Below are positions 1 to 64,000 of a DNA stretch of 64,000 bases, piece after piece; position 1 is the stretch's first letter, and every line of letters begins with the position of its first letter. Origin of the DNA: Minisyncoccota bacterium. Its GTDB lineage: Bacteria; Patescibacteriota; Minisyncoccia; Phycocordibacterales; UBA2100. Both the position numbers and the translations under genes were made by a program. The stretch spans positions 202,814-266,813 of the forward strand of contig OZ253947.1 of the NCBI GenBank assembly GCA_965267345.1. Reading direction: 5' to 3'. The notes under the pieces were generated by a model, which was not told the DNA's origin, ran no database searches, and was given only the letters and a program-made list of their open reading frames with translations.

Positions 1-792
1 AAACACAATACCCGTGTAGTAATCGAAGCCGCGGGCGATGGTCGGATCGTGGTGCGCATTGGTGATGCCGTAGGCGCGCAATCGCTCAAACAGCTCGGTG
101 AGTTCGTGATTCTCGCCGATGTGTTCGTATGCGGCAATAAACTGCGTCGCTCGATCAGCACCGAGCAGTTCAGTGAGTTTTTCAGTGAACGCGGTATCAA
201 TGGCGTCCATTTTGTCGAGCAGTCGCATTAGTGCGGGACGCTCTTCGTTGCTAATACCCTGTTCAGTAAAAAGGTGCTCGGTGAGGTTGCGGCTATTTAC
301 GCGAATCTCAAAATCAGCTTCATGGGCGCCAAAGGCACGCATGATAGCGTGGGCGAGCGCAATCATTTCTGCATCACCCTCGGTGCCGGCAACGCCAAAA
401 AGGTCGGCATTAAGTTGCCAAAACTCACGCAAACGACCGCGTTGCGTACGTTCGTAGCGGAAGCAGTTTGGAATGGAGTACCAACGCAGCGGAAAGGAAA
501 GTTCGCGGTGTCGTGCGGCAACCATGCGTGCGACAGTTGGTGTCATCTCGGGACGCAGCGTGACTTCACGCCCGCCGCGATCCTCAAACGTATAGGTCTG
601 CTCGGTGACAATCTCCTCGCTCGTTTTACTTTTGTAGAGCTCTGCCGGCTCAAGAATGGAGGCGTCGTACGATTCGTATCCGAAGCTCTCACAGACGCCC
701 GCCATTGTGTTCGTGATGTAGTCGCGGATGAACTTGTCTTCAGGATAGAAGTCGCGAACCCCTTTGTAGCTCTCTGTGTTCCGTGCTGCCAT
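1..792 (-). CDS. hisS: Histidine--tRNA ligase, N-terminal ~264 aa; gene continues beyond window start
   Basis: Reverse-strand translation from ATG (792-790) gives MAARNTESYKGVRDFYPEDKFIRDYI...GGREVTLRPEMTPTVARM...CFRYERTQRGRLREFWQLNADLFG..., which are class II HisRS motifs. No stop before position 1. It is missing from the ORF track because it is open-ended. Confidence 0.85.
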   Translation of the reverse strand, partial: MAARNTESYKGVRDFYPEDKFIRDYITNTMAGVCESFGYESYDASILEPAELYKSKTSEEIVTEQTYTFEDRGGREVTLRPEMTPTVARMVAARHRELSFPLRWYSIPNCFRYERTQRGRLREFWQLNADLFGVAGTEGDAEMIALAHAIMRAFGAHEADFEIRVNSRNLTEHLFTEQGISNEERPALMRLLDKMDAIDTAFTEKLTELLGADRATQFIAAYEHIGENHELTELFERLRAYGITNAHHDPTIARGFDYYTGIVF

Positions 793-836
793 TGCGCAAA
801 TAGTAGCAGAAAACCCAGTATGTGTCTTGCAGCAGA

Positions 837-1406
837 CTACTCACTCTGGGTGGGCCGCTGTTCGAGATTGTATTCAAATCGACTCTTGTGTTCGGTGGCA
901 ATGTCGACGTACGCGAGAATCATATTGCGCACATCACTGGGTCGCGAAATGCCCTCAATGAGGTAGAAGCTTGCTTCGGGACCGGCGGTTTGCACCTGCA
1001 GGTTACCGAATCGCAGTAGTGTCGCGAAGATGCCGTGCGTCTCAACCTTAATGTCCTGCACGCGCTCAATGCGGAGTGTCGATGTGTCGCGCTTAAACAA
1101 GCGCACTTGATTGACGTTAACGATGCGCTTATCGGTGACAATCCACACATCAAGGTAGTAATTCGTCCAGATGGTAAACAGGATGATCCAGATGAGTAGT
1201 AGCCACACGCTGGTAACAAAACCGGCCGCAGCGGGGTGGATGGTTAGGTACGGGGCAATAAAGGGCACCGCGACAAAAGGGAGCGCCCCGACGGCAAGAA
1301 TGCCGATACTTTCACTGAAGTTTACAAACCAGTGCTTGCGCACCACCGCCCGTACGAATTCGTCGGGTTGCAGATGGATGTTACATGCTTGGAGGGCGTC
1401 TTTCAT
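837..1406 (-). CDS. Membrane protein with bacterial PH (bPH_2/YdbT-like) domain
   Basis: Internal ATG at 1406 (MKDALQ...) followed by two TM helices and a PH-like domain (...DVWIVTDKRIVNVNQVRLFKRDTSTLRIERVQDIKVETHGIFATLLRFGNLQVQTAG...). The upstream 65 codons of the track ORF overlap another gene and look like a spurious extension. Confidence 0.6.
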   Translation of the reverse strand: MKDALQACNIHLQPDEFVRAVVRKHWFVNFSESIGILAVGALPFVAVPFIAPYLTIHPAAAGFVTSVWLLLIWIILFTIWTNYYLDVWIVTDKRIVNVNQVRLFKRDTSTLRIERVQDIKVETHGIFATLLRFGNLQVQTAGPEASFYLIEGISRPSDVRNMILAYVDIATEHKSRFEYNLEQRPTQSE

Positions 1407-1414
1407 ACTCTGTA

Positions 1415-1666
1415 TTAGAGGGTTGCAAGCGTTACCGTATGCACAATGAGTGAAATAATGAACACTACACCGATGACGAGATACACTGCAGTGGCTGCCT
1501 GTGCCACTCGTGCATTCATGCTGTACGAGAACCAGTGGTAGATAAGCACGATGCTGTAGAGTGCGCAGGCGACGATGATGAGTGTACACACCACCACCCA
1601 CGCGGTCGGGCCAAGCTGGCTTACCAGTGCACCTTGTGCCGCTGATTCGGTAGTCAAAGCCTCCAT
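1415..1666 (-). CDS. Small hypothetical membrane protein (2 TM)
   Basis: 83-aa ORF with two hydrophobic helices, immediately upstream of the bPH gene on the same strand. No homology recognised. Confidence 0.35.
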   Translation of the reverse strand: MEALTTESAAQGALVSQLGPTAWVVVCTLIIVACALYSIVLIYHWFSYSMNARVAQAATAVYLVIGVVFIISLIVHTVTLATL

Positions 1667-1687
1667 TACTCTATATAGTACAGCCGT

Positions 1688-2095
1688 ATGATTGAATCAC
1701 AAACACCCACTGTCGTCGTAAAGCGCTCGGTACGCGGTATGGGGCTCGGCCTCTTTGCGGCGCGACCGATTCTTAAAGGCGAACACATTCTCGACTACAC
1801 GGGTGACATTATCACTGCCGAAGAGGCAGATACGCGCGACACACGGTATTTATTTGAAATTGATGATCGCTACGTCATTGACGGCACCACGCGCAGTAAC
1901 ATTGCGCGCTACATGAACCACTTCTGTCGCCCAAATGTTGAGGCAGAGGTCATTGCCGGTGAGGTAAAATTTTTTGCATTGCGCAATATCGACGCAGGTG
2001 AAGAGCTGGGCTTTGACTACGGGACTGACTACGTAGCGCAATTTATTGCGCCAAAGGGATGCCAGTGTCCGACACACCGCGATCCTGCACGGTAA
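1688..2095 (+). CDS. SET-domain protein (putative protein-lysine methyltransferase)
   Basis: GMGLGLFA, YLFEID, NHFCRPN (cf. the NHSCxPN SET signature), ELGFDYG and a post-SET CQCP pair. Confidence 0.8.
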   Translation: MIESQTPTVVVKRSVRGMGLGLFAARPILKGEHILDYTGDIITAEEADTRDTRYLFEIDDRYVIDGTTRSNIARYMNHFCRPNVEAEVIAGEVKFFALRNIDAGEELGFDYGTDYVAQFIAPKGCQCPTHRDPAR

Positions 2096-2205
2096 TGTCG
2101 GCCGGCTGCTGTGTCAGCGACGCCCAGAGGGCAAATGCAATTGCCGAGAGGATAAGTGCCAGTACAAGACGCCACACCATTGTGCGCAGTATACCGTATA
2201 GGGAA

Positions 2206-2982
2206 CTATTCGCGAATGCGCCATCCACGACGCAAGAGCGACCAGACGACAATGCCGAGACTCAGTACGAGTCCGGAAATGAGTGCTGCGCCGACAAGAA
2301 GATTTGAATCGTGAATACCTACCATGGCGTAGCGGACGCCATCAACAAGGTAGAAGAACGGGTTGAAGAGTGTAACGGTCTGACCAAGTGGTGGCAGCAT
2401 GTCCAGTGTGTAGAACATACCACCGAGGAACGAGAGCGGCAGAATAATAAAGGTACTGAGAATGTTGAGTTGCTCGAAGCTCTTTGCCGCTAAACCGGTG
2501 ATGATACCAAGGAGGCTGAAGATGACCGAGATCCCAATAATGTAGAGCAAGAACAACAAAGGGTACTGCATGTGGACGGCACCAAACGCCACCCCGACCA
2601 GCACAATAGCAACGCCGACGATAACCGCACGCAGCACCGCGCTGACGACGTAGCCAACCAGCATCTCTAAATATGAAAGCGGTGCGACGAGTAACTCTTC
2701 AATACTGTGAATGAAGCGGGCGAAGTATAGCGCACTTGAAGAGTGGGTGAAGGCTGAGGTAAGCACGTTCATGGTGAGAATACCGGGAAAAACGAATACG
2801 ATGTAGGGGACGCCGCCAATCAGGTCAATACGCGTGCCCACGACTGAGCCGAAGACGAAAATAAACAGCGATGCAGAAATGAGCGGACTGAAAATGGTCT
2901 GAATGACCACGCGGAACGTGCGCTCAATTTCTCGTCGTACTAATGTGTAGAGTCCAATCCAGTTCATATTCATACTAGGCAT
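2206..2982 (-). CDS. ABC-2 family transporter permease
   Basis: Six-TM hydrophobic profile with an N-terminus typical of ABC-2 permeases. Overlaps the upstream ATPase gene by 8 nt. Confidence 0.8.
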   Translation of the reverse strand: MPSMNMNWIGLYTLVRREIERTFRVVIQTIFSPLISASLFIFVFGSVVGTRIDLIGGVPYIVFVFPGILTMNVLTSAFTHSSSALYFARFIHSIEELLVAPLSYLEMLVGYVVSAVLRAVIVGVAIVLVGVAFGAVHMQYPLLFLLYIIGISVIFSLLGIITGLAAKSFEQLNILSTFIILPLSFLGGMFYTLDMLPPLGQTVTLFNPFFYLVDGVRYAMVGIHDSNLLVGAALISGLVLSLGIVVWSLLRRGWRIRE

Positions 2983-3709
2983 CCTGTTTCATCACATCGA
3001 GATAGACATCTTCGAGTTTTTTCCCGCCGGCAATAAGTTCCTGCTTCGTGCCGGTTTTGATGATTTTTCCATGATTAATAAAAGCGATGTCTTCAGCGAG
3101 CAATTCAACTTCATCGAGGTAGTGTGAGGTCAGCAAAATCGTTTTACCGGCCTGTGAGAGCTGGCGCAGGTAGCCCCACAGCTCCCGCCGCAGCTCAACA
3201 TCAACGCCTGCGGTTGGCTCATCAAGAATGAGGAGCTCAGGGTCGTGTACGAGGGCGCGTGCGAGCACCACGCGGCGCTTGAGACCGCCCGAGAGCTCTT
3301 GGAACTTCTTGTGCTTGTGTGGCTCAAGATTGAATTGCGTGAGCAGCTCAGCAATGCGCTCGCGACGTTCTGCCTTACGGAGTCCGTAGTACCCGGCGAC
3401 GTAATCGAGGAGTTTCCAGACCTCCGAAAAGATGTCGACATTAAACTCCTGTGGTGCAATACCCACCGTACGACGCGAGGCGCGGTAGTCCTGTTCGACA
3501 TCGATACCAAAGGTGTGAATTGAGCCGCTGGTAATTTTAGTGATACCGACGATGCAGTTAATGGTTGTTGACTTACCGGCGCCGTTTGGTCCGAGGAGTC
3601 CTAAAAAGCCGCCACGTTTGAGGGTAAGTGAAATATCATCAACGGCAACGGTACTACCGTACGTCTTTTTGAGGTGCTCAATTGCCAGCGCAGGTGCATC
3701 GGTATCCAT
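2975..3709 (-). CDS. ABC transporter ATP-binding protein
   Basis: Walker A GPNGAGKST, ABC signature LSGGLKRR, Walker B LLILDEPT and an H-loop. The true start is probably MDTDAPALAIEHL at 3709; the longer track ORF has an unlikely Cys/Pro-rich extension. Confidence 0.85.
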   Translation of the reverse strand: MDTDAPALAIEHLKKTYGSTVAVDDISLTLKRGGFLGLLGPNGAGKSTTINCIVGITKITSGSIHTFGIDVEQDYRASRRTVGIAPQEFNVDIFSEVWKLLDYVAGYYGLRKAERRERIAELLTQFNLEPHKHKKFQELSGGLKRRVVLARALVHDPELLILDEPTAGVDVELRRELWGYLRQLSQAGKTILLTSHYLDEVELLAEDIAFINHGKIIKTGTKQELIAGGKKLEDVYLDVMKQDA

Positions 3710-3881
3710 AGGGTGCAGAGTATAGCACAGGCATGCCGGCACATCTGTGCATAAGGTGGCGCTGCGGCAGTGTGGTACCATGAGGCCAGTTTCGAATGCG
3801 GTTTGTGTGCAGGGTGTTCTCTTTCGTCGTGCAGCAATCGAGTCGAACAGGTCAGCAATTAGTAGAACAAACGTGTACACA

Positions 3882-4160
3882 ATGGACGAACAGCGAAAAA
3901 TGTTCACCGGTAACTGGACCTGCTCACAATGTGGCGGTCCAATTACTGAATTGCCGTTCGAGCCTGATCCGGCTCGTGAGGGCACGCTTATGTGTCGTGA
4001 CTGTCACCGCAAGCGCCAAGGCGCCGACCGTCCACGACAGGAGCGCACGATGCACGAAGGAAATTGGACGTGTGCAGATTGCAGCGGTGCGATCACCAGC
4101 TTGCCGTTTCAGCCGCGCGACACCAGCAATCTGAAGTGCCGTGACTGCTTCCGCAAGTAG
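3882..4160 (+). CDS. Small protein with two tandem C4 zinc ribbons (DksA/TraR-like CxxC-x18-20-CxxC)
   Basis: Two repeats of GNWTCxxCGGxITxLPFxP...CRDCxRK. Start chosen at the internal ATG 3882 (MDEQRKMF). Confidence 0.55.
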   Translation: MDEQRKMFTGNWTCSQCGGPITELPFEPDPAREGTLMCRDCHRKRQGADRPRQERTMHEGNWTCADCSGAITSLPFQPRDTSNLKCRDCFRK

Positions 4161-4182
4161 CTAGCGCGCGGATACCAAATGC

Positions 4183-4213
4183 AAAACGCCTGTCGTCGTA
4201 CGACAGGCGTTTT
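4183..4213. terminator. Hairpin terminator, potentially bidirectional
   Basis: Perfect 13-bp stem AAAACGCCTGTCG/CGACAGGCGTTTT with a 5-nt loop, 23 nt after the zinc-ribbon gene stop. A-run on the 5' side and T-run on the 3' side. Confidence 0.6.
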
Positions 4214-4238
4214 GCATGACAGGATACGCACAAGTGCG

Positions 4239-4250
4239 TACAATACGCGT
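4239..4250 (+). promoter_or_regulatory. -10 element TACAAT 6 nt upstream of ung ATG (leaderless-type promoter)
   Basis: TACAAT-ACGCGT-ATG. No Shine-Dalgarno sequence. Confidence 0.4.
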
Positions 4251-4913
4251 ATGGACGTTGCACTCGAGCCATCGTGGAAAACACACCTTGCACCGGAATT
4301 CACCAAGCCGTATTTTACGGAGCTTCGCGACTTTGTGCGCAGTGAATACACGAGTGCGACGGTGTACCCGCATCCCAAGCAGCTCTTTCGCGCATTTGAC
4401 CTGTGTCCGTTTGACGCGGTGAAAGTGGTGATTCTTGGTCAGGATCCGTACCACGGACAAGGGCAGGCAAACGGCCTGTGCTTTGCGGTGAATGAAGGAG
4501 TCACGCTCCCGCCGTCATTAAAAAATATCTTTAAAGAAATCGAGAGTGACATTGGGCACGTAGCTGAGCATTCAGGCAATCTTGAACGATGGGCGCGGCA
4601 GGGGGTGCTACTGCTCAACGCGACACTAACAGTGCGCGCACGCACTGCTGGCTCACATCAGGGGAAGGGTTGGGAAGAGTTTACCGATGCGGCGATCCGA
4701 GCGCTTTCTGAAGAGCGCGAACACCTCGTGTTTATGCTTTGGGGTAAGTATGCGCAGCAAAAAGGGAAGGATATCGATTGGACCAAACACCTTGTGCTTG
4801 AGGCGCCGCATCCATCGCCGTTTTCAGCACACAGTGGCTTTTTCGGCTGCAAGCATTTCAGTCAGGCAAATGAGTATCTAAAAGCGCACGGCAAAACACC
4901 CATCGAGTGGTAG
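4251..4913 (+). CDS. ung: Uracil-DNA glycosylase (family 1)
   Basis: GQDPYH water-activating motif, AVNEGV, LLLNATLTV and HPSPFSAH (HPSPLS motif). Start at the internal ATG 4251. Confidence 0.9.
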   Translation: MDVALEPSWKTHLAPEFTKPYFTELRDFVRSEYTSATVYPHPKQLFRAFDLCPFDAVKVVILGQDPYHGQGQANGLCFAVNEGVTLPPSLKNIFKEIESDIGHVAEHSGNLERWARQGVLLLNATLTVRARTAGSHQGKGWEEFTDAAIRALSEEREHLVFMLWGKYAQQKGKDIDWTKHLVLEAPHPSPFSAHSGFFGCKHFSQANEYLKAHGKTPIEW

Positions 4914-4922
4914 CGGCAGCGC

Positions 4923-4943
4923 GCACGAGGACCGCCCTCGTGC
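4923..4943. terminator. GC hairpin 10 nt after ung stop (possible terminator, no U-tail)
   Basis: GCACGAGG-ACCGC-CCTCGTGC, a perfect 8-bp stem. Confidence 0.4.
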
Positions 4944-4963
4944 AAAGCTGGTTGCACCCGCAT

Positions 4964-5058
4964 AAACAAGGACCGACCTTGTTGTGTCGCATACAAGGTC
5001 GGTCCTTGTTTACTTGGCTCTGCGAGCGAGCCTTAGCGAAACAAGGTCGGTCCTTGTA
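4964..5058. repeat. Three copies of a ~19-nt hairpin-forming element in a convergent intergenic region
   Basis: AAACAAGGACCGACCTTGTT at 4964-4983. Its reverse complement ACAAGGTCGGTCCTTGTTT at 4993-5011, so copies 1 and 2 form a ~19-bp inverted repeat. A third copy AACAAGGTCGGTCCTTGTA at 5040-5058. Confidence 0.5.
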
Positions 5059-5082
5059 TATGGGAGGGATTTTTTGTGTTGG

Positions 5083-6153
5083 TTAGAGTCGGGTGTTGAT
5101 CGTTTCAACCGGCTCAGGGGTTTCTTCAACCGTGAACGTTTCGCGGCCGATCAGTACGCCGCGTGACGTTTCGACGTTGCAGCGCCATGTTCCCGCGGTA
5201 AGGCGGCCGGTTTGTGTGTAGCCGCGGAAGCCCTCATCGCGTCCACCGGCAATACCAAACGGGATACGCGAGACAGTGCGCCATGAGTCGGTGCCCGCCT
5301 CATAGACTTCCCAGCGATGTCGAATATTTGTTTCCAGCCCGGGAGGTGCAAAGACTGAGCTAAAGCAGAACGCATCTGCGCCGGTGCGGTGGTGGAACGT
5401 ACTATTAGTGTCCCGCCAAAATGCGTACCACTCGGGTTCTTCGTACTCTGCCAAGTAGACGCTCCCTTCGCGCGTGACGTGGTGGTAGATACCAATATGT
5501 TTCAGTGCGAGTGGTACCGGCGGAATGGCGTGAATAAAGTAGAGAAACATAAAGACTATGGCAACGGCACCAACCGAGAGCTTCATAGTTTTGAAGCGAA
5601 CGGTAACGTCTTCTGGGGTGACGTACTGTACGAGGGTAATGAGTCCGGCAGCGATCGCCAGCGCAACAGCGACACTACCGAGGAATGTCCATACGCTGAT
5701 ACTCCCGACGATGATCGGCACGACGAGCGCGGCATAGGTGAGCAGCAGGACAAACCAAATGACAACCCGCAGATGTGCTCGTGCGTAGCGATTTTTCAAA
5801 AACTCATTTCCGAGAAAGAGAGCCGCGAGCATACTGAGAAAAATCGCACTACCCACCAATGTACCCGAGCGCGTATACAGGATGAGCAGTGCACTCGCGA
5901 GGTTACCGAAACTGAATTGCAGTACACCTAGTAGCGCAATGCGGTAGTATTCTGTGCGCGCAACGGTACGTGACTGCAATGTAACAACGGCAATAGCACT
6001 GAGTGTGAGGTAGCCGATGATAACGGCGTTTTCAAAGAACGCATCAGGACGATTGAGAGTAAAGATATCAAATACGAGTCCCGCGATGAGGGCGAGTGTT
6101 GGAATAAAGGGCAGGTAGGGTTTGAGATAGTGGGGAAGCGAAATACGCGGCAT
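5083..6153 (-). CDS. Polytopic membrane protein with C-terminal soluble domain, hypothetical
   Basis: 356-aa ORF with about 8 predicted TM helices, then a ~110-aa hydrophilic Trp/Arg-rich C-terminal domain. Confidence 0.6.
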   Translation of the reverse strand: MPRISLPHYLKPYLPFIPTLALIAGLVFDIFTLNRPDAFFENAVIIGYLTLSAIAVVTLQSRTVARTEYYRIALLGVLQFSFGNLASALLILYTRSGTLVGSAIFLSMLAALFLGNEFLKNRYARAHLRVVIWFVLLLTYAALVVPIIVGSISVWTFLGSVAVALAIAAGLITLVQYVTPEDVTVRFKTMKLSVGAVAIVFMFLYFIHAIPPVPLALKHIGIYHHVTREGSVYLAEYEEPEWYAFWRDTNSTFHHRTGADAFCFSSVFAPPGLETNIRHRWEVYEAGTDSWRTVSRIPFGIAGGRDEGFRGYTQTGRLTAGTWRCNVETSRGVLIGRETFTVEETPEPVETINTRL

Positions 6154-6253
6154 ATAGCCCTATGCTAGCAGAGACAGAAGACGTTATCCACGCAAGGTCG
6201 TACACAAGAGCACCAGACGCGTATACTAGGAGTGATTAACAGCTTTAATCGTA

Positions 6254-6478
6254 TTGCGTATCATGGATATTCTTACAACACTTCAGGTGCTTGCGTTAGT
6301 ACTCGCTCTCGGTACCGCATACTCGTGGTATCAATTTTATAAGGTGCTTGCAAAAAAGTGCGATACCTGTTCAGTTGATTTGCACCAGAGCCCTTTCAAA
6401 TCAAAGTGTTTTGTGGGCGCTGTCTTTTTCACTGCTGCATTTGTTCTTGCGCTCTACGCGCTATCGCTAGTAGCCTAG
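6254..6478 (+). CDS. Small membrane protein with CxxC pair, hypothetical
   Basis: 74 aa with two TM helices flanking KKCDTCSVDL...KSKC. Confidence 0.4.
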   Translation: MRIMDILTTLQVLALVLALGTAYSWYQFYKVLAKKCDTCSVDLHQSPFKSKCFVGAVFFTAAFVLALYALSLVA

Positions 6479-6501
6479 TATAGGAAACTGTATACAAAAA
6501 A

Positions 6502-6533
6502 ACCGGGACAACTTACGTTGCCCCGGTAGTTTT
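6502..6533. terminator. Bidirectional hairpin terminator between convergent genes
   Basis: ACCGGGACAAC-TTAC-GTTGCCCCGGT (11-bp stem, 1 mismatch), A7 upstream and AGTTTT downstream. The stop codon of the minus-strand ORF lies in the loop. Confidence 0.6.
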
Positions 6534-6767
6534 CAGTGTGTCGATCTCCGAGCGCGGATATTGTCTTCCAGTCGCTCCACATCTCAAATCTCCGCGTCGC
6601 GGGTTGAAATGTGATGGGATGTAGAGTTTATCTGCGTCGTTATCTCTCTGAGAGAGCCAAACGTTCCCACCACACTCCGGGCATTGAATCTGCACAGGAG
6701 AAGCGCTAGGGAGCGACGGTGCTGGTGCACCCGAGGGTGATATCTTCCGCCCTGTGTAGCGATCCAT
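6513..6767 (-). CDS. Small protein with CPECGG zinc-ribbon-like motif, hypothetical
   Basis: Good Shine-Dalgarno GGAGG 7 nt upstream of the ATG. Contains CPECGG...C. Its 3' end overlaps the terminator stem. Confidence 0.45.
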   Translation of the reverse strand: MDRYTGRKISPSGAPAPSLPSASPVQIQCPECGGNVWLSQRDNDADKLYIPSHFNPRRGDLRCGATGRQYPRSEIDTLKTTGAT

Positions 6768-6923
6768 GTTGTACCTCCATCAAAGACCCACCGCCCCCAA
6801 GAATGCTGGAGTGGGTGCTCAAAGTCAATAACACACTAGTCCACACGTCGTACGTACGCACACAACGGTGCTTGGTATGTAGTGCTATGCTAGGAATAAT
6901 GAGAGAGGTAGTTATGACGAGCT

Positions 6924-9900
6924 ATGGATGGGATTGAACGCGGCACTGGCGCCGGCAAAACTCCTGACGGAGATGTTGAGGCAAATGAACAGGCGCTTGC
7001 GCGGGAAGAGATCCACAAGGCTCTTGAAGGAAAGGGCGAACTGTCTGACATTCCTGCTACTGTTGCAAAAATAGTTGAGCAAGCAAATGAGCGATCGCGG
7101 GGATTCTCACCGAAAATATCCTCGGAGGATCTCACATCAGTGCTCACGAGCGTGCGTGAAGCACATCCTGAATACGCAGCGGCACTTGAACAAAAGGCGG
7201 AGCGACGGGCGCTCGAACAAGTCATCTCACGTCTGTACGCCATCGATATGGTTGGACGCATGCGAACGTCAGCCACGAAACGCTTTGAGTTGGAAGTAAA
7301 AAAAGCACAGCGGCAGTTACAGAGTGCACAGACAAACGAAGAGAAAGAAGAGGTACGCAAAAACCTTGAAACCCTCAAGAATGATATTGAAGCAGAACAC
7401 AAAAAGTTTGCCGACATGGAGAGGAAAGTGCGTACGGCGTCAATCGAAACGTCGGTGCAAGATATTCTGGATGATGCGATACCGGATACCTTAGGGGTGA
7501 AAGACGCAATGGGTCGCGAGGCGATCAAAAATACCGTGCGCTTTGCACGAGGAGCTATTGATAAAATGAAAAACCGAGGCAAGCCTGATGCTGTCGGGTT
7601 CCTCAAAACTATCCAAGGGAAATTACCATCATTCTATCCGCGTCGCGGTGAGAGTGACCAGGTAAAAGAAAGTCGCGAAACAGCCCGCGAAGTAGCCAAG
7701 GATCTCAGCATCGAGATTGCTGAGCTCAATGAGTATGGCGATCGTGACATTCGCAAACAGCCCGTATACCCGAAAACACACTTCCGCTGGTGGCATCCGC
7801 AGGAGATGGCAGCACGAAGTGGCATTGGTCGCGCTGGTGAATGGGTCACCTCATATCTGGAAACACTGGGGCTTGTGTCGGCGTTTTCATACGGTGTTGC
7901 TACGACGCTTGACTTGCCACCTGTCTCGCTTAGTAACAACCCGGTTGGCTGGAGTGCGCTTGCCGTTGCGACAGGAGCACTTCTCGTGCGACAGTCGCTC
8001 GCATTCAAATCTGATGTTGAGAAAGAAGCACTCAGATCAAAGCGCACACTATCAAATAAGATTCCCGTATGGATGTTCCCACTCCGTGCTGTTGCCAGTA
8101 CGCTTGAGACAACGGGTATTTTTCTCAAAACTGCAGCAAAACATCCGGTGCGTGCATCGGCTGCAGGTATATCAACATGGGCAGTTGGTACCGCATTGAC
8201 GAAAGCCATACTTATCTCCTTGCAATCGCAAGCAGTGACCGAACAGGGTGTTGCGGGTCATGTGGATGCGGTGAAGCAAGAGTTGAGCCAGCTCGAAGAC
8301 GTTGATGGCCTTACGCCAAGTATGAAGTTGTTTGATGGTCTTATCGATCTTTCAGGATTCGTACCTGAAGGAATGTTTGGCAGCAATCAACCGAAAGAGC
8401 GGCAGCCAGGTGAAGGACTCACGGTGACGGAGCGTGTTGAAAATCAGCCCGACGCTCTTTTACATAGAATGCAGGTAGCCATTAAAGCAGAAGCTGGCGA
8501 CCCTGACGCCATGAGAGAGGCAAAAAAGTGGGGCATCCCACTGTCGGGAACTGCTGGATTGGGACCGCGTGCCGTTGCGCTAGCACAACTCATTGGCCTA
8601 ACGCTTGATGAAGCGCGAGCACTTACCGGTCGCGATGACGGCACCATTCAAGAGACGTCAGCAGAGGTGCGCGCAGGACGTGAGAAAATCCGCACTTTCG
8701 CACAATCACACGGTCTTAGTGACTATATGATCGAGGAGGATATGCAAGATCCACAACTGGTGGTGCGTGCACTGTCTGAACAGTTCAGTGATTCGATCAG
8801 TGATGACATTTCAGAATTCACCAGTAACTACGATCTATTCTTCAGCACGATTAATGATGTGACATCAGCAACGACTGCCACAGCATTTATAAACACACTC
8901 GGAGCGGGACAACCAACACCGAGCCCAGATGACGTGAAGCGAGCAGCTGACCAACTCAAAGCATCGGCTCGAAACATTCAGACCGAGTACGATGAGTACA
9001 GCAATAAGGTATCCGATTTGAGCCGGATTATGGGCGAGAGCATTAAAGCAGTGTACGTTGAAAACAATACCGCAGGAGCACAGTTTATCGATGTAAACAA
9101 AATCGCACTTACTCCTGAACCACTGAAGCTTGATTTCACGAACCTCGACCGCATGGTTGCCGATATAGAGACGACGATGCAGGAAGTGGGGGTCGATAAG
9201 CGCCCTGATGCTATTGGTGATCCAAAAGCTGAGCAGACGCGCTTTGAAGAGTACATGCAGGACGCGGGGATTCGCCTCGACAACCTTGCCGAGTTTTTAA
9301 GTCCCTTTAACGAGATTGAAACCATTGTCGCACTTGAAGCGGGTGAGGATCTCGATCCGGAAATTCGTGACCAACGCGTATTTAATAAAACTATGCAGAT
9401 TCTTGGCATGTCATTGGCGATTCAATTTGCAATGCTACTTGCCGTGAACATTCCGGCAACGCGACGATTGCAACGCGTGCAGGAACAGTGGGGCGAACAA
9501 AATTCGGAACTCATTACCAATGCGGAAGGGCAGATTGTCGACTTCATACACAAGCGTATGAACCGACTCATACATCAGGCACATGCAACGATTAATCGAC
9601 TCGAGAAAAAGCACAAGAGTGTTAAATTCGCGTTCCCCTATGAGCCGGTTGCGCAGAGCGACGTACGACGAGTATTGCGTGCGGTTGGCACTGAAGACTA
9701 CATCAAACAAAACCAAATCATGCAGCTTCTGAGTAAGGGTCCCGACATTGATTTGTCAATCAACAATCGATACTCAAACTGGCTTTTTGCCCTTGGGGAC
9801 CACAAAAATGTTCAGACTATTATTAACGAACTCTTGCCGGGCTGGGACGATGGGCGCCGCCACATTGAGCAGCTGCAGCGTGAATCAGGTGAGAAGCCGG

Positions 9901-11063
9901 AAAAGCGTAGCGGCACAAGGAAAGCACCGCGAATCACGGGACGGTGGCATAATATGGACGAGCTAACGCCCGAACAAGACGTGCGCGCGTACGAGATTGC
10001 AGTGCATAGCGAGCTCAAGCGTCGCGATGAGCTTGATATATCACTGCATGAGGCGTGGCTCAGCAAAAACAAAGAGACGCGCGTCGGCAAACTGTTTAAG
10101 GGTTTTTCAGGAGCTGGCAGTGGTATGCGTTCAGCGATGCGTAAAGGACTTGCAAGAGCAGGGCTTGAGGGGCGATTTGGCATGCGCGCCAATGCTGATG
10201 AGGTGTGGACACACACCTTTAAGATGGCCGCCGAGAATGCAAGTGTTGTAAATCAAATGAATGGAAAACTTGCGCGCCTTCGCGATAAAGCTGAAGCACG
10301 TAAAAAACGCATTGAAGAACTCTTTAAGGATCTCTCGAGAAACCACGTGCTGTATAAATACGAAAAAGCGCGGGAGAAACTCGCTCAAGCTTACAAGTCG
10401 GAGTATCTCTATAAATATGATAAACCGCTCTGGAAGAAAACAATGAATGCCGTTGCACCATTTACTCGTCCCGCTTTTGAGGAAACGGTAAACGCCATCA
10501 CCAAAAAGTTCAAAAAAGAACAGGTGAGCGATGACACGCGGCCATTCGATGCACTCACAGGCTACTTTGATGACTTGGTGGAAAAAATTGCTGCGCAGCA
10601 AGATGAACTGACACCTGAAGTTATTAAAGAGCGTGTTGATGCACTGCTTAAAGCAGCAGAACATACACGAGTTGGTTTTGAAAAAAGTCTCAATGCGACA
10701 TTCGGCACAGGGCATTCAGCGGAAATTACTATCTCTGATACCGGTGAGGGCGCAAAAATGAGTATTGATGTGCAGGGGCCACTGGGTCGTTTCGAGCAGG
10801 AAGCACTGCTCACGCCTGCCATAATGGGCATGTCGAACGATGATAATCTTGAGCGTGCAGCTGGCGCAGGACTCCTCGGTCCGGTATTGTGGAGCAAATC
10901 GCGAAAAAACTTCACATTTAATCCGAAAGACAAACAGATGAAGACGGTACGCGCTAACAAGGCGTTTGTAGATGCGTATATGACGATTTGGGAACAAATG
11001 GAAGAGGCGGCAAAAACCCAACAGGCGGCACAATCTCAAAATGAAGAAGCAACGAATGCGTAA
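6924..11063 (+). CDS. Giant hypothetical protein (1379 aa) with internal TM hairpins and coiled-coil regions
   Basis: Single uninterrupted ORF with GAGAGG upstream. No signal peptide. Hydrophobic helix pairs at about aa 300-360, 390-430 and 820-845. The long E/K/A/L-rich remainder looks coiled-coil. I recognise no catalytic motif. Confidence 0.8.
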   Translation: MDGIERGTGAGKTPDGDVEANEQALAREEIHKALEGKGELSDIPATVAKIVEQANERSRGFSPKISSEDLTSVLTSVREAHPEYAAALEQKAERRALEQVISRLYAIDMVGRMRTSATKRFELEVKKAQRQLQSAQTNEEKEEVRKNLETLKNDIEAEHKKFADMERKVRTASIETSVQDILDDAIPDTLGVKDAMGREAIKNTVRFARGAIDKMKNRGKPDAVGFLKTIQGKLPSFYPRRGESDQVKESRETAREVAKDLSIEIAELNEYGDRDIRKQPVYPKTHFRWWHPQEMAARSGIGRAGEWVTSYLETLGLVSAFSYGVATTLDLPPVSLSNNPVGWSALAVATGALLVRQSLAFKSDVEKEALRSKRTLSNKIPVWMFPLRAVASTLETTGIFLKTAAKHPVRASAAGISTWAVGTALTKAILISLQSQAVTEQGVAGHVDAVKQELSQLEDVDGLTPSMKLFDGLIDLSGFVPEGMFGSNQPKERQPGEGLTVTERVENQPDALLHRMQVAIKAEAGDPDAMREAKKWGIPLSGTAGLGPRAVALAQLIGLTLDEARALTGRDDGTIQETSAEVRAGREKIRTFAQSHGLSDYMIEEDMQDPQLVVRALSEQFSDSISDDISEFTSNYDLFFSTINDVTSATTATAFINTLGAGQPTPSPDDVKRAADQLKASARNIQTEYDEYSNKVSDLSRIMGESIKAVYVENNTAGAQFIDVNKIALTPEPLKLDFTNLDRMVADIETTMQEVGVDKRPDAIGDPKAEQTRFEEYMQDAGIRLDNLAEFLSPFNEIETIVALEAGEDLDPEIRDQRVFNKTMQILGMSLAIQFAMLLAVNIPATRRLQRVQEQWGEQNSELITNAEGQIVDFIHKRMNRLIHQAHATINRLEKKHKSVKFAFPYEPVAQSDVRRVLRAVGTEDYIKQNQIMQLLSKGPDIDLSINNRYSNWLFALGDHKNVQTIINELLPGWDDGRRHIEQLQRESGEKPEKRSGTRKAPRITGRWHNMDELTPEQDVRAYEIAVHSELKRRDELDISLHEAWLSKNKETRVGKLFKGFSGAGSGMRSAMRKGLARAGLEGRFGMRANADEVWTHTFKMAAENASVVNQMNGKLARLRDKAEARKKRIEELFKDLSRNHVLYKYEKAREKLAQAYKSEYLYKYDKPLWKKTMNAVAPFTRPAFEETVNAITKKFKKEQVSDDTRPFDALTGYFDDLVEKIAAQQDELTPEVIKERVDALLKAAEHTRVGFEKSLNATFGTGHSAEITISDTGEGAKMSIDVQGPLGRFEQEALLTPAIMGMSNDDNLERAAGAGLLGPVLWSKSRKNFTFNPKDKQMKTVRANKAFVDAYMTIWEQMEEAAKTQQAAQSQNEEATNA

Positions 11064-11160
11064 AGACATGTCGTTCTTTCACGTATTGACAGGTCGTGAT
11101 ACATGACAGTATAGTTTCACTAGAGTGCTATGTTGACTACGTGCTGAAAAGGAGCGCACA

Positions 11161-11511
11161 ATGTCCTTTATCGCTAAGCTACTTGCGTGCACCGTTGCCG
11201 TATTCATCTTCGCAGCTATTCTAGAGCCCAGAATGACGCTCGGAAATGAGATGGTGTTTACCATCGCGGTACTCGCATGGATCATTACCTGCATCGCGGC
11301 GTTGCATGCGTTGGTCAGCGACAGGCATGGCCTCGGCAGAAGTCTCGTATTCGCTGCGCTCAGTGTCACCGCTCTGGGTGTGCTGAGTGAGCATGTGCGG
11401 GAAGCGTGGGGCCATGATCCTCGTGAGATCGTTATCTTCATGGGCTACGCCTACGTGGTGCCTGCCACGATGGCTTACAAGTATCTTTTCTTCTGGCACG
11501 ATACGAGTTAA
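11161..11511 (+). CDS. Hypothetical membrane protein (4 TM)
   Basis: Shine-Dalgarno AAGGAG 6 nt upstream. Four hydrophobic helices. Confidence 0.6.
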   Translation: MSFIAKLLACTVAVFIFAAILEPRMTLGNEMVFTIAVLAWIITCIAALHALVSDRHGLGRSLVFAALSVTALGVLSEHVREAWGHDPREIVIFMGYAYVVPATMAYKYLFFWHDTS

Positions 11512-11529
11512 GTGTGCAGAGAAACGAAA

Positions 11530-11553
11530 AGCCGCGCCCTTCGGGGCGCGGCT
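11530..11553. terminator. Bidirectional terminator hairpin with TTCG tetraloop
   Basis: AGCCGCGCCC-TTCG-GGGCGCGGCT, a perfect 10-bp stem, between convergent ORFs. Confidence 0.65.
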
Positions 11554-11581
11554 AAGTCTATGTCAGTGCGGTGGGTTACTG

Positions 11582-11875
11582 CTACTCATATCCGTCACGT
11601 TCTTGCGGCTCTCCGTCGGGGTCGAGTATATCTTCATTGGCTTCTCGAGCGCGATCCGCTTCCTCTCTTCTGCTGCGGTCTTCATCGCGCCACTCGCGCA
11701 TGATACGTCTATTTTCGAATAGCTTATTTGTTTTCTCGGCACCTCTACGCCCCATACTTTTCTGGGCCGCTTGATCGTCTTTCAGTACCGCTTCTCGTAC
11801 TTTCTTTCTTTGGTTTTCCTTCAATACCCATACCTCTAGTGTAGCAGCGCAGGCTTGTGTCGTCACCCGCAGCAC
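11582..11875 (-). CDS. Highly charged small hypothetical protein
   Basis: 97-aa K/R/E/D-rich ORF. No Shine-Dalgarno and the start is uncertain. Could be non-coding. Confidence 0.3.
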   Translation of the reverse strand: MLRVTTQACAATLEVWVLKENQRKKVREAVLKDDQAAQKSMGRRGAEKTNKLFENRRIMREWRDEDRSRREEADRAREANEDILDPDGEPQERDGYE

Positions 11876-11916
11876 GTATACTTACATCTATTACTAGGGG
11901 TTTTAGTAGTGCGTAT

Positions 11917-13044
11917 ATGAAATTCTATACATACTTGCTTGTTGCAACGCTGCTGGTACTGCCAAGTGCAGCAGGAGCGGCAACATTTCAGACAGGTGAG
12001 CAGCCAACAACTGCTCGCGGCGAGGTGATCAATGATGACATCTACATCGCCGGTGGTAATGTCACGAGCAATGCCGATATTGCAGGTGACTTGCTGGCAG
12101 CCGGTGGCAACATTTTAGTAAACAGCCCAGTATCAGGCGATCTGATGGTTGCCGGTGGCAACATCACGGTACTCGGTTCAGTTGCGGACGATCTGCGCAT
12201 TGTTGGTGGCAGCATTGTTATCAGCAGCACAGTTGGCGGTGATGTTATTGTCGGCGCCGGTGACGTGACACTCTCAGGCGAGCGTGTTGGTGGCGACGTT
12301 GCGATTGCTGCCGGTGTGGTACACGTTGACACGCCAATTGCAGGAGACGCACGCATTGGTGCTGGTGAAGTATTCATCAACGCACCGATTGCCGGTGACG
12401 TTGAGCTGCACGCAGACCGCGTGACAATTGGTGAAAACGCTACAATTAGCGGTACGTTGACCTACACTTCACCACGCGAGGCCGAGGTGGCCGATGGTGC
12501 ACAGCTCGGTGTTGTCGAGTACACGGAACGCGCGCAGAAGAGCGAAAAGGGTGGTGCCGCAATGGCAGCACTCGTTTCAACCGGTGCACTGATTGGTGTG
12601 CTGGTGAGTCTCGTTGGGGCACTTGTATTGGGCTTGCTCGTGCGACGCTTCACCGCAGAAACGGTGCGCATGGCAACCGCGCAACCACTTGCACATCTTG
12701 GTTGGGGAGTCGTGGCGCTGATCGTAACGCCAATTGTTGGTATCCTCTTGCTGGTAACCGTCATTGGTGCGCCATTTGGTATCATCGCGCTATTACTCTA
12801 TGTCGTGTACCTGATTCTCAGTAGTTTCCTTGCACCAATTCTGCTGGGAAGTGTACTCTCACGTTGGGTACTCAAGTATGGCGAGTATCGTGTTGACTGG
12901 AAAACCATACTGATTGGTGTGGTTGCGTACGCGATTCTCTCACTCATTCCAATCATCGGATGGATTGCGCAGTTCGGTCTGTTCCTCATTGCACTCGGTG
13001 CAGGAGCGCGTCTCGATCTGAAGATCCTCAAAGAGTGGTGCTAG
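11917..13044 (+). CDS. Secreted beta-helix repeat protein (bactofilin/LiaF-like repeats) with C-terminal 4-TM domain
   Basis: Start at the internal ATG 11917 gives a signal peptide MKFYTYLLVATLLVLPSAAGAA. About 12 degenerate repeats of the form (I/V)xGD(L/V)xxAGGxIxV. The last ~130 aa are strongly hydrophobic. Confidence 0.65.
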   Translation: MKFYTYLLVATLLVLPSAAGAATFQTGEQPTTARGEVINDDIYIAGGNVTSNADIAGDLLAAGGNILVNSPVSGDLMVAGGNITVLGSVADDLRIVGGSIVISSTVGGDVIVGAGDVTLSGERVGGDVAIAAGVVHVDTPIAGDARIGAGEVFINAPIAGDVELHADRVTIGENATISGTLTYTSPREAEVADGAQLGVVEYTERAQKSEKGGAAMAALVSTGALIGVLVSLVGALVLGLLVRRFTAETVRMATAQPLAHLGWGVVALIVTPIVGILLLVTVIGAPFGIIALLLYVVYLILSSFLAPILLGSVLSRWVLKYGEYRVDWKTILIGVVAYAILSLIPIIGWIAQFGLFLIALGAGARLDLKILKEWC

Positions 13045-13060
13045 GCAAGGTAACAAGCAT

Positions 13061-13104
13061 CACAAAGCAAAAACTCGCTCAGAAGAGCGAGTTTTTGCTT
13101 TGTG
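13061..13104. terminator. Long bidirectional terminator hairpin
   Basis: CACAAAGCAAAAACTCGCTC-AGAA-GAGCGAGTTTTTGCTTTGTG, a 20-bp perfect stem, between the beta-helix gene and cspA. Confidence 0.7.
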
Positions 13105-13114
13105 GAGGTGGTGA

Positions 13115-13315
13115 CTACACGCGACTTACGCGTACAGCCTGTGGGCCTTTGTCGCCTTCCGCTACTTCGAACTCAACAGCGTCGCCCTCTTTGATGTCAT
13201 CAAATGAGGCGTTCTGAAGTTCATTTGCGTGGAAGAACAGGTCCTTCTCCTGCCCGTCTGCCTTGATAAAGCCGTAGCCTTTATCCATGATGCGGGCAAC
13301 AGTTCCTTGTTGCAT
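13115..13315 (-). CDS. cspA: Cold-shock protein
   Basis: MQQGTVARIMDKGYGFIKADGQEKDLFFHANEL..., which carries the RNP1/RNP2 cold-shock motifs. 66 aa. Confidence 0.9.
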   Translation of the reverse strand: MQQGTVARIMDKGYGFIKADGQEKDLFFHANELQNASFDDIKEGDAVEFEVAEGDKGPQAVRVSRV

Positions 13316-13408
13316 GCTGCAAGAACTAATTCAATAACCAATCAAATAAAAACCTACAAACCAAACTCGACTAGTCTCGCTTCACTTAGGAGTTACTTGA
13401 TTACACTT

Positions 13409-13437
13409 AGTATGAAGTAGTGTTAGTCGGTTGTCAA
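13409..13437 (-). promoter_or_regulatory. Candidate sigma70 promoter for cspA with ~85-nt AT-rich 5' UTR
   Basis: On the minus strand: TTGACA, 17 nt, CATACT. The long leader is typical of csp genes. Confidence 0.3.
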
Positions 13438-13440
13438 TGC

Positions 13441-13602
13441 TTACGACACCAGCTTAAGTGCTTCGCCAAGGTAGTACGGCCAAATAATGATGGCGAGTAC
13501 TCCTTGCCCAAAGCTCAGCCCCACGAAGCCAATGGTGAAGAGCCAACCAACAAACCACGTACCACCTGCGAAGGTGTGATGTTCAATGCGTACTTTTTGC
13601 AT
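13441..13602 (-). CDS. Small hydrophobic protein, hypothetical
   Basis: ~53 aa from the internal ATG (MQKVRIEHHTFAGGTWFVGWLF...) with one or two TM helices. Weak evidence. Confidence 0.35.
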   Translation of the reverse strand: MQKVRIEHHTFAGGTWFVGWLFTIGFVGLSFGQGVLAIIIWPYYLGEALKLVS

Positions 13603-13714
13603 ATGCCGATAGTATAGCACCATTTTGCGCGTGTGATACACGGTGGTTCACATGTGCACGGGTGACATGATAGGGTGAAGGGGAGAGTGAAGGAATACGA
13701 GCTAATTCATTTAT

Positions 13715-14917
13715 ATGCATATGACGTATTTCAAAATCAGTATTGCACTCATTGCCGTTGCGCTCATTGGAGCAGCGGGGGTGTGGTGGTATATGGACAC
13801 GTCGTCTGACGAAGAAGCACCCGACGTTGCCATTACCGCCGAATATGACACTAAGGTTGTGTACGATCTGCAGGCTGACGAAGCAGCTGCGCGCAATGAC
13901 TGTTCGGCGCGTGGTGGTACATTCAATGCGTGTGGCTCAGGGTGTGCACCCGACGCAGCTATTTGCACGCAAGTGTGCACGCCGGTGTGTACGCTCGAAA
14001 CTGAGCGTGGATACACCGATGTGCCCGAGGAGTGGCGCGCCTTTTCTCACGACGAAACACAGCTGCAGTTTCAGGCACCACTTGCAGCAGAAATGAGTAC
14101 TGAAGCGGGTCGAGTGAAGGTGCAGCTACTTGGTCTGAACAATGAGCCGAATACCGAAGTCACTGACGGCATCACACTCACCGCAATGGTTGAAACAGCA
14201 GACGATGACGCTGTCGTTCGTGTCCAAGCAGAAACGGCACTTGCAACGCAAGAGAATGCACCGGCAGGTGGTGAGGTGTTGGAGCCACTGCACACTATTC
14301 CGTTTGGTGATCGCATTGCGTACGCATTTACCGTGCGCTCAGCGCTGGGGAATCCTGTCACCTATGTGTTTGTGCGTGATGCTGCCGATCGTGTGATACT
14401 CCGTGCGACCTATGCAGTGAGCGATCCACGCGACGTTGGCTACGAAAATACAGCGCGTACGATAATTGGCACGTTAACTTATCGCGATAGCGGTGATGCG
14501 CCGGTGCATGAGCGTGTGTCGCTTGCTGTTCTTGATACCGAGCGCGTTACTGACGGAAAAGAGCGCGGGTGCGATTATGTGACGTTTATCTCGCGTGATG
14601 TCGCACCAACAACAGCGCCACTGACTGCAGCGCTGCAGGAGTTGTTTGTCATTGACCAAGAGCGCATTGGCGGACACTTCCACTTTTTAGCACGCACCAA
14701 TGACACGCTCTCATTTGATCGCGTTACTATAACCGATGGCATGGCACGCGTGTACCTCACCGGCGAGCTGAGCGGACTTGCAGGCGTGTGTGACAACCCG
14801 CGTGCACGTATTCAAATAGAAGAAACTGCCCTGCAGTACGAAACGGTTTCAGACGTTGAAATCTATCTCAATGGCGAAGTAACCGATCTCACGCCCGACG
14901 GGCGTGGTGTAGAATAA
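13715..14917 (+). CDS. Membrane-anchored protein with C-terminal GerMN domain
   Basis: N-terminal TM anchor. The C-terminus (...LTAALQELFVIDQERIGGHFHFLARTN...VCDNPRARIQIEETALQYETVSDVEIYLNGEV) matches the GerMN / Gmad2 immunoglobulin-like fold pattern. Confidence 0.7.
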   Translation: MHMTYFKISIALIAVALIGAAGVWWYMDTSSDEEAPDVAITAEYDTKVVYDLQADEAAARNDCSARGGTFNACGSGCAPDAAICTQVCTPVCTLETERGYTDVPEEWRAFSHDETQLQFQAPLAAEMSTEAGRVKVQLLGLNNEPNTEVTDGITLTAMVETADDDAVVRVQAETALATQENAPAGGEVLEPLHTIPFGDRIAYAFTVRSALGNPVTYVFVRDAADRVILRATYAVSDPRDVGYENTARTIIGTLTYRDSGDAPVHERVSLAVLDTERVTDGKERGCDYVTFISRDVAPTTAPLTAALQELFVIDQERIGGHFHFLARTNDTLSFDRVTITDGMARVYLTGELSGLAGVCDNPRARIQIEETALQYETVSDVEIYLNGEVTDLTPDGRGVE

Positions 14918-14926
14918 TTGCTACGT

Positions 14927-15121
14927 ATGCCCGCAACATCGCAACAGCAACAAATGGCCGCCGGTGCGGCACTCGCCGCAAAGCGGGGCGAGACGCCTGT
15001 GTCGGAATTGCAAGGTGCATCAAAAGAAATGTACGAATCAATGACCGAAGAAGAGCTTGAAAAGTTTGCCAGTACCTCACACGAGGGACTTCCCGAGACG
15101 CGCGATACTGACGATGCGTAA
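14927..15121 (+). CDS. DUF3008-like small protein
   Basis: MPATSQQQQMAAGAALAAKRGE...LQGASKEMYESMTEEELEKFASTSHEGLPE resembles the DUF3008 signature as I recall it. Overlaps the next gene by ATGCGTAA. Confidence 0.5.
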   Translation: MPATSQQQQMAAGAALAAKRGETPVSELQGASKEMYESMTEEELEKFASTSHEGLPETRDTDDA

Positions 15122-15695
15122 TACTCGTGCACTCATGCAGCGCCTCTGGCGCCATCGTGTGCTCATCGGGGTGCTTTTGCTCTGGGTCGGGCTGGGTGTC
15201 GTATTTCTCTTTACGCCACCGCGCGAAATTGTGCAGGCAATTGGCGTCGAAAACAGCTACTTCGTTACATTTCTACTTGCTGCCGTGGGCGGCGTGTCGA
15301 GCTTTACCGGCACCGCGCTCTACGCGGCGATTGCCACGTTCGCTGCGGGCGGTGCACACCCACTGCTGCTGGGCATCCTCGGCGGTACGGGCATTTTTAT
15401 CAGTAACACCGTCTTTTTCATGTTGGCCCGTTTTGGCAAGCGCTCAGTATCTGATACCTATCAGGCACAATTTGCGCGTATAACGCAGTGGGTACAAACG
15501 CGGGTGCCACGGTGGGCAGCGTTTGCAGGCGTGTATCTCTATCTCGGCTTTTCACCCTTTCCTGATGACCTACTCATGATCGCACTCGTCCTTGCGGGAT
15601 ATCGTTACCGGAACGTATGGCCGCTCTTGCTTGTCGGGGGTATATCAATTGCAACGGTCACTGCATACATCGGAAATATCTGGCCGGTGTTTTAG
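15114..15695 (+). CDS. Polytopic membrane protein (DedA/VTT-like Gly-rich helices), hypothetical
   Basis: Start MRNTRALM at 15114. About 6 TM helices. Gly-rich AAVGGVSSFTGTALYAAIATFAAGG. Confidence 0.6.
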   Translation: MRNTRALMQRLWRHRVLIGVLLLWVGLGVVFLFTPPREIVQAIGVENSYFVTFLLAAVGGVSSFTGTALYAAIATFAAGGAHPLLLGILGGTGIFISNTVFFMLARFGKRSVSDTYQAQFARITQWVQTRVPRWAAFAGVYLYLGFSPFPDDLLMIALVLAGYRYRNVWPLLLVGGISIATVTAYIGNIWPVF

Positions 15696-15717
15696 TTTTT
15701 TGTCGAGATACGCAGAG

Positions 15718-15752
15718 TAAAACCCGAAGTCGCGTGTGCGACTTCGGGTTTT
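15718..15752. terminator. Rho-independent terminator
   Basis: TAAAACCCGAAGTCGC-GTGT-GCGACTTCGGGTTTT followed by a T tract. Confidence 0.7.
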
Positions 15753-15779
15753 CGGGTAGGGAAGGTGCCGATTGGTCAC

Positions 15780-16049
15780 TCACTCGGACGGGTGCTGTTT
15801 CTCGACTGCGCGCGACATGCTCGCAAGCGTATCCTGCCACGAGCGATAATACGGCGTAGGCGAAGTCTTATTTTCGAGACTGCACTGCTTGTGCGCGAGC
15901 GCTCGCTTCAGGTCCGCTGCCTCGTCAGCAGTGATTGTGCAGTCATGCAGCAACGCTGCGTACAGCTTTGCGTCATTGATTTCAGCAGCTTTGAGGGTGA
16001 GTGACTCGACGTAGTCCTTGATCACTTCACCAAACGGTTTTGTACCCAT
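15780..16049 (-). CDS. Hypothetical protein
   Basis: ~89 aa from the internal ATG (MGTKPFGEVIKDYVESL...). No homology recognised and the start is uncertain. Confidence 0.4.
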   Translation of the reverse strand: MGTKPFGEVIKDYVESLTLKAAEINDAKLYAALLHDCTITADEAADLKRALAHKQCSLENKTSPTPYYRSWQDTLASMSRAVEKQHPSE

Positions 16050-16174
16050 GCAAAGAACTCCATCTTCTCCGGCGTGCATTCGCCAGTGCGCAACTATACG
16101 CAGGTATTAGATGGGTGTCAAAGAAAAAGGCCCGACAGGATGATTCCTGTCGGGCCATTGGGATGTTGGTCACC

Positions 16175-16531
16175 TCAGATAGGAAGCGGAAAGCGATTGT
16201 CGAGTGTGGTGTTGATTGCGTGGAGCGAAGACAGTATGCGGTCCCGATGCGGATGCGTGTCCTCGGGGCAGCACACCCAGACCCTTTTGGCTACCTGACT
16301 CAACGCCATGAGGAGCGTATTGGCTTCATCAGGGTCTTCAGGAACCGTTTTCACCATCTCCTCAATTGCGCTGAGGCTGGATAGTGCGGTATCTTCGTCG
16401 CTTGCAACGACATCGAGTATGTTGGCGACGTAGTGAGTCAGCAGCACTCCAGCTACGTCACTCGCTTCTTCTTCCTCATGGGTTCTGTGTGCTACATCAT
16501 CGAGCACTACTCCATTCTCCCTCTCTTTCAC
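16175..16531 (-). CDS. Acidic hypothetical protein
   Basis: 118 aa with a GTG start and a D/E-rich sequence. Local hand-indexing was ambiguous by 1 nt here, so I use the track coordinates. Confidence 0.4.
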   Translation of the reverse strand: MKERENGVVLDDVAHRTHEEEEASDVAGVLLTHYVANILDVVASDEDTALSSLSAIEEMVKTVPEDPDEANTLLMALSQVAKRVWVCCPEDTHPHRDRILSSLHAINTTLDNRFPLPI

Positions 16532-16665
16532 ACGACAGAGGATCTGCCGCGATGCAAGAGAATGTATACAAGGTTTGCTGCTGTGTCAAAAGGAATTTCG
16601 TGCATATGGAATACCACCAATGCGTGTTTCCGATCAAGCAGTGTGCTAACGTAATGTAAACGGGT

Positions 16666-17430
16666 ATGAGTTTTGAACACAGTACGCTTGAAGCACACAA
16701 GGATTCTCTGAGGCGTCATACAGATGCAGAAGCGTGGGAGTATATGAAGAGCCGTGTCGACTTCAATGGTCTCCACACTTCTATGCAAAGCGAGCTCTTT
16801 GGCCAACCGCTGGCACTAGAGACGTTGCGTGCGCTTGCGCGTCTTGTGTATGAACTACGCGATCGCCTGCATACGTATGATGCGATAGTGAGTGATGACG
16901 TTGGAGGGCGCTTCCCGAGTAAGCTGCTCTACGAACTGACAAAAAGAAAACGGGACACCTTGAATATTTCGGACGCCCCTGCGCTTAAGTTCGTATCTGC
17001 CGGCCGCCGGCTTATGCATAACGAAACGGCTGTCGAAGCGCATTTTGAAAAACACAAAAAAGATTTGAAAAAAAAGGTTTTATTAGTTACGGAGTATGTC
17101 TTTAGTGGCGATACACTATTTCGCCTGAGTAGCATGCTCGAAGAAACGGGGCTTGAGTGTGATGTTGCGGCAGTGAGTGTTTCTCCATACTTTGATGGGT
17201 GGAACAAAGATGAAGCACGGCTCGTAAATGGAAAACAGAGTATTGTGTACGGAAAAATGATGGATGACAGCAGGGCAGTACTCGACGGTGACCTCACCGC
17301 AGTAAACGTGAATCGATATAAAGCTGACGATCACGCACACCCACAAGTGTTTGAAGTGGATCGCGATGAGGCAGTTGCCGCGCGAAAAGACGTACAAAAA
17401 ATGGTAGAGACGTTCTCAAATCTTTTGTAG
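16666..17430 (+). CDS. Phosphoribosyltransferase-fold protein (type I PRTase motif), function unknown
   Basis: YDAIVSDDVGGRFPSKLLYEL...KKKVLLVTEYVFSGDTLFRL fits the PRPP-binding loop pattern. Confidence 0.55.
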   Translation: MSFEHSTLEAHKDSLRRHTDAEAWEYMKSRVDFNGLHTSMQSELFGQPLALETLRALARLVYELRDRLHTYDAIVSDDVGGRFPSKLLYELTKRKRDTLNISDAPALKFVSAGRRLMHNETAVEAHFEKHKKDLKKKVLLVTEYVFSGDTLFRLSSMLEETGLECDVAAVSVSPYFDGWNKDEARLVNGKQSIVYGKMMDDSRAVLDGDLTAVNVNRYKADDHAHPQVFEVDRDEAVAARKDVQKMVETFSNLL

Positions 17431-17481
17431 AAACCACGTGTGGCATTGTACACACTGCTGGTAATGCTATATTGCGGCATC

Positions 17482-18738
17482 ATGTCACACAGCGAAAAAA
17501 CATACGACGTATTGGTCATTGGCGGTGGTGCGTCGGGTATGCTGGCTGCCGGCCGTGCCGCCGAGCGTGGAAAGCGTGTATTGCTTCTGGAAAAAAACAA
17601 GGAGCTCGGAAAAAAGCTCGCCATCACCGGCGGCGGCCGATGCAACATTCTCAACGCCGAAGAGGATACACATGCGCTCTTGGAGCACTACGGCGACGCC
17701 GCTAAGTTTTTGCATTCACCATTTTCACAACACGGTATGCGCGATTCGTGGGAGTTTTTTGAAGCACAGGGACTACCGCTCGTTGTTGAGGCACGCAAAC
17801 GGGCCTTTCCTGCATCGCAGCAGGCGCCTGATGTGGTGCGTACACTCAAGCGCTACATGGCGAGTAGCGGCGTTGACGTACGCCTCGGCGTGCACGTCAC
17901 CGGTCTTGTTGTTGACGATGCGGGGCGCATCACCGGCGTTGAAACACCACAGGGGAGCTACCATGCAGCACAGTATATTCTGGCGACCGGTGGTGCATCA
18001 CATCAAGAAACCGGCTCAACAGGGGAGAGCTTTGCGTGGCTCAGCGCCCTAGGGTATACCATACATGAGCCCAATCCCAACATTGTGCCACTCGTGACCG
18101 AGGAGACGTGGTCTGCGCGCGTGTCCGGCACAACATTGTCATTTATGAAAATTACGTTTGGTGTCGACCGAGAAAAGCGGCAGCGCTTCTCGCGCACCGG
18201 CAAGATTCTCTTTACCCATTTTGGTATTTCAGGTCCGCTGGTGCTCAATGCGGCACACGATGTGAAAAAACTACTGCACGATGGTCCCGTTGTTGCACAC
18301 ATTGATATGTATCCCGACACCGACAGCGGTGCACTCCGCCGTCGCATACTGACCGTCTTCGATCAGCACAAAAACAAAGAGGTACGCAACGCACTCAAGG
18401 AATGCGTGCCACACGGCATGAGTGATGCGGTTGCTACACTGCTACCGGATGAGCTCTGTACCCGTCGTGTGCACAGCGTCAGCAAGGAAGAGCGTGAGGC
18501 ATTTGCCGACATGCTTAAGGCTATGCCGCTGACCATTATCGATACCATGGGCATGGACTGGGCAGTTATCTCAGACGGTGGTGTTGATCTGTCACAGGTC
18601 GACACTAAAACCATGCGCTCGCGGCTGCACGACAATTTTTTCTTTACGGGCGACGTACTGCACGTTAACCGCCCGAGTGGCGGCTACTCACTCCAATTGT
18701 GCTGGACGACCGGCTGGGTTGCCGGCTCGCACGCGTAA
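17482..18738 (+). CDS. HI0933/BaiN-family NAD(P)/FAD-dependent flavoprotein
   Basis: YDVLVIGGGASGMLAAGRAAERGKRVLLLEKN, ITGGGRCN, ATGGAS, FTHFGISGP and C-terminal GDVLHV...GGY...TGWVAG. Start at the internal ATG 17482. Confidence 0.85.
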   Translation: MSHSEKTYDVLVIGGGASGMLAAGRAAERGKRVLLLEKNKELGKKLAITGGGRCNILNAEEDTHALLEHYGDAAKFLHSPFSQHGMRDSWEFFEAQGLPLVVEARKRAFPASQQAPDVVRTLKRYMASSGVDVRLGVHVTGLVVDDAGRITGVETPQGSYHAAQYILATGGASHQETGSTGESFAWLSALGYTIHEPNPNIVPLVTEETWSARVSGTTLSFMKITFGVDREKRQRFSRTGKILFTHFGISGPLVLNAAHDVKKLLHDGPVVAHIDMYPDTDSGALRRRILTVFDQHKNKEVRNALKECVPHGMSDAVATLLPDELCTRRVHSVSKEEREAFADMLKAMPLTIIDTMGMDWAVISDGGVDLSQVDTKTMRSRLHDNFFFTGDVLHVNRPSGGYSLQLCWTTGWVAGSHA

Positions 18739-18745
18739 GTACTTG

Positions 18746-19222
18746 TTACGCTTCAAGTACGCGACGTGACCACACGCTCTCATTTTCCTCGTAGCCCGTC
18801 GCGTAGTCAGTCCAGCGCAGATACGTTGGTGTAATGCGAATGAGCACAAGCTCGCCATCTTTAATGCGAGAGAGAGGTGGGTAGTATTCCGTATTTCCTA
18901 TGTGTACTTTTGACAATGCGGTACGTACGCGCACCATGTCGGTGTCGTCAGTGATGACATGCGCTTCGCCCTCCAATTGCACTGTTTTCGGTGTGTCGTC
19001 GGCGGCAACCGTAAAGGCAACGTGTGGATTATGCGCGATGTTGTTACTCTTCCGGGTCCCACTGCGCGTGGCGAATACAATAGAGAAGTCATCCTCGACA
19101 ATATAAAATACGATTGCGACTTGCGGCATGCCATCTTTCGACAGTGACGCAATGCATCCAGATGGGTTGCTTTCGAGAAACGCAAACGCCTCTGGACACT
19201 GCTCTTTATTTTCAATAGCCAT
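18746..19222 (-). CDS. Pyridoxamine 5'-phosphate oxidase-like FMN-binding split-barrel protein
   Basis: ...GMPQVAIVFYIVEDDFSIVFATRSGTRKSNNIAHNPHVAFTV... pattern. Start at MAIENKEQ. Confidence 0.7.
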   Translation of the reverse strand: MAIENKEQCPEAFAFLESNPSGCIASLSKDGMPQVAIVFYIVEDDFSIVFATRSGTRKSNNIAHNPHVAFTVAADDTPKTVQLEGEAHVITDDTDMVRVRTALSKVHIGNTEYYPPLSRIKDGELVLIRITPTYLRWTDYATGYEENESVWSRRVLEA

Positions 19223-19322
19223 ATGCGGCAGATTATAGCACACGAATGAGCAGTACTGTGATGCCTGAGAACTCCACGATATCGGCTGTTCCAACGGAGA
19301 CAGCTTGCTATACTGTTAGGGA

Positions 19323-20759
19323 ATGGTTGATCCAATTGAAATCATCAAACCACGGAGTTTAAGCCACTTATCGCGCACTATCGTTGCGTTGGTTGCCGGC
19401 CGATTGTGGCTGAAAGTAATCATTGGTCTACTTTTGGGTGCACTAGCGGGTTTTTTGCTCAATCCTGCAACCGCCCTTGTCAGCGCCAGCGCCGCAGAGG
19501 TGATTGGAAGCTGGGTGGCGCTGCCGGGAAAAGTTTTTCTCACGATTGTGCAGATGATTGTGGTGCCGCTGGTCTTTGCGTCTGTTATTCGCGGTATTGC
19601 CTCAAACAACAGTCTGCAGCAGCTCCGCAGTACCGGCCTAAAGTTGGTTGCGTACTTCATTGTCACCACGGCACTCGCTGCACTACTCGGTGTCTTTTTA
19701 GCGTCGGTCATTAAGCCGGGGCTATATGTTGATATCGCCTCGGGCGGACAGGTTGCTGCTACCGTCGAGCAAGAACTCGATGGCGGTGAGGCAGGCGTTA
19801 CAGGATTCGAGGATATTCCACAGGCCATCGTCGGCTTGCTGCCCGACAATCCGTTGAGTGACGCGGTTGAGGCGAACATGCTTCAAATTGTCCTGTTTTC
19901 TATCATTGTTGGTCTTGCCCTCATTACCATGCGGCCGGAACAGTCTCGCCCACTGCTTGACCTGATGGGTTCGGTATTGGAAGTCTCGATGACGATCGTT
20001 CGGTGGGTTATGGTGCTGGCGCCGTACGCCGTCTTTGGCCTCATTGCGCAATTAGTTATTGATACGGGTCTTGAAGCCTTCGTGGGCATCGGTGTTTTTG
20101 TGGCAACCGTACTGGGTGGGTTGCTCATACTCTTGGCATGCTATCTTGCCATTGCCTACGCATTTGGCGGGTGGTCACCACTGCAATTCTTGCGCAATAC
20201 CCGCGAGGCGCTGTTGCTCGCCTTTTCAACCGACAGTTCCGCTGCCACCATGCCGCTCTCGCTCAAGGTGGTTGAAGATAAGTTACGCGTGCGTCCATCA
20301 ATTGCACAGTTTGTGATACCGCTCGGCGCAACGGTGAACATGAATGCCACCGCACTCTTCCAAGGTTTGACCACGATCTTCTTCATACAGGTGTACGGCA
20401 TTGAGGTATCAGCCGGTGTGATCGCTGTCCTCGTACTCACCATCATTGGCTCGTCCATCGGAGCACCGGCCACACCGGGTGTCGGCATCGTTGTGCTTTC
20501 AGTTGTGCTGCGGAGTGTCGGTGTGCCGATTGAAGGTCTAGCACTGATAATCGGTGTCGACCAAATCCTCGAGCGCTTCCGCGCGATGCTCAATGTAACA
20601 GGCGACCTCACGGCAAGTGTGGTGATGGAGCGCCTCTCTCCGGAAGACGGCAGCGCATACGAAAAAGAAATGCTCGAAGAGAGTGTCCTTGAGCAAAAGC
20701 GCGCTGCCTCAGGCGAAGACGTGCTTTTGCAGCCGCACATTGATACGCGGCCGGCATAG
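19323..20759 (+). CDS. Dicarboxylate/amino acid:cation symporter (DAACS, GltP/DctA family)
   Basis: 478 aa with 8-10 TM helices and family motifs FFIQVYGIE, AATMPLSLKV and GATVNMNATAL. Confidence 0.9.
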   Translation: MVDPIEIIKPRSLSHLSRTIVALVAGRLWLKVIIGLLLGALAGFLLNPATALVSASAAEVIGSWVALPGKVFLTIVQMIVVPLVFASVIRGIASNNSLQQLRSTGLKLVAYFIVTTALAALLGVFLASVIKPGLYVDIASGGQVAATVEQELDGGEAGVTGFEDIPQAIVGLLPDNPLSDAVEANMLQIVLFSIIVGLALITMRPEQSRPLLDLMGSVLEVSMTIVRWVMVLAPYAVFGLIAQLVIDTGLEAFVGIGVFVATVLGGLLILLACYLAIAYAFGGWSPLQFLRNTREALLLAFSTDSSAATMPLSLKVVEDKLRVRPSIAQFVIPLGATVNMNATALFQGLTTIFFIQVYGIEVSAGVIAVLVLTIIGSSIGAPATPGVGIVVLSVVLRSVGVPIEGLALIIGVDQILERFRAMLNVTGDLTASVVMERLSPEDGSAYEKEMLEESVLEQKRAASGEDVLLQPHIDTRPA

Positions 20760-20773
20760 CTGCGCGCCCGCTC

Positions 20774-21193
20774 TTGCGTATGATTCAGATTCTAACTGAT
20801 CGCGAGAAACGTTTTATTCGCTACGTCATCATCGGCCTGACGACATTTGCGATTGATCTCGGACTCCTCTGGCTCTTTATTGAGCTCGCCGGTGCACACT
20901 ACATCATTGCAACCGCGAGCGCGTTTCTAATCGCTGTTTCGTTTAACTACCTACTGAGCCGCTCACTCGTCTTTCGGGGCTCAGCCCGTAGCATCTGGTC
21001 GGGCTACACCTATTTTATTATCTTTGCGATTGTCGGTGCTGCGCTGACCGTATCGCTGATGTGGCTGCTTGTTGAGCATACAAACTTGCACTACGCACTC
21101 GTGCGTATTCTCATTGCGGGTTTTGTGGGCATTGGGAATTACCTTGCGAATCTGTATTTGAACTTTCGCTTGGCAGGGGAGGAGTTACGCTAG
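20774..21193 (+). CDS. GtrA-family membrane protein
   Basis: 139 aa, 4 TM. RFIRYVIIGLTTFAIDLGLLWL...NFRLAGEE is typical of GtrA. Confidence 0.8.
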   Translation: MRMIQILTDREKRFIRYVIIGLTTFAIDLGLLWLFIELAGAHYIIATASAFLIAVSFNYLLSRSLVFRGSARSIWSGYTYFIIFAIVGAALTVSLMWLLVEHTNLHYALVRILIAGFVGIGNYLANLYLNFRLAGEELR

Positions 21194-21783
21194 AGGATGC
21201 CGGTAAAAATCGCTATAGCGACGGCAACCAGCAGCAAAACCGAGAGCCACTTGCGAAAGGGGATGTATTCAAAATATTTTGCCGCGTAGACCACAAGCAC
21301 ATTTTGCAGCAACGCAGCGCTCAGGATACCGGTAACAGCCAGTGTCGTTGCGGTCGGCCCCTCAAGAAAGAGTGGTAGGAGCGCTAATGTATCATCGGCA
21401 ACGAGCGCCAGTGACGTGAAAAAACCAATTAGCAGTAGGGTAATGGTGTAGTAGTCGCCCGCAATGCGACTTGTTGAAAAGAATCGCTCCACGTGCCGCG
21501 AGAGCGCGTGAGCAAGTCTATCGATTGCATTGAAAAGCGTGAGTACGGCAACCGTAAGGACAAGGCAACCGGCAATAATGTTGAGATAGGGAAGTTGGCG
21601 CATCACATCGGCTGCAAGCAAGGCACAGATAATGGTCAGCGCCACTGCAAGCAGATTACCGCCAACAAAGGCCACGGTATGCGCGCGCGTTGTGCACACA
21701 CGGTTGAGAATGACGGTGCGCGAAATAGAGTCGTCGAGCGTCGTAACAAACTTTATGAGAAAGCCGACAATGAAGTACTCCAC
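21190..21783 (-). CDS. CadD/LysE-like membrane protein with duplicated DD motifs, hypothetical
   Basis: I chose the GTG at 21783 because the longer ORF overlaps the upstream gene and terminator. Two repeats each contain TLDDSI and LVADDTL. Confidence 0.5.
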   Translation of the reverse strand: MEYFIVGFLIKFVTTLDDSISRTVILNRVCTTRAHTVAFVGGNLLAVALTIICALLAADVMRQLPYLNIIAGCLVLTVAVLTLFNAIDRLAHALSRHVERFFSTSRIAGDYYTITLLLIGFFTSLALVADDTLALLPLFLEGPTATTLAVTGILSAALLQNVLVVYAAKYFEYIPFRKWLSVLLLVAVAIAIFTGIL

Positions 21784-21811
21784 GTGCGCATAATAGCATG
21801 ACGACAACAGG

Positions 21812-21836
21812 AAAGGCCGCCCCGAAGGCGGCCTTT
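21812..21836. terminator. Terminator hairpin downstream of beta-barrel-like gene
   Basis: AAAGGCCGCC-CCGAA-GGCGGCCTTT, a 10-bp perfect stem, with a T-run on the minus strand. Confidence 0.6.
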
Positions 21837-21857
21837 TTGCTGCTGTGCGGGCTTGAG

Positions 21858-22580
21858 TCAGAACGTGTAGCTCGAGCCGATCATGAGCGCAGTGAAGTGA
21901 TCCGTGCCTTCCACGCCGGTGTACCACGTGCCGTCCAGCATTTCCGCATTGAATTGAGCGGAGTAGCGGAAGGCGGCTTCGTGATCGGTGTGGTTGAACG
22001 CGTTTGCCACGTCGCCATTGAAGGAGAACGTGTCGGTGATCGGGACGGTGAGGCGAACCCCCAGACGCGTAATATGGTAGTTACGCGCCGACTCCGTACC
22101 GAGCAGGCCGATTTCGCGAACGAACGGCGTCAGGGTTGCCCCTGTGTCGCCGATAGCGAACGGATAGCCAACTTCAGCATGCAGGCTGATGATGTCATCC
22201 TCCCATGGCCCGATACCGTTGGGGCCGGGGATCATGAACCATGCAACCGAGAAGTTCGACGTGAAGCCGCCGCCCAAGCTCGGAGCGTAGGTGACCGTCC
22301 AGTCGATCTCGTCGCCGCCACGGGTGCCGTAGCTCCCGCCGCCGGCGACCTGCACAGAGTTCCAGAAGTCAAACGTCCATGCCCCGCAGGTGAGCGCGAC
22401 GGCCGTCTGCAGCACCGGATTGTCATCCGAGGCATTGATGTCGAGGTCTTGAAGCACGTAGGCCGTTTTGACCACGCCATTGACGGTCGTGTCGCACTCA
22501 CGTTCGCTCGCCATCGCCCCCGTGAGGGGAGTGAGGTAAAGGGTAACGCACAGCAGTGCGATGTTCCGCAGAAAAACCAT
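21858..22580 (-). CDS. Signal-peptide protein with outer-membrane beta-barrel-like features (C-terminal YTF)
   Basis: Shine-Dalgarno GGAGG 9 nt upstream. SP MVFLRNIALLCVTLYLTPLTGAMA. Alternating hydrophobic, G/S/T/N/Y/F-rich strands. Ends ...ALMIGSSYTF (aromatic-x-aromatic). Confidence 0.65.
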   Translation of the reverse strand: MVFLRNIALLCVTLYLTPLTGAMASERECDTTVNGVVKTAYVLQDLDINASDDNPVLQTAVALTCGAWTFDFWNSVQVAGGGSYGTRGGDEIDWTVTYAPSLGGGFTSNFSVAWFMIPGPNGIGPWEDDIISLHAEVGYPFAIGDTGATLTPFVREIGLLGTESARNYHITRLGVRLTVPITDTFSFNGDVANAFNHTDHEAAFRYSAQFNAEMLDGTWYTGVEGTDHFTALMIGSSYTF

Positions 22581-22707
22581 TTCGGTAGTCCTCCACGTTG
22601 GTTCTCTGGGTGGATACGCAGGTTACTTCTATGTATATTTTGAAACATTTTTGGTGTTGAGTCAATATGTGTTTTCGGGTGCTCTGTATCTGATACACTA
22701 CATACAT

Positions 22708-23205
22708 ATGCTCAAGGCACACTACACCGTAAAAGATTTTCTGCCACTTATCGTTATTTTTGCCGGTATTTGTGCGATCAGTGCCGTGCTCTATCTTGTA
22801 AATGACATGGACATTCTGGTTGCCATGCGTGCCTTTATGGCCGGTTTCTTTTTGGTATTTGGTGCACTCAAAGTACTGCGCCTCAATGCATTTGCCGAGG
22901 CGTATCGCATGTATGATTTACTGGCGAAACGTAGTGTCGTGTATGCATACCTCTATCCGTTTATCGAGTTGGGGCTCGGGCTTCTCTATGCTTTTGGTGC
23001 GGTGCTACTGCTTACCAATAGTGTAACACTCGTCGTGATGCTCTTTAGTGCACTTGGCGTGTATCTCCAGTTACGCAAAGGCGAGACCATTATGTGTGCG
23101 TGTCTCGGTACGGTCTTTAAAGTGCCTATGACTTGGGTAACGCTCTTTGAAGATTTGCTCATGGCAGCTATGGCACTGGCGATGGTCGTCTGGTCTGCAC
23201 TGTAA
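22708..23205 (+). CDS. MauE/DoxX-family membrane protein
   Basis: Start MLKAHYTVKDFLPLIVIFAGI. 4-5 TM helices. Conserved CACLG near the C-terminus. Confidence 0.55.
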   Translation: MLKAHYTVKDFLPLIVIFAGICAISAVLYLVNDMDILVAMRAFMAGFFLVFGALKVLRLNAFAEAYRMYDLLAKRSVVYAYLYPFIELGLGLLYAFGAVLLLTNSVTLVVMLFSALGVYLQLRKGETIMCACLGTVFKVPMTWVTLFEDLLMAAMALAMVVWSAL

Positions 23206-23223
23206 TACAGTGCGCGCACGCGC

Positions 23224-23404
23224 ACTACTTTTCGTCGTTTTTGTTTTGCTGATCAAGGGTGACACCAATGGCAATGCCCACTGATGTACCAATGGCAATG
23301 CCGAGCGCGATATTGTCGAATGCCACACCAAGAGCAACACCGAGACTCGGCCCGAGCGCGGCAACGAGTGCAATGTACGACGCCTCTTTCGGGTTCTTGT
23401 CCAT
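23224..23404 (-). CDS. Glycine-zipper small membrane protein (59 aa), not in ORF track
   Basis: MDKNPKEASYIALVAALGPSLGVALGVAFDNIALGIAIGTSVGIAIGVTLDQQNKNDEK. -10 TATAGT 5 nt upstream of the ATG. The overlapping 113-aa Arg-rich track ORF looks spurious. Confidence 0.35.
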
Positions 23405-23462
23405 CGTTCCACTATAGCAGAAAACGCGCGCGCCAGGTGTAGGAGCGTGCTACTATACTCTC

Positions 23463-23780
23463 ATGAACACGTATACATACATGCTCGGCATCGTGCTCGG
23501 TGTCGTTGTTCCCTTTATCGGTATTTTTATTGGTCTGCAGGTATCGACCGTACTCGGTACCATTCTGGCGTTTCCTGTCATCGGCGTTGCCTACATAACG
23601 GGAATTCCGTTTGGCGCGTGGGGTTGGAGTCTGATGATTACCGCGGTGGTGGTCTCAATCGTCGTGTGGACGGCCATTGTTGCCGCAGTGCAATACGCAT
23701 ACGCGCACGTTGCTCGTAATGAGGACAGCACCACAGTACCTACGGAGGATCAGCGGGAGCAGACTGCGGTACACGAGTAA
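23463..23780 (+). CDS. Hypothetical membrane protein (3 TM)
   Basis: 105 aa, hydrophobic. Preferred over an overlapping Arg/Cys-rich frame. Confidence 0.45.
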   Translation: MNTYTYMLGIVLGVVVPFIGIFIGLQVSTVLGTILAFPVIGVAYITGIPFGAWGWSLMITAVVVSIVVWTAIVAAVQYAYAHVARNEDSTTVPTEDQREQTAVHE

Positions 23781-23795
23781 TCCACCACACACAAA

Positions 23796-23833
23796 TGCAA
23801 ATAATTTGCAAATAAAAATTTGCAGGTTATAAT
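23796..23833 (+). promoter_or_regulatory. Promoter with overlapping 7-1-7 palindromic operator TGCAAAT-A-ATTTGCA (Fur-family/Zur-like box)
   Basis: Palindrome at 23796-23810. Its right arm supplies the -35 TTGCAA, then a 16-nt spacer, then a perfect -10 TATAAT at 23828-23833. A third half-site ATTTGCA lies in the spacer. RBS AGGAGAGG precedes the ATG at 23888. Confidence 0.5.
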
Positions 23834-23887
23834 CACGTGTGCAGGCATCACGCTTGCATTCCACACCAGAAATGAGGAGAGGTTGCC

Positions 23888-24145
23888 ATGAGTGCACCCT
23901 GCGGCGGTTGTCCGCCGTGCTGTAATCAATGTCCGTTCTCGGGCAAGGCGGAGGCTCATTCCGGCGGCGCTGTGACGGAGGTCGTTTCATCGAAGGCGTA
24001 CGGATGCGCCAAAGGTGCGCGTTCCGTCGTCATCGATGAGTACGGAACGCTTGGCCTCATGAGCAGTGACGGGTTTCATCCCATCACTGCTGAGGGGTCT
24101 GACTTCCTTCAGAGCACCGGAAATTCGCTTGCTGCTTTCTGCTGA
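23888..24145 (+). CDS. Cys-rich small protein (85 aa), unknown function
   Basis: MSAPCGGCPPCCNQCPFSGK... has 7 Cys in the first 17 residues plus a C-terminal AAFC. It is a stand-alone unit with a strong promoter, an operator and a terminator. Confidence 0.6.
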   Translation: MSAPCGGCPPCCNQCPFSGKAEAHSGGAVTEVVSSKAYGCAKGARSVVIDEYGTLGLMSSDGFHPITAEGSDFLQSTGNSLAAFC

Positions 24146-24169
24146 TCGCAGCGTACGCACATTCTGGTT

Positions 24170-24199
24170 GTCGCCGGACCTCTTGCGAGGTCCGGCGAC
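24170..24199. terminator. Terminator hairpin after Cys-rich gene
   Basis: GTCGCCGGACCTC-TTGC-GAGGTCCGGCGAC followed by TTTACTACTT. Confidence 0.55.
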
Positions 24200-24232
24200 T
24201 TTACTACTTATTCACGCATAATTTGTACATCC

Positions 24233-24577
24233 ATGTTTATTGAGTACCTTATTCTAGTGTCGTTTATAACGACTACTGCCCTTATATGGCGAACTGCGTT
24301 ACTCGACCACCCGCGATTACTCGCGTTTATTGAAAGCATTCCGATTATCGGAGGAGCATTACGATGCGGGTTTTGTTCCGTTTTATGGCTTACTCTTTTA
24401 GGTGTATTGGTGCATAATCCATTTGCAGTATATCTTGTTGAGGTACCGGCCATTATTGAAATTTGGATAGGATGGTTTGTTGTGGGTGCAGGAGTGCTCC
24501 TTTTCCGCAATACTCTTGCAGTCTTGCTGGAGGGCGCAGGAGTCTTAACGCACTTGCATCGGTCACACGAGAAGTAG
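24233..24577 (+). CDS. Small membrane protein with CGFC motif (possibly DUF1360-like)
   Basis: 114 aa, 3-4 TM, LRCGFCSVLW. Confidence 0.5.
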   Translation: MFIEYLILVSFITTTALIWRTALLDHPRLLAFIESIPIIGGALRCGFCSVLWLTLLGVLVHNPFAVYLVEVPAIIEIWIGWFVVGAGVLLFRNTLAVLLEGAGVLTHLHRSHEK

Positions 24578-24643
24578 CCGATGCCTTCCACGTCAGGTTA
24601 TCTACATATGTACCATGACTCGGCAGTGGGAGTTCCAAAAATA

Positions 24644-24835
24644 TCAACGGTAAACTCGGTCCATACAAAAGAAACAACAATGGCAATACCAAGCCCAATC
24701 AGTAGTTGGCGCTATGGCGAAGCCTGTGCTGCTATAAGAAATGCGTACGAAAATAAGGAGAATTGCTGCTGCGACAAAATACAATACAGTCAACCACATC
24801 GCATCGGTAAATTGCATTACAACAAGCGGAATCAA
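24644..24835 (-). CDS. Possible small membrane protein with CHCCFFC motif
   Basis: TTG-start ORF of 63 aa. Weak evidence. Lies between DUF3179 and the CGFC gene. Confidence 0.2.
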   Translation of the reverse strand: MIPLVVMQFTDAMWLTVLYFVAAAILLIFVRISYSSTGFAIAPTTDWAWYCHCCFFCMDRVYR

Positions 24836-24917
24836 TAGCGCAAGTGCCGTGACGGCAACAACGTGGAATACGTTAGAACCTTCGTAAGCGATTTATAGCG
24901 AGTTTCTAACGGGACTA

Positions 24918-25922
24918 TTATTCGATATTCCAAACAACTCCATCATCTTGATGGTGTATTGCCCATGAAAACCACATTTCGTAGTACCCAGGGATAGGTT
25001 CACCATCGGCAGTGACCTCTATACCATCTTCAACTCTTTCTGCTTTGAGTAATACACCATTTGCATCTAACTCTGCCACATCACTCAGTTCATCATCAGC
25101 AAACGCGTAGGAGTTACCCCCAAATGGCACGACATACATTATTTTTTTTGCTGGGTAGCGCTTGTCAGAAACCGAAACGGGGAAATATAGCTCATCAGTG
25201 AGGCCATACCCTGAATACGGCTCGATATCATATGATCGGCTGAAACCAGTATCTCTGCTCAAAACACGAGCATCTGGGTGGAGCTCTTTGAGTTTTTCGA
25301 ACTCAAGGAGTTTCATGTCGATAAGGGAAAGTTTTGTTCCGGTGTATTCACCAACTACGGCCTCGTTTTTTGCCTGTGACCAAAGCGACTCCGTTTTCGT
25401 ATCGTACATGAGCAAATTGGATTCCCACAGGAGACCGCTTACGCCAAACCTAAGCACATCGCCGTTCACCTGGCGATCAAAAACGATGGCGCTGCCACAC
25501 AGTGGGCAAAAAGTAACGGCAAAATGCGTATCATTGATAGAGTCGTTCACTATCTCATGCCAGACAAGAATATTATACGGGTAGTATCGCTTTTCGCCCC
25601 CAATAGTAACGAGCACACCCAATACATCGTCACCGACGTCGACGGATTCGACAGACTCAAATTTCGGCGCGTTGATCGCGGGGATGCCATCTTTACCTGG
25701 TCCGCCTGATAGGATCTCATCCAGCGCGATACTCTTTTTTGCGGTATTTGTCTCAAGACCGAACGAAGACAGTGCTGCTTTGGCATCCTTTTGATCAGTG
25801 TGCGCAAGTGTTGGCGTCGTGTTGACACCCGTATAGCTAGTATATAGCGCCCATACGGCGGCAATCACTAACGCCAGGATTCCCACTCCGCCCCATGCGC
25901 GTTTGGAAATTTTAAGAAACAT
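24918..25922 (-). CDS. DUF3179-family protein, membrane-anchored
   Basis: YYPYNILVWHEIVND, VTFCPLCGSAIVF and ESNLLMYD. Start MFLKISKRAW. Preceded by -10 TATACT, 6 nt, ATG. Confidence 0.75.
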   Translation of the reverse strand: MFLKISKRAWGGVGILALVIAAVWALYTSYTGVNTTPTLAHTDQKDAKAALSSFGLETNTAKKSIALDEILSGGPGKDGIPAINAPKFESVESVDVGDDVLGVLVTIGGEKRYYPYNILVWHEIVNDSINDTHFAVTFCPLCGSAIVFDRQVNGDVLRFGVSGLLWESNLLMYDTKTESLWSQAKNEAVVGEYTGTKLSLIDMKLLEFEKLKELHPDARVLSRDTGFSRSYDIEPYSGYGLTDELYFPVSVSDKRYPAKKIMYVVPFGGNSYAFADDELSDVAELDANGVLLKAERVEDGIEVTADGEPIPGYYEMWFSWAIHHQDDGVVWNIE

Positions 25923-25969
25923 GTGTCGAGTATAGCACATGCGGCATATGTGTGCGTATCATACACAAC

Positions 25970-26734
25970 CTACTGGCATTCTGGGTCTTGGTCCAGAGCG
26001 TTTGTGGTGTTCCGCCAGCTTTCTGCCGTATTCCCATGTGCCGGAATACCGTTGGCGCTTTTCAGTAGTGCCGCCATGTGCATCAGGTTCCATGCCATAA
26101 ATGTTGCGTGCTTGTTGGTGAATTCATTGTCGTAGCCAATGGGTGTTTCGCTATCGTCAATCGGCATGCCGCCCCACATGGTATCACCGTAACTTGGACC
26201 AGGTCCCACTTCACCGAGCCACGCAGCGTCTGCTTGCGGCGGTATCGTATATCCGATGTGCGAGAGTGCATACAAAATGTCCATAGCGCAGTGCTTTGCA
26301 CCGTCTTCGTTCCCGGTCACAACACACCCACCTACTTTCCCATAGTAGATGTATTGACCTTTTGCATTCTGGTCGCCGCTATAGGCGTACATTCGCTCAA
26401 TGACGTGTGTCGCAACACTCGACTTTACACCGAGCCAAATAGGTGTGCCAATGACAAGAATATCGGCTCTGTCGATTTTTTGCTGTATCACTGGCCAGTC
26501 ATCTTTTTGCTGCGGGTCTTCTACATCTCCATCTTTAATCATACCGAATGCAATCGTGTGATCGAGGGCATATAGTTGTTCAACAAAAATGCCCTCCTGA
26601 CGCATGATACCCGCTACACGATTCAAAAGGCGCTGGGTATGTGATTTGGCAGCATCTTTTTTTATGGAACAATTGATAAAAAGAGCCGTGAGTTCAGAGT
26701 ACTTTTGTGCAGCTGAGGTTTTTTTGAGTTCCAT
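25970..26734 (-). CDS. Flavodoxin-like fold NAD(P)H-dependent FMN reductase
   Basis: MELKK...LTALFINCSIKKD...ADILVIGTPIWLG pattern. Start at the internal ATG 26734. Confidence 0.75.
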   Translation of the reverse strand: MELKKTSAAQKYSELTALFINCSIKKDAAKSHTQRLLNRVAGIMRQEGIFVEQLYALDHTIAFGMIKDGDVEDPQQKDDWPVIQQKIDRADILVIGTPIWLGVKSSVATHVIERMYAYSGDQNAKGQYIYYGKVGGCVVTGNEDGAKHCAMDILYALSHIGYTIPPQADAAWLGEVGPGPSYGDTMWGGMPIDDSETPIGYDNEFTNKHATFMAWNLMHMAALLKSANGIPAHGNTAESWRNTTNALDQDPECQ

Positions 26735-26912
26735 AGTGTTATTTTTATGTTTTCCAGTACGAAAGCACATACTAACATCAAGACTAACTGTCGCAATTAT
26801 TGCCAGCACCAAACTACTGGTTATATGTGGAAAGAGAATAAGAATATATGTTTTCGCGTAAAAATTTGTTACACTGAGCGGGTAGTATTGTTAAGTAAGG
26901 TTCAAAACTACT

Positions 26913-27158
26913 ATGGAACATACAAACAAAGAGCAGAGTATCAGAGAATATGAGGCTAAAATTCAAGAATTGGAATCCAAAGCAAATGCTCTGGGTGATT
27001 CTGCTAAAGCAGAGATTGAGGAGTTAAAGTCAGAAGCGCAAAATGTAATAGGCAAGTGGCAGGATGCTGCTGAGGAAGAATGGGAGGATATGCGAACGGA
27101 AGCAGATGCAGCCGTAACTGCTCTGCAGAATAAAGTGTCGGAATATACCAGAAACTAG
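26913..27158 (+). CDS. Small coiled-coil protein, hypothetical
   Basis: 81 aa, E/K/A-rich heptad pattern. A weak hairpin terminator follows at about 27200-27230. Confidence 0.45.
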   Translation: MEHTNKEQSIREYEAKIQELESKANALGDSAKAEIEELKSEAQNVIGKWQDAAEEEWEDMRTEADAAVTALQNKVSEYTRN

Positions 27159-27383
27159 GGAGAACTCTGATAGGGCTCCTTCAAAAGTAACAACACCCGC
27201 AGGCGAGGGTGTTTTTACTTTTTCGTGAATTAAAAAATGCAAGTTGTACCACTGGCGCGCTCCTCCTGTTGTATGCATTCAGAACTGGTAGTTGGAGAAA
27301 AGTACAGGAGGATCTTATGAGAGTCTCTTTCGTGTAGCAGAAGGACATCTTTACAAATGTATGGATACATATACAATACGTAA

Positions 27384-27398
27384 TGCAAACAATTTGCA
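27384..27398 (+). promoter_or_regulatory. Second copy of 7-1-7 palindrome (TGCAAAC-A-ATTTGCA) upstream of znuA: putative Zur box
   Basis: One mismatch to a perfect palindrome. It overlaps a candidate -35 (TTTGCA), with 17 nt to TATAAC at 27416-27421, about 115 nt upstream of the znuA ATG. Confidence 0.45.
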
Positions 27399-27511
27399 TT
27401 TATGCACAAAGCATTTATAACGATCGGAAGTTGTTTGGTGCGTTTGGTTTGCTCGCGAAAAGGTGTGTAAAATTCTAATTATTTAATAGGCACATAGATA
27501 AAAATTGACGT

Positions 27512-28507
27512 ATGCAAAAAATTATTATTGGAGTAGTGGCTTTAGCACTGGTTGTTGGAGGAGGCCTCCTCCTGGCTAATGGTAATGGAACTGAACGACC
27601 ACTAGAAAACAAAGTAGGCGCCACTATTTTTCCGGTCTACGACATAGCGCGACAAATTGCAGGGGAGGAGTTTGAGGTAGTGCTGTTATTGCCTGCCGGA
27701 GCCTCACCGCATACCTTTGATCCGCAACCAAGTGTGGTGCGGGGTCTTGAAGGTGCGCGAGCAGTGTTTGCTATTGGCCATGGTTTGGACCAATGGTCTA
27801 AAAATTTGACAGATTCTCTTGATATTCCTCGTGTTGTTGTTGACGGTCATATTGAACTTAGGGAATCGCATCATGAGGAACACGGAGACGGACACAATGA
27901 CCACGGACATAACGATGATACACATGAGGACGGGCACCATGACCACACAGATGAGCATGAGGAGCATGAAGAAGGTGACCATGGACACGAGCACGGACCA
28001 ATTGATCCACACTACTGGCTTTCTCTTGAGAATGGGGCTCATATTGCAGAGAACATTGCCGAAGAACTCGGGAGGTTGGATAGTGAGAACAAAGCACTAT
28101 ATCAAGCACGCGCAGAAGCTTACGGCGCTGAGCTTGACTCGTTGCGCGATGAGTTGCGAGACGACCTTTCACCACTTGGCAATCGAAACATCATCTCACT
28201 TCACGATGCGTGGTTTTATTTTGCAGACGCGTTTAACTTGAGCATTGTTGGAACGTTTGCGCCGTCTGCGGGAAAGGAACCCACACCCCAGTACCTAGAG
28301 CGGTTACAAGAGGAAGTTCTTGAACAAGGGGTTCAGGTTATCTTCATCGAACCTCAGTTATCAACAGACTCTATTCGAGCTTTCGCAAATGATAACGCGC
28401 TTGACATCGCAGTACTTGATCCTCTTGGAGGAGTTGAGGGGCGACAAAGTTATATCGATCTGATGCGCTATAACGTAGAGCAAGTGGTATCAGCCCTCAA
28501 AGAGTAG
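27512..28507 (+). CDS. znuA: Zinc ABC transporter substrate-binding protein with His-rich loop
   Basis: TroA/ZnuA fold motifs ATIFPVYDIA, GASPHTFDP and DPHYW, plus a His/Asp/Glu-rich insert (HHEEHGDGHNDHGHNDDTHEDGHHDH...). N-terminal membrane anchor. Confidence 0.9.
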   Translation: MQKIIIGVVALALVVGGGLLLANGNGTERPLENKVGATIFPVYDIARQIAGEEFEVVLLLPAGASPHTFDPQPSVVRGLEGARAVFAIGHGLDQWSKNLTDSLDIPRVVVDGHIELRESHHEEHGDGHNDHGHNDDTHEDGHHDHTDEHEEHEEGDHGHEHGPIDPHYWLSLENGAHIAENIAEELGRLDSENKALYQARAEAYGAELDSLRDELRDDLSPLGNRNIISLHDAWFYFADAFNLSIVGTFAPSAGKEPTPQYLERLQEEVLEQGVQVIFIEPQLSTDSIRAFANDNALDIAVLDPLGGVEGRQSYIDLMRYNVEQVVSALKE

Positions 28508-28508
28508 A

Positions 28509-29222
28509 ATGAGTGAGACCATTATACAGCTTGATGATGTCTCCTTTGGCTATAGTAAGCGCGGTTTTATCGTAGAAGGGATTTCATTTGAGATCCCAGA
28601 GGGCTCGACGACCATGCTTATTGGTCCAAATGGTTCTGGAAAAACAACAGTGCTTAGGTTGATGGTTGGCTTGCTAAAGCCCGAAAAGGGAGTGGTGCAG
28701 GTTTTAGGGGGCACACCAAAAGCACAGCGTGCACAAATCGGGTATGTGCCGCAACGTCTTGATTTCGACAGAACATTCCCATTTACTGTTTTAGAATTTT
28801 TGCGATACTCTCATCGCGAAACTCACGCCGAAGAAATACTTGCCCTGCTGGAGAAACTCGGCGTACGCAAGCTTTCAGATGCTTTGATTGGGAATTTGTC
28901 GGGAGGTGAATTGCAGCGGGTGCTCATAGCCCGCGCGCTGTTGTCAGATCCGAAAGTCCTGTACCTCGATGAACCAATCAGTGGGATTGATGTTGGCGGC
29001 GAAAGAAATTTCTATGACCTGATCGCTGAAATTAAGCGCGAACGCAATATTACGATCGTAATGGTTTCGCATGAGCTACATGTGGTGAGCAAAATAGCAA
29101 CTCAGGTTATCTGTATCAATCGGAAAATGTGCTGCAGCGGTGAGCCAAGTACGGTACTCGTTCCAGAAGTACTGGAGGAAATGTATGGTAGAGAAGTGTC
29201 GGTGTACCACCACAACGTATGA
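28509..29222 (+). CDS. znuC: Zinc ABC transporter ATP-binding protein
   Basis: GPNGSGKTT, LSGGELQRV and LYLDEP. Confidence 0.9.
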   Translation: MSETIIQLDDVSFGYSKRGFIVEGISFEIPEGSTTMLIGPNGSGKTTVLRLMVGLLKPEKGVVQVLGGTPKAQRAQIGYVPQRLDFDRTFPFTVLEFLRYSHRETHAEEILALLEKLGVRKLSDALIGNLSGGELQRVLIARALLSDPKVLYLDEPISGIDVGGERNFYDLIAEIKRERNITIVMVSHELHVVSKIATQVICINRKMCCSGEPSTVLVPEVLEEMYGREVSVYHHNV

Positions 29223-30034
29223 TTGATATTTTCCAGTTAGAATTTATGCAACGAGCGTTTATTGCAGGACTGGCGCTTGCACCACTGCTGTCTGTGCTTG
29301 GTGCCTTTGCGACGCTGCGAAAGATGTCCTTTTTTTCTGAAGGAGTAGCGCATGCCTCCTTGCTCGGGGTAGCGTTAGCAATCATAGCCGGTGTAGTGCC
29401 TTTTTATGGTGCACTTGTGATCGGACTAGTTCTCGGGGTAGTGATATTCATCCTAGAGCGTTATACAAAAATAGCCTCAGATGCAACTATCGGTATTATT
29501 TTTACGACCGGAATGGCGCTTGGAATCTTACTCATTTCGCTAGAGCCAGGATATCAGCCCGACCTCATTAGTTTTCTGTTCGGGAACATTCTTGCTGTGA
29601 GCTGGGGTGATGTATGGACGATAGTTGTGTTGTCGTCCGTAATACTTTTCTCTGTCTATCTGTTCTATAAACAGTTAGCATTATTGGCATTTTCTGAGGA
29701 AATTGCGTGGACGTCTGGATCAAACACCACGTCTTTGAATCTGCTTTTCTACGCCCTGCTTTCATTAGCAACAGTGCTTGGGGTGAAGCTACTGGGGATC
29801 ATCCTTGTGAGTGCCCTTTTAATTGCTCCAGCTGTTTCCTCAAGAGTTCTCACGACTTCTTTTAATTCGTATGTATTTCTCTCGGTACTATTTTCAGTTG
29901 TTTCCTTTGTCGTTGGACTTCTTTCTTCCTACTATCTCGACATACCGTCAGGGGCTTCAATTGTTCTTACTGCGACGCTCCTTTTCGGCTTAGTTCTTTT
30001 GATTAAGCCGTTCACACAACGATTGCCACACTGA
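29219..30034 (+). CDS. znuB: Zinc ABC transporter permease (ABC-3 family)
   Basis: 8-TM ABC-3 permease that overlaps znuC by 4 nt. Confidence 0.9.
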   Translation: MIDIFQLEFMQRAFIAGLALAPLLSVLGAFATLRKMSFFSEGVAHASLLGVALAIIAGVVPFYGALVIGLVLGVVIFILERYTKIASDATIGIIFTTGMALGILLISLEPGYQPDLISFLFGNILAVSWGDVWTIVVLSSVILFSVYLFYKQLALLAFSEEIAWTSGSNTTSLNLLFYALLSLATVLGVKLLGIILVSALLIAPAVSSRVLTTSFNSYVFLSVLFSVVSFVVGLLSSYYLDIPSGASIVLTATLLFGLVLLIKPFTQRLPH

Positions 30035-30168
30035 TCAAAAAAGTACTTAAATTAAAATGAGACTGGAACTGGACTGGCTCGCGTGGAAGGACGCTTTTCG
30101 AACATACAGATGGCAGGACGTTTTTTCAGAACCTCAAAATACCATTGAGCAGATAAGCGACTTAGTTG

Positions 30169-30552
30169 CTATTGCTCAATAACGGCCTTTAGTTTTTCTA
30201 GCACCTCTTGAGTGAACGGATTTTCTAATTCTCCTTGGTCTACCCACTCAAAATACTCCATCTCAGTTTTATTATCGTTGAGCGATTTGTAGGTATATCG
30301 CACATTGTAGTTTTTATCAGATTTCTGAAGAGTGAAGATTTTGTCTTTTTCGTATTCAGTTACGTAGTAAGTATCCCAAACTCCACTTTCGTCACAGTTC
30401 CTGTATTCCGTCCCTATTTTTGTGGGGCTAGTATCTCGCTGTTCTTCAATCAGTCCATCAATCCAAAGAGGTGTGTTGTTAGGGTTGGTGGTGAATTCAA
30501 AAACTTCGGAAATTGGCCTATCTATTTTTGTTGAAACTTTGTTTTCTTTCAT
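30169..30552 (-). CDS. SRPBCC (Bet v1/polyketide-cyclase-like) protein
   Basis: 127 aa. MKENKVSTKIDRPISEVFEFTTNPNNTPLWIDG... is a typical SRPBCC N-terminus. Confidence 0.6.
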   Translation of the reverse strand: MKENKVSTKIDRPISEVFEFTTNPNNTPLWIDGLIEEQRDTSPTKIGTEYRNCDESGVWDTYYVTEYEKDKIFTLQKSDKNYNVRYTYKSLNDNKTEMEYFEWVDQGELENPFTQEVLEKLKAVIEQ

Positions 30553-31055
30553 ACATTTTTCTGATCAGCAAATCTGCCTTTTTCATGTTTTATCTCGGGA
30601 GCAAGAGGGTTTTTATTTCTTTCTTGCATTGATTGAGGAACTTGATCATAAGGGACGAGATGTACCCCTAAAGAAACAAGAGATTGTCTAATGTTCTCAA
30701 TCTTTTCTTCTTTTAGTGTAGGAACTTCAGAATAAGAGACGAGTTCGCCCTCTAACTTTTCAGGGCTTTCTTCGAAATATGAGCCATCTAGTTCATAAAG
30801 AAATCCTGCGTTGTTGAGTAAAGCTAGCTTGCCCTCCTGAAGTTTATCTACATACATTTCACCATTGTCAGAAAAAGAGACAGCTAGTTCGTCACCTGTT
30901 CCGTAGATCATGGCGATTGCGTATCTTTTGTCAGCAGTAGCAAAAACTACCCCTCTCCCATCTACTGCCTTGTGTGGAGTTGGTTTGAAGGTTTGAATGT
31001 TGCCAACCCTTGATCCATGATATACGTTCATACTATGAATTTTATCAAAACCCAT
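30549..31055 (-). CDS. Hypothetical protein (168 aa), island cargo
   Basis: No homology recognised (MNVYHGSRVGNIQTFKP...GRGVVFATADKRYAIAMIYG). Overlaps the SRPBCC gene by 4 nt. Confidence 0.5.
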   Translation of the reverse strand: MGFDKIHSMNVYHGSRVGNIQTFKPTPHKAVDGRGVVFATADKRYAIAMIYGTGDELAVSFSDNGEMYVDKLQEGKLALLNNAGFLYELDGSYFEESPEKLEGELVSYSEVPTLKEEKIENIRQSLVSLGVHLVPYDQVPQSMQERNKNPLAPEIKHEKGRFADQKNV

Positions 31056-31169
31056 AACTCAAAGCACGTTTTCTCAAAAGTCGCAGTAATCCTTTGTTGC
31101 TATAATGTATACAGCGCACAGGTAGTAGTCGCGCTTTGTGACGCTCGTTAGAAGTAATTGATATTGCGT

Positions 31170-31385
31170 ATGGCACACATAAAAGGAAATCGTGATGGTA
31201 AGGGCGGTAGAAACGAAACCTACCAAATTGGTTCACGAAAAAAAGTTGCTCGTAAGACAGCCGTAAAAGAGGTCAAACAAGGAAAGCACCCTGACGCACA
31301 TGTCTACAAGAGAGGAAGACAGGAATATGTTCGAGACAATCCTGACTACTCGAAGAAGGACAATGTAAACAGGAAAAAGAGGTAA
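31170..31385 (+). CDS. Small basic protein, hypothetical
   Basis: 71 aa, K/R/G-rich, contains a KGG motif. Weak evidence. Confidence 0.3.
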   Translation: MAHIKGNRDGKGGRNETYQIGSRKKVARKTAVKEVKQGKHPDAHVYKRGRQEYVRDNPDYSKKDNVNRKKR

Positions 31386-31495
31386 ATGGAAAAGTTACTG
31401 GCTTAGATAGAGCTTGCTTGAAAAGAGATAAGATTGAGTTGCGGTCATTTTGAAACAGCGATCGAAAAGTAACACCTCCCAAAGAAAAGTCCCAT

Positions 31496-31684
31496 CTATT
31501 GTTGGGACTTTTCTTTTTTCTTAGCTCTTTTTCGATCAATCCACGAAGCCCCTAAAAAGAGGGTTAGGATCAACAATGGCGGAAAAAGTATCCCAATGAC
31601 CAAACTGCCCCAAAAGTTCTTTTTCAACTCTTTATCAGACATTCTCCTTGGCTTGAACCAAGAAGTTTTTTCTTCTTTATTCAT
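31496..31684 (-). CDS. Small membrane protein, hypothetical
   Basis: Start MNKEEKTSWFKPRR. One TM (GSLVIGILFPPLLILTLFLGASW) and a K-rich tail. Confidence 0.35.
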   Translation of the reverse strand: MNKEEKTSWFKPRRMSDKELKKNFWGSLVIGILFPPLLILTLFLGASWIDRKRAKKKEKSQQ

Positions 31685-31918
31685 ATTGTTCGCGTAGGTT
31701 TTACTTGTAATGATTGTGAGCAGGCAACAGAAAAGGCCACACAACTCACACCGATAGCTCCTTTCAGAACTACCCGACACCCTTTCGGGTGAAGACCTAC
31801 GCGAATAAGTGGCGGTTTATGTGGCCGTCTCTATTCGCGTAGGATTTATGTCACCATGCCTTCAGAAATCTGAAGGGTTAGGTTTGTAAATACATTATAT
31901 CAAATCTCGCCCCCACCT

Positions 31919-33010
31919 CTAGCTCGTAGAATTCTGCTCCTGCCTTACAAAAAACTGTACGGCATGTGGGTTATGCAGATGAACTAAGTATGTTTTTACT
32001 GACCTCTTCTTTCCTCGTACAAAAATTTTTCCAGAAAATCTGTATTGCTTCTTTGTAATAAGATCTTCGTGTTCAGCATGTACAGCCCTACATACCTTGT
32101 TCATAAAACTCCAATTTTTGATTTTGGCACTACCAATTACGTAGATGTTCTCACATGCTTCATGTATTGACCCTCTAATTCTTGAGGCATGAAGTTCAAC
32201 ATCGTTACGATCTCGAGTAGCTTTTGAAGCAACAATTTTTATCGTACATCGTGTATATTTTCCCCTGAATGTCTCTTCTACTGATGTGTCTCCAACTTCT
32301 CTCTGAGAAAAGTTTTCGAGAAATTTGATCAGGTCATTCACTTCTACTATGATCTCTTGGTTTGGCTTTTCAAGAAAAACCTTAGAACCTAATGTTGAAA
32401 GCTCCTGTACTAAAATTGGGAAAAACACACCCAATTCTTGTATTTTTTCAAATTGCTTGATGAGTAATCTCAGATCGTCATCTTGGGTAAGGTTAGGAAC
32501 AATATAGTCGTTCATAAATTGTTCGAGCGCTGAAGGGTATTCGTCTTTCAGGATTTGTTGTGTTGCGTAAAGATCCAAAGATTTCTTTTGTTTCTTTGAA
32601 AGATGTCTCTTCGATCTGTTTAGTAAAGTTTCAGAGGTGAAAATATAGGTAGCATGTACGAAATTCTTTGTTTTATGTTTTCTGTCACGCATAACGACTA
32701 TGACTTCATCCTCATCCCACACCAAACCCTCGTCTTCCTCATTTCCAATCCAGTGTACTTTTACTCTTGGGAAAGATGTAGTAGTGTTTGTCTCGACAGA
32801 TCTAACAAATGAATTTACCCGACCTTCAATGTCATTCTTTATTGCAAGGTATTCTGCTTTCTTCCAAAATAAACTGACAAATTCCCAGAACATTGCTAAC
32901 CACTTTTTTACTTTGTCAGGATTTTTGAAAATGACATAGACAACAATAAGGGTCAGTACTACCCCCGCGGAAAAACTAGATAAAAGTTGTACAATACCTT
33001 GTTCAATCAT
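31919..33010 (-). CDS. Membrane-anchored 363-aa protein of unknown function (island cargo)
   Basis: N-terminal TM (IVQLLSSFSAGVVLTLIVVYVIF), then a ~330-aa cytoplasmic K/E-rich domain. Translationally coupled (ATGA overlap) to the upstream zinc-ribbon gene. Confidence 0.6.
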   Translation of the reverse strand: MIEQGIVQLLSSFSAGVVLTLIVVYVIFKNPDKVKKWLAMFWEFVSLFWKKAEYLAIKNDIEGRVNSFVRSVETNTTTSFPRVKVHWIGNEEDEGLVWDEDEVIVVMRDRKHKTKNFVHATYIFTSETLLNRSKRHLSKKQKKSLDLYATQQILKDEYPSALEQFMNDYIVPNLTQDDDLRLLIKQFEKIQELGVFFPILVQELSTLGSKVFLEKPNQEIIVEVNDLIKFLENFSQREVGDTSVEETFRGKYTRCTIKIVASKATRDRNDVELHASRIRGSIHEACENIYVIGSAKIKNWSFMNKVCRAVHAEHEDLITKKQYRFSGKIFVRGKKRSVKTYLVHLHNPHAVQFFVRQEQNSTS

Positions 33011-33270
33011 AGCTTTTTCTTTCTTTCATCAAGGTATTCTGTTAGTGAAGTGATACACTCGGGATCATCACAAATCATATTTATTGCCCCAGATTGAGGC
33101 AAAATTGAGTACAAATTTTCATTCGTTATTTGTTTGCCACAGAACTTACAATTTTTCTTGCCAGAGTCAAAATCCTCTTTTGCCCCCATTTTGCCAAGAA
33201 GTGTATCTAGGTCTCTTTCGTGTACAGTGTTCAATTTTCTTTTATCGGTTTCGTCCATAAAGTTTTCCAC
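33007..33270 (-). CDS. Small zinc-ribbon protein (87 aa), first gene of two-gene operon
   Basis: CKFCGKQ, 22 aa, ICDDPEC. Acidic N-terminus. Confidence 0.55.
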   Translation of the reverse strand: MENFMDETDKRKLNTVHERDLDTLLGKMGAKEDFDSGKKNCKFCGKQITNENLYSILPQSGAINMICDDPECITSLTEYLDERKKKL

Positions 33271-33597
33271 ACCTTTCTGTTTACAAATGTGTGTTGATAC
33301 AATCCATTATACCCCTAAAACAAAGGATTTCATACTGCTAGCAGGATACTTGTCTCACTCTATTTAGCTTTATTGTAACGTTGTTTATCTGTTATAATAG
33401 ATACACAATCGAATATGGTTTAGTTTTTGAGGGCTTTATGCCATTCCGCTGACCTATCAAATAAATCAGCGAGCAAACTTTTTTGAATTCCGAAAATTGA
33501 ACACTCAACTATCTTTGGATTTTTGGTGTTTAGCTTTCGGGATTTTCTTATTGAAGCAATCGTCCAGGTCCAAGATCTTGGTCGATTGTTTTGTTTT

Positions 33598-33783
33598 ATG
33601 GCAAGCACAGAACTTACAAAAGAGTTTCAGCAAGTCCTCTACAAAGAAATTGGGTTGGAACTTGATGATAAAGAAGCAAGCAAGATACTTTCTAATCTTG
33701 TGAGCTACTTTGATTTGCTTGCTCTATTGCACCACAGAGATCAAGTCAACGTCTCTGAAAACTCATACTCAAGAGGTAATTAG
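33598..33783 (+). CDS. Small hypothetical protein
   Basis: 61 aa from MASTELTKEF. A 17-24-nt stretch of its coding sequence is repeated just past its stop, in a direct repeat at 33629-33653 and 33782-33805. Confidence 0.3.
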   Translation: MASTELTKEFQQVLYKEIGLELDDKEASKILSNLVSYFDLLALLHHRDQVNVSENSYSRGN

Positions 33784-33997
33784 CAAGTCCTCTACAAAAA
33801 ACTGGCTAAACACCACATTGGTGTGCATATGACAGTTCCCTGCACTGAGTGACAACTTCTCAACAGGGAGACCTCATATGCACATCAATCACTGGAACTT
33901 GGTTGAAGTTTCTGGCGCGAGGGATGAAAAAGTCGAGAAACGACAAAAGAGTTATGAGAAATACATTACAAGCTAAATCCTATGAGGGATAAAGAAG

Positions 33998-34240
33998 TTG
34001 TTCATTATGAAAAAGTATACAAAAGAAGAAAAGTTGGCTCGCAAACAACTGAGGGTCAATGCAAATAAATATAAGGATAATTTACCCAGAGAAACCGTCT
34101 TGGTGCGAATAGATAAAAATTGGCACAAGGCACTCAAGATCTATGCTGTTGAGCAAGAGATGACAATGTCTCGGATCATAGATAGTTTCTGTGAACATTA
34201 TCTGGGTACTGAGAGGTACAAAGAAGTATGCAAAAAGTAA
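33998..34240 (+). CDS. Ribbon-helix-helix (CopG/Arc-like) DNA-binding protein
   Basis: TVLVRIDKNWHKALKIYAVEQEMTMSRIIDSF fits the beta-strand then helix RHH pattern. Confidence 0.5.
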   Translation: MFIMKKYTKEEKLARKQLRVNANKYKDNLPRETVLVRIDKNWHKALKIYAVEQEMTMSRIIDSFCEHYLGTERYKEVCKK

Positions 34241-34674
34241 CTCCAAACAACACCAATAAAAAGGTTGTATCTAAGCTACGCCATGAAGACGAATTTGCTT
34301 CGTTTGTTGTTTGGGTTGCAACACCAAAAGAGCTTCGAGACCCAAAAACACAGGCAGAGTTAGCTCAGAAGTTTGGAGTTGGGCAAGACACGCTTTCTGA
34401 CTGGAAGAAAAGAGATGGGTTCTATGAAAAGGTCGCGAAAGTGAGAAAGTCGTGGGGTCGAGACAGAACTCCTGATGTCATTCATGCACTTTACAGGAAC
34501 ATTATGAAAACAGGGTCAGTGCAAGGTGTAAAGCTATGGCTTCAGTATTTTGAAGATTGGATGGAGAAAACAAACAGCTATGACCCCGCGAATGATCCGA
34601 TACGGCAGTTGTCGGATAAGGAGCTGATGGCTGAGATACGCAAAGCACAAAACTTCTTTCGTAAGAAGGACTGA
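34228..34674 (+). CDS. HTH DNA-binding protein (possible recombination directionality factor or regulator)
   Basis: TQAELAQKFGVGQDTLSDWKKRDGF is a helix-turn-helix. It overlaps the RHH gene and sits immediately upstream of the recombinase. Confidence 0.55.
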   Translation: MQKVTPNNTNKKVVSKLRHEDEFASFVVWVATPKELRDPKTQAELAQKFGVGQDTLSDWKKRDGFYEKVAKVRKSWGRDRTPDVIHALYRNIMKTGSVQGVKLWLQYFEDWMEKTNSYDPANDPIRQLSDKELMAEIRKAQNFFRKKD

Positions 34675-34707
34675 TAAATTATCAATAAATAAACTATAAT
34701 TATATTT

Positions 34708-36285
34708 ATGAAGGCCGTAGTTTATGCACGAGTATCCTCAAAACCCCAACAAGACACAGGGTATTCTTTGCCTGCACAAAGAAAACTGGCAAACGAATAT
34801 GCAGACAGGAAGAGTATCGATATCGCAAAGATTTTTTCTATCGCTGAAAGCGCTAGTGGAAAACGGGAACGACAGGTTTTTGCAGAGATGATTGAGTACA
34901 TGAAAAAACATGACATCAACAATCTTTTATGTGAAAAGGTTGACCGATTGACACGAAACCTAAAAGAGGCCGTTACAATAAATGAATGGCTTGAGCAAGA
35001 CAAAAGACGTCAAGTACATTTTGTAAAACAGAACCTAGTTATCCATCAAAATTCAAAGTCGGATGAGAAATTTCGCTGGGATATTGAAATTGTTTTGGCA
35101 AAGAAATTCATTGCCAACCTGTCAGAGGAAGTGAAGAAAGGTCAGCGTGCAAAAATTGAAGCAGGTTGGCTACCAACAAAGCCACCTTTGGGATATAAGA
35201 CCATTGGAGAAAAGGGGCACAAAATTCATGTTGTAGATGAAGATGTCGCACCTTTTATCAAAAAGATGTTTGAACTGTACGATACAGGAAACTACTCAAC
35301 TCGAGAACTAGGTAGAAAAATGTTTGAGCTAGGATTACGAAATAGGAACAGTCGTGAAGTTGGAAAAAGTAGGATTTACGATCTTCTATCTGATCCTTTC
35401 TATTATGGAGATATGAGGTGGAATGGCGAAATCTACAGAGGTAAGCAAGAACCACTGATATCAAAGGAGTTGTTTCAGTCAGTACAAAGTAAGTTGAACA
35501 GAAAAATGAGTAGCCCTTACTTCAGCAAGCACAATCCTGTGTATAAGGGAAAGATCAATTGTGGTGAGTGTGGACGAAGAGTTAGTTGGGAAAAACAGAA
35601 AGGTACTTGGTATGGAGGGTGTAAAAACTGCAAAGCGCAGTTAGGAAGCAAAAAATATATTAGGCAAGATGAGGTAGACAAAGAGATAATGCAAAAGATC
35701 CTAGAGATTGCACCCAAGAATGACAAAATACTTTCGATACTTGAACGCGCATTGAAGGAAGATCATCAAAAGGAAATTGATCTCCATAAAGCTCAAAAAA
35801 CGGAGCTAGAAAGGTCTTTGAACCAAATAGATAGAAAGATGGCTCTAATGTACGATGATCGGCTCTCAGAGCGAATTACCCCTGAAGTGTATGACACCAA
35901 CTTCAAGATACTCAAAGATCAAGAGCGTGACCTTTTGCGACAACAAAAACGTCTTCAGGAAGACAAAAGTGCTTATTATGAAGCAGGTTATTCAATACAC
36001 CTCCTTGCGTCTAAGGCAAAAGATATTTATGCAAGCAAAAAAGTCACCACCGAAGAGAGGAGATTGCTTTTGAATTACGTATTTTCGAACTTGTCCATAA
36101 AGCAAGGAAAACTAACACCAGAATACACAGAAGCATTCAAATTCATGCAGGAATGGACACCACGCCTAAATGCGAGTTTCGAACTTCAAAAAAGTGTTGT
36201 GAACAAAGGGCTAAATATCACTTTTAGCATACCTCGTCCTGTCTTGCTCCGCGGGCAGGATTCGAACCTACGACCTACCGGTTAA
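34708..36285 (+). CDS. Large serine recombinase (resolvase/invertase N-domain + recombinase domain + zinc ribbon + coiled coil)
   Basis: AVVYARVSSKPQQ holds the catalytic Ser. DRLTRN, a recombinase domain, a CGECGRR...CKNC zinc ribbon and a C-terminal coiled coil. The last ~13 codons read through the tRNA-Asn sequence. Confidence 0.9.
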   Translation: MKAVVYARVSSKPQQDTGYSLPAQRKLANEYADRKSIDIAKIFSIAESASGKRERQVFAEMIEYMKKHDINNLLCEKVDRLTRNLKEAVTINEWLEQDKRRQVHFVKQNLVIHQNSKSDEKFRWDIEIVLAKKFIANLSEEVKKGQRAKIEAGWLPTKPPLGYKTIGEKGHKIHVVDEDVAPFIKKMFELYDTGNYSTRELGRKMFELGLRNRNSREVGKSRIYDLLSDPFYYGDMRWNGEIYRGKQEPLISKELFQSVQSKLNRKMSSPYFSKHNPVYKGKINCGECGRRVSWEKQKGTWYGGCKNCKAQLGSKKYIRQDEVDKEIMQKILEIAPKNDKILSILERALKEDHQKEIDLHKAQKTELERSLNQIDRKMALMYDDRLSERITPEVYDTNFKILKDQERDLLRQQKRLQEDKSAYYEAGYSIHLLASKAKDIYASKKVTTEERRLLLNYVFSNLSIKQGKLTPEYTEAFKFMQEWTPRLNASFELQKSVVNKGLNITFSIPRPVLLRGQDSNLRPTG

Positions 36286-36318
36286 CAGCCGGTTGCTCTA
36301 CCGCTGAGCTACCGCGGA
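36247..36318 (-). tRNA. tRNA-Asn (anticodon GTT)
   Basis: The reverse complement reads TCCGCGGTAGCTCAGCGGTAGAGCAACCGGCTGTTAACCGGTAGGTCGTAGGTTCGAATCCTGCCCGCGGAG. It forms a cloverleaf with a 7-bp acceptor stem, T-loop GGTTCGAATCC and anticodon loop CTGTTAA. CCA is not encoded. Confidence 0.85.
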
Positions 36319-36431
36319 ATGTGTTTCGCGCGGTATGCTCAGCGAGCTGAGCCCTGCCTGCCGGCAGGTACCGCGGAATACTGTTCAAAACGAACTGTCG
36401 TATTGTACACAACGGGGGTGCATTTTCAACG

Positions 36432-36446
36432 TGGTATACTGCAGGT
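36432..36446 (+). promoter_or_regulatory. Extended -10 promoter TGGTATACT, 6 nt upstream of PEBP ATG (leaderless)
   Basis: GTGGTATACTGCAGGT-ATG. The same 12-mer GTGGTATACTGC recurs upstream of the sRNA candidate, mreB and parB, and GGTATACTG recurs upstream of frr. Confidence 0.45.
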
Positions 36447-37037
36447 ATGAACACGCATATAGCAATTGGTGTGATCGGTGGTCTCGTTGTCGGCACAGTG
36501 GCCGCAGCGTGGTTCCTCGCGCCGACGCTTTTTACCGGCACTAACAGTGAATCTATGACATTGACGCTCACCACTGAGGCCTTTGCACACAATGGCTCTA
36601 TTCCGCCCGCGTACACCTGTGACGGTGACCGATCTCGGCACCCCGAGATGACCATCTCGGGTATCCCAGATGCAACGGTCTCGCTGGTACTGCTCATGGA
36701 TGACCCTGATATTCCGCAGGTCTTTAAAGAGCAGCGTGGTATTGAGGCGTTCGACCACTGGGTCCTCTTTAATATCCCGCCGACAACGTCGCGCATTACT
36801 CCCGATGCGCCTGTGGGGACGCTCGGCGTCAACAGCGCGGGTGATACGGGTTACACGGGGCCGTGCCCACCGCCTGAGTATGAGCCGACTGAGCACCGCT
36901 ACATCTTTACCCTCTACGCTCTTGATACTGAACTGGCGCTTGAGGCAGGTGCAACTAAGCACGAGGTACTCGAAGCACTACAGGGGCACGTCATTGAACA
37001 GGCAGAGCTCATCGGCCGCTATGACCGAGCAGAATAG
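36447..37037 (+). CDS. PEBP-family (YbhB/YbcL, Raf-kinase-inhibitor-like) protein with N-terminal membrane anchor
   Basis: DPDIP...FDHWVLFNIP...GPCPP...HRYIFTLYAL are PEBP signature motifs. Confidence 0.85.
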   Translation: MNTHIAIGVIGGLVVGTVAAAWFLAPTLFTGTNSESMTLTLTTEAFAHNGSIPPAYTCDGDRSRHPEMTISGIPDATVSLVLLMDDPDIPQVFKEQRGIEAFDHWVLFNIPPTTSRITPDAPVGTLGVNSAGDTGYTGPCPPPEYEPTEHRYIFTLYALDTELALEAGATKHEVLEALQGHVIEQAELIGRYDRAE

Positions 37038-37272
37038 GACAGTACACGTCAAAGTGTTTCCTGACGCAAAGAAAGAGCGCGTGCTCGAAGTGCAGCCGTG
37101 GACGTTTGAAATCTATGTGCGCGAGCCCGCCCAGCATAATTTGGCGAACAGTCGTGTGCGCGAGTGCGTTGCCGAGCATTTTAATGTTCCGCTGACTCAC
37201 GTTACAATTGAGACAGGACATCGGGCGCGCAAGAAGCGACTGACCGTGCAGATGCCCGACGTTATTACTTAG
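37021..37272 (+). CDS. DUF167 (YggU-family) protein
   Basis: RTVHVKVFPDAKKERVLEV...EIYVREPAQHNLANSRVRECVAEHFNVPLTHVTIETGHRARKKRLTV. Overlaps the PEBP gene end by 17 nt in another frame. The track shows it only as the tail of a longer spurious ORF. Confidence 0.65.
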   Translation: MTEQNRTVHVKVFPDAKKERVLEVQPWTFEIYVREPAQHNLANSRVRECVAEHFNVPLTHVTIETGHRARKKRLTVQMPDVIT

Positions 37273-37282
37273 TACAATCACT

Positions 37283-37648
37283 ATGATGCATATTGACTTT
37301 AAGACGCGTAACACGGAACTCACCGATGAGATTCAGCAGTACGCTGAAACGAAGATTGAGAATTTGACCAAGCTGCTGCAGAACATTGACGAGGAGAACA
37401 TGCGCGCGGAGGTAGAGCTGACGCGCAGCAATGAGCACCAGAGCGGTGATGTCTTCCGTGCTGACATTACGATTCACGCGCCACGCGAGCGTACGCACGC
37501 GGTTGGCCATGGCGAGTCATTTAATGCGGCACTCGATCAGGCGCACGATGATCTCTCGCGCCGGCTTCGTCGCGAAAAAGGGAAGCGTACCGACATGTTC
37601 CGTCGTGGAGCTGCACGCATTAAGGAAATGGTGCGCTTTTGGGAATAG
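37283..37648 (+). CDS. hpf: Ribosome hibernation promoting factor / RaiA (short form)
   Basis: MHIDFKTRNTELTDEIQQYAETKIENL...ADITIHAP...HAVGHGESFNAALDQAHDDLSRRLRR is the S30AE family. Confidence 0.85.
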   Translation: MMHIDFKTRNTELTDEIQQYAETKIENLTKLLQNIDEENMRAEVELTRSNEHQSGDVFRADITIHAPRERTHAVGHGESFNAALDQAHDDLSRRLRREKGKRTDMFRRGAARIKEMVRFWE

Positions 37649-37701
37649 TGCTGCAAGCTGTGAGCTCTGGGCACTGAGCTGTGAGTGCTGAGCTATGAGT
37701 G

Positions 37702-38559
37702 CTATGCACGTACGAATTGGGTGTAGGGCATGCGCTGTTTGCCTTCGGGAATCACTTCGTCAATGACGAAGTGATTTTCGTTTTCTAGATGCGCGGCAGC
37801 GATTTTTACGCGCGTACCGTCGTCAGCAAAGAAGTACACGCCCGGCCAGCTGTCGTAGGCGCAAAACTTGAGCATGTTGGTGTAGCCGTCGTCATTGAGG
37901 TTTATTTCCCCGTCTTCTTTTTTGAATAATTTTGAGTAGGTTGCTGCCTCGTGGTCTTGCTCCTGCGGGGCGATGGTGCCCGCGAGGTGCGGTGGAATGG
38001 TTTCGGCAAGCAGTGTACCGCCGATGGAAAAGAGTGTGTGTTCAAGGTCGGTGCCTGACATTGGCCAGTGCTCGGGTGTACACAGTTCCTGTGCGAGAAT
38101 CGGGCCGTGATCCATTTCCTCATCAAGGAGCATCACGGTAACGCCCAGTGCGTCGTCATTGTTGAGAATGCCGGTGCGCACGGGTGACGGCCCGCGCCAT
38201 TTTGGTAATAGTGACGGGTGCACGTTGAGCGTGCCGTGGTTTGGTATGTCGAGCAGTGTTTTCGGCAGGATTTTGCCGTACGCGACGACGACAAAGAGTG
38301 TGTTGCTATAGTCGGCAACGTGGTCGTTGATGGCAGCGATCGCGTCTGCATCAATTTTTTGAGGCTGCAGTGTGGGAATGCCGTGTTCGTCGGCCCAGCG
38401 TTTAACGGGAGGCGGGGTGAGCTGCATACCGCGCCCGACGGGTTTGTCGGGTGCAGTGATGATGAGTGTCGGCACGATGCCTGCCGCGTGCAGTGCATCG
38501 AGTACGATGACTGAGAGGTGTGGTGTGCCAAAAAAGACGAGTGCGGTATCTGAATGCAT
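37702..38559 (-). CDS. fmt: Methionyl-tRNA formyltransferase
   Basis: LVFFGTP, HNHG-like NVHPSLLPKWRGPSP and a C-terminal Fmt domain. Start MHSDTALVFFGTP. Confidence 0.9.
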   Translation of the reverse strand: MHSDTALVFFGTPHLSVIVLDALHAAGIVPTLIITAPDKPVGRGMQLTPPPVKRWADEHGIPTLQPQKIDADAIAAINDHVADYSNTLFVVVAYGKILPKTLLDIPNHGTLNVHPSLLPKWRGPSPVRTGILNNDDALGVTVMLLDEEMDHGPILAQELCTPEHWPMSGTDLEHTLFSIGGTLLAETIPPHLAGTIAPQEQDHEAATYSKLFKKEDGEINLNDDGYTNMLKFCAYDSWPGVYFFADDGTRVKIAAAHLENENHFVIDEVIPEGKQRMPYTQFVRA

Positions 38560-38746
38560 GAGAGATGTATTAAAAAGTGGGGAGAGGAGCTGCGAGCCAA
38601 GGAGGAACACGCCGCGCTCAACTCTCCCCGCCGACAGGGCTGTGCCCCGTCGGCCTCACGCCCGCCCGTTATTATTCCGTCGGAACCTAGGCGACGTTTA
38701 CGGCGCGCGTGGTGCAACCTGCCACTAGTATAGCAAAAAGAGGTGC

Positions 38747-38970
38747 GCGCCGGCGACTCGGGAAGGGGAATTGAGTCGCCGGCGCGCTTGTCGAGCAATG
38801 TCAGCGCCACACGCTTTGGATACACGGACGGCGCGCCATGCTCGACAATCGCGCGCGTCTGCGGGGCAATACTACGCGCGATTCGCAACTGATGCGTAGC
38901 CTAGCACTCTCAGCGCAAAATAGAAAGCGCCGCGAACGGCGACTCGAGAAGTCGGGAGGTTCGCGGCGCT
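38747..38970. repeat. Two related GC-rich perfect hairpins (REP/MITE-like) inside the def-fmt spacer
   Basis: H1 at 38747-38785: GCGCCGGCGACTC, 13-nt loop, GAGTCGCCGGCGC. H2 at 38926-38970: AGCGCCGCGAAC, 21-nt loop, GTTCGCGGCGCT. Both share GGCGACTCG(G/A)GAAG. Further hairpins lie at 38579-38630 and 38631-38648. Confidence 0.4.
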
Positions 38971-39085
38971 ACGCACGGTCGTGGCATTCGACAGACCGCT
39001 GTGCGATTACAGCAAAGACCGTTGCACACCAGTAACACGATGGTTAACAGATCTCGGGGGAAACCTGCGTGCTCGGTCGGTGCCG

Positions 39086-39646
39086 CTACGACGGAAGCAT
39101 AGCAGAATCACTTGTCGCTTCAAGCGGTCGCATATCGTCGTCGACATCGAGGACTTCTCGGGCGTGGTCAATGTAGAGAATGCCGTTGAGGTGGTCAATT
39201 TCGTGTTGGAAAATGCGTGCGAGAAATCCTGCGGCATTGCGTTGCTGCGTTTGCCCGTGCGCATCGGTGTAGTGAATCGTCACCTTTTCGGCGCGATCAA
39301 CTTTAGTGCCGTACTTTCGCGGTACCGACAGACACCCCTCGTCGCCGGTGATCTGCTTTTTCGATGCACGGACAATCTCGGGATTGATGTAGATCTCGTC
39401 AGGGTGTGCAGCTTCGTCGTACTCTTCATTGCGTACGTAAGCGGCGATGGATCCGGCGACGATGAACATCCGCAACGGCACGCCAATTTGTGGGGCGGCA
39501 ATTGCCACACCAAAACGCTCGTCGTGAAGGTTCTTCTGCATGGTCGCAATAATATCCTGCAGCGCCGGACTCTGCAGTTGGCTCAGATCAACCGCCTCGG
39601 CTGTCTGCCGGAGTACGGGGGTGTCGATGGCGACAATGTCACTCAT
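39086..39646 (-). CDS. def: Peptide deformylase
   Basis: GVAIAAPQIG, EGCLSVP and QHEIDHLNG, the three PDF motifs. Start MSDIVAIDTPVL. Confidence 0.9.
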   Translation of the reverse strand: MSDIVAIDTPVLRQTAEAVDLSQLQSPALQDIIATMQKNLHDERFGVAIAAPQIGVPLRMFIVAGSIAAYVRNEEYDEAAHPDEIYINPEIVRASKKQITGDEGCLSVPRKYGTKVDRAEKVTIHYTDAHGQTQQRNAAGFLARIFQHEIDHLNGILYIDHAREVLDVDDDMRPLEATSDSAMLPS

Positions 39647-39658
39647 GGGCAGACTATA
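39647..39658 (-). promoter_or_regulatory. -10 TATAGT 6 nt upstream of def ATG (leaderless)
   Basis: Minus strand: TTTTCA, 17 nt, TATAGT, CTGCCC, ATG. Confidence 0.4.
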
Positions 39659-39724
39659 CCCCGATAGTGCTGCGCTGAAAAGCATCTATCGCGCTGAAAA
39701 CTGCCAGCTCGAGATGCCGACACA

Positions 39725-41629
39725 CTAGAGGGTGCGCTCAGGGTTGACATCAACGGAAAACGACGGCGGCAGTGCGCGCAAAATGGCAACTAACTGTTCA
39801 TCAGGCCATGCGTGTTCGGGAATGCGAATGAGGGCATGCAGCGCCTGTCCGCGGCCGCGATCGACAAATGCAGAAAATACGCGGGGCTTGTAACGCGCGA
39901 CCGCCTCAACGAAACGTTGCATGTCGCGGATGATCGCGGCGCGCGACCCCTCACACGTCACTTTGATGAGGTGGGTGTAGGGCGGGTAACGCAGTTGCTC
40001 GCGCACTTCCAACTCGCCGCGTGCGTACTCGGCAATGTTGCCTTGTGTGGCATATTTGAGCATGGCATTGCGCGTGTTGGTGGTTTCGATAAGTAGGGTG
40101 TCGGTCGTGCGTTCTTTAAGCGTTACAATCAGGCCAAAGAGCTTCTCTTCAATACGAAAGTCGGGGATACACAGTAGCGAATCGATCGAGCTGATGACGG
40201 TGCATGTTGCATCAGTCGTGAGGTAGCCGAGTGCCATTTCGGTGCCGACGAGAATAGCACCTGAGCTGGCGGCGTAGTCGTCGGCCACCTGCTGTGCTTC
40301 CCGTTGATTTTTTACACTATCACTACTGAGGACGAACAGCGGTGCATCGGGAAATGCCTGCCGGATGCGCTCAGTAACGCGCTCAATGCCGACGCCCAGC
40401 GGCATCAGGTTCCAGCTGTCGCAGGAGACGCAGCGCTCGTGGGCGTCGCGCGATTGGCCGCAGCGATGACAGAGAAAGACCCGTTCAGTGCCTTTCGTGT
40501 GCAGTACCACGGGAGCCGAGCAGTGTGCACACGCAACAGTGGTCCCGCAGTCGCGGCAGACGGTCTGCGCTGAAATGCCACGGCGTGCGGCAAATACAAA
40601 GGCAGTGCCACCGTCGCGCACTGCGCGCTCAATGCAGGCAAGGGCATCGGGTGAGAGTACGGGGAAGTCTTCTTTTGCTTCTTGTGCGGCAGTGCGTACC
40701 GCGGCGATATCAATGAGCGTCGTTTTCGTACGCGTGCGAAAGCGACTCGCGTGCTCTTCGAGTTCGTGGGCGTGGCCGGTATAGAGTTCGCGCTGTCCCC
40801 TGAGCCCCACAACCGTGTCGGCGACCACGAGCGATGCTTTGAGTGCCTGCGCGAGGTGTTCAATGAAGACGCGCGCATCAATAAACGGGCGCGTCATTTG
40901 TTTGTACACCGATGCCATTTCGCGCTCGATGATGAACATGCCGATGTCGGCACGCGGAATACTGGTGCACAGTGGTGTTGCGATAATCAGGACGGGATGC
41001 GGCTCGTTGAGAATCGCGTCCCACGTTTCGAGGAGCTGCTTTTTCGTCTTTGAACTGTCGAGGACGAACGTGTACTTCTCAATGCCGCGTTCGTAGTAGC
41101 GCCGCAGAGCGTGTGCTTCACGTGCACTCGGCACGACAATGTACACCGAGCGCTTCCGCGCAAAGACACCGCGAATGATCGGTTTGTACTTTTCCACGCG
41201 CTCGCGCCACGGCAGCTGCAGAATGAGTTTTTCAAAGGTGCCGGCCGGTGCGGATGCAGTGATGGCGTTGGGCGGTGTGTGGTCGCCGCTGCGCGCTCGC
41301 TCGAGTACGGCAGCCGGTATGAAGGCGCGAATGACGCTGCCGGTTGAGGTGGCAAAGTAGTCGGCGGACGCGCGTGCGGCGGCGATAAACTCAGGGGTAA
41401 AGCAGTGGTGCGGTTTCTGCGCACGAATTTTGCGCGTTTCGTACATGTTGGTGCGCAAAATTGATTTAATGGCCCGCGCATCTTCGTGCTCGACGACGAG
41501 CGCCGGTACCTCGCGCTTGCGCAGTGGCACCATCACGATGGAACCGATCGGGTACATTTCGGCCGAGAAGTAGGAGAGTCGGTCGGGACCGTTTCCTTTA
41601 ACGATAGGGGTGACGTGCAGGATCATCAT
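39725..41629 (-). CDS. priA: PriA-like primosomal protein N' homologue with degenerate Walker A
   Basis: 634 aa. N-terminal 3'-DNA-binding-like region. A CxxC...CxxC...CxxC...CxxC zinc-binding region (CRDCGTTVACAHCS...CHRCGQS...CVSCDS). PriA-type C-terminal domain. Where GVTGSGKT is expected the sequence is GVFARKRS. The gene order priA-def-fmt is conserved. Confidence 0.75.
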   Translation of the reverse strand: MMILHVTPIVKGNGPDRLSYFSAEMYPIGSIVMVPLRKREVPALVVEHEDARAIKSILRTNMYETRKIRAQKPHHCFTPEFIAAARASADYFATSTGSVIRAFIPAAVLERARSGDHTPPNAITASAPAGTFEKLILQLPWRERVEKYKPIIRGVFARKRSVYIVVPSAREAHALRRYYERGIEKYTFVLDSSKTKKQLLETWDAILNEPHPVLIIATPLCTSIPRADIGMFIIEREMASVYKQMTRPFIDARVFIEHLAQALKASLVVADTVVGLRGQRELYTGHAHELEEHASRFRTRTKTTLIDIAAVRTAAQEAKEDFPVLSPDALACIERAVRDGGTAFVFAARRGISAQTVCRDCGTTVACAHCSAPVVLHTKGTERVFLCHRCGQSRDAHERCVSCDSWNLMPLGVGIERVTERIRQAFPDAPLFVLSSDSVKNQREAQQVADDYAASSGAILVGTEMALGYLTTDATCTVISSIDSLLCIPDFRIEEKLFGLIVTLKERTTDTLLIETTNTRNAMLKYATQGNIAEYARGELEVREQLRYPPYTHLIKVTCEGSRAAIIRDMQRFVEAVARYKPRVFSAFVDRGRGQALHALIRIPEHAWPDEQLVAILRALPPSFSVDVNPERTL

Positions 41630-41730
41630 TGCGCACTAGCATACCGTGATCGCGGCGCTGAGGCCACTGTGCGTTTTTACTGTTGCGCGATATCAGATAT
41701 GAGATAGTATAGACGCTACGTTTACTCTGC

Positions 41731-43245
41731 ATGGCAGCTGATGCATACAAAAAAATAGGACTCCTCATTCGAGAGCTGCGACGACAACGCGGACTGACGC
41801 AACGCGCATTTGCCCAAGCGCTGAACACGTCGCAGTCCGCTGTTGCGCGTATGGAAAAGGGTGAGCAAAACCTTTCAACGGCACAACTGCTCAAAATTAG
41901 CGACGTGCTCCATCACAGCATTCTCGGTATTAAAGAGGGTGTTGATTTTCAAATTGAAGGGGGCTCGAAGCTTCGCGGCAGTGCGGTGACAAACACATCA
42001 AAGAACGGTGCACTGGCACTGATGTGCGCCGCACTGCTCAACCGCGGTACCACGACGATCCACGGTATTCCACGCATTGAAGAGATTTACCGCATGATCG
42101 AGGTCTTTAAGAGTATCGGTGTCGGGCTTGAATCACTCGACCGCACGACCTTGCGCATTACACCGCCAAAGAGCTTTCGAGTGTCAGGTATCAACAAGCA
42201 GTCGGCACAAAAGATGCGCTCGGTGCTGATGCTCATCGGCGCACTGGTGCACCAGAAAACGTCGTTTGCGCTGCCGCATGCCGGTGGGTGCAACATGGGT
42301 GAGCGTACGATTGCGGCGCATCGGCACGCGCTTGAGCAGTTTGGTATCAAAATCAAAACAGAAGACGAACAGTACACCATCTCGCACCGCCGACTACGCA
42401 CGGCTGAAATTATCATGTACGAGGCAAGTGACACCGCGGCAATTAACGCACTGATGGCTGCGGCACTGATTCCCGGTACTACAACGATTAAGTATGCACC
42501 ACCCAACTATCAGGTGCAGGACGTCTGTTTTTTGCTCGAGCAGTTTGGCGTGCAGATTGAGGGTATCGGCACGACCACACTCACCGTGCACGGTGTTGAG
42601 GAGATCAATAGGGACGTCGAGCACTACAACAGTGAAGATCCGATTGAATCGATGATGTTCATCAGTGCCGCCGCCGTTACGGGCTCAAAGCTCACCATTA
42701 AGCGCAGCCCGATTGATTTTCTCGAAATCGAGCTGCTCAAACTCTCGTATATGGGGCTCAAGTATGAGAATAGCGATGTATACTTTGCAAAAAACGGGCG
42801 GACGCGACTCGTGGACATTACCGTGTTCCCCTCTGAGTTGAAAGCTTCACCCGTTAAGATTCACCCGCTGCCATACCCCGGACTCAACATCGACAACTTG
42901 CCGTTCTTTGTGCCGATTGCCACACAGGCAAAGGGAACGACACTGATTCACGACTGGGCGTGGGAAGGGCGCGCATTGTACTTTACCGAACTCAATCGAC
43001 TTGGTGCGGACGTGCGTATTGCCGACCCGCATCGCGTATTCGTAACTGGGCCGACTGATTTGCGCGCTGCACAGATGGTGTGTCCACCCGCACTGCGGCC
43101 GGCGATGGTGGTACTCATCGGCATGCTCGCCGCCGAAGGCACATCGGTGCTCCGCAATGTGTACTCAATTGAGCGTGGCTATGAACGTATTGCCGAGCGA
43201 CTCTCAGAAATCGGTGCACGTATTGAAATCATCAGCGATTTTTAG
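41731..43245 (+). CDS. murA: UDP-N-acetylglucosamine 1-carboxyvinyltransferase fused to N-terminal XRE-type HTH domain
   Basis: Residues 1-70 are an HTH (LTQRAFAQALNTSQSAVARMEKGEQNLS). The remainder is MurA with the catalytic Cys in LPHAGGCNMG and EPSP-synthase fold repeats. Total 504 aa. Confidence 0.85.
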   Translation: MAADAYKKIGLLIRELRRQRGLTQRAFAQALNTSQSAVARMEKGEQNLSTAQLLKISDVLHHSILGIKEGVDFQIEGGSKLRGSAVTNTSKNGALALMCAALLNRGTTTIHGIPRIEEIYRMIEVFKSIGVGLESLDRTTLRITPPKSFRVSGINKQSAQKMRSVLMLIGALVHQKTSFALPHAGGCNMGERTIAAHRHALEQFGIKIKTEDEQYTISHRRLRTAEIIMYEASDTAAINALMAAALIPGTTTIKYAPPNYQVQDVCFLLEQFGVQIEGIGTTTLTVHGVEEINRDVEHYNSEDPIESMMFISAAAVTGSKLTIKRSPIDFLEIELLKLSYMGLKYENSDVYFAKNGRTRLVDITVFPSELKASPVKIHPLPYPGLNIDNLPFFVPIATQAKGTTLIHDWAWEGRALYFTELNRLGADVRIADPHRVFVTGPTDLRAAQMVCPPALRPAMVVLIGMLAAEGTSVLRNVYSIERGYERIAERLSEIGARIEIISDF

Positions 43246-43266
43246 CTCCACCTAGCTACGTACAAA

Positions 43267-43292
43267 CCGCTATTTTGGCGTCAAAATAGCGG
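43267..43292. terminator. Bidirectional terminator hairpin
   Basis: CCGCTATTTTG-GCGT-CAAAATAGCGG, an 11-bp perfect stem with flanking A and T runs. Confidence 0.6.
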
Positions 43293-43311
43293 CTTAGTGG
43301 TTTTGTGGCGG

Positions 43312-44067
43312 CTACAAATCGAGACCGAGAGTAATGCGAAACACGTGCTCGCCATCGCGCACAAGAATGGCTGTTGGGTCATCAGGGGTGAGTGTGAAGA
43401 TCGGCATACCACCCTTGTACAGTGGCTGGAAGTTTTGTGTGTCGCCCACATGCGTGTCGAGGGCAAAAATGCCATTACTGACGGCAACGATGACGGTATC
43501 GTCGCGTCGTGGGTACCACGCGACTCCGCGCACAGGTGTTACGGCATTTAAGACGCGTCGCGTGTCATCGCCGTCACGCACGAACACGGCCGAACCCTGC
43601 AGCCAAAGTGCGGCGCCGGTGTCGGAGTGTATACGCGGACTCTGTGCTGTAGGCGGTGTGGCTGTTGCGAAGAGCTCCTGTGCGCGCACAAAGAGCGGTT
43701 CGTCAGTGCTGACAACAGTGCCGATAGGATCTTTAGCTATCTGCAGCGGTGCGAGCTGCTGCTCAGCACCCAGTGTTGCCTGGAACGTGCTGATCCACGG
43801 CCATGCAGCATCGTGGGCAACGAGAATATCGTGTGCACCAGCATGGAGCCCGCGAATACGGACACTCGTTGTGTCGGCAGGAACGGACACTCGTTTTTCA
43901 TTATCGATGTAAATATCGCTGCCGGCGCGGGCATCTACAATAGTGAGTGTGGCCCCTTTGGCGATCGACATACCTGAAAAAACGTATCCCGCATAGTTCA
44001 GGGCACCAACAGCCAGCGCGATCACCAGAGCAATCGCGGCGGCACCAAGTATGCGCATGCGTGTCAT
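43312..44067 (-). CDS. Membrane-anchored secreted hypothetical protein
   Basis: Start MTRMRILGAAAIALVIALAVGAL (signal anchor), then a ~220-aa beta-rich domain. Confidence 0.55.
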   Translation of the reverse strand: MTRMRILGAAAIALVIALAVGALNYAGYVFSGMSIAKGATLTIVDARAGSDIYIDNEKRVSVPADTTSVRIRGLHAGAHDILVAHDAAWPWISTFQATLGAEQQLAPLQIAKDPIGTVVSTDEPLFVRAQELFATATPPTAQSPRIHSDTGAALWLQGSAVFVRDGDDTRRVLNAVTPVRGVAWYPRRDDTVIVAVSNGIFALDTHVGDTQNFQPLYKGGMPIFTLTPDDPTAILVRDGEHVFRITLGLDL

Positions 44068-44163
44068 CGCGCGAATTAAAGCAAGCACGACAGGCAATTG
44101 CAATGGCTGCGGGCATATGGGGGATAGTGTACACAGACGGATCGATTTTGGTATACTGCAGTT

Positions 44164-44275
44164 GAGCAAGATGGGTCTGCAAGGGGTATCCCTGCCTCCC
44201 CAAAGTCAGCACCCCACCTCTTGCATATCTGTCTTGCTCACCCCCGACCGCCAACACTGGCGGTCGTATTTTTTT
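44164..44275 (+). ncRNA. Candidate small RNA (~112 nt) defined by orphan extended -10 promoter and intrinsic terminator
   Basis: TTTTGGTATACTG (-10 at 44152-44157). No ATG-initiated ORF that stays clear of the terminator. Ends with CGACCGCCA-ACAC-TGGCGGTCG plus T9 at 44245-44275. Internal pairing GAGCAAGA / TCTTGCTC. Confidence 0.3.
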
Positions 44276-44345
44276 CGAGCTTCCCGGCAGGCAGGAGAGC
44301 GCAGTAAAAAAAGCCGTGGTATACTGCCGAGGCTAACAACTGCGT

Positions 44346-45362
44346 ATGGCATTTTCACTCACCCCGAAACTTGGTATTGATCTGGGCACCACGTATACAC
44401 TGGTTTTCGTACCGCATAAAGGGGTCGTACTGCGCGAACCTTCAGTCGTCGCTGTCTCCGAACAGGAAAACAAAATTTTAGCGGTGGGCGATGAGGCCAA
44501 AACAATGATTGGACGTACCCCCGACGACATTGTGGCGTACCGCCCGATGAAAGACGGGGTGATTGCTGACTACCGCGTGACCGAAGCCATGCTGCGCTAC
44601 TACATGCGTAAAGCACTACCGTGGTGGAATATTTTTCGACCCGACGTGATGATTTCAGTGCCGGCCGGCGTTACCTCAGCAGAGCGCCGCGCGGTTATTG
44701 AAGCTGCCGTGAAGGCCGGTGCGAAAAGCGCACACGTGGTAAAGGAGCCCATTTTGGCGGCTATCGGCGCCGGTATTCCGATTCATGAGGCACAGGGGCA
44801 CATGATTGTTGACATTGGTGGTGGCACCACGGACGTGGCGGTGATTTCGCTCGGCGGTATTGTGGCATCGACATCAGTGAAGTGTGCGGGCAACCGCATC
44901 GACGAAGCCATCACGGCGTACATCAAAAAGACATTCAATCTCGCCATTGGTGATAAAACTGCGGAGGATATTAAGATCACCATTGGCTCAGCCATCCCGC
45001 TTGAAGAGGAGCTGACGATGGTGGTGAAAGGGCGCGACTACCTCACGGGGTTGCCGCGCTCAATTGACCTGACGACAAATGAAGTGGTGAAAGCCGTTGG
45101 TCGCGAGTTGCGGGAAATTATTAAGGCTATTCGCGATGTGCTCCAAGACACACCGCCTGAGCTTTCGGCCGACATTATCGACAACGGCATCACCATGTCG
45201 GGCGGTTCGTCGCAACTGCGCAATTTGCCGGAATTAGTGTATCGCCGTACGGGTGTGAAGGCGCACTTGGCTGACGACGCGCTCTTTAGTGTCGCTAAGG
45301 GTACGGGCATTGCGTTGCAGCACCTCGACATCTACAAAAAAGCCATCATTTCAAAGCGCTAG
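44346..45362 (+). CDS. mreB: Rod shape-determining protein MreB (actin homologue), copy 1
   Basis: GIDLGTTYTLVFV, IVDIGGGTTDVAV and SGGSSQLRNLPEL. Preceded by TGGTATACT at 44317-44325. Confidence 0.9.
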   Translation: MAFSLTPKLGIDLGTTYTLVFVPHKGVVLREPSVVAVSEQENKILAVGDEAKTMIGRTPDDIVAYRPMKDGVIADYRVTEAMLRYYMRKALPWWNIFRPDVMISVPAGVTSAERRAVIEAAVKAGAKSAHVVKEPILAAIGAGIPIHEAQGHMIVDIGGGTTDVAVISLGGIVASTSVKCAGNRIDEAITAYIKKTFNLAIGDKTAEDIKITIGSAIPLEEELTMVVKGRDYLTGLPRSIDLTTNEVVKAVGRELREIIKAIRDVLQDTPPELSADIIDNGITMSGGSSQLRNLPELVYRRTGVKAHLADDALFSVAKGTGIALQHLDIYKKAIISKR

Positions 45363-45374
45363 CGCACGCGTCAT

Positions 45375-46034
45375 ATGGCATCACCGTTTCTCCCACAGAC
45401 GCCCGACGAACTCCATCACGCGTACATCGTTGTGGGCACTGCCACAACCGCAGCGCGCGTTGCGCGTGCGTGCGAGGAACTCGGCATTCGCGTACAGGGT
45501 AACAGCGATGTGGTGCTGCAGCAGTACGAAACACTGGGCATTGATGACAGCCGTGAGCTGGTGCGTCGCGCGCACCTGCGTCCTATCGGCGATCGCGCGC
45601 TGGTGATCGTGTCAGCGCAGCAGCTCACCCGCGAGGCACAGAACAGTTTGCTGAAACTCTTTGAGGAGCCGCCGGCACACACCCACTTTTTTCTCTGTAT
45701 TTCCAATCCCGAGTACCTGCTCCCGACACTGCGCTCACGTATGGCAGTTGTGTACGATGACACACCCGACGATGCGTACACACCCGAGGCCGCCAGCTTT
45801 GTCGCCGGCACGCCCGCGCAGCGCCTTGCTGTGGTTGCGCCGTATATTGACGACAAGCGCAGCGCCGATGCGGAACAGTTTTTGCACGCACTGGAAGTGC
45901 AGCTCAGTAGCGGTGTGATGGATACGCAGGTGCGACAGGCACTGCAGCACATTGGCGCAGTACGCCGGCATCTCTACGACCGTGGCGCGTCACTTAAAGC
46001 ACTACTGGAGAGCGTGGTTGTGGTATGTCCCTAA
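45375..46034 (+). CDS. holB: DNA polymerase III delta' subunit, short form
   Basis: HAYIVVG, ALVIVSAQQLTREAQNSLLKLFEEPP and LLPTLRSR. 219 aa; the C-terminal domain is missing relative to the canonical ~330 aa. Confidence 0.8.
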   Translation: MASPFLPQTPDELHHAYIVVGTATTAARVARACEELGIRVQGNSDVVLQQYETLGIDDSRELVRRAHLRPIGDRALVIVSAQQLTREAQNSLLKLFEEPPAHTHFFLCISNPEYLLPTLRSRMAVVYDDTPDDAYTPEAASFVAGTPAQRLAVVAPYIDDKRSADAEQFLHALEVQLSSGVMDTQVRQALQHIGAVRRHLYDRGASLKALLESVVVVCP

Positions 46035-46091
46035 CGCATACTTGGTTGGGTACGCGTCAATGCGGTATACTGTCGCCATAGCACAATACAT

Positions 46092-46640
46092 ATGTTTGAT
46101 TTTTCACCAACAAAAAGTCGGATCGCCGACACACATGCGTGGTTGCGTACTGAGTACAAGGGCTTGCGCACCGGTCGCGCCACCCCAACACTACTTGATG
46201 GTATTCAGGTTGAGAGCTACGGCGCACGGGTGCCGCTTAATCAGGTGGCGAACGTCGGTGTCGAAGACGCACGTACGTTGCGCGTAACGCCGTGGGATGC
46301 GTCGCAGGTTAAAGAGATTGAAAAGGCGGTGACCCAAGCCGATTTGGGCGTGGGTGTGTCCGCAGACGAAAAAAGTGTTCGCGTGAGCTTTCCTGAACTG
46401 ACCGTCGAGCGTCGCGAATCGCTGATTAAGCTTGCAAAAGATAAACTGGAGCACGCCCGCACAAGTGTTCGCGGTATTCGTGATGATGCATGGAGCGAGA
46501 TCCAGCAGCAGGAGCGCGACGGTGACATCAGCGAAGACGAAAAATTCCGCTACAAAGACGAATTGCAGAAGCTCATTGATGCTGCCAATGACGAGCTCGA
46601 AACATTCTTTACTAAAAAAGAAGAGGAGATTCGCAGCTAA
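46092..46640 (+). CDS. frr: Ribosome recycling factor
   Basis: Full-length RRF pattern (LRTGRATPTLLDGIQVESYG...TPWDASQVKEIEKAV...). Confidence 0.95.
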   Translation: MFDFSPTKSRIADTHAWLRTEYKGLRTGRATPTLLDGIQVESYGARVPLNQVANVGVEDARTLRVTPWDASQVKEIEKAVTQADLGVGVSADEKSVRVSFPELTVERRESLIKLAKDKLEHARTSVRGIRDDAWSEIQQQERDGDISEDEKFRYKDELQKLIDAANDELETFFTKKEEEIRS

Positions 46641-46660
46641 CCGACACCCAACCGCACACC

Positions 46661-47782
46661 ATGTCAGTTGTTCTGTTTATTGTCGTCCTTGTCGTGCTCA
46701 TTGTGGTGCACGAATTAGGGCACTTTTGGGTGGCGAAGTGGTTCGGCATCCGCGTTGACGAATTTGGGGTCGGCTACCCGCCGCGCGCGGTGGTACTCGG
46801 CCGTATTAAAGAAACGCTCTACACGCTGAACTGGCTTCCGTTCGGCGGATTTGTGCGCATTTTTGGCGAGCAACACGACAGCTCAATGACGCCCGAAGAG
46901 CGCCAGCGGGCGTTTATTCATAAACCACGCATCGTACAAGCGGTCGTACTTGCTGCCGGCATCGTCTGTAACATTCTGTTTGCGTGGGTGCTGTTTACCG
47001 CGACACTGATGCTCGGCGCGCCGACGGCAATTGAGGAGAATCAGCTCACACCCGACACTGATGCGCGTTTGATTGTGAGTACCGTGACGGTGGGCTCACC
47101 GGCAGAAGTTGCCGGCCTACAGGCAGGTGACGAAATTGTCGCTGTTGCCAGCGATGCCGAGCAGCTCGACACACTCGTACTCGTACCCAGCGATGTATCA
47201 GCCTTCATTAAAGCACACGCTGGTGACAGCATCGCCATTACCTATGAGCGGAACAACGATGACGCAGTGGTGACGCGCACGGTTGATCTTGCACCCGCAC
47301 ATGGTGTGCTCGACGCAACCCCCGGAGTCCCCGCTGTGGGCATTGGTATGGCCCTTGTTGCCGAGCGTGCACTGCCGATACACGAAGCACTCGTGAGCGG
47401 TTTTGTTGAAACGATGACGGCACTGGCGAATGTCACGGTTGGACTGACAGCATTCTTTATGCAGGCAGCTACCGGCTCGGTGCAGTGGGAGCAAATTGCC
47501 GGTCCGGTTGGTATTGCAGCTCTCGTGGGTGACGCGTCGACTGTCGGCTTTGTTTACCTGCTGTACTTTACGGCGTTTATTTCGATTAACTTAGCGGTAA
47601 TTAACCTGCTGCCGCTTCCGGCGCTCGACGGCGGACGACTGCTCTTTGTCGCAATTGAGGCAATAACGAATCGACCGATTAACTATACCGTTGCACTTGC
47701 ACTTAATGTCATTGGCTTTGGCCTGATTATGTTGCTGATGATCGTGGTGACGTATCACGATATTGCGCGGCTCATTAGCTAG
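46661..47782 (+). CDS. rseP: RseP-type site-2 zinc metalloprotease
   Basis: HELGHF (HExxH), a PDZ domain and NLLPLPALDGG. Confidence 0.9.
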   Translation: MSVVLFIVVLVVLIVVHELGHFWVAKWFGIRVDEFGVGYPPRAVVLGRIKETLYTLNWLPFGGFVRIFGEQHDSSMTPEERQRAFIHKPRIVQAVVLAAGIVCNILFAWVLFTATLMLGAPTAIEENQLTPDTDARLIVSTVTVGSPAEVAGLQAGDEIVAVASDAEQLDTLVLVPSDVSAFIKAHAGDSIAITYERNNDDAVVTRTVDLAPAHGVLDATPGVPAVGIGMALVAERALPIHEALVSGFVETMTALANVTVGLTAFFMQAATGSVQWEQIAGPVGIAALVGDASTVGFVYLLYFTAFISINLAVINLLPLPALDGGRLLFVAIEAITNRPINYTVALALNVIGFGLIMLLMIVVTYHDIARLIS

Positions 47783-47869
47783 TACCTCGTTAGAACACAG
47801 CGGCGTAGGGTTTGTCCAGCCGTGGGAGTCTTCTGTTCGGACGGCTTTTCTGCTAGTATTGCTGACACG

Positions 47870-49141
47870 ATGGCTGACACACTACGACAATCGGAACTGT
47901 TCACGAAGACGCGCAAAGAAGCGCCGAAAGACGAGGTGTCAAAAAACGCGCAGCTACTCATCCGCGCGGGCTACATTCACAAAGAAATGGCAGGTGTCTA
48001 CGCATTTTTGCCGTTGGGGTTGCGTGTTTTCAATAATATTGTGCGTGTCATTCGCGAAGAGATGAATGCAATTGGCGGCCAAGAGGTACACCTTGCGGCA
48101 CTGCAGGACAAAGACACGTGGGACGCAACAGGACGCTGGGACGATGAAACGCTCGATGTGTGGTTTAAGACGCACCTGCACAGCGGTGACGCATTCCACG
48201 AAGGAACGGAGCTTGGACTGGCAAGTACGCATGAAGAACCGCTCACCAAACTGATGACGGAGCACATCGCCTCGTATAAAGATCTGCCTCGCTACGTCTA
48301 TCAATTTCAGACAAAATTCCGTAATGAGATTCGCGCGAAGAGCGGCATCATGCGCACGCGCGAATTCGTGATGAAGGATCTCTACTCATTCAACCGTGAC
48401 GAGGAGAGCTTTCGCGAATTTTACGAAACCTGTGCCGCTGCGTACACCCGCATTTTTGAGCGGCTGGGTATTGGCGATCGTACGTACCGCACCTTTGCTA
48501 GCGGCGGCTCATTTTCAAAATTTAGCGACGAGTTTCAGACGCTCTCAGATGCCGGTGAAGATTTGATCTACATCAACGATGAGACGGGGACTGCACTCAA
48601 TAAAGAAGTGTACACTCCTGAGGTACTGAATGATCTCGGATGGGACGACGGGGCGCTCCGCGAAGCAAAGGCAATTGAGGTGGGAAACATCTTTCCATTG
48701 GGAGATAAGTTTTCAAAGGCACTTGGCCTGACGTTTAAAGATGCAACGGGTACACCCGTGCCCGTGTACATGGGTTCGTACGGTATCGGCCCTGCGCGAG
48801 CGATGGGCACCGTTGCGGAAGTGCGCTCTGACGACAAGGGACTCGTGTGGCCGGAAGAAATTGCACCGTTTACCTACCACCTGTTGGTGCTGGATAACGG
48901 CAATGAAGAGGTACGGATGGAAGCTGAGCGGGTGTTTGCGGACATGGAACAGCGCGGTATGTCGGTACTCTATGATGATCGCGACGTACGAGCAGGCGAA
49001 AAATTTGCCGATGCCGACCTGATTGGTATTCCGAAGCGCATTATTATCAGCGAGAAAACACTCGCACAGGGGCAGCTCGAGCTGGTGCACCGCGCGACGG
49101 GTTCATCAAACTTTATTTCTGAGCAGGAGCTGCTGAGCTAA
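47870..49141 (+). CDS. proS: Proline--tRNA ligase, short form without editing (INS) domain
   Basis: Class II motif 2 (FRNEIRAKSGIMRTREFVMKD), motif 3 (GSYGIGPAR) and a C-terminal anticodon-binding domain. 423 aa. Confidence 0.9.
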   Translation: MADTLRQSELFTKTRKEAPKDEVSKNAQLLIRAGYIHKEMAGVYAFLPLGLRVFNNIVRVIREEMNAIGGQEVHLAALQDKDTWDATGRWDDETLDVWFKTHLHSGDAFHEGTELGLASTHEEPLTKLMTEHIASYKDLPRYVYQFQTKFRNEIRAKSGIMRTREFVMKDLYSFNRDEESFREFYETCAAAYTRIFERLGIGDRTYRTFASGGSFSKFSDEFQTLSDAGEDLIYINDETGTALNKEVYTPEVLNDLGWDDGALREAKAIEVGNIFPLGDKFSKALGLTFKDATGTPVPVYMGSYGIGPARAMGTVAEVRSDDKGLVWPEEIAPFTYHLLVLDNGNEEVRMEAERVFADMEQRGMSVLYDDRDVRAGEKFADADLIGIPKRIIISEKTLAQGQLELVHRATGSSNFISEQELLS

Positions 49142-49143
49142 CA

Positions 49144-50235
49144 GTGAGACGTATGCGCGGAATACTCACGTACCTACAACGACTGTGGACACGCTTGACG
49201 AGCGTGTTTTCCGAAGATATCGGTATTGACCTCGGGACGGCGAACACCCTTGTGTACGTTCGCGGAAAAGGCATTGTCATCAATGAGCCGTCGATCGTCG
49301 CCATGAATCAAAAAACAGGGCAGGTGGTTGCTGTTGGCGCCGACGCTAAAAGTATGCTCGGTCGCACACCAACGCACATCACGGCCGTACAGCCGCTCAT
49401 CGACGGTGTTATTTCCGACTTTGAGGTGACTGAAGAGATGCTCGGCTACCTCATCCGTAAAGCGCAGGACGGGCGCACCCGACTACTTGGCCCGCGCGTG
49501 GTTGTCGGTGTGCCGTCGGGCATTACCTCGGTTGAAGTACGCGCCGTGCAGGACGCGGCACGTAATGCCGGTGCCCGTGAAGTATTCATTGTTGAAGAGC
49601 CGATGGCGGCGGCGATCGGGATTCGCCTGCCTGTGCATGAGCCGTCTGGTTCGATGGTTATCGACATCGGTGGCGGAACGACCGACATCGGTATCGTCTC
49701 ACTTGGTGGCTTGGTGAATGCAAAGAACGTGCGCATTGCGGGCGACAAACTTAATGACGATATCGTTAACTATATTCGCAGTGAATTTAAAATTCTTATC
49801 GGGCGACGTTCGGCAGAAGATTTGAAAATCGCGGCTGCTGCGGTGGTGGAAGGCGACACGCCACTTGAGGCAACAGTGCGCGGGCGCGATCTGGTGACGG
49901 GCTTGCCACGTGAGGTGATTATTACCGATGCTGATATTCGCGAAGCCATCGCCACCTCAATTGACCAGCTCGTTGATGCCGTCAAAGAAGTGCTCGAAAC
50001 GGCGCCACCGGAAGTGGTCTCCGACGTCATGCGTCGGGGTATCTACCTTGCCGGCGGCGGTGCACTGATTCGTGGGCTTGGGGATTTATTGGGGGAAGCG
50101 CTCGGCGTGCCCGTGTATACTGCGGATGAGCCGCTGACCGCGGTGGTACGCGGTACTGGTTTTATTCTTGAGGATGTCGAGGCGTATCGCGAAACACTGA
50201 TAACCCAAAGCCATGAACTTTCACCGACCGAATAG
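49144..50235 (+). CDS. mreB: MreB paralogue, copy 2
   Basis: GIDLGTANTLVYV, VIDIGGGTTDIGIVSLG and AGGGALIRGLGDLL. Confidence 0.9.
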   Translation: MRRMRGILTYLQRLWTRLTSVFSEDIGIDLGTANTLVYVRGKGIVINEPSIVAMNQKTGQVVAVGADAKSMLGRTPTHITAVQPLIDGVISDFEVTEEMLGYLIRKAQDGRTRLLGPRVVVGVPSGITSVEVRAVQDAARNAGAREVFIVEEPMAAAIGIRLPVHEPSGSMVIDIGGGTTDIGIVSLGGLVNAKNVRIAGDKLNDDIVNYIRSEFKILIGRRSAEDLKIAAAAVVEGDTPLEATVRGRDLVTGLPREVIITDADIREAIATSIDQLVDAVKEVLETAPPEVVSDVMRRGIYLAGGGALIRGLGDLLGEALGVPVYTADEPLTAVVRGTGFILEDVEAYRETLITQSHELSPTE

Positions 50236-51010
50236 AAACCCGACACGCAGTGCCGTGCGCTGGCTACTTGGCATTGCCGTATTTGGTGCGCTGATGTTCG
50301 GCGTGAATGCGCTTCTCGACGGCCGACTGAGCTCACTGGTGCGGCTGCCCGCTGCGCCACTACAGGGCCTTGATGCGTCACTTACCGCTGCCGTGGGCAA
50401 CGCGCGCGCGGTGCTATCGCGCAATGATGTCGTGATACGCGAGCGTGATGTGCTCCGTGAGCGCGTGCGCGAGCTTGAAATATATGCCCTCAATAACCAA
50501 GTGCTCAAAGCGGAGAACGAAGCATTGCGACGGTTGCTCGGCGACACACCGGAGGACGGTACGGGCATTGCGGTGCGGGTGCTGACGCGTGGCGGTATTG
50601 CACCGTACGGCGTGCTTACTATTGCACAACCTGAATCAACGACACTAAGCGTCGGCGCACGCGTCTTTGGTGCACATGGCGTGGGCATTGGTGTAGTCAC
50701 CGACACATTCCCGACGTACGCGCAGGTGGAGCTGTTCTCACAACCGCAACGCAGCACAGACGTACTTATTCAGTCAGGCGATACGACGACACCGACTACC
50801 GTCACCGGTACCGGCAGCGGTAATTTTGTTGCGCGCGTTCCACGCGACGTTACCGTGCAGGTGGGTGACGCGGTGGTGCTCGCACAAGACAGCCGCATCG
50901 TGATTGGCATGGTGGGTGACGTAACCGTCACGCCGGCTGATGCGTTTAAAACAGTGCGCATTCGCGTACCACTTAATCTCGCGACGCTGCGATTTGTCAG
51001 TGTCGAGTAG
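50213..51010 (+). CDS. mreC: Rod shape-determining protein MreC
   Basis: N-terminal TM, a coiled coil (RERVRELEIYALNNQVLKAENEALRRLL), then beta domains. Sits after mreB. Confidence 0.8.
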   Translation: MNFHRPNRNPTRSAVRWLLGIAVFGALMFGVNALLDGRLSSLVRLPAAPLQGLDASLTAAVGNARAVLSRNDVVIRERDVLRERVRELEIYALNNQVLKAENEALRRLLGDTPEDGTGIAVRVLTRGGIAPYGVLTIAQPESTTLSVGARVFGAHGVGIGVVTDTFPTYAQVELFSQPQRSTDVLIQSGDTTTPTTVTGTGSGNFVARVPRDVTVQVGDAVVLAQDSRIVIGMVGDVTVTPADAFKTVRIRVPLNLATLRFVSVE

Positions 51011-51013
51011 CCT

Positions 51014-51280
51014 ATGCGAACGATATTTGCAGCGTGCGTCGGGTTGTGTACTGCAGGTATCATCATGGGTGTCTGGTGGGTCATTGTGCTCGGCGGGAGC
51101 GCAGCACTCATCTTTCGTCGCGCGTACTGGATCGTGACCGTCGGCATCATTCTCGACTTATGGTACGCACCGATTATTGGTGGGTGGTACGTGACGGGAC
51201 TCTACACCCTCATATTTGCCGCTGCAGCGATCAGTGCCGAATTCATTCGCGGGCGTTTCGTGTGGAGTAGTGACGCATGA
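51014..51280 (+). CDS. mreD: MreD-like small membrane protein
   Basis: 88 aa, 3 TM. Called from its position between mreC and mrdA. Confidence 0.55.
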   Translation: MRTIFAACVGLCTAGIIMGVWWVIVLGGSAALIFRRAYWIVTVGIILDLWYAPIIGGWYVTGLYTLIFAAAAISAEFIRGRFVWSSDA

Positions 51281-51317
51281 TTTTGCACCGAGCGTAGTCT
51301 CGGAGTATCCTTAGGAC

Positions 51318-53105
51318 ATGTCACTCTTCCGTCGGAAGCTTTTTTCAAGCAAAACGCGTCGCGCGGCGCCAATTGATCCTGATGAGGTGCTCCTTGATGC
51401 GTTTAACCTTCCCGATTTCAATACCCATCAACTTGAGGGACGCGTTGAGCGATCCATTCGCAGCTCAGTGCCACTGGCAGTTGGCGGCGCGATACTCGTC
51501 GTGTTCGGCATCTTTCTCTGGCAGTCATGGGACCTGCAGGTCACGCGCGGTGAGGCGATGGCGGTGCTCTCGGAACAAAACCAACTCGACCACGAAATTG
51601 TATTCGCACGACGTGGTGTCATCTACGACCGTTTTGGGCGCGAGCTTGCGTGGAATACTGCGCCACACACTGCCAGTACCACGGACATGCTCGGTGATAC
51701 GTTTTCTCTGCGCTCCTACAGCGATCAACGAGGAGTTGCTCACATTCTTGGCTTTGTCGACTACCCTGCGCATGACCAGCAGGGGAATTGGTGGCGCACT
51801 GAATACGAAGGACGTGCGGGCGTTGAGAGTAGTTTAGATACGCGTATTGCCGGTACCAACGGGGTGCGCATTATCGAAGTTGACGCACTTGGGCGCGTAC
51901 AGTCGGCCAACACACTCCGCGCGCCAGTTGACGGTGAGAATGTAACGCTCACGATCGATGCTGTGGTACAGGAGGCACTCTTCACCGCAATTCGCGATGG
52001 CGCGCAGCGTTCGGGCTTTACGGGTGGCGCAGGCGTCATTATGGATGCACGCACGGGTGAGGTAGTCGCGCTGACGAGCTATCCTGAGTATGACGTACAG
52101 GTGATGACCGATGGTGTCGATACCGATGCGATTGCCGCATACGTGCAGGATGAGCGCGATCCGTTTTTGAATCGTGCAGTACTCGGCGAGTACACACCCG
52201 GATCGATTGTGAAGCCCTACATCGCTGCCGCCGCCCTTGCTGAAGGGGTGATCACACCCGAAAAGCAGATTTTATCGACGGGCGAGATTCGTATACCCAA
52301 TCCCTACTATCCCGATCAATATTCTACGTTTCGTGATTGGAAAGCACATGGGTGGGTGGATGTGCGCCGCGCAGTCGCCGTGTCATCGAACGTGTATTTC
52401 TACGCGGTTGGTGGTGGTTACGAAGACCAGCAAGGTCTGGGCATCGATCTGCTCGCGTCCTACGCGCACGCATTTGGGCTTGGTGAGCCAACAGGTATTG
52501 ATCTTGCCAGCGAGGCATCAGGTGTTGTGCCGACGCCTGAGTGGAAAAGCCAAGTATTCGGCGAAGATGATCCGTGGCGCCTCGGTAACACGTACCACAC
52601 GTCAATTGGTCAGTTTGGCTTTCTCGTAACGCCACTGCAGGCAGTACGCTACATGGGCGCATTGGCAAATGGCGGTACGCTGCTCACACCGCACGTGCAA
52701 AAAGACACCATACCAACAACACAGAGCATTGGTATTGATGATGCGACGCTGCGCATTGTTCGCGACGGTATGCGCCGCGCTGTGCAGGGTGAGACGGCAG
52801 CAGCAGTGAATGTTGCGGGCATTGATATTGCGGCGAAAACAGGTACAGCGCAGCTCGGCAGAAACAACGAACTGATGAACTCATGGGTTGTCGGATTCTG
52901 GCCGGCCGAGCGACCACAATTTGCATTTGCCGTTGTGCTTGAGCGTGCACCGGCAGAGACATTGGTGGGTGCGGCACCGGCGATGCGCAGCTTTTTCGAG
53001 TGGCTCGTACGCGAGCAGCCGAGCTATGCAGCAGGTGCCTATCCGGTGCGTGAGGATGCGGTAGCTGCGCAGTGGGTAGATCTGTCCACACCCTTTGCTT
53101 TTTGA
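51318..53105 (+). CDS. mrdA: Penicillin-binding protein 2 (class B transpeptidase)
   Basis: SxxK (GSIVKP), SxN (SSN) and KTG (AKTGTAQ). Confidence 0.9.
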   Translation: MSLFRRKLFSSKTRRAAPIDPDEVLLDAFNLPDFNTHQLEGRVERSIRSSVPLAVGGAILVVFGIFLWQSWDLQVTRGEAMAVLSEQNQLDHEIVFARRGVIYDRFGRELAWNTAPHTASTTDMLGDTFSLRSYSDQRGVAHILGFVDYPAHDQQGNWWRTEYEGRAGVESSLDTRIAGTNGVRIIEVDALGRVQSANTLRAPVDGENVTLTIDAVVQEALFTAIRDGAQRSGFTGGAGVIMDARTGEVVALTSYPEYDVQVMTDGVDTDAIAAYVQDERDPFLNRAVLGEYTPGSIVKPYIAAAALAEGVITPEKQILSTGEIRIPNPYYPDQYSTFRDWKAHGWVDVRRAVAVSSNVYFYAVGGGYEDQQGLGIDLLASYAHAFGLGEPTGIDLASEASGVVPTPEWKSQVFGEDDPWRLGNTYHTSIGQFGFLVTPLQAVRYMGALANGGTLLTPHVQKDTIPTTQSIGIDDATLRIVRDGMRRAVQGETAAAVNVAGIDIAAKTGTAQLGRNNELMNSWVVGFWPAERPQFAFAVVLERAPAETLVGAAPAMRSFFEWLVREQPSYAAGAYPVREDAVAAQWVDLSTPFAF

Positions 53106-53131
53106 TAATGACTAGTATAATGTGCGCCACT

Positions 53132-53605
53132 ATGAGTGACGAGGAGACACAATACCTAACACAGGAAAAATTTGAGGAGTTTACCAAAGAGCTCGACAGC
53201 CTTAAAACGGTACGTCGTCGTGAAGTTGCCGAAAAATTGGAGTACGCACGGTCACTGGGCGATTTGTCTGAAAATGCTGAATACCAAGAGGCGCGTGAGT
53301 TGCAGGGTGCAACTGAGGGGCGCATCAAACAATTGGAGGGTCTCTTGGCAAATGCGCACGTTATTGATGAGACCGTAAAGGGAAACGAAGTACACGTGGG
53401 CTCTACTGTCGCTATTGTGAAAGTGGGCAGCAAAGAGGAGCGCGAGTATGAAGTGGTTGGTTCAGCAGAGGCAAACATGCGCGATCGTAAAATTTCACAC
53501 ATGTCTCCATTGGGCATGGCGATGATGGGCAAGAAGAAGGGAGAAACGTTCGAATTTGAAACACCGAACGGCACCATGAAATATAAAATCGTTAAGGTGA
53601 AGTAA
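53132..53605 (+). CDS. greA: Transcription elongation factor GreA
   Basis: LGDLSENAEYQEAREL..., a C-terminal FKBP-like domain and SPLGMAMMGKKKGE. Confidence 0.9.
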   Translation: MSDEETQYLTQEKFEEFTKELDSLKTVRRREVAEKLEYARSLGDLSENAEYQEARELQGATEGRIKQLEGLLANAHVIDETVKGNEVHVGSTVAIVKVGSKEEREYEVVGSAEANMRDRKISHMSPLGMAMMGKKKGETFEFETPNGTMKYKIVKVK

Positions 53606-53624
53606 TCGATACCGAACAAGGAGA

Positions 53625-53656
53625 AAAGCGCGTGAATAGACCTCACGCGCTTTTTT
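53625..53656 (+). terminator. Terminator after greA
   Basis: AAAGCGCGTGA-ATAGACC-TCACGCGCTTT plus a T6 tract. It is followed directly by -10 TAGAAT at 53660-53665, then 6 nt, then the lysK ATG. Confidence 0.55.
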
Positions 53657-53671
53657 CTGTAGAATGCCGGA

Positions 53672-55240
53672 ATGTTCTGGGCAGACAAGATAGCGGAGGA
53701 AGCACAGGCCGCACTCGCTCCAAAAATTGCAGACGGGGAAACCTTAATTGTTCGTGATGAAAAGACGGCAAGCGGCCGTGTGCATGTCGGATCGATGCGC
53801 GGTGTTGCGATTCATGGCACTGTCGCCGCCGTACTTGCAGAGCAGGGTGTGCCCGTGAAGTTCCTCTATGAAATAAACGACTTTGACCCGATGGACGGAT
53901 TGCCGACGTATCTCGATGCAGACGAGTACCAACAGCATATGGGTAAGCCACTGCATGCGGTGCCTGCACCTGACGGTGCGGCGGAAAACTTTGCTGAGTA
54001 TTACGCACAGGAATTCATTGCGGTAATCACTGAAGCAGGGTTTACACCCGAGTACTACCGCGCGCGTGAGCTCTATACGTCGGGCCGTATGGATGCAGCG
54101 ATTCGCACTGCACTTGAGCGCGCCGACGACATACGTGCGATTTACAAAAAAACGAGCGGTGCTGAGAAGGCGGATGACTGGCTGCCACTGTCAGTTGTAT
54201 GTGAGCAGTGCGGAAAGATCGGCACGACAAAAGCACTCTCATTTGACGGCACAGTGGTGACGTACGAGTGCCGTACTGATTTAGTGACGTGGGCGGACGG
54301 GTGCGGCTACAAAGGGTCGCGCAGTCCGTTTGGCGGGAACGCAAAATTGCCGTGGAAGGTTGAGTGGGCGGCAAAATTTGCCGTACTCGGCGTGGATATT
54401 GAGGGTGGCGGTAAAGATCACTCGACGCGCGGTGGTGCGCGTGATGTTGCCAACCACATTGCCCGCGACATCTTTGACTACACGCCGCCGTTTGATATTC
54501 CGTATGAGTTTTTCCTCGTTGGCGGTAAAAAGATGTCGAGCTCGAAAGGCGCCGGCTCATCAGCACGCGAAATTGCCGACTCACTTCCGGAAAAAATATT
54601 CCGTCTCGCACTCCTCGGGACACGGCCGATGCGTGCTATTAATTTTGAGCCCGACGGTGCAACCATTCCGACACTTTTTGACAAATACGACACGCTAGCG
54701 GCGAAAGCACATGCAGGGGTGACTGACGACGAGACGCGGCTCTTCGAACTCATCCATCACGGCACCATCCCGCCGTATGTCGCGCCGATGCGTTTTTCTG
54801 AAGTGGCATTTCTGGTGCAGATGCCGCACCTCGATGTCTTCGAGGAGATGCGCAAGCAGAAAGGAGGCGATCTTACTGAAGGCGAAAAGAACGATTTGAC
54901 CGAACGGGTGCAGTACGCACAACGATGGATTGCCGAACACGCACCTGAGCGATACGTGTTTGAGTTGCAGAAAGCGGTACCCGACTACGATTTTACCGAT
55001 CAGCAACGCCACGCATTTGCGCAAATTCATGCGTATGTAGCGGCGCATGAACATGTGACGGGGGAAGAGCTGCATCACGCACTCCACGATATTAAAAACG
55101 ATGTCGGTATCGAGCCGAAAGAGCTCTTTTCCGGACTGTACCGCGCATTTTTGAATCGCGATTCAGGGCCACAGGCAGGATGGTTCTTAAGTATGCTCCC
55201 ACGCGACATGTTACTCGAGCGACTGCAGCAGGTGAGTTAG
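53672..55240 (+). CDS. lysK: Lysine--tRNA ligase, class I (archaeal/spirochaete type)
   Basis: HVGSMRG (HIGH-like) and KMSSSKG (KMSKS). 522 aa. Confidence 0.9.
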   Translation: MFWADKIAEEAQAALAPKIADGETLIVRDEKTASGRVHVGSMRGVAIHGTVAAVLAEQGVPVKFLYEINDFDPMDGLPTYLDADEYQQHMGKPLHAVPAPDGAAENFAEYYAQEFIAVITEAGFTPEYYRARELYTSGRMDAAIRTALERADDIRAIYKKTSGAEKADDWLPLSVVCEQCGKIGTTKALSFDGTVVTYECRTDLVTWADGCGYKGSRSPFGGNAKLPWKVEWAAKFAVLGVDIEGGGKDHSTRGGARDVANHIARDIFDYTPPFDIPYEFFLVGGKKMSSSKGAGSSAREIADSLPEKIFRLALLGTRPMRAINFEPDGATIPTLFDKYDTLAAKAHAGVTDDETRLFELIHHGTIPPYVAPMRFSEVAFLVQMPHLDVFEEMRKQKGGDLTEGEKNDLTERVQYAQRWIAEHAPERYVFELQKAVPDYDFTDQQRHAFAQIHAYVAAHEHVTGEELHHALHDIKNDVGIEPKELFSGLYRAFLNRDSGPQAGWFLSMLPRDMLLERLQQVS

Positions 55241-55392
55241 TAGCGCGGTGTCACGGTGCTCGAAAAACCCCATCTCGGATATCCGAGATGGGGTTTTCCT
55301 GTGGTGGCGGAATGTGGATAAGTGCGACAGGGTGGGAGAGAGTGTAGTAGAATTACCATCAAGTGGGAGAGAGTGGGAAACACACAACGCGC

Positions 55393-55827
55393 ATGCTTCT
55401 TGGAGAATACACACATACGTTGGACGACAAGAAGCGACTCACGTTGCCCAAAAAGTTTAAAGAGCAGCTGGGCAGAAAAATAGTAGTCACGCGCGGGTTG
55501 GATAACTGTCTCTTCCTCTACGCGGAAAAGGAATGGAATACCGTCGCGCAGCACCTTCGTGAGCTGAGCTTCGCCCAAGCCGACACCCGCGGCTTCAACC
55601 GCTTCATGTTTTCAGGAGCAGCAGAGGTTGAAGTGGATAGCGCCGGTCGCATTTTGATTCCCGACCATCTTAAAAAGTTTGCCGCGCTCAAAACCAAAGT
55701 GGTGCTGGCGGGCGTATCAGATCGAGTCGAGATCTGGGATGAAAAGCGTTGGGCATCGTACCAGCAACACATTGAAAAGCAGGGCGATGCGATGGCCGAG
55801 AAGTTAGGAGAAATTGGCGTGTTATAG
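55393..55827 (+). CDS. mraZ: Transcriptional regulator MraZ
   Basis: Two SpoVT/AbrB-like halves with DDKKRLTLP and DSAGRILIP. Confidence 0.9.
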   Translation: MLLGEYTHTLDDKKRLTLPKKFKEQLGRKIVVTRGLDNCLFLYAEKEWNTVAQHLRELSFAQADTRGFNRFMFSGAAEVEVDSAGRILIPDHLKKFAALKTKVVLAGVSDRVEIWDEKRWASYQQHIEKQGDAMAEKLGEIGVL

Positions 55828-55873
55828 GTCGAGTTGGTGTTTACATTGAGCTGCTGGGGGATTTTTTATAGTC

Positions 55874-56842
55874 ATGCGCACTCACAATATTCAATCCTCC
55901 AGCGACTCAACGTCGACACCACACACCCGACACGTATCCGTTCTTTCACAACAGGTACAGAACGTACTCGACATACAACACTGTGAGACCGTCGTCGATT
56001 GCACGCTCGGCGGTGGTGGACACGCACGCATGCTTGCTGAGCAGCTCGATGACTGCGGCACGTTTGTTGGCTTTGATGCCGACAGCGCAGCCATTGCGCG
56101 AGCGCAGGAGCGATTGCATGGTGTCGCACCGACATGTCACTTCATCAATGCAAACTTTCGACAGCTGCGCGAAGCACTTGCCGAGCGCGACATTGCACGC
56201 GTTGATGCTGTGCTGTTTGATCTGGGGCTCAGTAGTGACCAGCTTGAACAGTCGGGGCGAGGATTCAGCTTTGATCGTGATGAACCGCTCGCTATGACAT
56301 TTGCCGACGCACCCACTGAAGGAACCCTCACTGCTGAAGAGATCCTCATGACGTGGGAAGAGCAGCACCTTGCTGACATCTTCTACGGCTGGGGCGGTGA
56401 GCGATTTGCTCGACGCATTGCTCGCGCCATTGTCGCGACACGCGCACAGACACCAATCACCACCACACAGCAGTTGGTTGACATTGTCACCGCTGCAATA
56501 CCCGCACGATTTCGTTCGCACAAACGCAATCCGGCGACAAAGGTATTCCAAGCGTTGCGCATTGCGGTAAACGACGAACTAGATGCACTTGAAACGGCAT
56601 TGGCTGCACTGCCCGACGTCATGGCACCGAACGGGCGCGTAGCAATTATTAGCTTTCACAGTATTGAAGATCGAGTCGTTAAAGAGACCTTTCGCACATG
56701 GGAACGAAATGGCCTCGGGAACCGTATTACTCGTAAACCCATAACACCGGAGGGGGGTGAAGTATCCAACAACCCGCGCGCTCGTAGCGCCAAACTTCGC
56801 GCCTTCGTTTTCACACACTATGAACAAGCACATTCACAATAA
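55874..56842 (+). CDS. rsmH: 16S rRNA m4C1402 methyltransferase RsmH (MraW)
   Basis: HVSVL, VVDCTLGGGGH, FDLGLSS and ISFHSIEDR. Confidence 0.9.
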   Translation: MRTHNIQSSSDSTSTPHTRHVSVLSQQVQNVLDIQHCETVVDCTLGGGGHARMLAEQLDDCGTFVGFDADSAAIARAQERLHGVAPTCHFINANFRQLREALAERDIARVDAVLFDLGLSSDQLEQSGRGFSFDRDEPLAMTFADAPTEGTLTAEEILMTWEEQHLADIFYGWGGERFARRIARAIVATRAQTPITTTQQLVDIVTAAIPARFRSHKRNPATKVFQALRIAVNDELDALETALAALPDVMAPNGRVAIISFHSIEDRVVKETFRTWERNGLGNRITRKPITPEGGEVSNNPRARSAKLRAFVFTHYEQAHSQ

Positions 56843-57167
56843 GATCAAAGCAGCCATGGTGGTTGCGCATCGTATAGAGCAACGAGCAGTGTTGCTGCTT
56901 TTGGCAGTGGCGGTACTTCTTGCTGGACTCTATATGTACTTTGTTGCCTCCGCAGTGGTACACGCGGTGGTGCGCAAAGATGTGCAAGACATCATTGCAC
57001 AGAAACACTCAGAAGTTGCTGAGTTGGAGGTGGCCTACCTTGCACGTAAAAACGAAATCACGACTACGCGAGCAGAGGAGCTGGGCTTTACCAGAATCGC
57101 GCAAAAATCATACGTTGAACGTGCGCGCTACATCGGACGCGCCGATACCGATCAGGGTAACTTCTAG
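56820..57167 (+). CDS. ftsL: FtsL-like cell-division protein
   Basis: Small bitopic protein (TM then coiled coil) between rsmH and ftsI. Overlaps the rsmH end. Confidence 0.5.
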   Translation: MNKHIHNKIKAAMVVAHRIEQRAVLLLLAVAVLLAGLYMYFVASAVVHAVVRKDVQDIIAQKHSEVAELEVAYLARKNEITTTRAEELGFTRIAQKSYVERARYIGRADTDQGNF

Positions 57168-57173
57168 GTTCGC

Positions 57174-58895
57174 ATGGCAGCGTCGCGCACACGGGAACTC
57201 TTTCAGCAACGGGTGCGCCTGATTCTTGCCGTATTTGGCATTATTGCCGCGCTGGTGGTTGCGCGATTGTACCTCCTGCAAGTGGTGCATGGCAGCGAGT
57301 ACCGTATTCAAGGCACCGACCAGTATGTATCGACTTCGGGCGGCTTTTATAACCGTGGAAGCATTTTCTTTGCCGATAAGGATGGGCGCGAGGTGAGTGC
57401 CGCAACCATGAAAACGGGCTATATTCTTGCGATCCAGCCAAGCACCATTACCGACCCTGAGGCACTCTACACGGCACTGTCAGCGCACGTTGCGCTTGAT
57501 GAGGACGCATTTCTGCAGCGGGCCACAAAGGCGGGCGACCCGTATGAGGAGGTGGCACATCGCTTAACTAGTGAACAGGCAACGGCACTGCGTGCAGCTG
57601 ATCTCGAGGGGGTCATTCTCGTGCCCGAGCGATGGCGCTACTACCCAGGAGGCGCACTTGCCGCGCACACCATCGGCTTCGTTGCCTATGAGGGGGATGA
57701 TCGCGTTGGCCGGTACGGGCTCGAGCGCTACTACGACGACGTACTCCAGCGTGGTGAGAGCAATTTGTACGTTAATTTTTTTGCCGAACTCTTCACGAAT
57801 TTACGCGATGTGGTGTTTGTGCCGATCGATAAGCGTGAGGGGCATATCGTGACAACGATTGAACCGGCAGTGCAGCTGCACCTTGAACAAGTGCTCACGC
57901 AAACACGTGAGCGCTGGGATTCGCAATTCACGGCCGGTATTGTCATTGATCCACGTACGGGTGCGATTCGCGCCATTGCCGTATCCCCCGCTTTTGACTT
58001 GAATGCGTTTGGCCAGGCTGATGCACAGCAGTATGCGAATCCAATTGTTGAGCGTGTGTATGAGATGGGCTCGATTATGAAGCCACTGACGATGGCTGCC
58101 GGTATTGACGACGGAGCCGTAACACCTCAGACAACGTACAATGATCAGGGGCGCCGTACGTTTGACGGCGAAATCATTTCAAACTTTGATGGCCATGGTC
58201 GCGGTGCGGTGCCCATGCAGGAAGTGCTCTCGCAATCACTCAACACGGGTGTTGCCTTTGTCGTTGAGCAGATGGGCACTGATGATTTCCGTCGCTATAT
58301 GTACCGCTACGGACTCAACGAAGAAACGGGTGTTGACTTGCCCGGCGAGGTGCGACCGCTCGCTGGTAACCTCACCAGCCCGCGAAAGATTGAGTATGTA
58401 ACGGCAAGTTTCGGGCAGGGTATTGCGGTGTCACCGATTAATATGGTGCGCGCACTTGCAGCACTCCCCGACGGATATGTGGAGCAACCGCATATCGTGC
58501 AAAGAATAAAATCGCAAAACGGGATTTCGCAAGACTATGAGTACGATGATTTACGCACACAGGTGCTCGACCCTGAGACCGCAGAGGAAATCACACGCAT
58601 GCTGGTTACTGTGTACGATGAAGCACTTTTGGATGGTGCGGTAAAAATGGAACACTACAGCATCGCCGCAAAGACGGGTACGGCACAGATGGCATCGCCT
58701 GACGGCGGTTACTACGATGATCGCTACCTGCACACGTTTTTCGGGTACTTTCCCGCATTTGATCCACAGTACCTTGTCTTTCTTATGAATGTTGAGCCGA
58801 AAGAGGTTGAGTATGCGTCGCAAACACTCACTACACCGTTTGTCGACGTGACACAGTTCCTCATTAATTATTACGATATTCCACCTGACCGGTAG
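57174..58895 (+). CDS. ftsI: Peptidoglycan D,D-transpeptidase FtsI (PBP3-like class B PBP)
   Basis: GSIMKP (SxxK), SLNTG (SxN) and AKTGTAQ (KTG). Confidence 0.9.
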   Translation: MAASRTRELFQQRVRLILAVFGIIAALVVARLYLLQVVHGSEYRIQGTDQYVSTSGGFYNRGSIFFADKDGREVSAATMKTGYILAIQPSTITDPEALYTALSAHVALDEDAFLQRATKAGDPYEEVAHRLTSEQATALRAADLEGVILVPERWRYYPGGALAAHTIGFVAYEGDDRVGRYGLERYYDDVLQRGESNLYVNFFAELFTNLRDVVFVPIDKREGHIVTTIEPAVQLHLEQVLTQTRERWDSQFTAGIVIDPRTGAIRAIAVSPAFDLNAFGQADAQQYANPIVERVYEMGSIMKPLTMAAGIDDGAVTPQTTYNDQGRRTFDGEIISNFDGHGRGAVPMQEVLSQSLNTGVAFVVEQMGTDDFRRYMYRYGLNEETGVDLPGEVRPLAGNLTSPRKIEYVTASFGQGIAVSPINMVRALAALPDGYVEQPHIVQRIKSQNGISQDYEYDDLRTQVLDPETAEEITRMLVTVYDEALLDGAVKMEHYSIAAKTGTAQMASPDGGYYDDRYLHTFFGYFPAFDPQYLVFLMNVEPKEVEYASQTLTTPFVDVTQFLINYYDIPPDR

Positions 58896-58925
58896 TACAC
58901 AGCACGCCTGAAACGGGTATAATGA

Positions 58926-60245
58926 GTGCCAATGATTACTGCAGTAGCTCGTAAGGTTGTTGTTGCCATTTTGACGTGGGAAGCGCGTGCCGTGGTGCGG
59001 AAGTATCAGCCGCGCATCATTGCAATCACCGGCAGTGTCGGAAAGACGGGTACCAAAGATGCGATCTTTACTGCGCTCACGGCAAGTCATTTTGTCCGCA
59101 AAAGTAACAAAAGTTTCAATAGCGAAATTGGTGTGCCGCTGACCATCCTCGGATGTGAGACGGGGTGGCACAATCCGCTTAAGTGGCTTGCCAACATATG
59201 GGAAGGGCTCGCGCTGCTTTTGTTTGTTAACCACTATCCAAAATGGCTCGTGCTCGAGGTGGGGGTTGATGCACCGGGAGACATGCAAACGATTACCGAA
59301 TGGCTAAAACCGGATGTTGCCGTCATTACCGCGCTGCCTGATGTGCCTGTGCACGTTGAGCAATTTGCCTCACCCGAGGATGTTGCGCGCGAGAAATTGC
59401 ATTTAGCGCATGCACTCAAGCCCGATGGTGTGCTCGTGATCTGTGGTGACGACAAGCGGCTTGAAGCCTTTGCACAGCGCGAAAAAGGGCAACGCATTGT
59501 GCGCTACGGTATTGAGGCACATAACGATGTAGCGGCCTCGTACATACGAATTAACTACACGGATCACAGACCAGTCGGCATGCAGTGTCGCGTCACGGTA
59601 CCCGAGCATGAGGAGCTATTTTTACTGCGCGTTCGTGACCACATTGGCCAGCAACAACTTTACGCACCACTCGCCGGTCTCGCAGTGGCACACGCACTGG
59701 AAGTACATTCATATGAGAAAGTTATTACCGCACTGGAAGCTGATGCAGGGTCACGAGGCCGTATGCGACTCATCGACGGCCACAACGGCAGTACGATTAT
59801 TGATGATTCATATAACTCATCGCCGGCGGCACTGCGTGCGGCACTGACTGCGCTTAAGAAGATTACGGTGACGGGGCGTAAGATTGCCGTATTGGGCGAC
59901 ATGTTGGAGCTTGGAAAATACAGTGCCGAAGAGCACAAGAAAGCGGGTGTCTACGTTGCCGGTATTGCCGATACACTGGTGACCGTTGGTGTGCGTGCGA
60001 AAGCTATGGCGGCGGCCGCGCGGGAGGCCGGCTTTGACCCCGAGTGCATTTTTGAATTTGATACAGGGGAAGCGACGCAGGCAGGGCGCGAGGTGCGCGC
60101 AATGCTGGAGGACGGTGACATCGTACTGGTTAAGGGATCGCAGTCGGGTATTCGCCTCGAACGTGCGGTGAAAGAGATGATGGCAACGCCATCAAACGCA
60201 CCGGAGCTTTTAGTTCGACAGGAGGCCGCATGGCTGGCGCAGTAA
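58926..60245 (+). CDS. murF: UDP-N-acetylmuramoyl-tripeptide--D-alanyl-D-alanine ligase
   Basis: IAITGSVGKTGTKD, DDSYNSSPAA and Mur ligase C-domain motifs. Confidence 0.9.
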   Translation: MPMITAVARKVVVAILTWEARAVVRKYQPRIIAITGSVGKTGTKDAIFTALTASHFVRKSNKSFNSEIGVPLTILGCETGWHNPLKWLANIWEGLALLLFVNHYPKWLVLEVGVDAPGDMQTITEWLKPDVAVITALPDVPVHVEQFASPEDVAREKLHLAHALKPDGVLVICGDDKRLEAFAQREKGQRIVRYGIEAHNDVAASYIRINYTDHRPVGMQCRVTVPEHEELFLLRVRDHIGQQQLYAPLAGLAVAHALEVHSYEKVITALEADAGSRGRMRLIDGHNGSTIIDDSYNSSPAALRAALTALKKITVTGRKIAVLGDMLELGKYSAEEHKKAGVYVAGIADTLVTVGVRAKAMAAAAREAGFDPECIFEFDTGEATQAGREVRAMLEDGDIVLVKGSQSGIRLERAVKEMMATPSNAPELLVRQEAAWLAQ

Positions 60246-60488
60246 AGCTCGACACTTCACTTTTTGTGCAAAATGCGTACAATCATCTCGTGTGTAGTTT
60301 TGCTACCCCCATATGCAGCTGCACACTGCGCCTGCGGTGATCGATATTGGAAAGGAGAACGTCGTCTCTACCCCCGTGTCGCCGCAGGCGTTTTACTTTT
60401 CAAACGACGCAAATTGTGTACAATTGCCCGCGTAGCGTAAAGAAAAGTACGCCATTATTGAGTCAGTAGATGACGGTACTGTACTGCT

Positions 60489-60560
60489 GGCCCCATCGTC
60501 TAGCGGCTAGGACGCGGCCCTCTCACGGCCGAAACCGGGGTTCGATTCCCCGTGGGGTCA
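60489..60560 (+). tRNA. tRNA-Glu (anticodon CTC)
   Basis: GGCCCCATCGTCTAGCGGCTAGGACGCGGCCCTCTCACGGCCGAAACCGGGGTTCGATTCCCCGTGGGGTCA. Cloverleaf with a 7-bp acceptor stem, anticodon loop CTCTCAC and T-loop TTCGATT. Confidence 0.85.
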
Positions 60561-60609
60561 CAAATACCCGCCCGCAACAGGCACTGTTGCGGGCGTTTGG
60601 TTATAGCTT

Positions 60610-60627
60610 TACGTAAATATTTACGTA
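60610..60627 (+). promoter_or_regulatory. Perfect 18-bp palindrome TACGTAAAT|ATTTACGTA ~110 nt upstream of unknown Cys-rich-C-terminus gene
   Basis: 9+9 perfect inverted repeat. A second palindrome GAGATATCTC lies 30 nt downstream. -10 TACAAT directly abuts the ATG. Confidence 0.35.
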
Positions 60628-60738
60628 AAAACATCACACACGTTTCTCCCGAGATATCTCAGGAAGTAATGCACTTGTTTCCTTTCGTAAGGCATAAAAA
60701 GCATAGTCGTTTCCAAAAAGCGCGCGTTTCATTACAAT

Positions 60739-61608
60739 ATGAAAATGAAACCGACAGATATTTTCGAAGAGTGGAATGGGTCTATGTGCGCATTGGCAAC
60801 GATGCATGGGAAAGAGCGAGTTATTGCACCAGAAATACGCCGTGGGTTAGGCATGCAGGTATACGTGCCACCTCACTTTGACACTGATCAATTTGGAACC
60901 TTTACGGGCGAAATTGCACGCACTGGCAATCAACTTGAGGCTGCACGAAAAAAAGCATTGGCGGCAATCGAGCGCACCAGTGCATCTATTTGCATTGCGA
61001 GTGAAGGTAGCTTCGGTGCTCACCCAACAATACCGTTTGTGTTGGGCAACTTAGAGCTGGTACTCCTGATCGACCAGAAGAATGATATTGAAGTTGTGGG
61101 ACACTATAGAACGAGTGAGGTACAAGCGCGCAGACAGGAAGTTGCCACTGCTGATGAGGCTGTTGCGCTTGCTCGCTTGTGGGGGTTTCCTCAGCAAGGT
61201 GTGATCATTCGCCGTTCGGAAAAGAGCAATCGACATATTTCTAAGGAGCTCACAACCACAGAGGCCCTACGCGCTGCAAGCGAGAAGTTACTAGCAAAAT
61301 GGGGAGTAAAAACTATCCTTCTCGAAACGGACATGCGTGCGCATCGTTGCCCTCGACGCATGGAAACCATAAGACATGCAACCATTGACCTGATCAGGAA
61401 TTGCAAAAGTGTGTGCCCAATTTGCGCAACACCTGGTTTTGTGATTTGCGACGTTGTGCGCGGGCTACCATGTCGTGGCTGTGGTGCCGCAACATCGGCT
61501 GTACGTGAAGCAATCTATTCGTGCCAAAAATGCTGCCACACCGAAATGCGCTCAATTGCAGATGCGTCCCGTGCCGCTCCCGGCGACTGTCAGCGGTGCA
61601 ACCCGTAG
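60739..61608 (+). CDS. Hypothetical protein with C-terminal triple CxxC zinc-ribbon region
   Basis: 289 aa. N-terminal ~200-aa domain (ASEGSFGAHP). C-terminus CPICATPGF...CRGCGAA...CQKCCH...CQRC. Confidence 0.6.
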   Translation: MKMKPTDIFEEWNGSMCALATMHGKERVIAPEIRRGLGMQVYVPPHFDTDQFGTFTGEIARTGNQLEAARKKALAAIERTSASICIASEGSFGAHPTIPFVLGNLELVLLIDQKNDIEVVGHYRTSEVQARRQEVATADEAVALARLWGFPQQGVIIRRSEKSNRHISKELTTTEALRAASEKLLAKWGVKTILLETDMRAHRCPRRMETIRHATIDLIRNCKSVCPICATPGFVICDVVRGLPCRGCGAATSAVREAIYSCQKCCHTEMRSIADASRAAPGDCQRCNP

Positions 61609-61617
61609 TATCGGGTA

Positions 61618-62058
61618 CTATAAAATGATACGCTCGCCTCTGAGCATCCACAAAATAACTCCAAACACAATTGCGGGGAGCACCAGTGCATACAAAAGCT
61701 CTGACGTGACGTACAGCGAGGTACTGCTGTAGTCGCTGAGCTCAACTGCTCTTTCCAAGCCGACAGCACGCAAAAAGAAGATGGAACCAACAATGCCTGC
61801 GCCGATGGTGTAGAGCCCCATCGCGGCGGTGCCAAGCAGCACTGTCGTGCGATGTGTCTGCAGAAGCGATCGCAGCAGCACAGCGAAGTACAACAGTATG
61901 AGACCAAAGGCGATGTCGATCACCGCAATGAGATAAAAGGGAAAGCGCAAGAAGAATTCGCGATTATCATAAACGCCATACCACGACCCCAGTGCAATAA
62001 CTACAAAGAAGCCGCGTATCAGTAGTCGTTGTGCCGAGGGAGAGAGTCGAAACTGCAT
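61618..62058 (-). CDS. Hypothetical membrane protein (4 TM)
   Basis: 146 aa, hydrophobic. Confidence 0.5.
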   Translation of the reverse strand: MQFRLSPSAQRLLIRGFFVVIALGSWYGVYDNREFFLRFPFYLIAVIDIAFGLILLYFAVLLRSLLQTHRTTVLLGTAAMGLYTIGAGIVGSIFFLRAVGLERAVELSDYSSTSLYVTSELLYALVLPAIVFGVILWMLRGERIIL

Positions 62059-62096
62059 ACGTGCAGTGTAGCATGCGGTATGTGCTCGGTAGTGAC

Positions 62097-62666
62097 TTAT
62101 ACCCGCACTGCACCTTGGCGGAGTACCTTGGGCGCATCGGGGCGGCAGTCGACGATGGTTGAGGGCGGCGCGTGTCCTGATTCGCCTGCCACAACGAAGA
62201 CATCCGGATTGTCATCGAAAATAGTGTGTGCCTCTTGCGTGGTAGTTGCCGGCGCTTCGCCTGATAGATTCGCGCTCGTCACTGCGAGTGCGCCACCACA
62301 CGCTGCAATAAGCGTGCGTGCCAACTCGTGATCGGGGAGTCGGAGCGCGATGCTGTTGTCATTGCCAATTTCATCAGGAAACGAAGTATTTTGCGGCACG
62401 ACAATGGTGAGTGCTCCCGGCCAGTGTGCGTGTGTGAGCTGCAGTGCAATTGGATACATGACGCCTAACTCCTGCGCTCGCGCAACAGACGATACGAGCA
62501 CGGGTATGCTTTTTTCGGGTGGGCGTTGCTTCGCAGCGTAGAGCTTTTTGAGTGCTTCAGCGTTAAATGGATCGCAGCCAATGCCAAATACGGTATCGGT
62601 TGGAAAAACAACAAGACCGCCCTTTGCAACATGGGCCGATGCTTTTTCTATATCATTTTGCGTCAT
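62097..62666 (-). CDS. tsaC: L-threonylcarbamoyladenylate synthase (YrdC/TsaC family)
   Basis: VVFPTDTVFGIG, KQRP and ALTIVVP are YrdC fold motifs. Confidence 0.85.
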   Translation of the reverse strand: MTQNDIEKASAHVAKGGLVVFPTDTVFGIGCDPFNAEALKKLYAAKQRPPEKSIPVLVSSVARAQELGVMYPIALQLTHAHWPGALTIVVPQNTSFPDEIGNDNSIALRLPDHELARTLIAACGGALAVTSANLSGEAPATTTQEAHTIFDDNPDVFVVAGESGHAPPSTIVDCRPDAPKVLRQGAVRV

Positions 62667-62828
62667 ATAAATTTTAGGGAATCGGCGTCAGCTCACTTAG
62701 CATTGTACTCACTTCGCTCGTAAATGCTAAGTGGCTCCCCTAGCCGGGTAGGCTGCCCGGACTCGCCGATCCAGCCCTTCTCGAAGGGGTGGGTGCCTCG
62801 GCTCCGTCTTTCGATTCCTCCTTCAGCA

Positions 62829-62874
62829 AGAGATATAGCAATGTAATGCATACGCACCACATGGCTATATCTCT
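62829..62874. terminator. Hairpin immediately 3' of tRNA-Leu (likely tRNA trailer terminator)
   Basis: AGAGATATAGC, 24-nt loop, GCTATATCTCT; perfect 11-bp arms. Confidence 0.4.
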
Positions 62875-62876
62875 AG

Positions 62877-62958
62877 TGCCGAGGGGGGGAGTCGAACCCC
62901 CACTCCCGAAGGAACACGATTTTGAGTCGTGCGCGTCTACCAATTCCGCCACCTCGGC
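62877..62958 (-). tRNA. tRNA-Leu (anticodon CAA), type II with long variable arm
   Basis: The reverse complement reads GCCGAGGTGGCGGAATTGGTAGACGCGCACGACTCAAAATCGTGTTCCTTCGGGAGTGGGGGTTCGACTCCCCCCTCGGCA. Anticodon loop CTCAAAA, T-loop GGTTCGACTCC. Confidence 0.85.
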
Positions 62959-63018
62959 AAGTGCACCGTATTTTACACAAAATGCCCACATGTGCACACC
63001 GAGTCGCAAAGATGGTCG

Positions 63019-63036
63019 TGGTATACTGCCCGACAT
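63019..63036 (+). promoter_or_regulatory. Extended -10 TGGTATACT upstream of parB
   Basis: GTCGTGGTATACTGCCCGACAT-ATG, the same motif as upstream of mreB and PEBP. Confidence 0.4.
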
Positions 63037-64000
63037 ATGGCATCGGATTTCTACAACAATTCTGTGTTCTGGGTCGAAGTGCACCGCATTAACCCGAACC
63101 CCTACCAACCACGAAAAGAATTTAATCAGGAGAGCCTTGAGAGCTTGGCTGAATCGATTCGTCAGTACGGAGTACTGCAGCCACTTGTCGTCACCCGACG
63201 CGAGCTTGAGCGCGGCGACGGCGGTATCAGTGTTGAGTACGAACTTGTGGCCGGCGAACGTCGTCTGCGTGCCGCAAAAATTGCCGGCATCAGTCAGGTG
63301 CCCGTACTCATTCGCAGCTCCGAAGACTCGGATAAGATGAAGCTGGAGCTGGCGATCATCGAAAACTTGCAACGCGAAGATTTGAACCCGATTGATCGCG
63401 CGCTGGCATTCAAACAGCTTGCCGGTCAATTCAAACTCAAACACACAGAAATTGCGAAAAAAGTAGGTCGTAGTCGTGAGTACGTTTCGAACTCACTGCG
63501 CCTGTTGGCACTCCCTGAGGAGGTGCAACGCGCACTTGTTGCCGGAGAAATTACCGAAGGGCACACTCGCCCGCTGTTGATGCTCGCCGAGCGCCCGCAC
63601 GAGCAAGAGACACTCTTTAAAGAGGTGATGGCAAAGAGCCTTACCGTGCGTGAGACAGAGCGCATCGCACGCAGTATCGCGACCGATAAAGCACGCAAGC
63701 AACACCTCCCACCCGAATTAGCGAGTCTCGAGCGCGAGCTTACCGAGCGCTTGGGCACACGAGTGCAAATTGAAACACGCAATAATGGCGGGAAAGTACA
63801 CATCGATTTCTTTTCACCGTCAGATATTCAACACTTACTCGCGATGGTGAGCGGTGCAATTGCTGAATCACTTCCTGCAGACATGCAGGCAGCTACCTCA
63901 GACGAAGAGCGAGCGGTCGACGAGGTGCCACCACAGGGCAATCTCACACCACCACAACCAGAGAGCGAGCGCCGCGCGCTCGATGAGCGTTCAGTCGATT
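63037..64000 (+). CDS. parB: Chromosome partitioning protein ParB (Spo0J), C-terminus beyond window
   Basis: ParB N-domain with LVAGERRLRAAKIAG (GERR box), an HTH and a dimerisation domain. No stop before 64000. The track shows only out-of-frame ORFs here. Confidence 0.85.
   Translation, partial: MASDFYNNSVFWVEVHRINPNPYQPRKEFNQESLESLAESIRQYGVLQPLVVTRRELERGDGGISVEYELVAGERRLRAAKIAGISQVPVLIRSSEDSDKMKLELAIIENLQREDLNPIDRALAFKQLAGQFKLKHTEIAKKVGRSREYVSNSLRLLALPEEVQRALVAGEITEGHTRPLLMLAERPHEQETLFKEVMAKSLTVRETERIARSIATDKARKQHLPPELASLERELTERLGTRVQIETRNNGGKVHIDFFSPSDIQHLLAMVSGAIAESLPADMQAATSDEERAVDEVPPQGNLTPPQPESERRALDERSVD

What the first reader, a model, noticed from the sequence alone, without database searches (positions are those of the whole stretch)
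6924..11063. Giant 1379-aa ORF with internal transmembrane hairpins and extensive coiled coil, no recognisable domains
It is the largest gene in the window, uninterrupted, with an upstream GAGAGG and no signal peptide. Three hydrophobic helix-pair regions are separated by hundreds of residues of E/K/A/L-rich, probably coiled-coil sequence. Giant ORFs like this are characteristic of streamlined or episymbiotic lineages. Their functions are unknown; adhesion, a cell-envelope scaffold or host interaction are possibilities. Five antisense ORFs of 60-240 aa in the track lie entirely within it.
Basis: seen in the sequence. Interest (0 to 1): 0.55.

Follow-up and report, generated by a model that had tools for sequence, protein, structure and literature searches.

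The report
Orphan giant four-pass membrane protein module
The 1379-residue ORF is a real, selection-maintained gene for an almost all-helical, four-pass membrane protein found only in a few Parcubacteria (CPR) genomes, always followed by a small four-pass membrane protein; it matches no known family and its function is still only inferred.

Summary
The ORF (6924-11063, +, 1379 aa) exists as described and is the largest gene in the window. It is a genuine gene. Full-length, frameshift-free relatives occur in four other Patescibacteria/Parcubacteria genomes (56% and 26-31% identity), and pN is 0.28 against a saturated pS of 0.82. An exhaustive HMMER scan of 1.84 billion representatives found only these. 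Pfam, NCBIfam, PHROGs, PADLOC, PDB sequences and Foldseek (on low-to-moderate-confidence AF2 models) gave no significant match.

The family has four conserved TM helices (about 308-330, 341-363, 411-434, 823-847), not three helix pairs. The charge pattern predicts N-in/C-in with a roughly 385-aa acidic outer domain. The protein is about 71% helix, but heptad-like stretches are short. The antisense ORFs are compositional artefacts.

New findings: a conserved 116-125-aa four-TM gene lies immediately downstream. The module is absent from five closely related genomes. Its phylogeny disagrees with its flanks.

Best reading (about 0.4): an accessory, horizontally exchanged membrane-spanning complex. 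A toxin-immunity pair is the main rival. Interest is modest.

The parts
6924..11063 (+). Giant ORF, 1379 aa (stop included): founding member of an orphan Parcubacteria membrane-protein family
6872..6908 (+). Promoter-like site (TTGGTA-17-AATAAT, 9/12 matches, 6872-6900), then GAGAGG (6903-6908) ending 15 nt before the ATG. Weak, and not conserved in orthologs.
6924..7844 (+). N-terminal domain, aa 1-307. Predicted cytoplasmic and all-helical (aa 25-180 at pLDDT about 75-80). The most variable part of the family (42% identity to the close relative, 23-28% to distant ones).
7845..8012 (+). TM1 - short uncharged loop (11-12 aa; no K/R in 4 of 5 members) - TM2 hairpin, aa 308-363
8013..8153 (+). 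Basic loop, aa 364-410 (K+R 9, D+E 4), predicted cytoplasmic. Contains the weakly hydrophobic helix 383-405 that is deleted in P0004-P0006.
8154..8225 (+). TM3, aa 411-434 (88% identical to the UBA3458 ortholog)
8226..9389 (+). Acidic all-helical domain, aa 435-822 (K+R 35, D+E 70 over aa 440-820; the same bias in all five members). Predicted to lie outside the membrane.
8436..8783 (+). Best-conserved region of the whole family, aa 505-620 (39-45% identity even to distant members). Motif: AE[AS]GD-x12-P.S..[AP]G.GP[RK]A...L.G.s..E...[LF]TG.
9390..9464 (+). TM4, aa 823-847, the most hydrophobic segment (KD 1.85), followed by TRRLQR (positive-inside)
9465..11060 (+). C-terminal domain, aa 848-1379, net basic, predicted cytoplasmic. 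Holds the conserved core (aa 848-1050) with most of the residues invariant across the family (FP.E.V, V.R.LR, Y..L..L, PG, D...H). Ends in a small three-stranded sheet plus helices domain (aa about 1229-1379, pLDDT 80-88).
11086..11115 (+). Strong promoter-like site (TTGACA-18-TATAGT, 11/12 matches) in the 97-nt spacer between the giant ORF and the small ORF
11161..11511 (+). Conserved downstream partner: a 116-aa protein with four hydrophobic helices. Homologs (22-35% identity) lie about 75-110 nt downstream of the giant gene, on the same strand, in every locus with downstream sequence.

Best explanation
The ORF encodes a resident cytoplasmic-membrane protein of a small, previously undescribed Parcubacteria-specific family.

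Shown: it is a real gene under purifying selection. It has four family-conserved hydrophobic helices and is about 71% alpha-helical in the models. It forms a conserved two-gene module with a small four-TM protein encoded just downstream. The module is accessory, and its tree disagrees with the flanking genes.

Inferred from the conserved charge distribution (positive-inside rule): the N-terminal roughly 300 aa and C-terminal roughly 530 aa are cytoplasmic. TM1 and TM2 form a tight hairpin. TM3 and TM4 bracket a roughly 385-aa acidic helical domain displayed on the outer face.

Inferred mechanism: together with the small partner, it forms a membrane-spanning complex. A conserved outward-facing helical domain (core aa 505-620) is coupled through TM4 to a conserved juxtamembrane cytoplasmic core (aa 848-1050) and to long, faster-evolving helical arms. 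In other words, it would be an envelope tether, scaffold or transducer rather than an enzyme. Related Parcubacteria appear to gain, lose and exchange the module.
For: Gene reality: orthologs of 1375-1600 aa are colinear over the whole length with no frameshifts. pN is 0.28 against pS 0.82 in every 150-codon block.

Family size: only P0001-P0006 were found among 1.84 billion representatives and 5.8 billion clusters.

Topology: four hydrophobic peaks sit at equivalent alignment positions in all five members. Loop 1 is 11-12 aa, with no K/R in four of the five members. Loop 2 is basic. Region 440-820 has K+R 32-35 against D+E 59-73 in all five. The C-terminus is net basic.

Helical nature: AF2 secondary structure.

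No catalytic signatures: no Walker A or HExxH motif, and 0 Cys.

Partner gene.

Accessory status: L008 and L011 keep much of the BacA-HisRS-SET-UDG-DUF2914 block (L011 without the ABC-2 pair) but lack the giant gene. L007, L010 and L012 also lack it next to DUF2914, and no remnants were found in L007 or L008.

Discordance: the flanks pair the window with L004 (66-81%) and L001 with L006 (60-83%), whereas the giant protein pairs the window with L001 (56%) and all other pairs are 26-35%.

Rate: the giant protein is 26-31% identical where neighbours are 54-81%.
Against: The topology is only a prediction from hydropathy and charge. TM1-TM3 are moderately hydrophobic in the window protein (KD 1.0-1.4). 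The AF2 models are low confidence across the TM region (pLDDT about 30) and 48 and 62 overall, so fold searches cannot exclude remote homology to a known family. Nothing shows the protein is expressed, membrane-inserted or bound to the small partner. A strong promoter-like site lies between the two genes, so they need not be co-transcribed. The predicted outer domain holds the best-conserved block, so the fast evolution is not concentrated where surface-driven diversification would predict. A 25-residue stretch of that block resembles a generic helix-turn-helix pattern (each match is individually non-significant). If that were real DNA binding, the domain would have to be cytoplasmic.
Confidence: 0.4

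Rival explanations
1. Membrane-active toxin plus immunity pair. The giant protein would be a soluble-to-membrane alpha-helical pore former or effector, using its moderately hydrophobic Ala/Gly/Ser-rich hairpin to insert into a target (competitor or host) membrane. The small four-TM protein downstream would be the producer's immunity protein, as with pore-forming colicins and their 3-4-TM immunity proteins (established knowledge).
For: A small four-TM gene lies immediately downstream in every locus and evolves even faster than the giant (35% against 56% identity). The module has a patchy presence/absence among close relatives and its phylogeny is discordant with the flanks. There is no signal peptide, no Cys, and a tight hairpin with an uncharged loop. 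Generic helical Foldseek hits include ClyA and colicin Ia, but they are non-significant (E 0.79 and 1.0).
Against: No Colicin or other toxin domain was found in any member. Foldseek TM-scores are 0.16 or below normalised to the query. No lysis, secretion or delivery gene is conserved nearby. The family-wide positive-inside charge pattern and a strongly hydrophobic TM4 fit a resident membrane protein. Divergence is spread over the whole length rather than confined to a swappable C-terminal toxin module.
Confidence: 0.17
2. A very divergent member of an already known envelope or cell-biology family (for example a division or cytoskeletal membrane scaffold, or a secretion or competence machine subunit) that escaped detection because the family is tiny and the structure models are poor.
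For: Only 5-6 sequences were available for the profiles and AF2, so sensitivity is limited (mean pLDDT 47.9 and 62.1). The gene sits among housekeeping genes at a fixed chromosomal position.
Against: Profile searches of the whole protein and of the two best-conserved blocks against all PDB sequences found nothing credible. Pfam scans of every member found only single sub-threshold, mutually inconsistent hits. NCBIfam was run on the window protein only and gave one sub-threshold hit. The gene is missing from five related genomes, including two that keep the same neighbourhood, which argues against a core function. The relatively well-modelled parts (aa 25-180, 666-915, 1229-1379) gave no Foldseek hit with E < 0.009.
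Confidence: 0.2
3. Relic of a mobile element or prophage, for example a tape-measure-like protein (long, helical, with internal hydrophobic helices).
For: Length, helicity and internal hydrophobic segments resemble tape-measure proteins (from memory). GC3 is slightly low (0.48 against 0.56-0.67 in most neighbours). The gene is accessory and discordant with its flanks. Tape-measure and minor-tail proteins appear among the non-significant BFVD hits.
Against: There is no significant PHROG hit (best E 0.042). No relative was found in 2.9 million viral contigs. There are no phage, integrase or tail genes in any of the five neighbourhoods. The position relative to DUF2914 is the same in all carriers. 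BFVD TM-scores normalised to the query are 0.14 or below.
Confidence: 0.04
4. Not a functional gene: a chance ORF or a decaying pseudogene.
For: None beyond the lack of annotation and domains.
Against: A 4.1-kb open frame is conserved at full length in five species-level genomes down to 26% identity. pN is far below pS throughout. The codon-position GC pattern is typical of coding sequence (0.61/0.41/0.48).
Confidence: 0.01

Closest known systems
Mycoplasma MG_279/MG_280 two-TM family (TIGR04527, PF23067)
   Same: Large, helical, uncharacterised membrane proteins of genome-reduced bacteria. These are the only named families that give any hit at all.
   Different: The scores are far below the curated cut-offs (16.8 against 125 bits; 19.9 against 27.4 bits). 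The two models hit different, non-TM, K/E-rich stretches (aa 124-189 and 637-699). Only one of six members hits. This is compositional similarity, not homology.
Pore-forming colicins with their small multi-TM immunity proteins (e.g. colicin Ia, PDB 1cii)
   Same: Long helices, a hydrophobic helical hairpin, no signal peptide, an adjacent small 3-4-TM protein gene, and patchy distribution.
   Different: There is no Colicin domain. Foldseek gives E 1.0 and TM 0.11-0.13. This protein is twice the size, has four hydrophobic segments with a conserved positive-inside pattern, and has no lysis gene nearby.
Phage tape-measure proteins
   Same: More than 1000 aa, largely helical, with internal hydrophobic helices.
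   Different: There is no significant PHROG or Pfam hit, no relative in viral contigs, and no tail genes nearby.
SMC/Rad50/MukB-type coiled-coil ATPases
   Same: Size, and generic helical Foldseek hits.
   Different: There is no Walker A or ABC head. The longest predicted helix is 57 residues. This protein has four TM helices.
Membrane-anchored helical scaffolds of Gram-positive envelopes (EzrA; YhgE/Pip and EsaA-type proteins with large helical ectodomains). Comparison from memory.
   Same: TM anchors combined with long helical extramembrane domains. An ectodomain bracketed by TM helices, as in Pip/EsaA.
   Different: No sequence or profile similarity was found. The TM number and arrangement differ. 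There are large helical domains on both the N- and C-terminal cytoplasmic sides. The gene is accessory rather than core.

Membership tests
SMC/Rad50-like coiled-coil ATPase | N- and C-terminal ABC-type ATPase head with a Walker A P-loop | tested here: not met
   No [AG]x4GK[ST] motif anywhere. No SMC_N or AAA hit.
SMC/Rad50-like coiled-coil ATPase | Very long (at least 300 aa) antiparallel coiled-coil arm | tested here: not met
   The longest modelled helix is 57 aa and heptad-like stretches are 30-50 aa. The models are low confidence.
Phage tape-measure protein | Homology to TMP families (PHROGs or Pfam) | tested here: not met
   Best PHROG E-value is 0.042, to an unknown-function family. No Pfam TMP hit.
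Phage tape-measure protein | Located in a tail-gene cluster or in viral genomes | tested here: not met
   The neighbourhoods are housekeeping genes. No relative in IMG/VR contigs.
Pore-forming colicin / immunity pair | C-terminal ten-helix colicin pore domain | tested here: not met
   No Colicin hit in any member. Foldseek against 1cii gives E 1.0, TM 0.11-0.13.
Pore-forming colicin / immunity pair | Small integral-membrane immunity gene adjacent to the toxin gene | tested here: inconclusive
   A conserved 116-125-aa four-TM gene lies just downstream, but nothing shows it confers immunity.
MG_279/MG_280 family (TIGR04527 / PF23067) | Score above the curated family cut-off | tested here: not met
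   16.8 against 125 bits. 19.9 against 27.4 bits. One of six members hits.
   No such Pfam or NCBIfam hit. The N-terminus is hydrophilic. No T4SS genes nearby.
Lytic transglycosylase (SLT/lysozyme-like), considered for the AE[AS]GD...GLGP motif at aa 505-620 | Profile match to SLT or lysozyme-like families or structures | tested here: not met
   No SLT hit at E <= 1 or E <= 0.1 in any member. A profile of aa 500-620 against PDB lists no lysozyme-like chain at E <= 10.
Dynamin/mitofusin-like membrane remodellers | GTPase domain (G1 P-loop) | tested here: not met
   No P-loop. No Dynamin or MMR_HSR1 hit.
Known anti-phage defence systems (PADLOC-DB) | Match to any defence-system protein model | tested here: not met
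   No hits for four family members, the small partner, DUF2914 or the two small ORFs.
New family defined here (giant four-TM protein plus small four-TM partner) | Colinear full-length homology, four TMs at equivalent positions, and a downstream small four-TM gene | tested here: met
   for the window, L001, L005/L009 and L006. L004 meets the first two; its contig ends before the partner position.

The most novel reading that the evidence does not exclude
The giant protein and its small partner are a horizontally exchanged, lineage-specific cell-contact or membrane-attack module of Parcubacteria. The hydrophobic hairpin and helical domains would engage or insert into another cell's envelope (host or competitor), and the small four-TM protein would protect or regulate the producer. 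If so, this would be a new type of interaction or effector system in CPR bacteria, whose means of host contact are largely unknown.
Probability: 0.15. Interest if true: 0.75.

Novelty: categorically new. Interest (0 to 1): 0.38.

Why it matters
Roughly half of CPR/Patescibacteria genes have no assigned function, and how these tiny, probably symbiotic cells contact partners and organise their envelope is an open question. This analysis turns an anonymous large ORF into a defined, testable unit. It is a five-species family with a predicted four-TM topology, two conserved blocks (aa 505-620 outside, aa 848-1050 inside), an obligate-looking small membrane partner, and population-genetic behaviour (gain, loss, exchange) typical of interaction loci. 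'New' applies to the protein family: nothing known matches it. Whether its mechanism is new is unknown, and such orphan membrane proteins are common in CPR genomes, so the immediate surprise for a specialist is moderate.

Tried and rejected
1. Pfam, NCBIfam, PHROGs and PADLOC on the window protein; Pfam on all six members and PADLOC on four of them. Only sub-threshold, inconsistent hits.

2. phmmer and profile searches against all PDB sequences, for the whole protein and for the two conserved blocks. Nothing credible. The 8vd6 'CAP repeat' hit (E 2e-10) is the sum of five repeat matches, each with i-Evalue above 20, to a 25-residue helix-turn-helix-like pattern in a designed repeat protein. 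I rejected it as evidence of homology.

3. AF2 on two halves, then Foldseek against PDB (both halves) and BFVD (C half). No hit below E 0.009, all TM-scores normalised to the query at or below 0.16, and only generic long-helix proteins among the long alignments. The C-terminal sheet-plus-helices domain weakly resembles YfiA- or dsRBD-like small folds (probability 0.4-0.7, E > 0.4). I did not pursue this.

4. SLT/lysozyme idea for the AE[AS]GD...GLGP motif: no support.

5. Internal duplication between the N and C halves: none.

6. The word-indexed homolog search with the family alignment failed to recover even the known distant members. The JGI metagenome scans added only a duplicate of UBA3458. 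The viral scan was empty.

7. DUF2914 as a functional partner: rejected. It is widespread in Parcubacteria and occurs without the giant gene in five related genomes. The adjacency is therefore lineage synteny.

8. Antisense ORFs as overlapping genes: rejected.

9. Literature searches for DUF2914, UBA3458 and giant Patescibacteria proteins gave nothing relevant.


Full report
OBSERVATION. The ORF list shows an uninterrupted ATG-started frame at 6924..11063 on the + strand, 1379 aa. It is by far the largest in the window; the next largest is 634 aa. The N-terminus (MDGIERGTGAGKTPDGD...) is hydrophilic, so there is no signal peptide. GAGAGG lies at 6903-6908, but it ends 15 nt before the ATG. A weak promoter-like site precedes it at 6872-6900. 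Composition is A 10.6, E 8.8, L 8.3, K 7.0, R 6.7%, with no cysteine. There is no Walker A, HExxH or LPxTG motif.

IS IT A GENE? Yes. A word-indexed search of 5.8 billion clusters returned only the protein itself (on a 644,490-bp contig) and one 1375-aa relative at 55% identity. That relative belongs to Patescibacteria group bacterium UBA3458. An exhaustive HMMER scan of 1.84 billion 50%-identity representatives, using a profile of residues 200-1379, added three distant full-length relatives (P0004 1520 aa, P0005 1401 aa, P0006 1600 aa) and one 310-aa fragment, and nothing else. All are colinear over the whole length with no frameshifts. Between the window and UBA3458, synonymous sites are saturated (pS 0.82) while pN is 0.28, in every 150-codon block.

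The antisense ORFs (seven entirely inside and two overlapping the ends, at 60 aa or more) are no more numerous or longer than in codon-shuffled versions of the gene. They are not positionally conserved in orthologs, so they are by-products of codon composition.

NO KNOWN FAMILY. Pfam, NCBIfam and PHROGs gave only sub-threshold, mutually inconsistent hits, and PADLOC gave none. The best was MG280 PF23067 at 19.9 bits against a cut-off of 27.4, and TIGR04527 at 16.8 against 125. These two hit different K/E-rich stretches, and only one of six members hits. Sequence and profile searches of all PDB chains, with the whole protein and with the two best-conserved blocks, found nothing credible. The single low E-value, to a designed 'CAP repeat' protein, is the sum of five individually non-significant matches to a 25-residue helix-turn-helix-like pattern.

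AF2 with the five- to six-sequence alignments gave an N-half model at mean pLDDT 47.9 and a C-half model at 62.1. Foldseek against PDB and BFVD gave no hit below E 0.009, with query-normalised TM-scores at or below 0.16 and only generic long-helix proteins among the long alignments. Because the models are weak, remote homology cannot be excluded. I give that possibility 0.2.

ANATOMY, CORRECTED. Hydropathy on all five full-length members shows four hydrophobic peaks at equivalent alignment positions: about 308-330, 341-363, 411-434 and 823-847 in window numbering. The third 'pair' is a single, strongly hydrophobic helix (KD 1.85).

The charge pattern is conserved family-wide:
- The loop between TM1 and TM2 is 11-12 residues and has no K/R in four of the five members.
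- The loop between TM2 and TM3 is basic.
- Residues 440-820 carry K+R 32-35 against D+E 59-73 in all five members.
- TM4 is followed by TRRLQR, and the C-terminal part is net basic.

By the positive-inside rule (established knowledge) this predicts N-in and C-in, with a roughly 385-aa acidic, all-helical outer domain between TM3 and TM4. This is an inference, not a demonstration.

The combined models are 71% helix and 2% strand. The 11 helices of 30 or more residues total 440 residues, and the longest is 57. Heptad-like stretches are 30-50 residues each. 'Helical' is therefore right, but 'hundreds of residues of coiled coil' is not supported. The only non-helical element is a three-stranded sheet in a well-modelled C-terminal domain (aa about 1229-1379, pLDDT 80-88). 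The halves are not duplicates of each other.

Conservation is highest in the predicted outer block 505-620 (39-45% identity even to distant members; motif AE[AS]GD-x12-P.S..G.GP[RK]A...L.G). It is also high in the juxtamembrane cytoplasmic core 848-1050, which holds most of the residues invariant across the family. The N-terminal 300 aa and residues 1051-1228 are the most variable.

CONTEXT. In all five carrier genomes the giant gene is divergently adjacent to a DUF2914 membrane protein, inside a conserved housekeeping block: BacA, RNase H-like, HisRS, SET, an ABC-2 transporter pair and, in four of the five, UDG. BipA lies downstream in three of them.

I tested whether DUF2914 is a functional partner by looking at its closer homologs, which their sources name Pacebacteria, Kaiserbacteria or Parcubacteria. 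One (L009) is the same organism as P0005. Five others (L007, L008, L010, L011, L012; DUF2914 50-61% identical) have no giant gene next to DUF2914, and tblastn of L007 and L008 found no remnant. L008 and L011 retain much of the same block (L011 without the ABC-2 pair), with a cold-shock gene directly flanking DUF2914. The DUF2914 adjacency is therefore lineage synteny, and the giant gene is accessory.

A real partner did emerge. A 116-125-aa protein with four hydrophobic helices is encoded about 75-110 nt downstream on the same strand in every locus that has downstream sequence (window 11161-11511, L001, L005/L009, L006). It is 22-35% identical pairwise. Among all loci held at that point, an HMM of it hits only those loci; L013, fetched later and identical to L001, also carries it. 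Gene callers missed it in two of them. The window has a strong promoter-like site in the spacer, so co-transcription is not assured.

EVOLUTIONARY BEHAVIOUR. Flanking proteins are 54-83% identical among the five genomes, while the giant protein is 26-35%, except for window-L001 at 56%. The trees disagree. All four flanking genes pair the window with L004 (66-81%), and three of them pair L001 with L006 (60-83%); the giant protein pairs the window with L001. L004, the closest genome by its flanks, has a giant protein only 31% identical to the window's. Together with presence/absence among close relatives and a slightly low GC3 (0.48 against 0.56-0.67 in most neighbours), this suggests exchange or replacement of the module at a fixed locus. 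Strongly uneven evolutionary rates are the alternative explanation.

INTERPRETATION. The most likely reading (0.4) is a resident, accessory membrane complex made of the giant four-TM protein and the small four-TM partner. It would couple a conserved outward-facing helical domain to a conserved cytoplasmic core and long variable helical arms, acting as a tether, scaffold or transducer rather than an enzyme. The main rival (0.17) is a membrane-active toxin with a small TM immunity protein. That reading fits the gene pair, the patchiness and the discordance. It is disfavoured by the resident-type charge pattern, the absence of any toxin, delivery or lysis element, and divergence spread over the whole protein. 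A cryptic member of a known family (0.2), a phage or tape-measure relic (0.04) and a non-gene (0.01) complete the list. The remaining probability covers functions I have not thought of.

VERDICT. This is a previously undescribed, very small protein family with no detectable relative among known families, so it is 'new' at the family level. There is no evidence yet for a new mechanism, and orphan membrane proteins are common in CPR genomes. Interest is modest (0.38).

Noticed in passing
window 30000-36320: A low-GC island (GC 0.37-0.40 against about 0.53) ends at tRNA-Asn (36246-36318, -). It contains a large serine recombinase or integrase (34708-36285, +; phrog_95 E 2e-71) whose 3' end overlaps the tRNA, a 148-aa ORF with weak small-terminase/HTH hits (34228-34674), and orphan ORFs. 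It looks like an integrated mobile element or prophage remnant.
   Followed up: partly
window 31753-31884 (-): A full-length match to the Rfam LOOT RNA motif (RF03000; 73.5 bits against a gathering score of 46.4). It lies inside the low-GC island, immediately 3' of an orphan 363-aa ORF (31919-33010, -).
   Followed up: no
window 6254-6767: Two small ORFs are inserted between DUF2914 and the giant gene in this genome only. One is a 74-aa two-TM protein (6254-6478, +). The other is an 84-aa protein with a CPECGG...C zinc-ribbon-like pattern (6513-6767, -). A terminator-like hairpin called on the minus strand at 6502-6527 lies between them. Neither has a homolog among the small ORFs at the corresponding place in the other loci.
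   Followed up: partly
L001 14223-14600; L006 14888-15238: The small four-TM partner gene is not called in the public gene predictions for these contigs. In L001 an antisense 158-aa low-complexity ORF was called instead.
   Followed up: yes
L004 9922-10000; L005 9960-10000; L006 9879-10000: The distant orthologs have very short divergent intergenic regions (41-122 bp), no Shine-Dalgarno-like motif, and an A/T-rich TATA-like box within about 10 nt of the ATG. This may indicate leaderless or near-leaderless transcripts.
   Followed up: no
window 11857-13044 (+): A 395-aa ORF with an N-terminal hydrophobic signal or anchor, about 200 aa of Gly/Asp-rich repeats of roughly 18-20 residues (...GGN[IV]..xxxVxGDL...), and a C-terminal multi-TM region. 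No Pfam or PHROG hit.
   Followed up: no
window 2975-3985 (-): The ABC ATPase ORF is listed as 336 aa from a GTG, but its orthologs are 243-265 aa and align only to its C-terminal 70-76% or so. The true start is probably internal.
   Followed up: no

What the first reader, a model, noticed from the sequence alone, without database searches (positions are those of the whole stretch)
23796..27398. Shared Fur-family-style 7-1-7 palindrome TGCAAA(T/C)-A-ATTTGCA upstream of znuABC and of a Cys-rich small-protein gene: putative Zur regulon
The two copies are 23796-23810 (TGCAAAT-A-ATTTGCA, perfect) and 27384-27398 (TGCAAAC-A-ATTTGCA, one mismatch). Each overlaps the -35 of a plausible sigma70 promoter. 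One promoter drives the zinc uptake operon znuABC, which is the canonical Zur target. The other drives a stand-alone gene for an 85-aa protein with 7 Cys in its first 17 residues. The 7-1-7 geometry matches Fur/Zur/PerR boxes, but the half-site GCAAAT differs from the B. subtilis Zur box (CGTAAT) and the Fur box (GATAAT). This may be a lineage-specific Zur motif. No Fur-family regulator gene lies in the window.
Basis: partly seen in the sequence, partly recalled or inferred. Interest (0 to 1): 0.7.

Follow-up and report, generated by a model that had tools for sequence, protein, structure and literature searches.

The report
Zur-type zinc operator pair in a CPR genome
Two near-identical 15-bp palindromes are very probably binding sites for a zinc-sensing Fur-family repressor (Zur) that shuts off a zinc importer and a conserved, uncharacterised cysteine-rich small protein; it is an ordinary kind of switch, here defined for little-studied Patescibacteria.

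Summary
TGCAAATAATTTGCA (23796-23810) and TGCAAACAATTTGCA (27384-27398) are the only strong copies in 64 kb. Both lie 17 nt upstream of a -10-like hexamer, so the right half-site doubles as the -35.

The Zur reading is well supported by comparison:
- In 80 Patescibacteria-type znuA loci the motif is about 100-fold enriched in the 650 bp upstream of znuA.
- 48 of those loci carry a Fur-family gene within about 0.7 kb upstream of znuA.
- A matrix built only from those foreign sites scores the window sites 30.2 and 28.3 bits. The next best window hit scores 11.4.

The 85-aa protein is not an orphan. It belongs to an unannotated family (CX2CX3CX2C knuckle plus invariant YGC). In other genomes it sits beside a Fur-family gene, znuA, ZIP or CDF transporters, or YibE/F, with the same class of box upstream. 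A small CxxC membrane protein usually follows it, as here at 24233-24577.

Corrections: there are 5 Cys in the first 15 residues, 7 in total. The box is closest to the actinobacterial Zur box.

Still open: the regulator gene lies outside the window, zinc-dependent binding is untested, and the small protein's function is unknown.

The parts
23796..23810 (.). Box 1: perfect 7-1-7 palindrome TGCAAAT-A-ATTTGCA, the putative Zur operator of the Cys-rich protein gene
   Evidence: It scores 30.2 bits with a matrix built only from other genomes' znuA-upstream sites.
23806..23833 (+). Sigma-70-like promoter: -35 TTGCAA (23806-23811, inside the right half-site), 16-nt spacer, -10 TATAAT (23828-23833)
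   Evidence: Consensus scan, 10 of 12 matches. The box-to--10 distance is the same as at site 2. No transcription start data exist.
23818..23824 (.). Extra half-site ATTTGCA, 3 nt upstream of the -10. With 23807-23813 it forms a 7-4-7 arrangement.
   Evidence: Read directly. Relatives often have a box ending 0-2 nt before the -10.
23888..24145 (+). Gene for an 85-aa Cys-rich protein (CX2CX3CX2C knuckle at C5/C8/C12/C15, invariant Y38-G39-C40), with a strong Shine-Dalgarno sequence GAGGAGAGG upstream
   Evidence: ORF. Family of 31 representatives at E<=1e-3. Alignment and Cys conservation. AF2 model with pLDDT 80.9. No Pfam or NCBIfam match.
24170..24199 (+). 13-bp G+C-rich hairpin followed by a U-rich tail: terminator or attenuator between the small gene and its partner
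   Evidence: -30.9 kcal/mol, z = -5.5, and none of 200 shuffles folds as well.
24233..24577 (+). Gene for a 114-aa membrane protein with a conserved CGFC motif, the conserved downstream partner of the small gene
   Evidence: 30-34% identity to the gene that follows the small gene in L081 and L087. Also found after it in L088, L090, L091, L095, L096 and L109.
27384..27398 (.). Box 2: TGCAAAC-A-ATTTGCA, the putative Zur operator of znuABC
   Evidence: It scores 28.3 bits with the foreign-site matrix.
27394..27421 (+). Candidate promoter: -35 TTGCAT (27394-27399), 16-nt spacer, -10 TATAAC (27416-27421). An alternative promoter, TTTACA 27350-27355 and TACAAT 27372-27377, would place the box at about +1.
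   Evidence: Read. Geometry is aligned with site 1.
27512..28507 (+). znuA: zinc-type substrate-binding protein with a His/Asp/Glu-rich loop
   Evidence: PF01297 at 3.9e-69. Best solved-structure relatives are Zn-specific ZnuA, 1PQ4 at 2e-35 and 2OGW/2OSV. The third-ligand His in SLHDAWFYF aligns with the ZnuA His.
28509..29222 (+). znuC: ABC ATPase
   Evidence: PF00005 at 1.2e-29.
29219..30034 (+). znuB: ABC-3 permease
   Evidence: PF00950 at 2.7e-69.

Best explanation
The two palindromes are operators for one dimeric Fur-family metalloregulator of the Zur type, encoded outside this window. When zinc is sufficient, Zn-loaded Zur binds each box. Because the right half-site is itself the -35 hexamer, RNA polymerase is excluded. 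This represses (i) znuABC and (ii) the Cys-rich small-protein gene, and probably by read-through its CxxC membrane partner. When zinc is scarce, Zur leaves the DNA and both units are expressed.

Shown here:
- the sites, their shared promoter geometry and their uniqueness in the window;
- conservation of the box upstream of znuA or zur-znuA across Patescibacteria;
- linkage of the small-protein family to Fur-family genes, zinc transporters and the same class of box.

Inferred:
- binding by Zur, zinc as the signal, and repression rather than activation;
- that the small protein binds metal through its Cys knuckle and serves zinc handling during zinc limitation, for example as a chaperone or relay together with the membrane partner.
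For: 1. Association with znuA. In 80 species-level loci encoding ZnuA relatives, the window's motif (<=2 of 14 mismatches) occurs 31 times in the 650 bp upstream of znuA, or 0.61 per kb. It occurs 7 times in the other 1.1 Mb, or 0.0064 per kb. At >=16 bits there are 34 hits upstream of znuA in 32 loci against 1 elsewhere.

2. Link to a Fur-family gene. 48 of the 80 loci have a Fur-family gene within about 0.7 kb upstream of znuA, co-directional or divergent, with the box ahead of it or between the two genes (tblastn, HMM).

3. Independent scoring. A matrix built from those foreign sites picks out exactly the two window sites.

4. Geometry. At both window sites the box ends 17 nt before the -10. 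In relatives the box either abuts the -10 (13 of 34) or lies 17-18 nt upstream of it (4 of 34). Both arrangements overlap the core promoter, as is typical for Zur (PMC6103462).

5. Small-protein family. Its homologues are found in these arrangements:
- divergent from FUR+YibE_F (L081, L087), from a FUR operon whose second gene has no Pfam match (L088), from FUR alone (L090), and from FUR + ferredoxin + reductase (L091);
- divergent from FUR+ZIP (the P0123 contig, L095);
- in L096, as YibEF<-znuBC<-znuA<-FUR <-> glutaredoxin->Cys->partner;
- in L109, as YibEF->Cys->partner->FUR->ZIP;
- co-directional Cys->FUR (L098/L099, L107/L108);
- next to ZIP+CDF (L093).
Sources.

6. Boxes upstream of the small gene. 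A generic TGC...GCA 7-1-7 box occurs 8 times in 3.6 kb upstream of the small gene and 4 times in 113.6 kb elsewhere. All 4 of the 'elsewhere' hits lie 35-55 nt upstream of a P-loop NTPase gene that heads the same operon.

7. Zinc specificity of ZnuA. It has a His-rich loop and a His at the third ligand position, and its best matches among solved structures are Zn-specific ZnuA proteins.

8. Similarity to a known Zur box. The box fits the actinobacterial consensus taaTGaNAANNNTTNtCANta, including the flanks, except at position 3 and its mirror position 13.
Against: - No Fur-family gene lies in the 64-kb window. Unlike most relatives, neither unit here has an adjacent regulator. The rest of the genome could not be fetched.
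- Sequence models cannot subtype the relatives' regulators. Their best NCBIfam matches are PerR or Fur rather than Zur, and all fall far below the curated cut-offs.
- Some neighbours of the small gene are not obviously zinc-related: Nramp in L088, ferredoxin plus reductase in L091, and YibE/F, whose substrate is unknown.
- Only about 40% of the znuA loci carry a box at >=16 bits.
- No transcription start sites and no binding or expression data exist.
- A Cys-rich, presumably metal-binding protein induced under zinc shortage is not the classic zinc-sparing logic, so its role is uncertain.
Confidence: 0.8

Rival explanations
1. The boxes are bound by a Fur-family protein that senses something other than zinc, such as Fe or Mn (Fur/Mur type) or peroxide (PerR type). 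The transporter would then import another metal.
For: The relatives' regulators score best against PerR and Fur models in NCBIfam. Neighbours include Nramp (L088) and ferredoxin plus ferredoxin reductase (L091). ABC-3/ZnuA-family systems also include Mn and Fe importers (one search lists PsaA, MtsA and YfeA further down).
Against: All NCBIfam scores are far below the cut-offs, so the ranking carries no information. ZnuA has the His-rich loop and a third-ligand His, and its top solved-structure matches are Zn-specific. ZIP and CDF transporters recur next to the regulator and small gene. Separate PerR-like paralogues exist in L026 and L074, away from znuA, and branch apart from the znuA-linked genes.
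Confidence: 0.1
2. The palindromes are recognised by an unrelated dimeric helix-turn-helix regulator (ArsR/SmtB, MarR/AdcR, TetR and so on). The proximity of a Fur-family gene in relatives would be coincidental.
For: No regulator is encoded next to either site in this window. Palindromes with TG...CA ends are used by many families.
Against: A Fur-family gene is the recurrent neighbour in 48 of 80 znuA loci and in most small-gene loci, with the box in autoregulatory position. No other regulator family recurs in those loci (gene tables). The 7-1-7 form and the sequence match known Zur boxes.
Confidence: 0.05
3. The similarity is chance or purely promoter-structural: an A+T-rich -35 region that happens to be palindromic, with no regulator.
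For: Both sites overlap -35-like hexamers, and the search at <=3 mismatches is not enriched over shuffles.
Against: The expected number of a second <=1-mismatch copy is about 0.005. Foreign-trained matrix scores of 30 and 28 bits exceed the shuffled maximum of 18.8. The box is about 100-fold enriched upstream of orthologous genes in other species.
Confidence: 0.02

Closest known systems
Actinobacterial-type Zur box (S. coelicolor tGaNNatSatNNtCa; 21-bp actinobacterial consensus taaTGaNAANNNTTNtCANta; PMC5472717)
   Same: Both are 15-bp 7-1-7 palindromes with TG...CA ends and an A/T-rich interior. Both have taa...tta flanks. Both lie upstream of znuA and overlap the core promoter, and some promoters carry two boxes.
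   Different: Position 3 is mostly C, and its mirror position 13 mostly G (82% in the collected sites), where the actinobacterial box has A and T. A minority of Patescibacteria sites keep A or T. Lineage variants such as TGCGAAT, TGCGACT and TGCCAGT occur. No binding data exist for this box.
Canonical Zur-znuABC repression (E. coli, B. subtilis; review PMC6103462)
   Same: A Fur-family repressor, an operator overlapping the -35, a ZnuABC importer as the core target, and autoregulated zur-znuABC operons in many relatives.
   Different: In this genome zur is not adjacent to either target. No ribosomal-protein paralogue, COG0523 or folE2 target is seen in the window. The second target is an unannotated Cys-rich protein.
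Zur-regulated metallochaperones of the COG0523 family (ZagA, ZigA, YeiR)
   Same: Possible functional analogy for the small-protein cassette. It is under Zur control and linked to zinc transporters. In some lineages it is co-operonic with a SIMIBI-class P-loop NTPase (MinD/ParA/CooC-like).
   Different: There is no homology. The 85-aa protein has no NTPase domain and no CobW Pfam match. The linked NTPase is absent from this window. The analogy is an inference only.
Bacterial metallothioneins (SmtA/BmtA), Zur-activated in Synechococcus WH8102 (PMC9337993)
   Same: A small Cys-containing protein under Zur control, and plausibly a thiolate ligand for Zn.
   Different: Only 7 of 85 residues are Cys. 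The protein has a predicted folded beta-rich domain plus two helices and conserved aromatic residues. The box overlaps the -35, which implies repression rather than the activation reported for bmtA.

Membership tests
Zur box / Zur regulon operator | Palindromic (7-1-7 type) A/T-rich site with TG...CA ends resembling known Zur boxes | tested here: met
   It fits taaTGaNAANNNTTNtCANta (PMC5472717) except at position 3 and its mirror position 13.
Zur box / Zur regulon operator | Site overlaps the core promoter of a zinc-uptake operon | tested here: met
   The box ends 17 nt before a -10-like hexamer at both sites. The promoters are consensus matches only; no transcription start sites are mapped.
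Zur box / Zur regulon operator | Site conserved upstream of orthologous zinc-uptake genes in related genomes | tested here: met
   31 near hits against 7 far hits, about 100-fold enrichment per kb. 34 against 1 at >=16 bits, in 32 of 80 loci.
Zur box / Zur regulon operator | A Fur-family regulator is encoded in the genome, often next to the target and autoregulated | not testable with these tools
   Met in relatives: 48 of 80 znuA loci and most small-gene loci. In this genome none lies in the window, and the remaining roughly 580 kb could not be retrieved.
Zur box / Zur regulon operator | Zn-dependent binding of Zur and derepression under zinc limitation | not testable with these tools
   This needs EMSA, DAP-seq or expression data.
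Zur subfamily of Fur proteins (relatives' regulators) | Sequence assignment to a curated Zur model | tested here: inconclusive
   In NCBIfam all Fur, PerR and Zur equivalog scores are far below the cut-offs. In a neighbour-joining tree the regulators linked to the small gene fall among those linked to znuA, apart from the PerR-like paralogues, but the branches are deep.
Zinc-specific cluster A-I substrate-binding protein (ZnuA) | PF01297 fold, a His/acidic-rich loop, and His rather than Glu at the third metal-ligand position | tested here: met
   The loop is HHEEHGDGHNDHGHNDDTHEDGHHDHTDEHEEHEEGDHGHEHG.
Metallothionein | Very high Cys content throughout, few or no aromatic residues, no independent fold | tested here: not met
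   8% Cys, clustered at residues 5-15. Conserved Y38, F63 and F73. AF2 predicts a folded domain with pLDDT 80.9.
Zinc-independent ribosomal-protein paralogue or COG0523 (classic Zur targets) | Pfam or NCBIfam membership of the second target | tested here: not met

The most novel reading that the evidence does not exclude
The 85-aa Cys-knuckle protein and its CxxC membrane partner form a previously undescribed zinc-handling module of Patescibacteria that has co-evolved with Zur. It could be a cytoplasmic Zn chaperone or relay that works with a membrane component. In some lineages it would also work with a CooC/MinD-like NTPase or a glutaredoxin. It would fill the role that COG0523 chaperones play elsewhere. 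Alternatively, it could be a partner that modulates Zur itself.
Probability: 0.35. Interest if true: 0.65.

Novelty: new member of a known kind. Interest (0 to 1): 0.45.

Why it matters
Patescibacteria (CPR) are mostly uncultured, have tiny genomes and few regulators. In the held literature I found no paper that mentions the Candidate Phyla Radiation together with the Fur family, and none of the 10 listed hits for Patescibacteria, Zur and zinc looked relevant. This finding gives three things.

- A concrete operator model, roughly (t/c)aa(t/a)TGCAAATNATTTGCA(a/t)tt(a/g), that can be used to reconstruct zinc regulons across the group.
- Evidence that the classic Zur logic is retained in these reduced genomes.
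- An unannotated, conserved small Cys-rich protein with a membrane partner as a candidate new player in zinc homeostasis. Both are small enough to test easily in vitro.

The regulatory principle itself is textbook, so the advance is incremental unless the small-protein module proves mechanistically new.

Tried and rejected
- **Word-indexed protein search.** It returned only the query itself for the small protein, which suggested an orphan. The exhaustive HMMER search overturned this with 31 hits.
- **Exact look-ups of window proteins.** These aimed to fetch the rest of the genome or a taxon name and failed. The window's genome was not among the GTDB representatives returned. Whole-genome motif scanning and a search for the genome's own zur were therefore impossible.
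- **Structure searches.** Searches with the AF2 model gave nothing significant, and the afdb50 library was unavailable.
- **NCBIfam subtyping of the Fur-family relatives.** Uninformative.
- **Hits to giant proteins.** The small protein matched P0138, P0141 and P0152. These are Ig-, cadherin- or PKD-type repeat proteins, and I judged the hits compositional.
- **Shared origin of the two upstream regions.** Apart from the box and the -10, the two regions do not align. Short exact repeats between the znuA leader and the island (D13, D14, D17, D18) dissolve on alignment and were rejected as chance.
- **att-type direct repeat.** I looked for one bounding the low-GC island at tRNA-Asn and found none of 14 nt or longer.
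- **Literature search on YibE.** It returned only author names.
- **First metagenome scan.** It was redone with 9 close sequences.


Full report
**1. The observation**

TGCAAATAATTTGCA lies at 23796-23810 and is a perfect 7-1-7 palindrome. TGCAAACAATTTGCA lies at 27384-27398 and has one mismatch. The only other match in the 64-kb window at up to 3 mismatches is a single 3-mismatch hit.

Both sites lie in intergenic DNA upstream of + strand genes.
- At site 1 the scanner finds TTGCAA (23806), a 16-nt spacer and TATAAT (23828-23833).
- Aligning the two regions shows the same geometry at site 2. In both, the box ends 17 nt before the -10-like hexamer (TATAAT or TATAAC 27416-21), so the right half-site is the -35.
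- Site 2 also has an upstream alternative promoter, TTTACA 27350 and TACAAT 27377, which would put the box at about +1. Either arrangement occludes RNA polymerase.
- Site 1 has a third half-site, ATTTGCA, at 23818-23824, 3 nt before the -10.

**2. The genes**

Downstream of site 2:
- znuA, 27512-28507 (PF01297, 3.9e-69);
- znuC, 28509-29222;
- znuB, 29219-30034.

ZnuA carries a long His/Asp/Glu loop. Its best matches among solved structures are zinc-specific ZnuA proteins (1PQ4 at 2e-35, 2OGW, 2OSV). The His of SLHDAWFYF aligns with the third zinc ligand.

Downstream of site 1:
- A strong Shine-Dalgarno sequence and an 85-aa ORF, 23888-24145. Its Cys residues are at 5, 8, 11, 12, 15, 40 and 85.
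- A 13-bp G+C hairpin at 24170-24199 (-30.9 kcal/mol, z = -5.5).
- A 114-aa membrane-protein gene at 24233-24577.

No Fur-family gene is in the window (Pfam).

**3. Provenance**

Window proteins come from a single 644,490-bp NCBI/ENA contig. The nearest ZnuA relatives are 50-62% identical. Where a source names them, the names are mostly Patescibacteria. I infer a CPR/Patescibacteria genome. A taxon name could not be retrieved.

**4. Is the box a conserved regulatory site?**

I aligned 33 ZnuA relatives and fetched 80 species-level genome loci.
- The window's motif (<=2 mismatches in the 14 specified positions) occurs 31 times in the 650 bp upstream of znuA, or 0.61 per kb. It occurs 7 times in the other 1.1 Mb, or 0.0064 per kb.
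- 48 of the 80 loci encode a Fur-family protein within about 0.7 kb upstream of znuA. It is either co-directional (box, then zur, then znuA) or divergent with the box in between (tblastn, HMM).
- The collected sites give (t/c)aa(t/a)TGCAAATNATTTGCA(a/t)tt(a/g), with some A at position 3.
- A 21-nt matrix from these foreign sites scores the window sites 30.2 and 28.3 bits. The third-best window hit scores 11.4. Shuffled windows average a maximum of 9.4, with a highest value of 18.8.
- In the 80 loci the matrix at >=16 bits hits 34 times upstream of znuA, in 32 loci, and once elsewhere.
- In relatives the box either abuts the -10 (13 of 34) or lies 17-18 nt upstream of it as here (4 of 34).

These are the standard hallmarks of a Zur box. 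The review PMC6103462 notes that Zur boxes often overlap the -35 and that some promoters carry two boxes. The sequence fits the actinobacterial consensus taaTGaNAANNNTTNtCANta and the S. coelicolor motif tGaNNatSatNNtCa (PMC5472717) except for C at position 3 and G at its mirror position 13.

**5. The second target**

The word-indexed search found only the query itself. An exhaustive HMMER search of 1.84 billion representatives found 31 relatives at E<=1e-3 and 13 at E<=1e-10. Most are 83-106 aa long.

The alignment shows P-C-G-G-C-P-P-C-C-x-x-C-V-F at the N-terminus, an invariant Y-G-C, and the motifs LGLLR, FHPVT and FLRxxGNPLA. Conservation of the Cys positions:

| Position | Conserved in |
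|---|---|
| C5 | 22 of 24 |
| C8 | 23 of 24 |
| C12 | 24 of 24 |
| C15 | 24 of 24 |
| C40 | 28 of 28 |
| C11 | variable |
| C85 | variable |

The core is therefore a CX2CX3CX2C knuckle plus Cys40. AlphaFold2 gives a confident small beta-rich domain with two C-terminal helices (pLDDT 80.9). It has no significant structural neighbour and no Pfam or NCBIfam family.

Genomic contexts are telling:

| Locus | Arrangement |
|---|---|
| L081, L087 | divergent from a FUR+YibE_F operon |
| L088 | divergent from a FUR operon whose second gene has no Pfam match |
| L090 | divergent from FUR alone |
| L091 | divergent from FUR + ferredoxin + reductase |
| P0123 contig, L095 | divergent from FUR+ZIP |
| L096 | YibEF<-znuB/C<-znuA<-FUR <-> glutaredoxin->Cys gene->membrane partner |
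| L109 | YibEF->Cys->partner->FUR->ZIP |
| L098/99, L107/108 | Cys->FUR, co-directional |
| L093 | next to ZIP and a CDF exporter |

The membrane partner follows the small gene in the window and in L081, L087, L088, L090, L091, L095, L096 and L109.

Boxes of the same class precede the unit:
- L081: TGCGAATAATTCGCA
- L087: TGCGAATTACTTGCA and TGCAATATTTTTGCA
- L088: TGCCAGTAACTGGCA, plus a second box
- L090: TGCGACTTAGTCGCA, plus a second box
- L094: TGCAAAATATTTGCA
- L095: TGCAAAGTACTTGCA
- L109: TGCAAATAACTTGCA

I then applied a generic definition: TGC...GCA with at most 1 inner mismatch. It gives 8 hits in the 3.6 kb upstream of the small gene and 4 in the remaining 113.6 kb. All four 'elsewhere' hits sit 35-55 nt upstream of a 277-284-aa MinD/ParA/CooC-like P-loop NTPase gene that heads the operon NTPase->Cys gene(->fur). 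The small gene is thus a conserved member of the regulon of the same Fur-family regulator that controls znuABC and ZIP.

**6. Which regulator?**

NCBIfam cannot subtype these divergent Fur-family proteins. All scores are far below the cut-offs. A neighbour-joining tree places the regulators linked to the small gene among those linked to znuA and apart from the PerR-like second paralogues, although the branches are deep. The Zur assignment therefore rests on the regulated genes: zinc-type ZnuA, ZIP and CDF. I put 0.8 on a Zur-type repressor and 0.1 on a Fur-family sensor of another signal. The remainder goes to an unrelated regulator or chance.

**7. Mechanism**

The steps below are inferred unless marked as shown.
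- Zn-Zur dimers bind each box. Shown: the sites.
- Binding masks the -35, and at site 1 also the half-site next to the -10. Shown: the geometry.
- Zinc limitation releases Zur and induces both the importer and the small-protein cassette.
- The hairpin after the small gene would set a high ratio of small protein to membrane partner.
- The function of the cassette is unknown. The Cys knuckle, the CxxC partner, and the recurrent company of zinc transporters, a glutaredoxin or a CooC-like NTPase point to metal (zinc) trafficking rather than zinc sparing. I hold this at roughly one chance in three.

**8. Novelty**

In the held literature I found no paper that mentions the Candidate Phyla Radiation together with the Fur family, and none of the 10 listed hits for Patescibacteria, Zur and zinc looked relevant. 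The regulatory principle is nonetheless classical. I file the finding as a new member of a known kind. It has one element that is new as far as these searches show: an unannotated small-protein family with a membrane partner, tied to Zur.

**9. Limits**

The genome's own regulator was not seen. Promoters are consensus matches. The matrix was seeded from the window's motif, but the comparison of near and far regions in other genomes is independent of that choice. Only about 40% of related znuA loci carry a recognisable box.

Noticed in passing
window 30000-36320: A low-GC stretch (0.35-0.42, against 0.52-0.58 in the flanks). It ends at a large serine recombinase gene (34708-36285; Resolvase + Recombinase + Zn_ribbon_recom) that abuts tRNA-Asn (36246-36318, minus strand). 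An HTH protein gene lies at 34228-34674. It looks like an integrated mobile element at tRNA-Asn. No att direct repeat of 14 nt or more was found. znuABC (GC 0.45-0.50) lies just to its left.
   Followed up: partly
window 31753-31884 (-): Rfam match to LOOT RNA (RF03000), 73.5 bits against a gathering score of 46.4, full length, inside the low-GC element.
   Followed up: no
L004, L007, L009, L017, L026, L028, L029, L034, L035, L038, L040, L041, L052, L053, L059; also L081, L087, L095, L096, L109: YibE/F-family membrane proteins (PF07907, substrate unknown) are encoded next to zur-znuABC in 15 of 80 loci, and next to the Fur/Cys-protein cassette in several others. They are a candidate additional member of the Patescibacteria zinc regulon. 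None is present in the window.
   Followed up: partly
L099 128-970; L101 2757-3590; L105 4061-4915; L107 4040-4876: A 277-284-aa MinD/ParA/CooC-like P-loop NTPase (deviant Walker A GKGGSGKS, conserved HCSHS motif) with a Zur-type box 35-55 nt upstream. It heads an operon with the Cys-rich small gene, and with fur in some lineages. It is a possible metallochaperone NTPase and is absent from the window.
   Followed up: partly
window 41731-43245 (+): Fusion of an XRE-type HTH domain (HTH_3) to an EPSP-synthase-family (MurA-like) enzyme in one 504-aa ORF.
   Followed up: no
window 24918-26812 (-): A DUF3179 protein (340 aa) and an FMN_red/flavodoxin-like protein (280 aa) lie between the two boxes on the opposite strand. 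No box is associated with them.
   Followed up: no
window 6924-11063 (+) and 1688-2095 (+): A 1379-aa ORF with no significant Pfam domain, and a bacterial SET-domain protein of 135 aa (PF00856, 1.2e-22).
   Followed up: no
L096 4705-4986: A glutaredoxin gene precedes the Cys-rich small gene in the operon that is divergent from zur-znuACB-yibEF. This hints that the thiol redox state of the small protein matters.
   Followed up: no
window 5083-6153 (-) and L088 6526-7653: DUF2914 proteins occur both in the window (18 kb from site 1) and about 2 kb from the Fur/Cys cassette in L088, next to an Nramp gene. This is possibly coincidental.
   Followed up: no

Follow-up and report, generated by a model that had tools for sequence, protein, structure and literature searches.

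Positions 30077-36249 of the window, i.e. the whole 64,000-nucleotide stretch of Minisyncoccota DNA analysed here, very probably form an integrative element of 6,169 bp that was put into the 3' terminus of tRNA-Asn(GTT) by its own large serine recombinase (LSR), with attP lying within the LSR open reading frame (ORF). Since the integration site is within its own integrase gene, insertion severs the last 33 amino acids of the enzyme, which end up encoded at the element's opposite end. The layout is common to hundreds of relatives in candidate-phyla-radiation bacteria, for which we mapped 13 other split loci and found at least 55 of 79 loci at a tRNA. An earlier note on this DNA had placed an element integrated at tRNA-Asn by a large serine recombinase at about 30035-36318; that proposal holds, with its limits now set exactly. 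The outcome named there as refuting it, a recombinase stop ahead of the tRNA combined with a lack of att sites, is not what the sequence has. Features are collected in Table 1.

Table 1. Features of the element and its junctions (positions counted from the first letter of the window).
Feature	Position	Strand	Basis or remark
B arm	30037-30076	+	predicted pre-insertion host DNA just 3' of tRNA-Asn, between the znuB stop (30034) and the core
Left core GCTC, probable crossover region of junction B-P'	30077-30080	+	sole identity common to both junctions
Severed 3' end of integrase gene, 34 codons (LAWKDAFRTYRWQDVFSEPQNTIEQISDLVAIAQ) plus stop	30078-30182	+	tblastn, in-frame join to 36249
P' arm, with TTCGAAC at 30097-30103	30081-30120	+	conserved across loci and free circular forms
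Cargo: SRPBCC-like (127 aa) and DUF6886-like (168 aa) genes	30169-31055	-	weak Pfam, under curated cut-offs
Cargo: DUF3892-like small ORF	31158-31385	+	Pfam search
Cargo: small membrane-like ORF	31496-31780	-	ORF call/Pfam search
Cargo: two-gene cassette, 4-Cys 87-aa protein and 363-aa protein	31919-33270	-	no family assigned
Small conserved ORF of the integration module	33523-33783	+	tblastn
Ribbon-helix-helix (RHH, Arc-like) protein	33998-34240	+	PHROG Arc-like repressor 7.5e-6; Pfam RHH_10 weak
Helix-turn-helix (HTH) protein (HTH_Tnp_1_2)	34228-34674	+	Pfam 2.7e-8; PHROG small terminase subunit 3.5e-7
LSR, integrated-state form, 525 aa	34708-36285	+	element DNA up to 36249; last 11 codons and stop are tRNA antisense
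Hairpin inside P arm, candidate replacement terminator	36201-36239	-	6 nt past the tRNA end on the tRNA strand
Right core GCTC, junction P-B'	36246-36249	+	antisense of tRNA nucleotides 71-74
tRNA-Asn(GTT), integration target	36246-36318	-	ARAGORN; 3' quarter is the B' arm

The recombinase, the only one in the element and of the serine type (Pfam, PHROG), had been described as a large serine recombinase with a catalytic YARVSS motif, a zinc ribbon and a coiled coil, and Pfam, invariant residues and AlphaFold/Foldseek all agree with this. Pfam matches are to Resolvase (1.9e-20, residues 3-153) and Recombinase (3.1e-14), and the best PHROG match is integrase phrog_95 (2e-71). The Zn_ribbon_recom match is weak, just below its cut-off (24.5 bits vs 25.3); C285, C288 and C305 are invariant in an alignment of 25 homologues, as are R8, V9, S10 and S11 of YARVSS. 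Long helices at 339-442 of the AlphaFold model (pLDDT 82) fit a coiled coil, and the top Foldseek matches of the model are the solved serine integrases of SPbeta, Bxb1, phiC31 and LI, with full-length E-values of 4e-18 to 1.5e-12 for the first three and sequence identities to the solved enzymes of 11-19%. The ORF, on the strand opposite the tRNA, continues into it and ends with a TAA in the anticodon loop, and the core is present at both ends of the element.

The earlier note took the overlap between recombinase and tRNA as the usual hallmark of a tRNA-borne element. The overlap, of 40 nt (36246-36285), stands, but no replacement tRNA 3' half accompanies it and crossover falls at tRNA nucleotides 71-74; the LSR ORF enters the tRNA only because it contains attP. 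Nowhere else in the window is the tRNA 3' half repeated: its 45 nt match other sequence at 25/45 at best, and blastn-short finds no repeat. Because the crossover is in GCTC at the extreme 3' end, the tRNA body belongs entirely to the host, and a repeat derived from the tRNA would not be expected. Insertion would leave the tRNA body untouched and replace the trailer alone. On the tRNA strand, the P arm supplies a hairpin, which resembles a terminator in most relatives, with a strong stem-loop and T run (mean z -3.85; z < -2 in 23/28) and stem sequences that vary between loci; that of the window has -12.5 kcal/mol and z -2.4, without a clear T run.

The two junctions share 4-6 nt of identity across the window element and 13 other loci, and GCTC alone in the window. 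The earlier observation that the far end lacks a clean repeat of the tRNA 3' end is correct, but a far attachment site does exist, composed of GCTC and the P' arm (30077-30120). Similarly, the 7-mers TTCGAAC and GGCAGGA (near 30110), reported as scattered, are both real, but TTCGAAC belongs to this attachment site. It is found in the window in the P' arm and at 36261-36267, antisense to the T-loop in the B' arm. The P' arm consensus, GCTC-GCYTGG-RGGAC-N3-TTTCGAAC, is kept across loci and free circular forms, and TTCGAAC lies at +18 in the P' arm vs +13 in the tRNA (B') arm in 12/14 loci, window included. A 5-bp shift in zinc-ribbon register between attB and attP has been described for the LI and phiC31 integrases (PMC3783163; 10.1101/2025.05.02.651858), and the +13/+18 spacing matches the register expected for attB vs attP. 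We therefore regard TTCGAAC as a putative integrase-binding motif that would be recognised by the zinc-ribbon domain in both registers.

Dyad symmetry of attP is highest with the centre at T|C (0.339 vs about 0.25), a weak signal, and exchange probably takes place within GCTC, at the dinucleotide TC or CT. As in known serine integrases, a 2-bp staggered cut followed by subunit rotation would drive it. When the B arm is joined to 36250 onwards, a tRNA ending in ...GCGGAG-CCA is obtained, and the predicted attB is ..GGAACTGGACTG-GCTC-CGCGGGCAGG.., in which the final ~25 nt of the tRNA would form the B' arm and its trailer the B arm. The predicted attP x attB recombination by the LSR fits the junctions compared across loci and the free circles. 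Among the 14 mapped elements, only the TG beside the core is conserved in the B arm; this arm has no recognisable half-site, which is unusual among serine integrase attB sites.

Joining both element ends restores an in-frame ORF of 547 aa that matches uninterrupted homologues, to the C-termini of which the left-end tail aligns with tblastn E-values of 5e-8 to 8e-7. The integrated copy encodes 525 aa, i.e. 514 element-coded residues and 11 from the tRNA antisense, with the last 33 codons 6.1 kb off, at the left junction; were the element excised as a circle, the 547-aa protein would be whole again. Thirteen other loci/genomes carry a tail fragment in the same orientation, at a distance of 6.7-10.7 kb from tRNA-Asn, with just GCTC in common. 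The integrase 3' end abuts a tRNA 3' end in at least 55 of 79 genome loci, the targets being intact tRNA-Asn (27), intron-bearing tRNA-Asn (15) and other tRNAs (13).

In composition, the element is the AT-rich island of about 6.2 kb ending at tRNA-Asn that had been pointed out from the sequence: GC is 0.389 in 30077-36245, and the lowest value among 456 other 6.2-kb segments of the window is 0.463. An abrupt shift just after the znuB stop and a return at the tRNA had been claimed; the step is sharp on the tRNA side (0.548 to the right) but only modest on the znuB side, where the znuABC block has 0.457. It is possible, although we incline against it, that a larger, composite island is present, in which earlier same-family elements in the same tRNA left the znuABC block (27259-30076), perhaps also 23500-27258, as their remains and the 6.2-kb element is just the latest. 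GC in 27257-30076 (0.457) and 23500-27256 (0.474) is below that of the regions to the left (0.523 in 1-23500) and right. The same strand has a second P'-arm-like site at 27259 (GCTC, 16 nt, TCAGAAC, 7 nt, TGG); such a pattern is found in the window only there and at 30077, against a chance expectation of 0.02, although the search pattern was partly shaped after the 27259 site had been seen. The reading frame at 27259 resembles the second tail type of P0013, P0046 and L005 (E 0.005), and arrays of tail relics exist in several relatives (three in L058, two each in L005 and L007). However, the window contains no second integrase relic and znuABC is ordinary host equipment in related bacteria. In any case, a composite origin would supplement the integration of the 6.2-kb element described above, not replace it.

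We then consider what the severed tail encodes. All 19 tails in integrated loci are open for 32-39 codons, and all but one have 32-35; the chance of 33 stop-free codons is 0.13 per tail. Two tighter groups of tails have a pN/pS of 0.27-0.30, and the most divergent one reaches 0.64; past the att arm, synonymous sites are saturated. The tail keeps a hydrophobic pattern ending in ..LL.L.., and AlphaFold places helices in it with moderate confidence (pLDDT 58-80). The extension of the ORF past attP could nonetheless have no role in the protein, translation simply reading on to a chance stop and the FRT/W residues being conserved by constraints on the DNA. Indeed, the P' arm takes up the first 9-12 codons of the tail, pS in codons 1-12 is depressed (0.21 vs 0.74 further on), FRT is the translation of TTTCGAAC, and one subgroup has short, dissimilar tails (e.g. 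LLRTWDDVRTEI..). But codons 13-33 lie beyond any plausible 50-bp att site and still keep their length, their hydrophobic pattern and, in the two tighter groups, a pN/pS of about 0.3 with saturated synonymous sites; the predicted helices also argue for a protein, so that a tail devoid of function appears unlikely. From the protein-level selection on severed tails we infer that the truncated, 525-aa form must remain capable of excision and that the tail serves the free state. That its role is regulatory or directional is plausible but tentative, and integration competence, directionality and protein turnover are all possible functions.

Free forms exist among the relatives. L080 is a 7,798-bp metagenome contig with a 127-bp terminal overlap (a 7.7-kb circle), without a tRNA and with an uninterrupted 546-aa integrase; L081, from a different sample, is identical to it across attP. 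L104 is a 12,769-bp circle, also without a tRNA, in which the integrase is contiguous over the joint. For the window's own element, neither an excised circle nor an empty site was found; the metagenome collection lacks the host tRNA-Asn sequence, and the closest relatives of znuB (67-70% identity) stand beside other genes. Pfam and PHROG recognise no transfer or replication gene in the element, and some free relatives encode a Prim-Pol. This copy may no longer be mobile. Integration could even be terminal, the truncation inactivating the integrase and the left-end tail decaying, as SSV-type integrases are destroyed by their own integration (PMC7253208). We consider such a fixed, dead remnant quite unlikely: the loss amounts to 33 residues and leaves the catalytic and DNA-binding domains in one piece, the ORF, the tail and both junctions are intact, and relatives have free circles. 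Neither the family-wide conservation of tail length nor purifying selection on the tail protein would be expected were integration terminal. Since severed tails stay open and under purifying selection, these elements probably still cycle.

The remaining genes fall into an integration module and cargo. As noted earlier, RHH and HTH genes are present beside the recombinase, and RHH homologues adjoin the integrase in 8 loci. The small conserved ORF upstream of them has tblastn matches in at least 25 related loci, in most cases 0.2-1 kb ahead of the integrase, and belongs to no known family (Pfam, PHROG); it is a candidate regulator or directionality factor. Among the cargo, the SRPBCC-like and DUF6886-like genes have no PADLOC or PHROG match. 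The cassette proteins have no Pfam, PADLOC or PHROG family and 77 homologues, none with a name; the pair also occurs together in L098 (61% and 69% identity), without any integrase. Packaging by a helper phage, with the element as a phage satellite or defective prophage and the HTH protein as a small terminase subunit, is very unlikely: the element's size does resemble that of other small tRNA-borne elements such as tycheposons (10.1101/2020.12.28.424599), but the terminase match is limited to the generic helix-turn-helix region, phage-type PHROG matches comprise only the Arc-like repressor, this HTH protein and the integrase, with no capsid, portal or replication genes, and the cargo of its siblings comprises restriction-modification and other defence-like genes or a Prim-Pol replicase, not virion genes.

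We found no description of a split serine integrase layout in the literature searched. Several known systems share parts of it. In SSV-type 'suicidal' integrases of archaeal viruses and plasmids, the ORF spans attP, is split on integration and targets tRNA genes (PMC7253208, PMC8371274). The likeness is one of layout only: these are tyrosine recombinases left as two non-functional halves, whereas here 33 residues are removed and the recognisable domains stay together. An ORF spanning attP is likewise attributed to the tyrosine integrase IntP/IntX of myxophage Mx8, as far as the 1996 work is cited in PMC4383910. IntP belongs to the tyrosine recombinase superfamily and Mx8 is a full-size phage, unlike the element here. 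Mx8 integrates at a tRNA gene. No family-wide survey is known to us. Membership of the SSV/Mx8 class by fold is rejected, the fold here being that of a serine recombinase, although the attP-in-ORF feature does match. In mycobacteriophages BPs and Brujita, attP lies in a coding sequence and C-terminal removal is a switch between protein forms (PMC3694055, PMC4557955). As in their integration-dependent immunity, free and integrated genomes encode different protein forms; there, however, the split gene is the repressor, the lost piece a degradation tag and the integrase of the tyrosine type. Immunity of this kind was rejected for the present element, in which the gene split is the serine integrase.

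Islander-type islands, too, are small and AT-rich and occupy a tRNA 3' end, their integrase gene adjoining the tRNA, and siblings of the present element carry defence-like cargo. Assignment to that type was rejected, as there is no displaced tRNA fragment (best 25/45) and no tyrosine recombinase. Since a tRNA fragment is neither carried nor displaced, such elements escape detection methods that seek a tRNA and a repeated fragment. TnpX of Tn4451/Tn4453 is a large serine recombinase whose expression depends on element topology. Its state dependence is at the promoter/5' end, with the protein unchanged and a non-tRNA target, whereas here the protein changes. Lyras and Rood reportedly observed in 2000 that the circular form of Tn4451/Tn4453 creates the tnpX promoter. 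With phiC31, Bxb1, SPbeta SprA, Listeria A118/LI and TP901-1, the LSR has domain order and fold in common; also shared with large serine integrases are short att sites with a minimal shared core, an integrase gene at one element end, and a binding motif set 5 bp further out in attP than in attB (PMC3783163). Unlike them, the element targets a tRNA gene, for which serine integrases were not known according to two surveys (PMC4383910, PMC7192596), and its B arm is unconstrained. Finally, attP lies inside the integrase ORF, unlike in known large serine integrases, and the C-termini are thus specific to the integration state.

Between znuB and a tRNA-Asn(GTT) gene lies an AT-rich block (GC 0.389, versus 0.457 to its left and 0.548 to its right; none of the other 6.2-kb windows of the 64-kb stretch falls below 0.463), and this island is a real integrated element. 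Much of what the earlier note had read from the sequence was borne out: the compositional island, the tRNA (located by ARAGORN), the ribbon-helix-helix and helix-turn-helix genes next to the recombinase (both found with Pfam and PHROG), and the recombinase itself, a 525-aa ORF matching Pfam Resolvase (1.9e-20) and Recombinase (3.1e-14), of which 40 nt lie within the tRNA gene and whose TAA stop falls in the anticodon loop. Its zinc ribbon scored slightly below the Pfam cut-off, a PHROG integrase family matched at 2e-71, and the AlphaFold model (pLDDT 82) has as its best structural matches the solved SPbeta, Bxb1, phiC31 and LI integrases (E 4e-18 to 6e-11). All sequence and fold tests identify the product as a large serine recombinase, referred to below as the integrase.

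Features of the element, its surroundings and related loci (L numbers: related genome or metagenome loci carrying integrase homologues or cargo; all other positions are those of the window)
Feature	Position	Strand	Remark
Element	30077-36249		length 6,169 bp
GCTC at the two ends	30077-30080; 36246-36249		
tRNA-Asn(GTT)	36246-36318	-	
Integrase ORF	34708-36285	+	
Small ORF directly after znuB	30057-30182		
attP junction (predicted)			CCTCGTCCTGTCTTGCTCGCGTGGAAGGACGC
attB junction (predicted)			GGAACTGGACTGGCTCCGCGGGCAGGATTC
Hairpin behind the tRNA	36201-36239	-	-12.5 kcal/mol, z -2.4
Promoter-like site TTGAAA-16 nt-TACAAT	36402-36429	-	about 85 nt upstream of the tRNA-Asn 5' end; host side, unaffected by insertion
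Helix-turn-helix gene	34228-34674	+	beside the integrase
Ribbon-helix-helix gene	33998-34240	+	
Small ORF of the integrase-proximal module	33523-33783		
Two-gene cassette	31919-33270	-	87-aa four-cysteine protein and 363-aa protein
Same gene pair in L098	3907-5254		61% and 69% identity
Degenerate P'-arm-like site	27259-27336	+	GCTC, 16 nt, TCAGAAC, 7 nt, TGG
Left flank (6.5 kb)	23500-30076		GC 0.46-0.47 versus 0.52-0.55 in the remaining window
Group I intron in tRNA-Asn, L058	11579-11888	-	Rfam Intron_gpI, 85.9 bits
Detached tail fragments, L058	713-817; 1412-1510; 2306-2353		
Detached tail fragment, L005	2653-2736		
Detached tail fragment, L007	696-782		
Intron-bearing target tRNA-Asn			loci include L058, L004, L013, L015, L020, L039, L046, L057, L059, L065, L069, L071
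Retargeted members			L008, L022, L023, L029, L036, L040, L041, L044, L061, L064, L068, L078, L079

The small ORF directly after znuB is homologous to fragments found 6-10 kb upstream of the integrase in many loci, and also to the C-terminal tail of uninterrupted integrases. GCTC is the sole identity between the island ends, and joining 34708-36249 to 30081 onwards yields an in-frame 547-aa protein with the C-terminus ..SIPRPVLL-AWKDAFRTYRWQDVFSEPQNTIEQISDLVAIAQ. The same split layout was observed in 13 further loci (sizes 6.7-10.7 kb), where GCTC is again the sole common identity (4-6 nt). Since GCTC is antisense to nucleotides 71-74 of the tRNA, the tRNA body is wholly host DNA, and a tRNA repeat is not to be expected. 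In agreement with the earlier note, the tRNA 3' half has no second copy anywhere in the window, and a replacement tRNA half on the element was rejected as a reading, a whole-window search for a degenerate copy of that half having returned none. The reconstructed pre-insertion tRNA-Asn (30058-30080 joined to 36250 onwards) has an encoded CCA end (..GCGGAG-CCA) and the inserted-state gene ends in ..GAG-CAA; the encoded CCA may be due to chance, because the tRNA-Glu and tRNA-Leu of the window have none. A search for the empty site gave no match to the exact tRNA-Asn sequence in the metagenome collection, relatives of znuB (67-70% identity) have different neighbours, and neither an empty site nor a circle of the window element was retrieved. 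The intactness of the window copy, together with its relatives, suggests that it is mobile.

Free forms were found among the relatives. L080, a 7,798-bp contig with a 127-bp terminal overlap and no tRNA, encodes an uninterrupted 546-aa integrase whose ORF contains ..CATCCTACTTG-GCTC-GCTTGGCAGGACAGCTTTCGAAC.., and a contig from a second sample is identical to it across the att site. L104 closes to a 12,769-bp circle, also devoid of a tRNA, with the integrase contiguous over the joint, and is 99.6% identical to a Prim-Pol-bearing contig. The uninterrupted integrases on these free forms indicate that attP lies within the integrase gene. Integration detaches the last 33 integrase residues and excision would restore them.

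Homologues of the integrase number more than 1,700 at E < 1e-10, and a pattern scan confirmed at least 531 relatives among species-representative genomes, mostly candidate-phyla-radiation (Patescibacteria) assemblies; IMG/VR viral contigs gave only three close relatives, two of which break off at the contig edge with the 3' end of a tRNA. Three kinds of C-terminus were distinguished among the best 120 homologues: a stop directly after the conserved ..HPxLLRG, a run-on as QDSNLRP.., which is the tRNA T-arm antisense (GAT TCG AAC read as DSN), and a run-on into a different conserved tail, W-D-x-F-R-T-x-x-W... At least 55 of the 79 loci fetched have the 3' end of the integrase gene abutting that of an opposite-strand tRNA, which is an intact tRNA-Asn in 27, a tRNA-Gln, Arg, Asp, Leu or Ser in 13, and in 15 a tRNA-Asn that contains a group I intron and was missed by ARAGORN. 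The retargeted members show the same antisense overlap, and at the tRNA-Asp of L040 the far junction and the tRNA end have about 19 nt in common, a longer core than at tRNA-Asn. The introns, roughly 150-600 nt long, lie in the anticodon loop of tRNA-Asn(GTT). A crossover in the anticodon loop, suggested by about 15 relatives with tRNA-like sequence ending there, was rejected, since these are the intron-bearing tRNA-Asn genes instead. Two 52-aa proteins in the integrase cluster have no relationship to the integrase (a clustering artefact).

The P' arm, an element-side half of the attachment site, is conserved as GCTC GCYTGG RGGAC N3 TTTCGAAC, and the host-side B arm displays no conservation except for a TG adjoining the core. 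With the C of GCTC numbered +1, TTCGAAC (the T-loop antisense) starts at +13 in the tRNA arm and at +18 in the P' arm of 12 of 14 loci. The zinc-ribbon motif of LI integrase spans base pairs 16-24 of attP and 11-19 of attB (PMC3783163), and phiC31 structures show the same 5-bp register shift between the two sites (10.1101/2025.05.02.651858). The +13/+18 spacing matches this shift, indicating that the 7-mers near 30100, which had initially been taken as scattered, are the expected signature of attB/attP register. Dyad symmetry of attP is weakly best with its centre at T|C (0.339 versus about 0.25) and GC is an unlikely crossover pair because it is palindromic; we infer that the crossover dinucleotide is TC or CT. 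Beyond this weak dyad, we make no claim of symmetry between the P and P' arms: the P-arm TTTCG is a hairpin loop and not a mirrored motif.

That hairpin is a recurrent feature. In relatives (27 loci at the equivalent position), the last 15 or so integrase codons before the core form, on the tRNA strand, a stem-loop, followed in most by a T run, a few nucleotides past the tRNA end (mean z -3.85 across loci; z < -2 in 23 of 28), the stems varying in sequence between loci with pairing kept by covariation. As stem-loop and T run are kept behind the tRNA, the element seems to bring a replacement terminator, and the B arms that it replaces often have hairpins of their own. The hairpin of the window element is weaker and has no clear T run.

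The severed tail bears marks of selection. Nineteen tail fragments in integrated loci are open over 32-39 codons (32-35 in all but one) and end at a similar position, the chance of 33 stop-free codons at this composition being 0.13 per fragment. Over codons 13-33, beyond the att arm, pS is saturated (0.74-0.90); pN is 0.22-0.24 and pN/pS 0.27-0.30 in two tighter groups, and pN/pS is 0.64 in the most divergent group. Over codons 1-12, which form the P' arm, pS is only 0.21 in the closest group, reflecting DNA-level constraint. In the restored protein, AlphaFold predicts a disordered linker (residues 494-511) followed by three helices (512-546; pLDDT 58-80). Since all integrated copies have the tail detached, selection on this peptide indicates that the elements regularly pass through a free state, which implies that the truncated integrase, or a partner, can excise. 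Integration competence, directionality and turnover are possible roles of the tail. A joint reading, which we consider rather unlikely, is that the detachable 33-residue tail is a state sensor setting directionality and that the family is the first large clade of large serine recombinases specialised on tRNA genes. If the tail were such a sensor, the full-length integrase, made from the free circle only, would integrate, and the tail-less form, made from the integrated copy only, would be competent or licensed for excision, so that the topology of the integrase gene itself would encode direction, which would not depend solely on a separate directionality factor. Recognition in such a clade would essentially be of a single conserved half-site, formed by the acceptor and T arm of the tRNA.

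The integrase-proximal module (small ORF, ribbon-helix-helix and helix-turn-helix genes) recurs in relatives. The helix-turn-helix protein matches phage small-terminase-subunit families (PHROG 3.5e-7) and could be a regulator, an excision factor or the packaging protein of a satellite-like element; no virion genes were found in the window element. Sibling cargo varies, including an AlwI-type restriction enzyme with two adenine methylases, Dcm, a type IIG enzyme, an OLD-family ATPase, a GHKL ATPase, a subtilase, a protein kinase and Mrr. The window cargo, already described as uncharacterised, has no family in PADLOC, Pfam or PHROGs. Its two-gene cassette, which has no known domain, has 77 homologues spread over candidate-phyla bacteria and small archaea, recurs in L098 in an unrelated context without an integrase, and may be a mobile defence or addiction module.

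Possible signs of earlier elements were also observed. The P'-arm-like pattern occurs in the window at 27259 and 30077 only (0.02 expected by chance), and the open frame at the former, LLLLYAFRTGSWRKVQEDL.., resembles a second tail type. The site at 27259 may be the relic junction of an earlier element, in which case znuABC (GC 0.457) would be former cargo. The left flank encodes DUF3179, FMN reductase, a small coiled-coil protein and znuABC with a histidine-rich ZnuA. In several relatives, two or three consecutive detached tail fragments lie upstream of a single integrase, the pattern that would be left if elements had inserted one after another at the same tRNA and decayed.

Together, these results define the limits of the window element, which is of clear interest to specialists, and place it in a large overlooked family of tRNA-targeting serine integrases. 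With the exchange confined to a 4-bp core at the tRNA's extreme end, no tRNA-fragment repeat is left by these islands, and detection methods seeking such repeats will miss them. Integration remodels the integrase gene, so that the enzyme comes naturally in two forms (547 and 525 aa). A direct comparison of how these forms integrate, excise and persist offers a compact test case for serine integrase directionality control. The restriction-modification and other defence-like genes of sibling elements mark the family as a route for mobile defence cargo in very small genomes, the window cassette being a candidate. For genome insertion, an integrase that needs a conserved tRNA arm on one side only, with any sequence accepted on the other, could also be of practical interest.

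According to two surveys, tRNA genes were not known as targets of serine integrases (PMC4383910, PMC7192596). Large serine recombinases serve a minority of tycheposons, their integration mode not being stated in the preprint concerned (10.1101/2020.12.28.424599). Integration-dependent immunity provides known examples of state-specific protein forms (PMC3694055), and it is in such forms that the likeness to the window element lies. For serine integrases, our targeted literature search, which cannot prove absence, found no description of state-specific forms or of a layout with attP within the integrase ORF and a tRNA as target. Mx8 integrates at a tRNA gene. Its tyrosine integrase has attP inside its ORF, according to a passage in one of the surveys (PMC4383910), and SSV-type tyrosine integrases combine attP inside the ORF with a tRNA target (PMC7253208). 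The window integrase is like Mx8 and the SSV-type in layout, but those are tyrosine integrases whereas it is a serine integrase.
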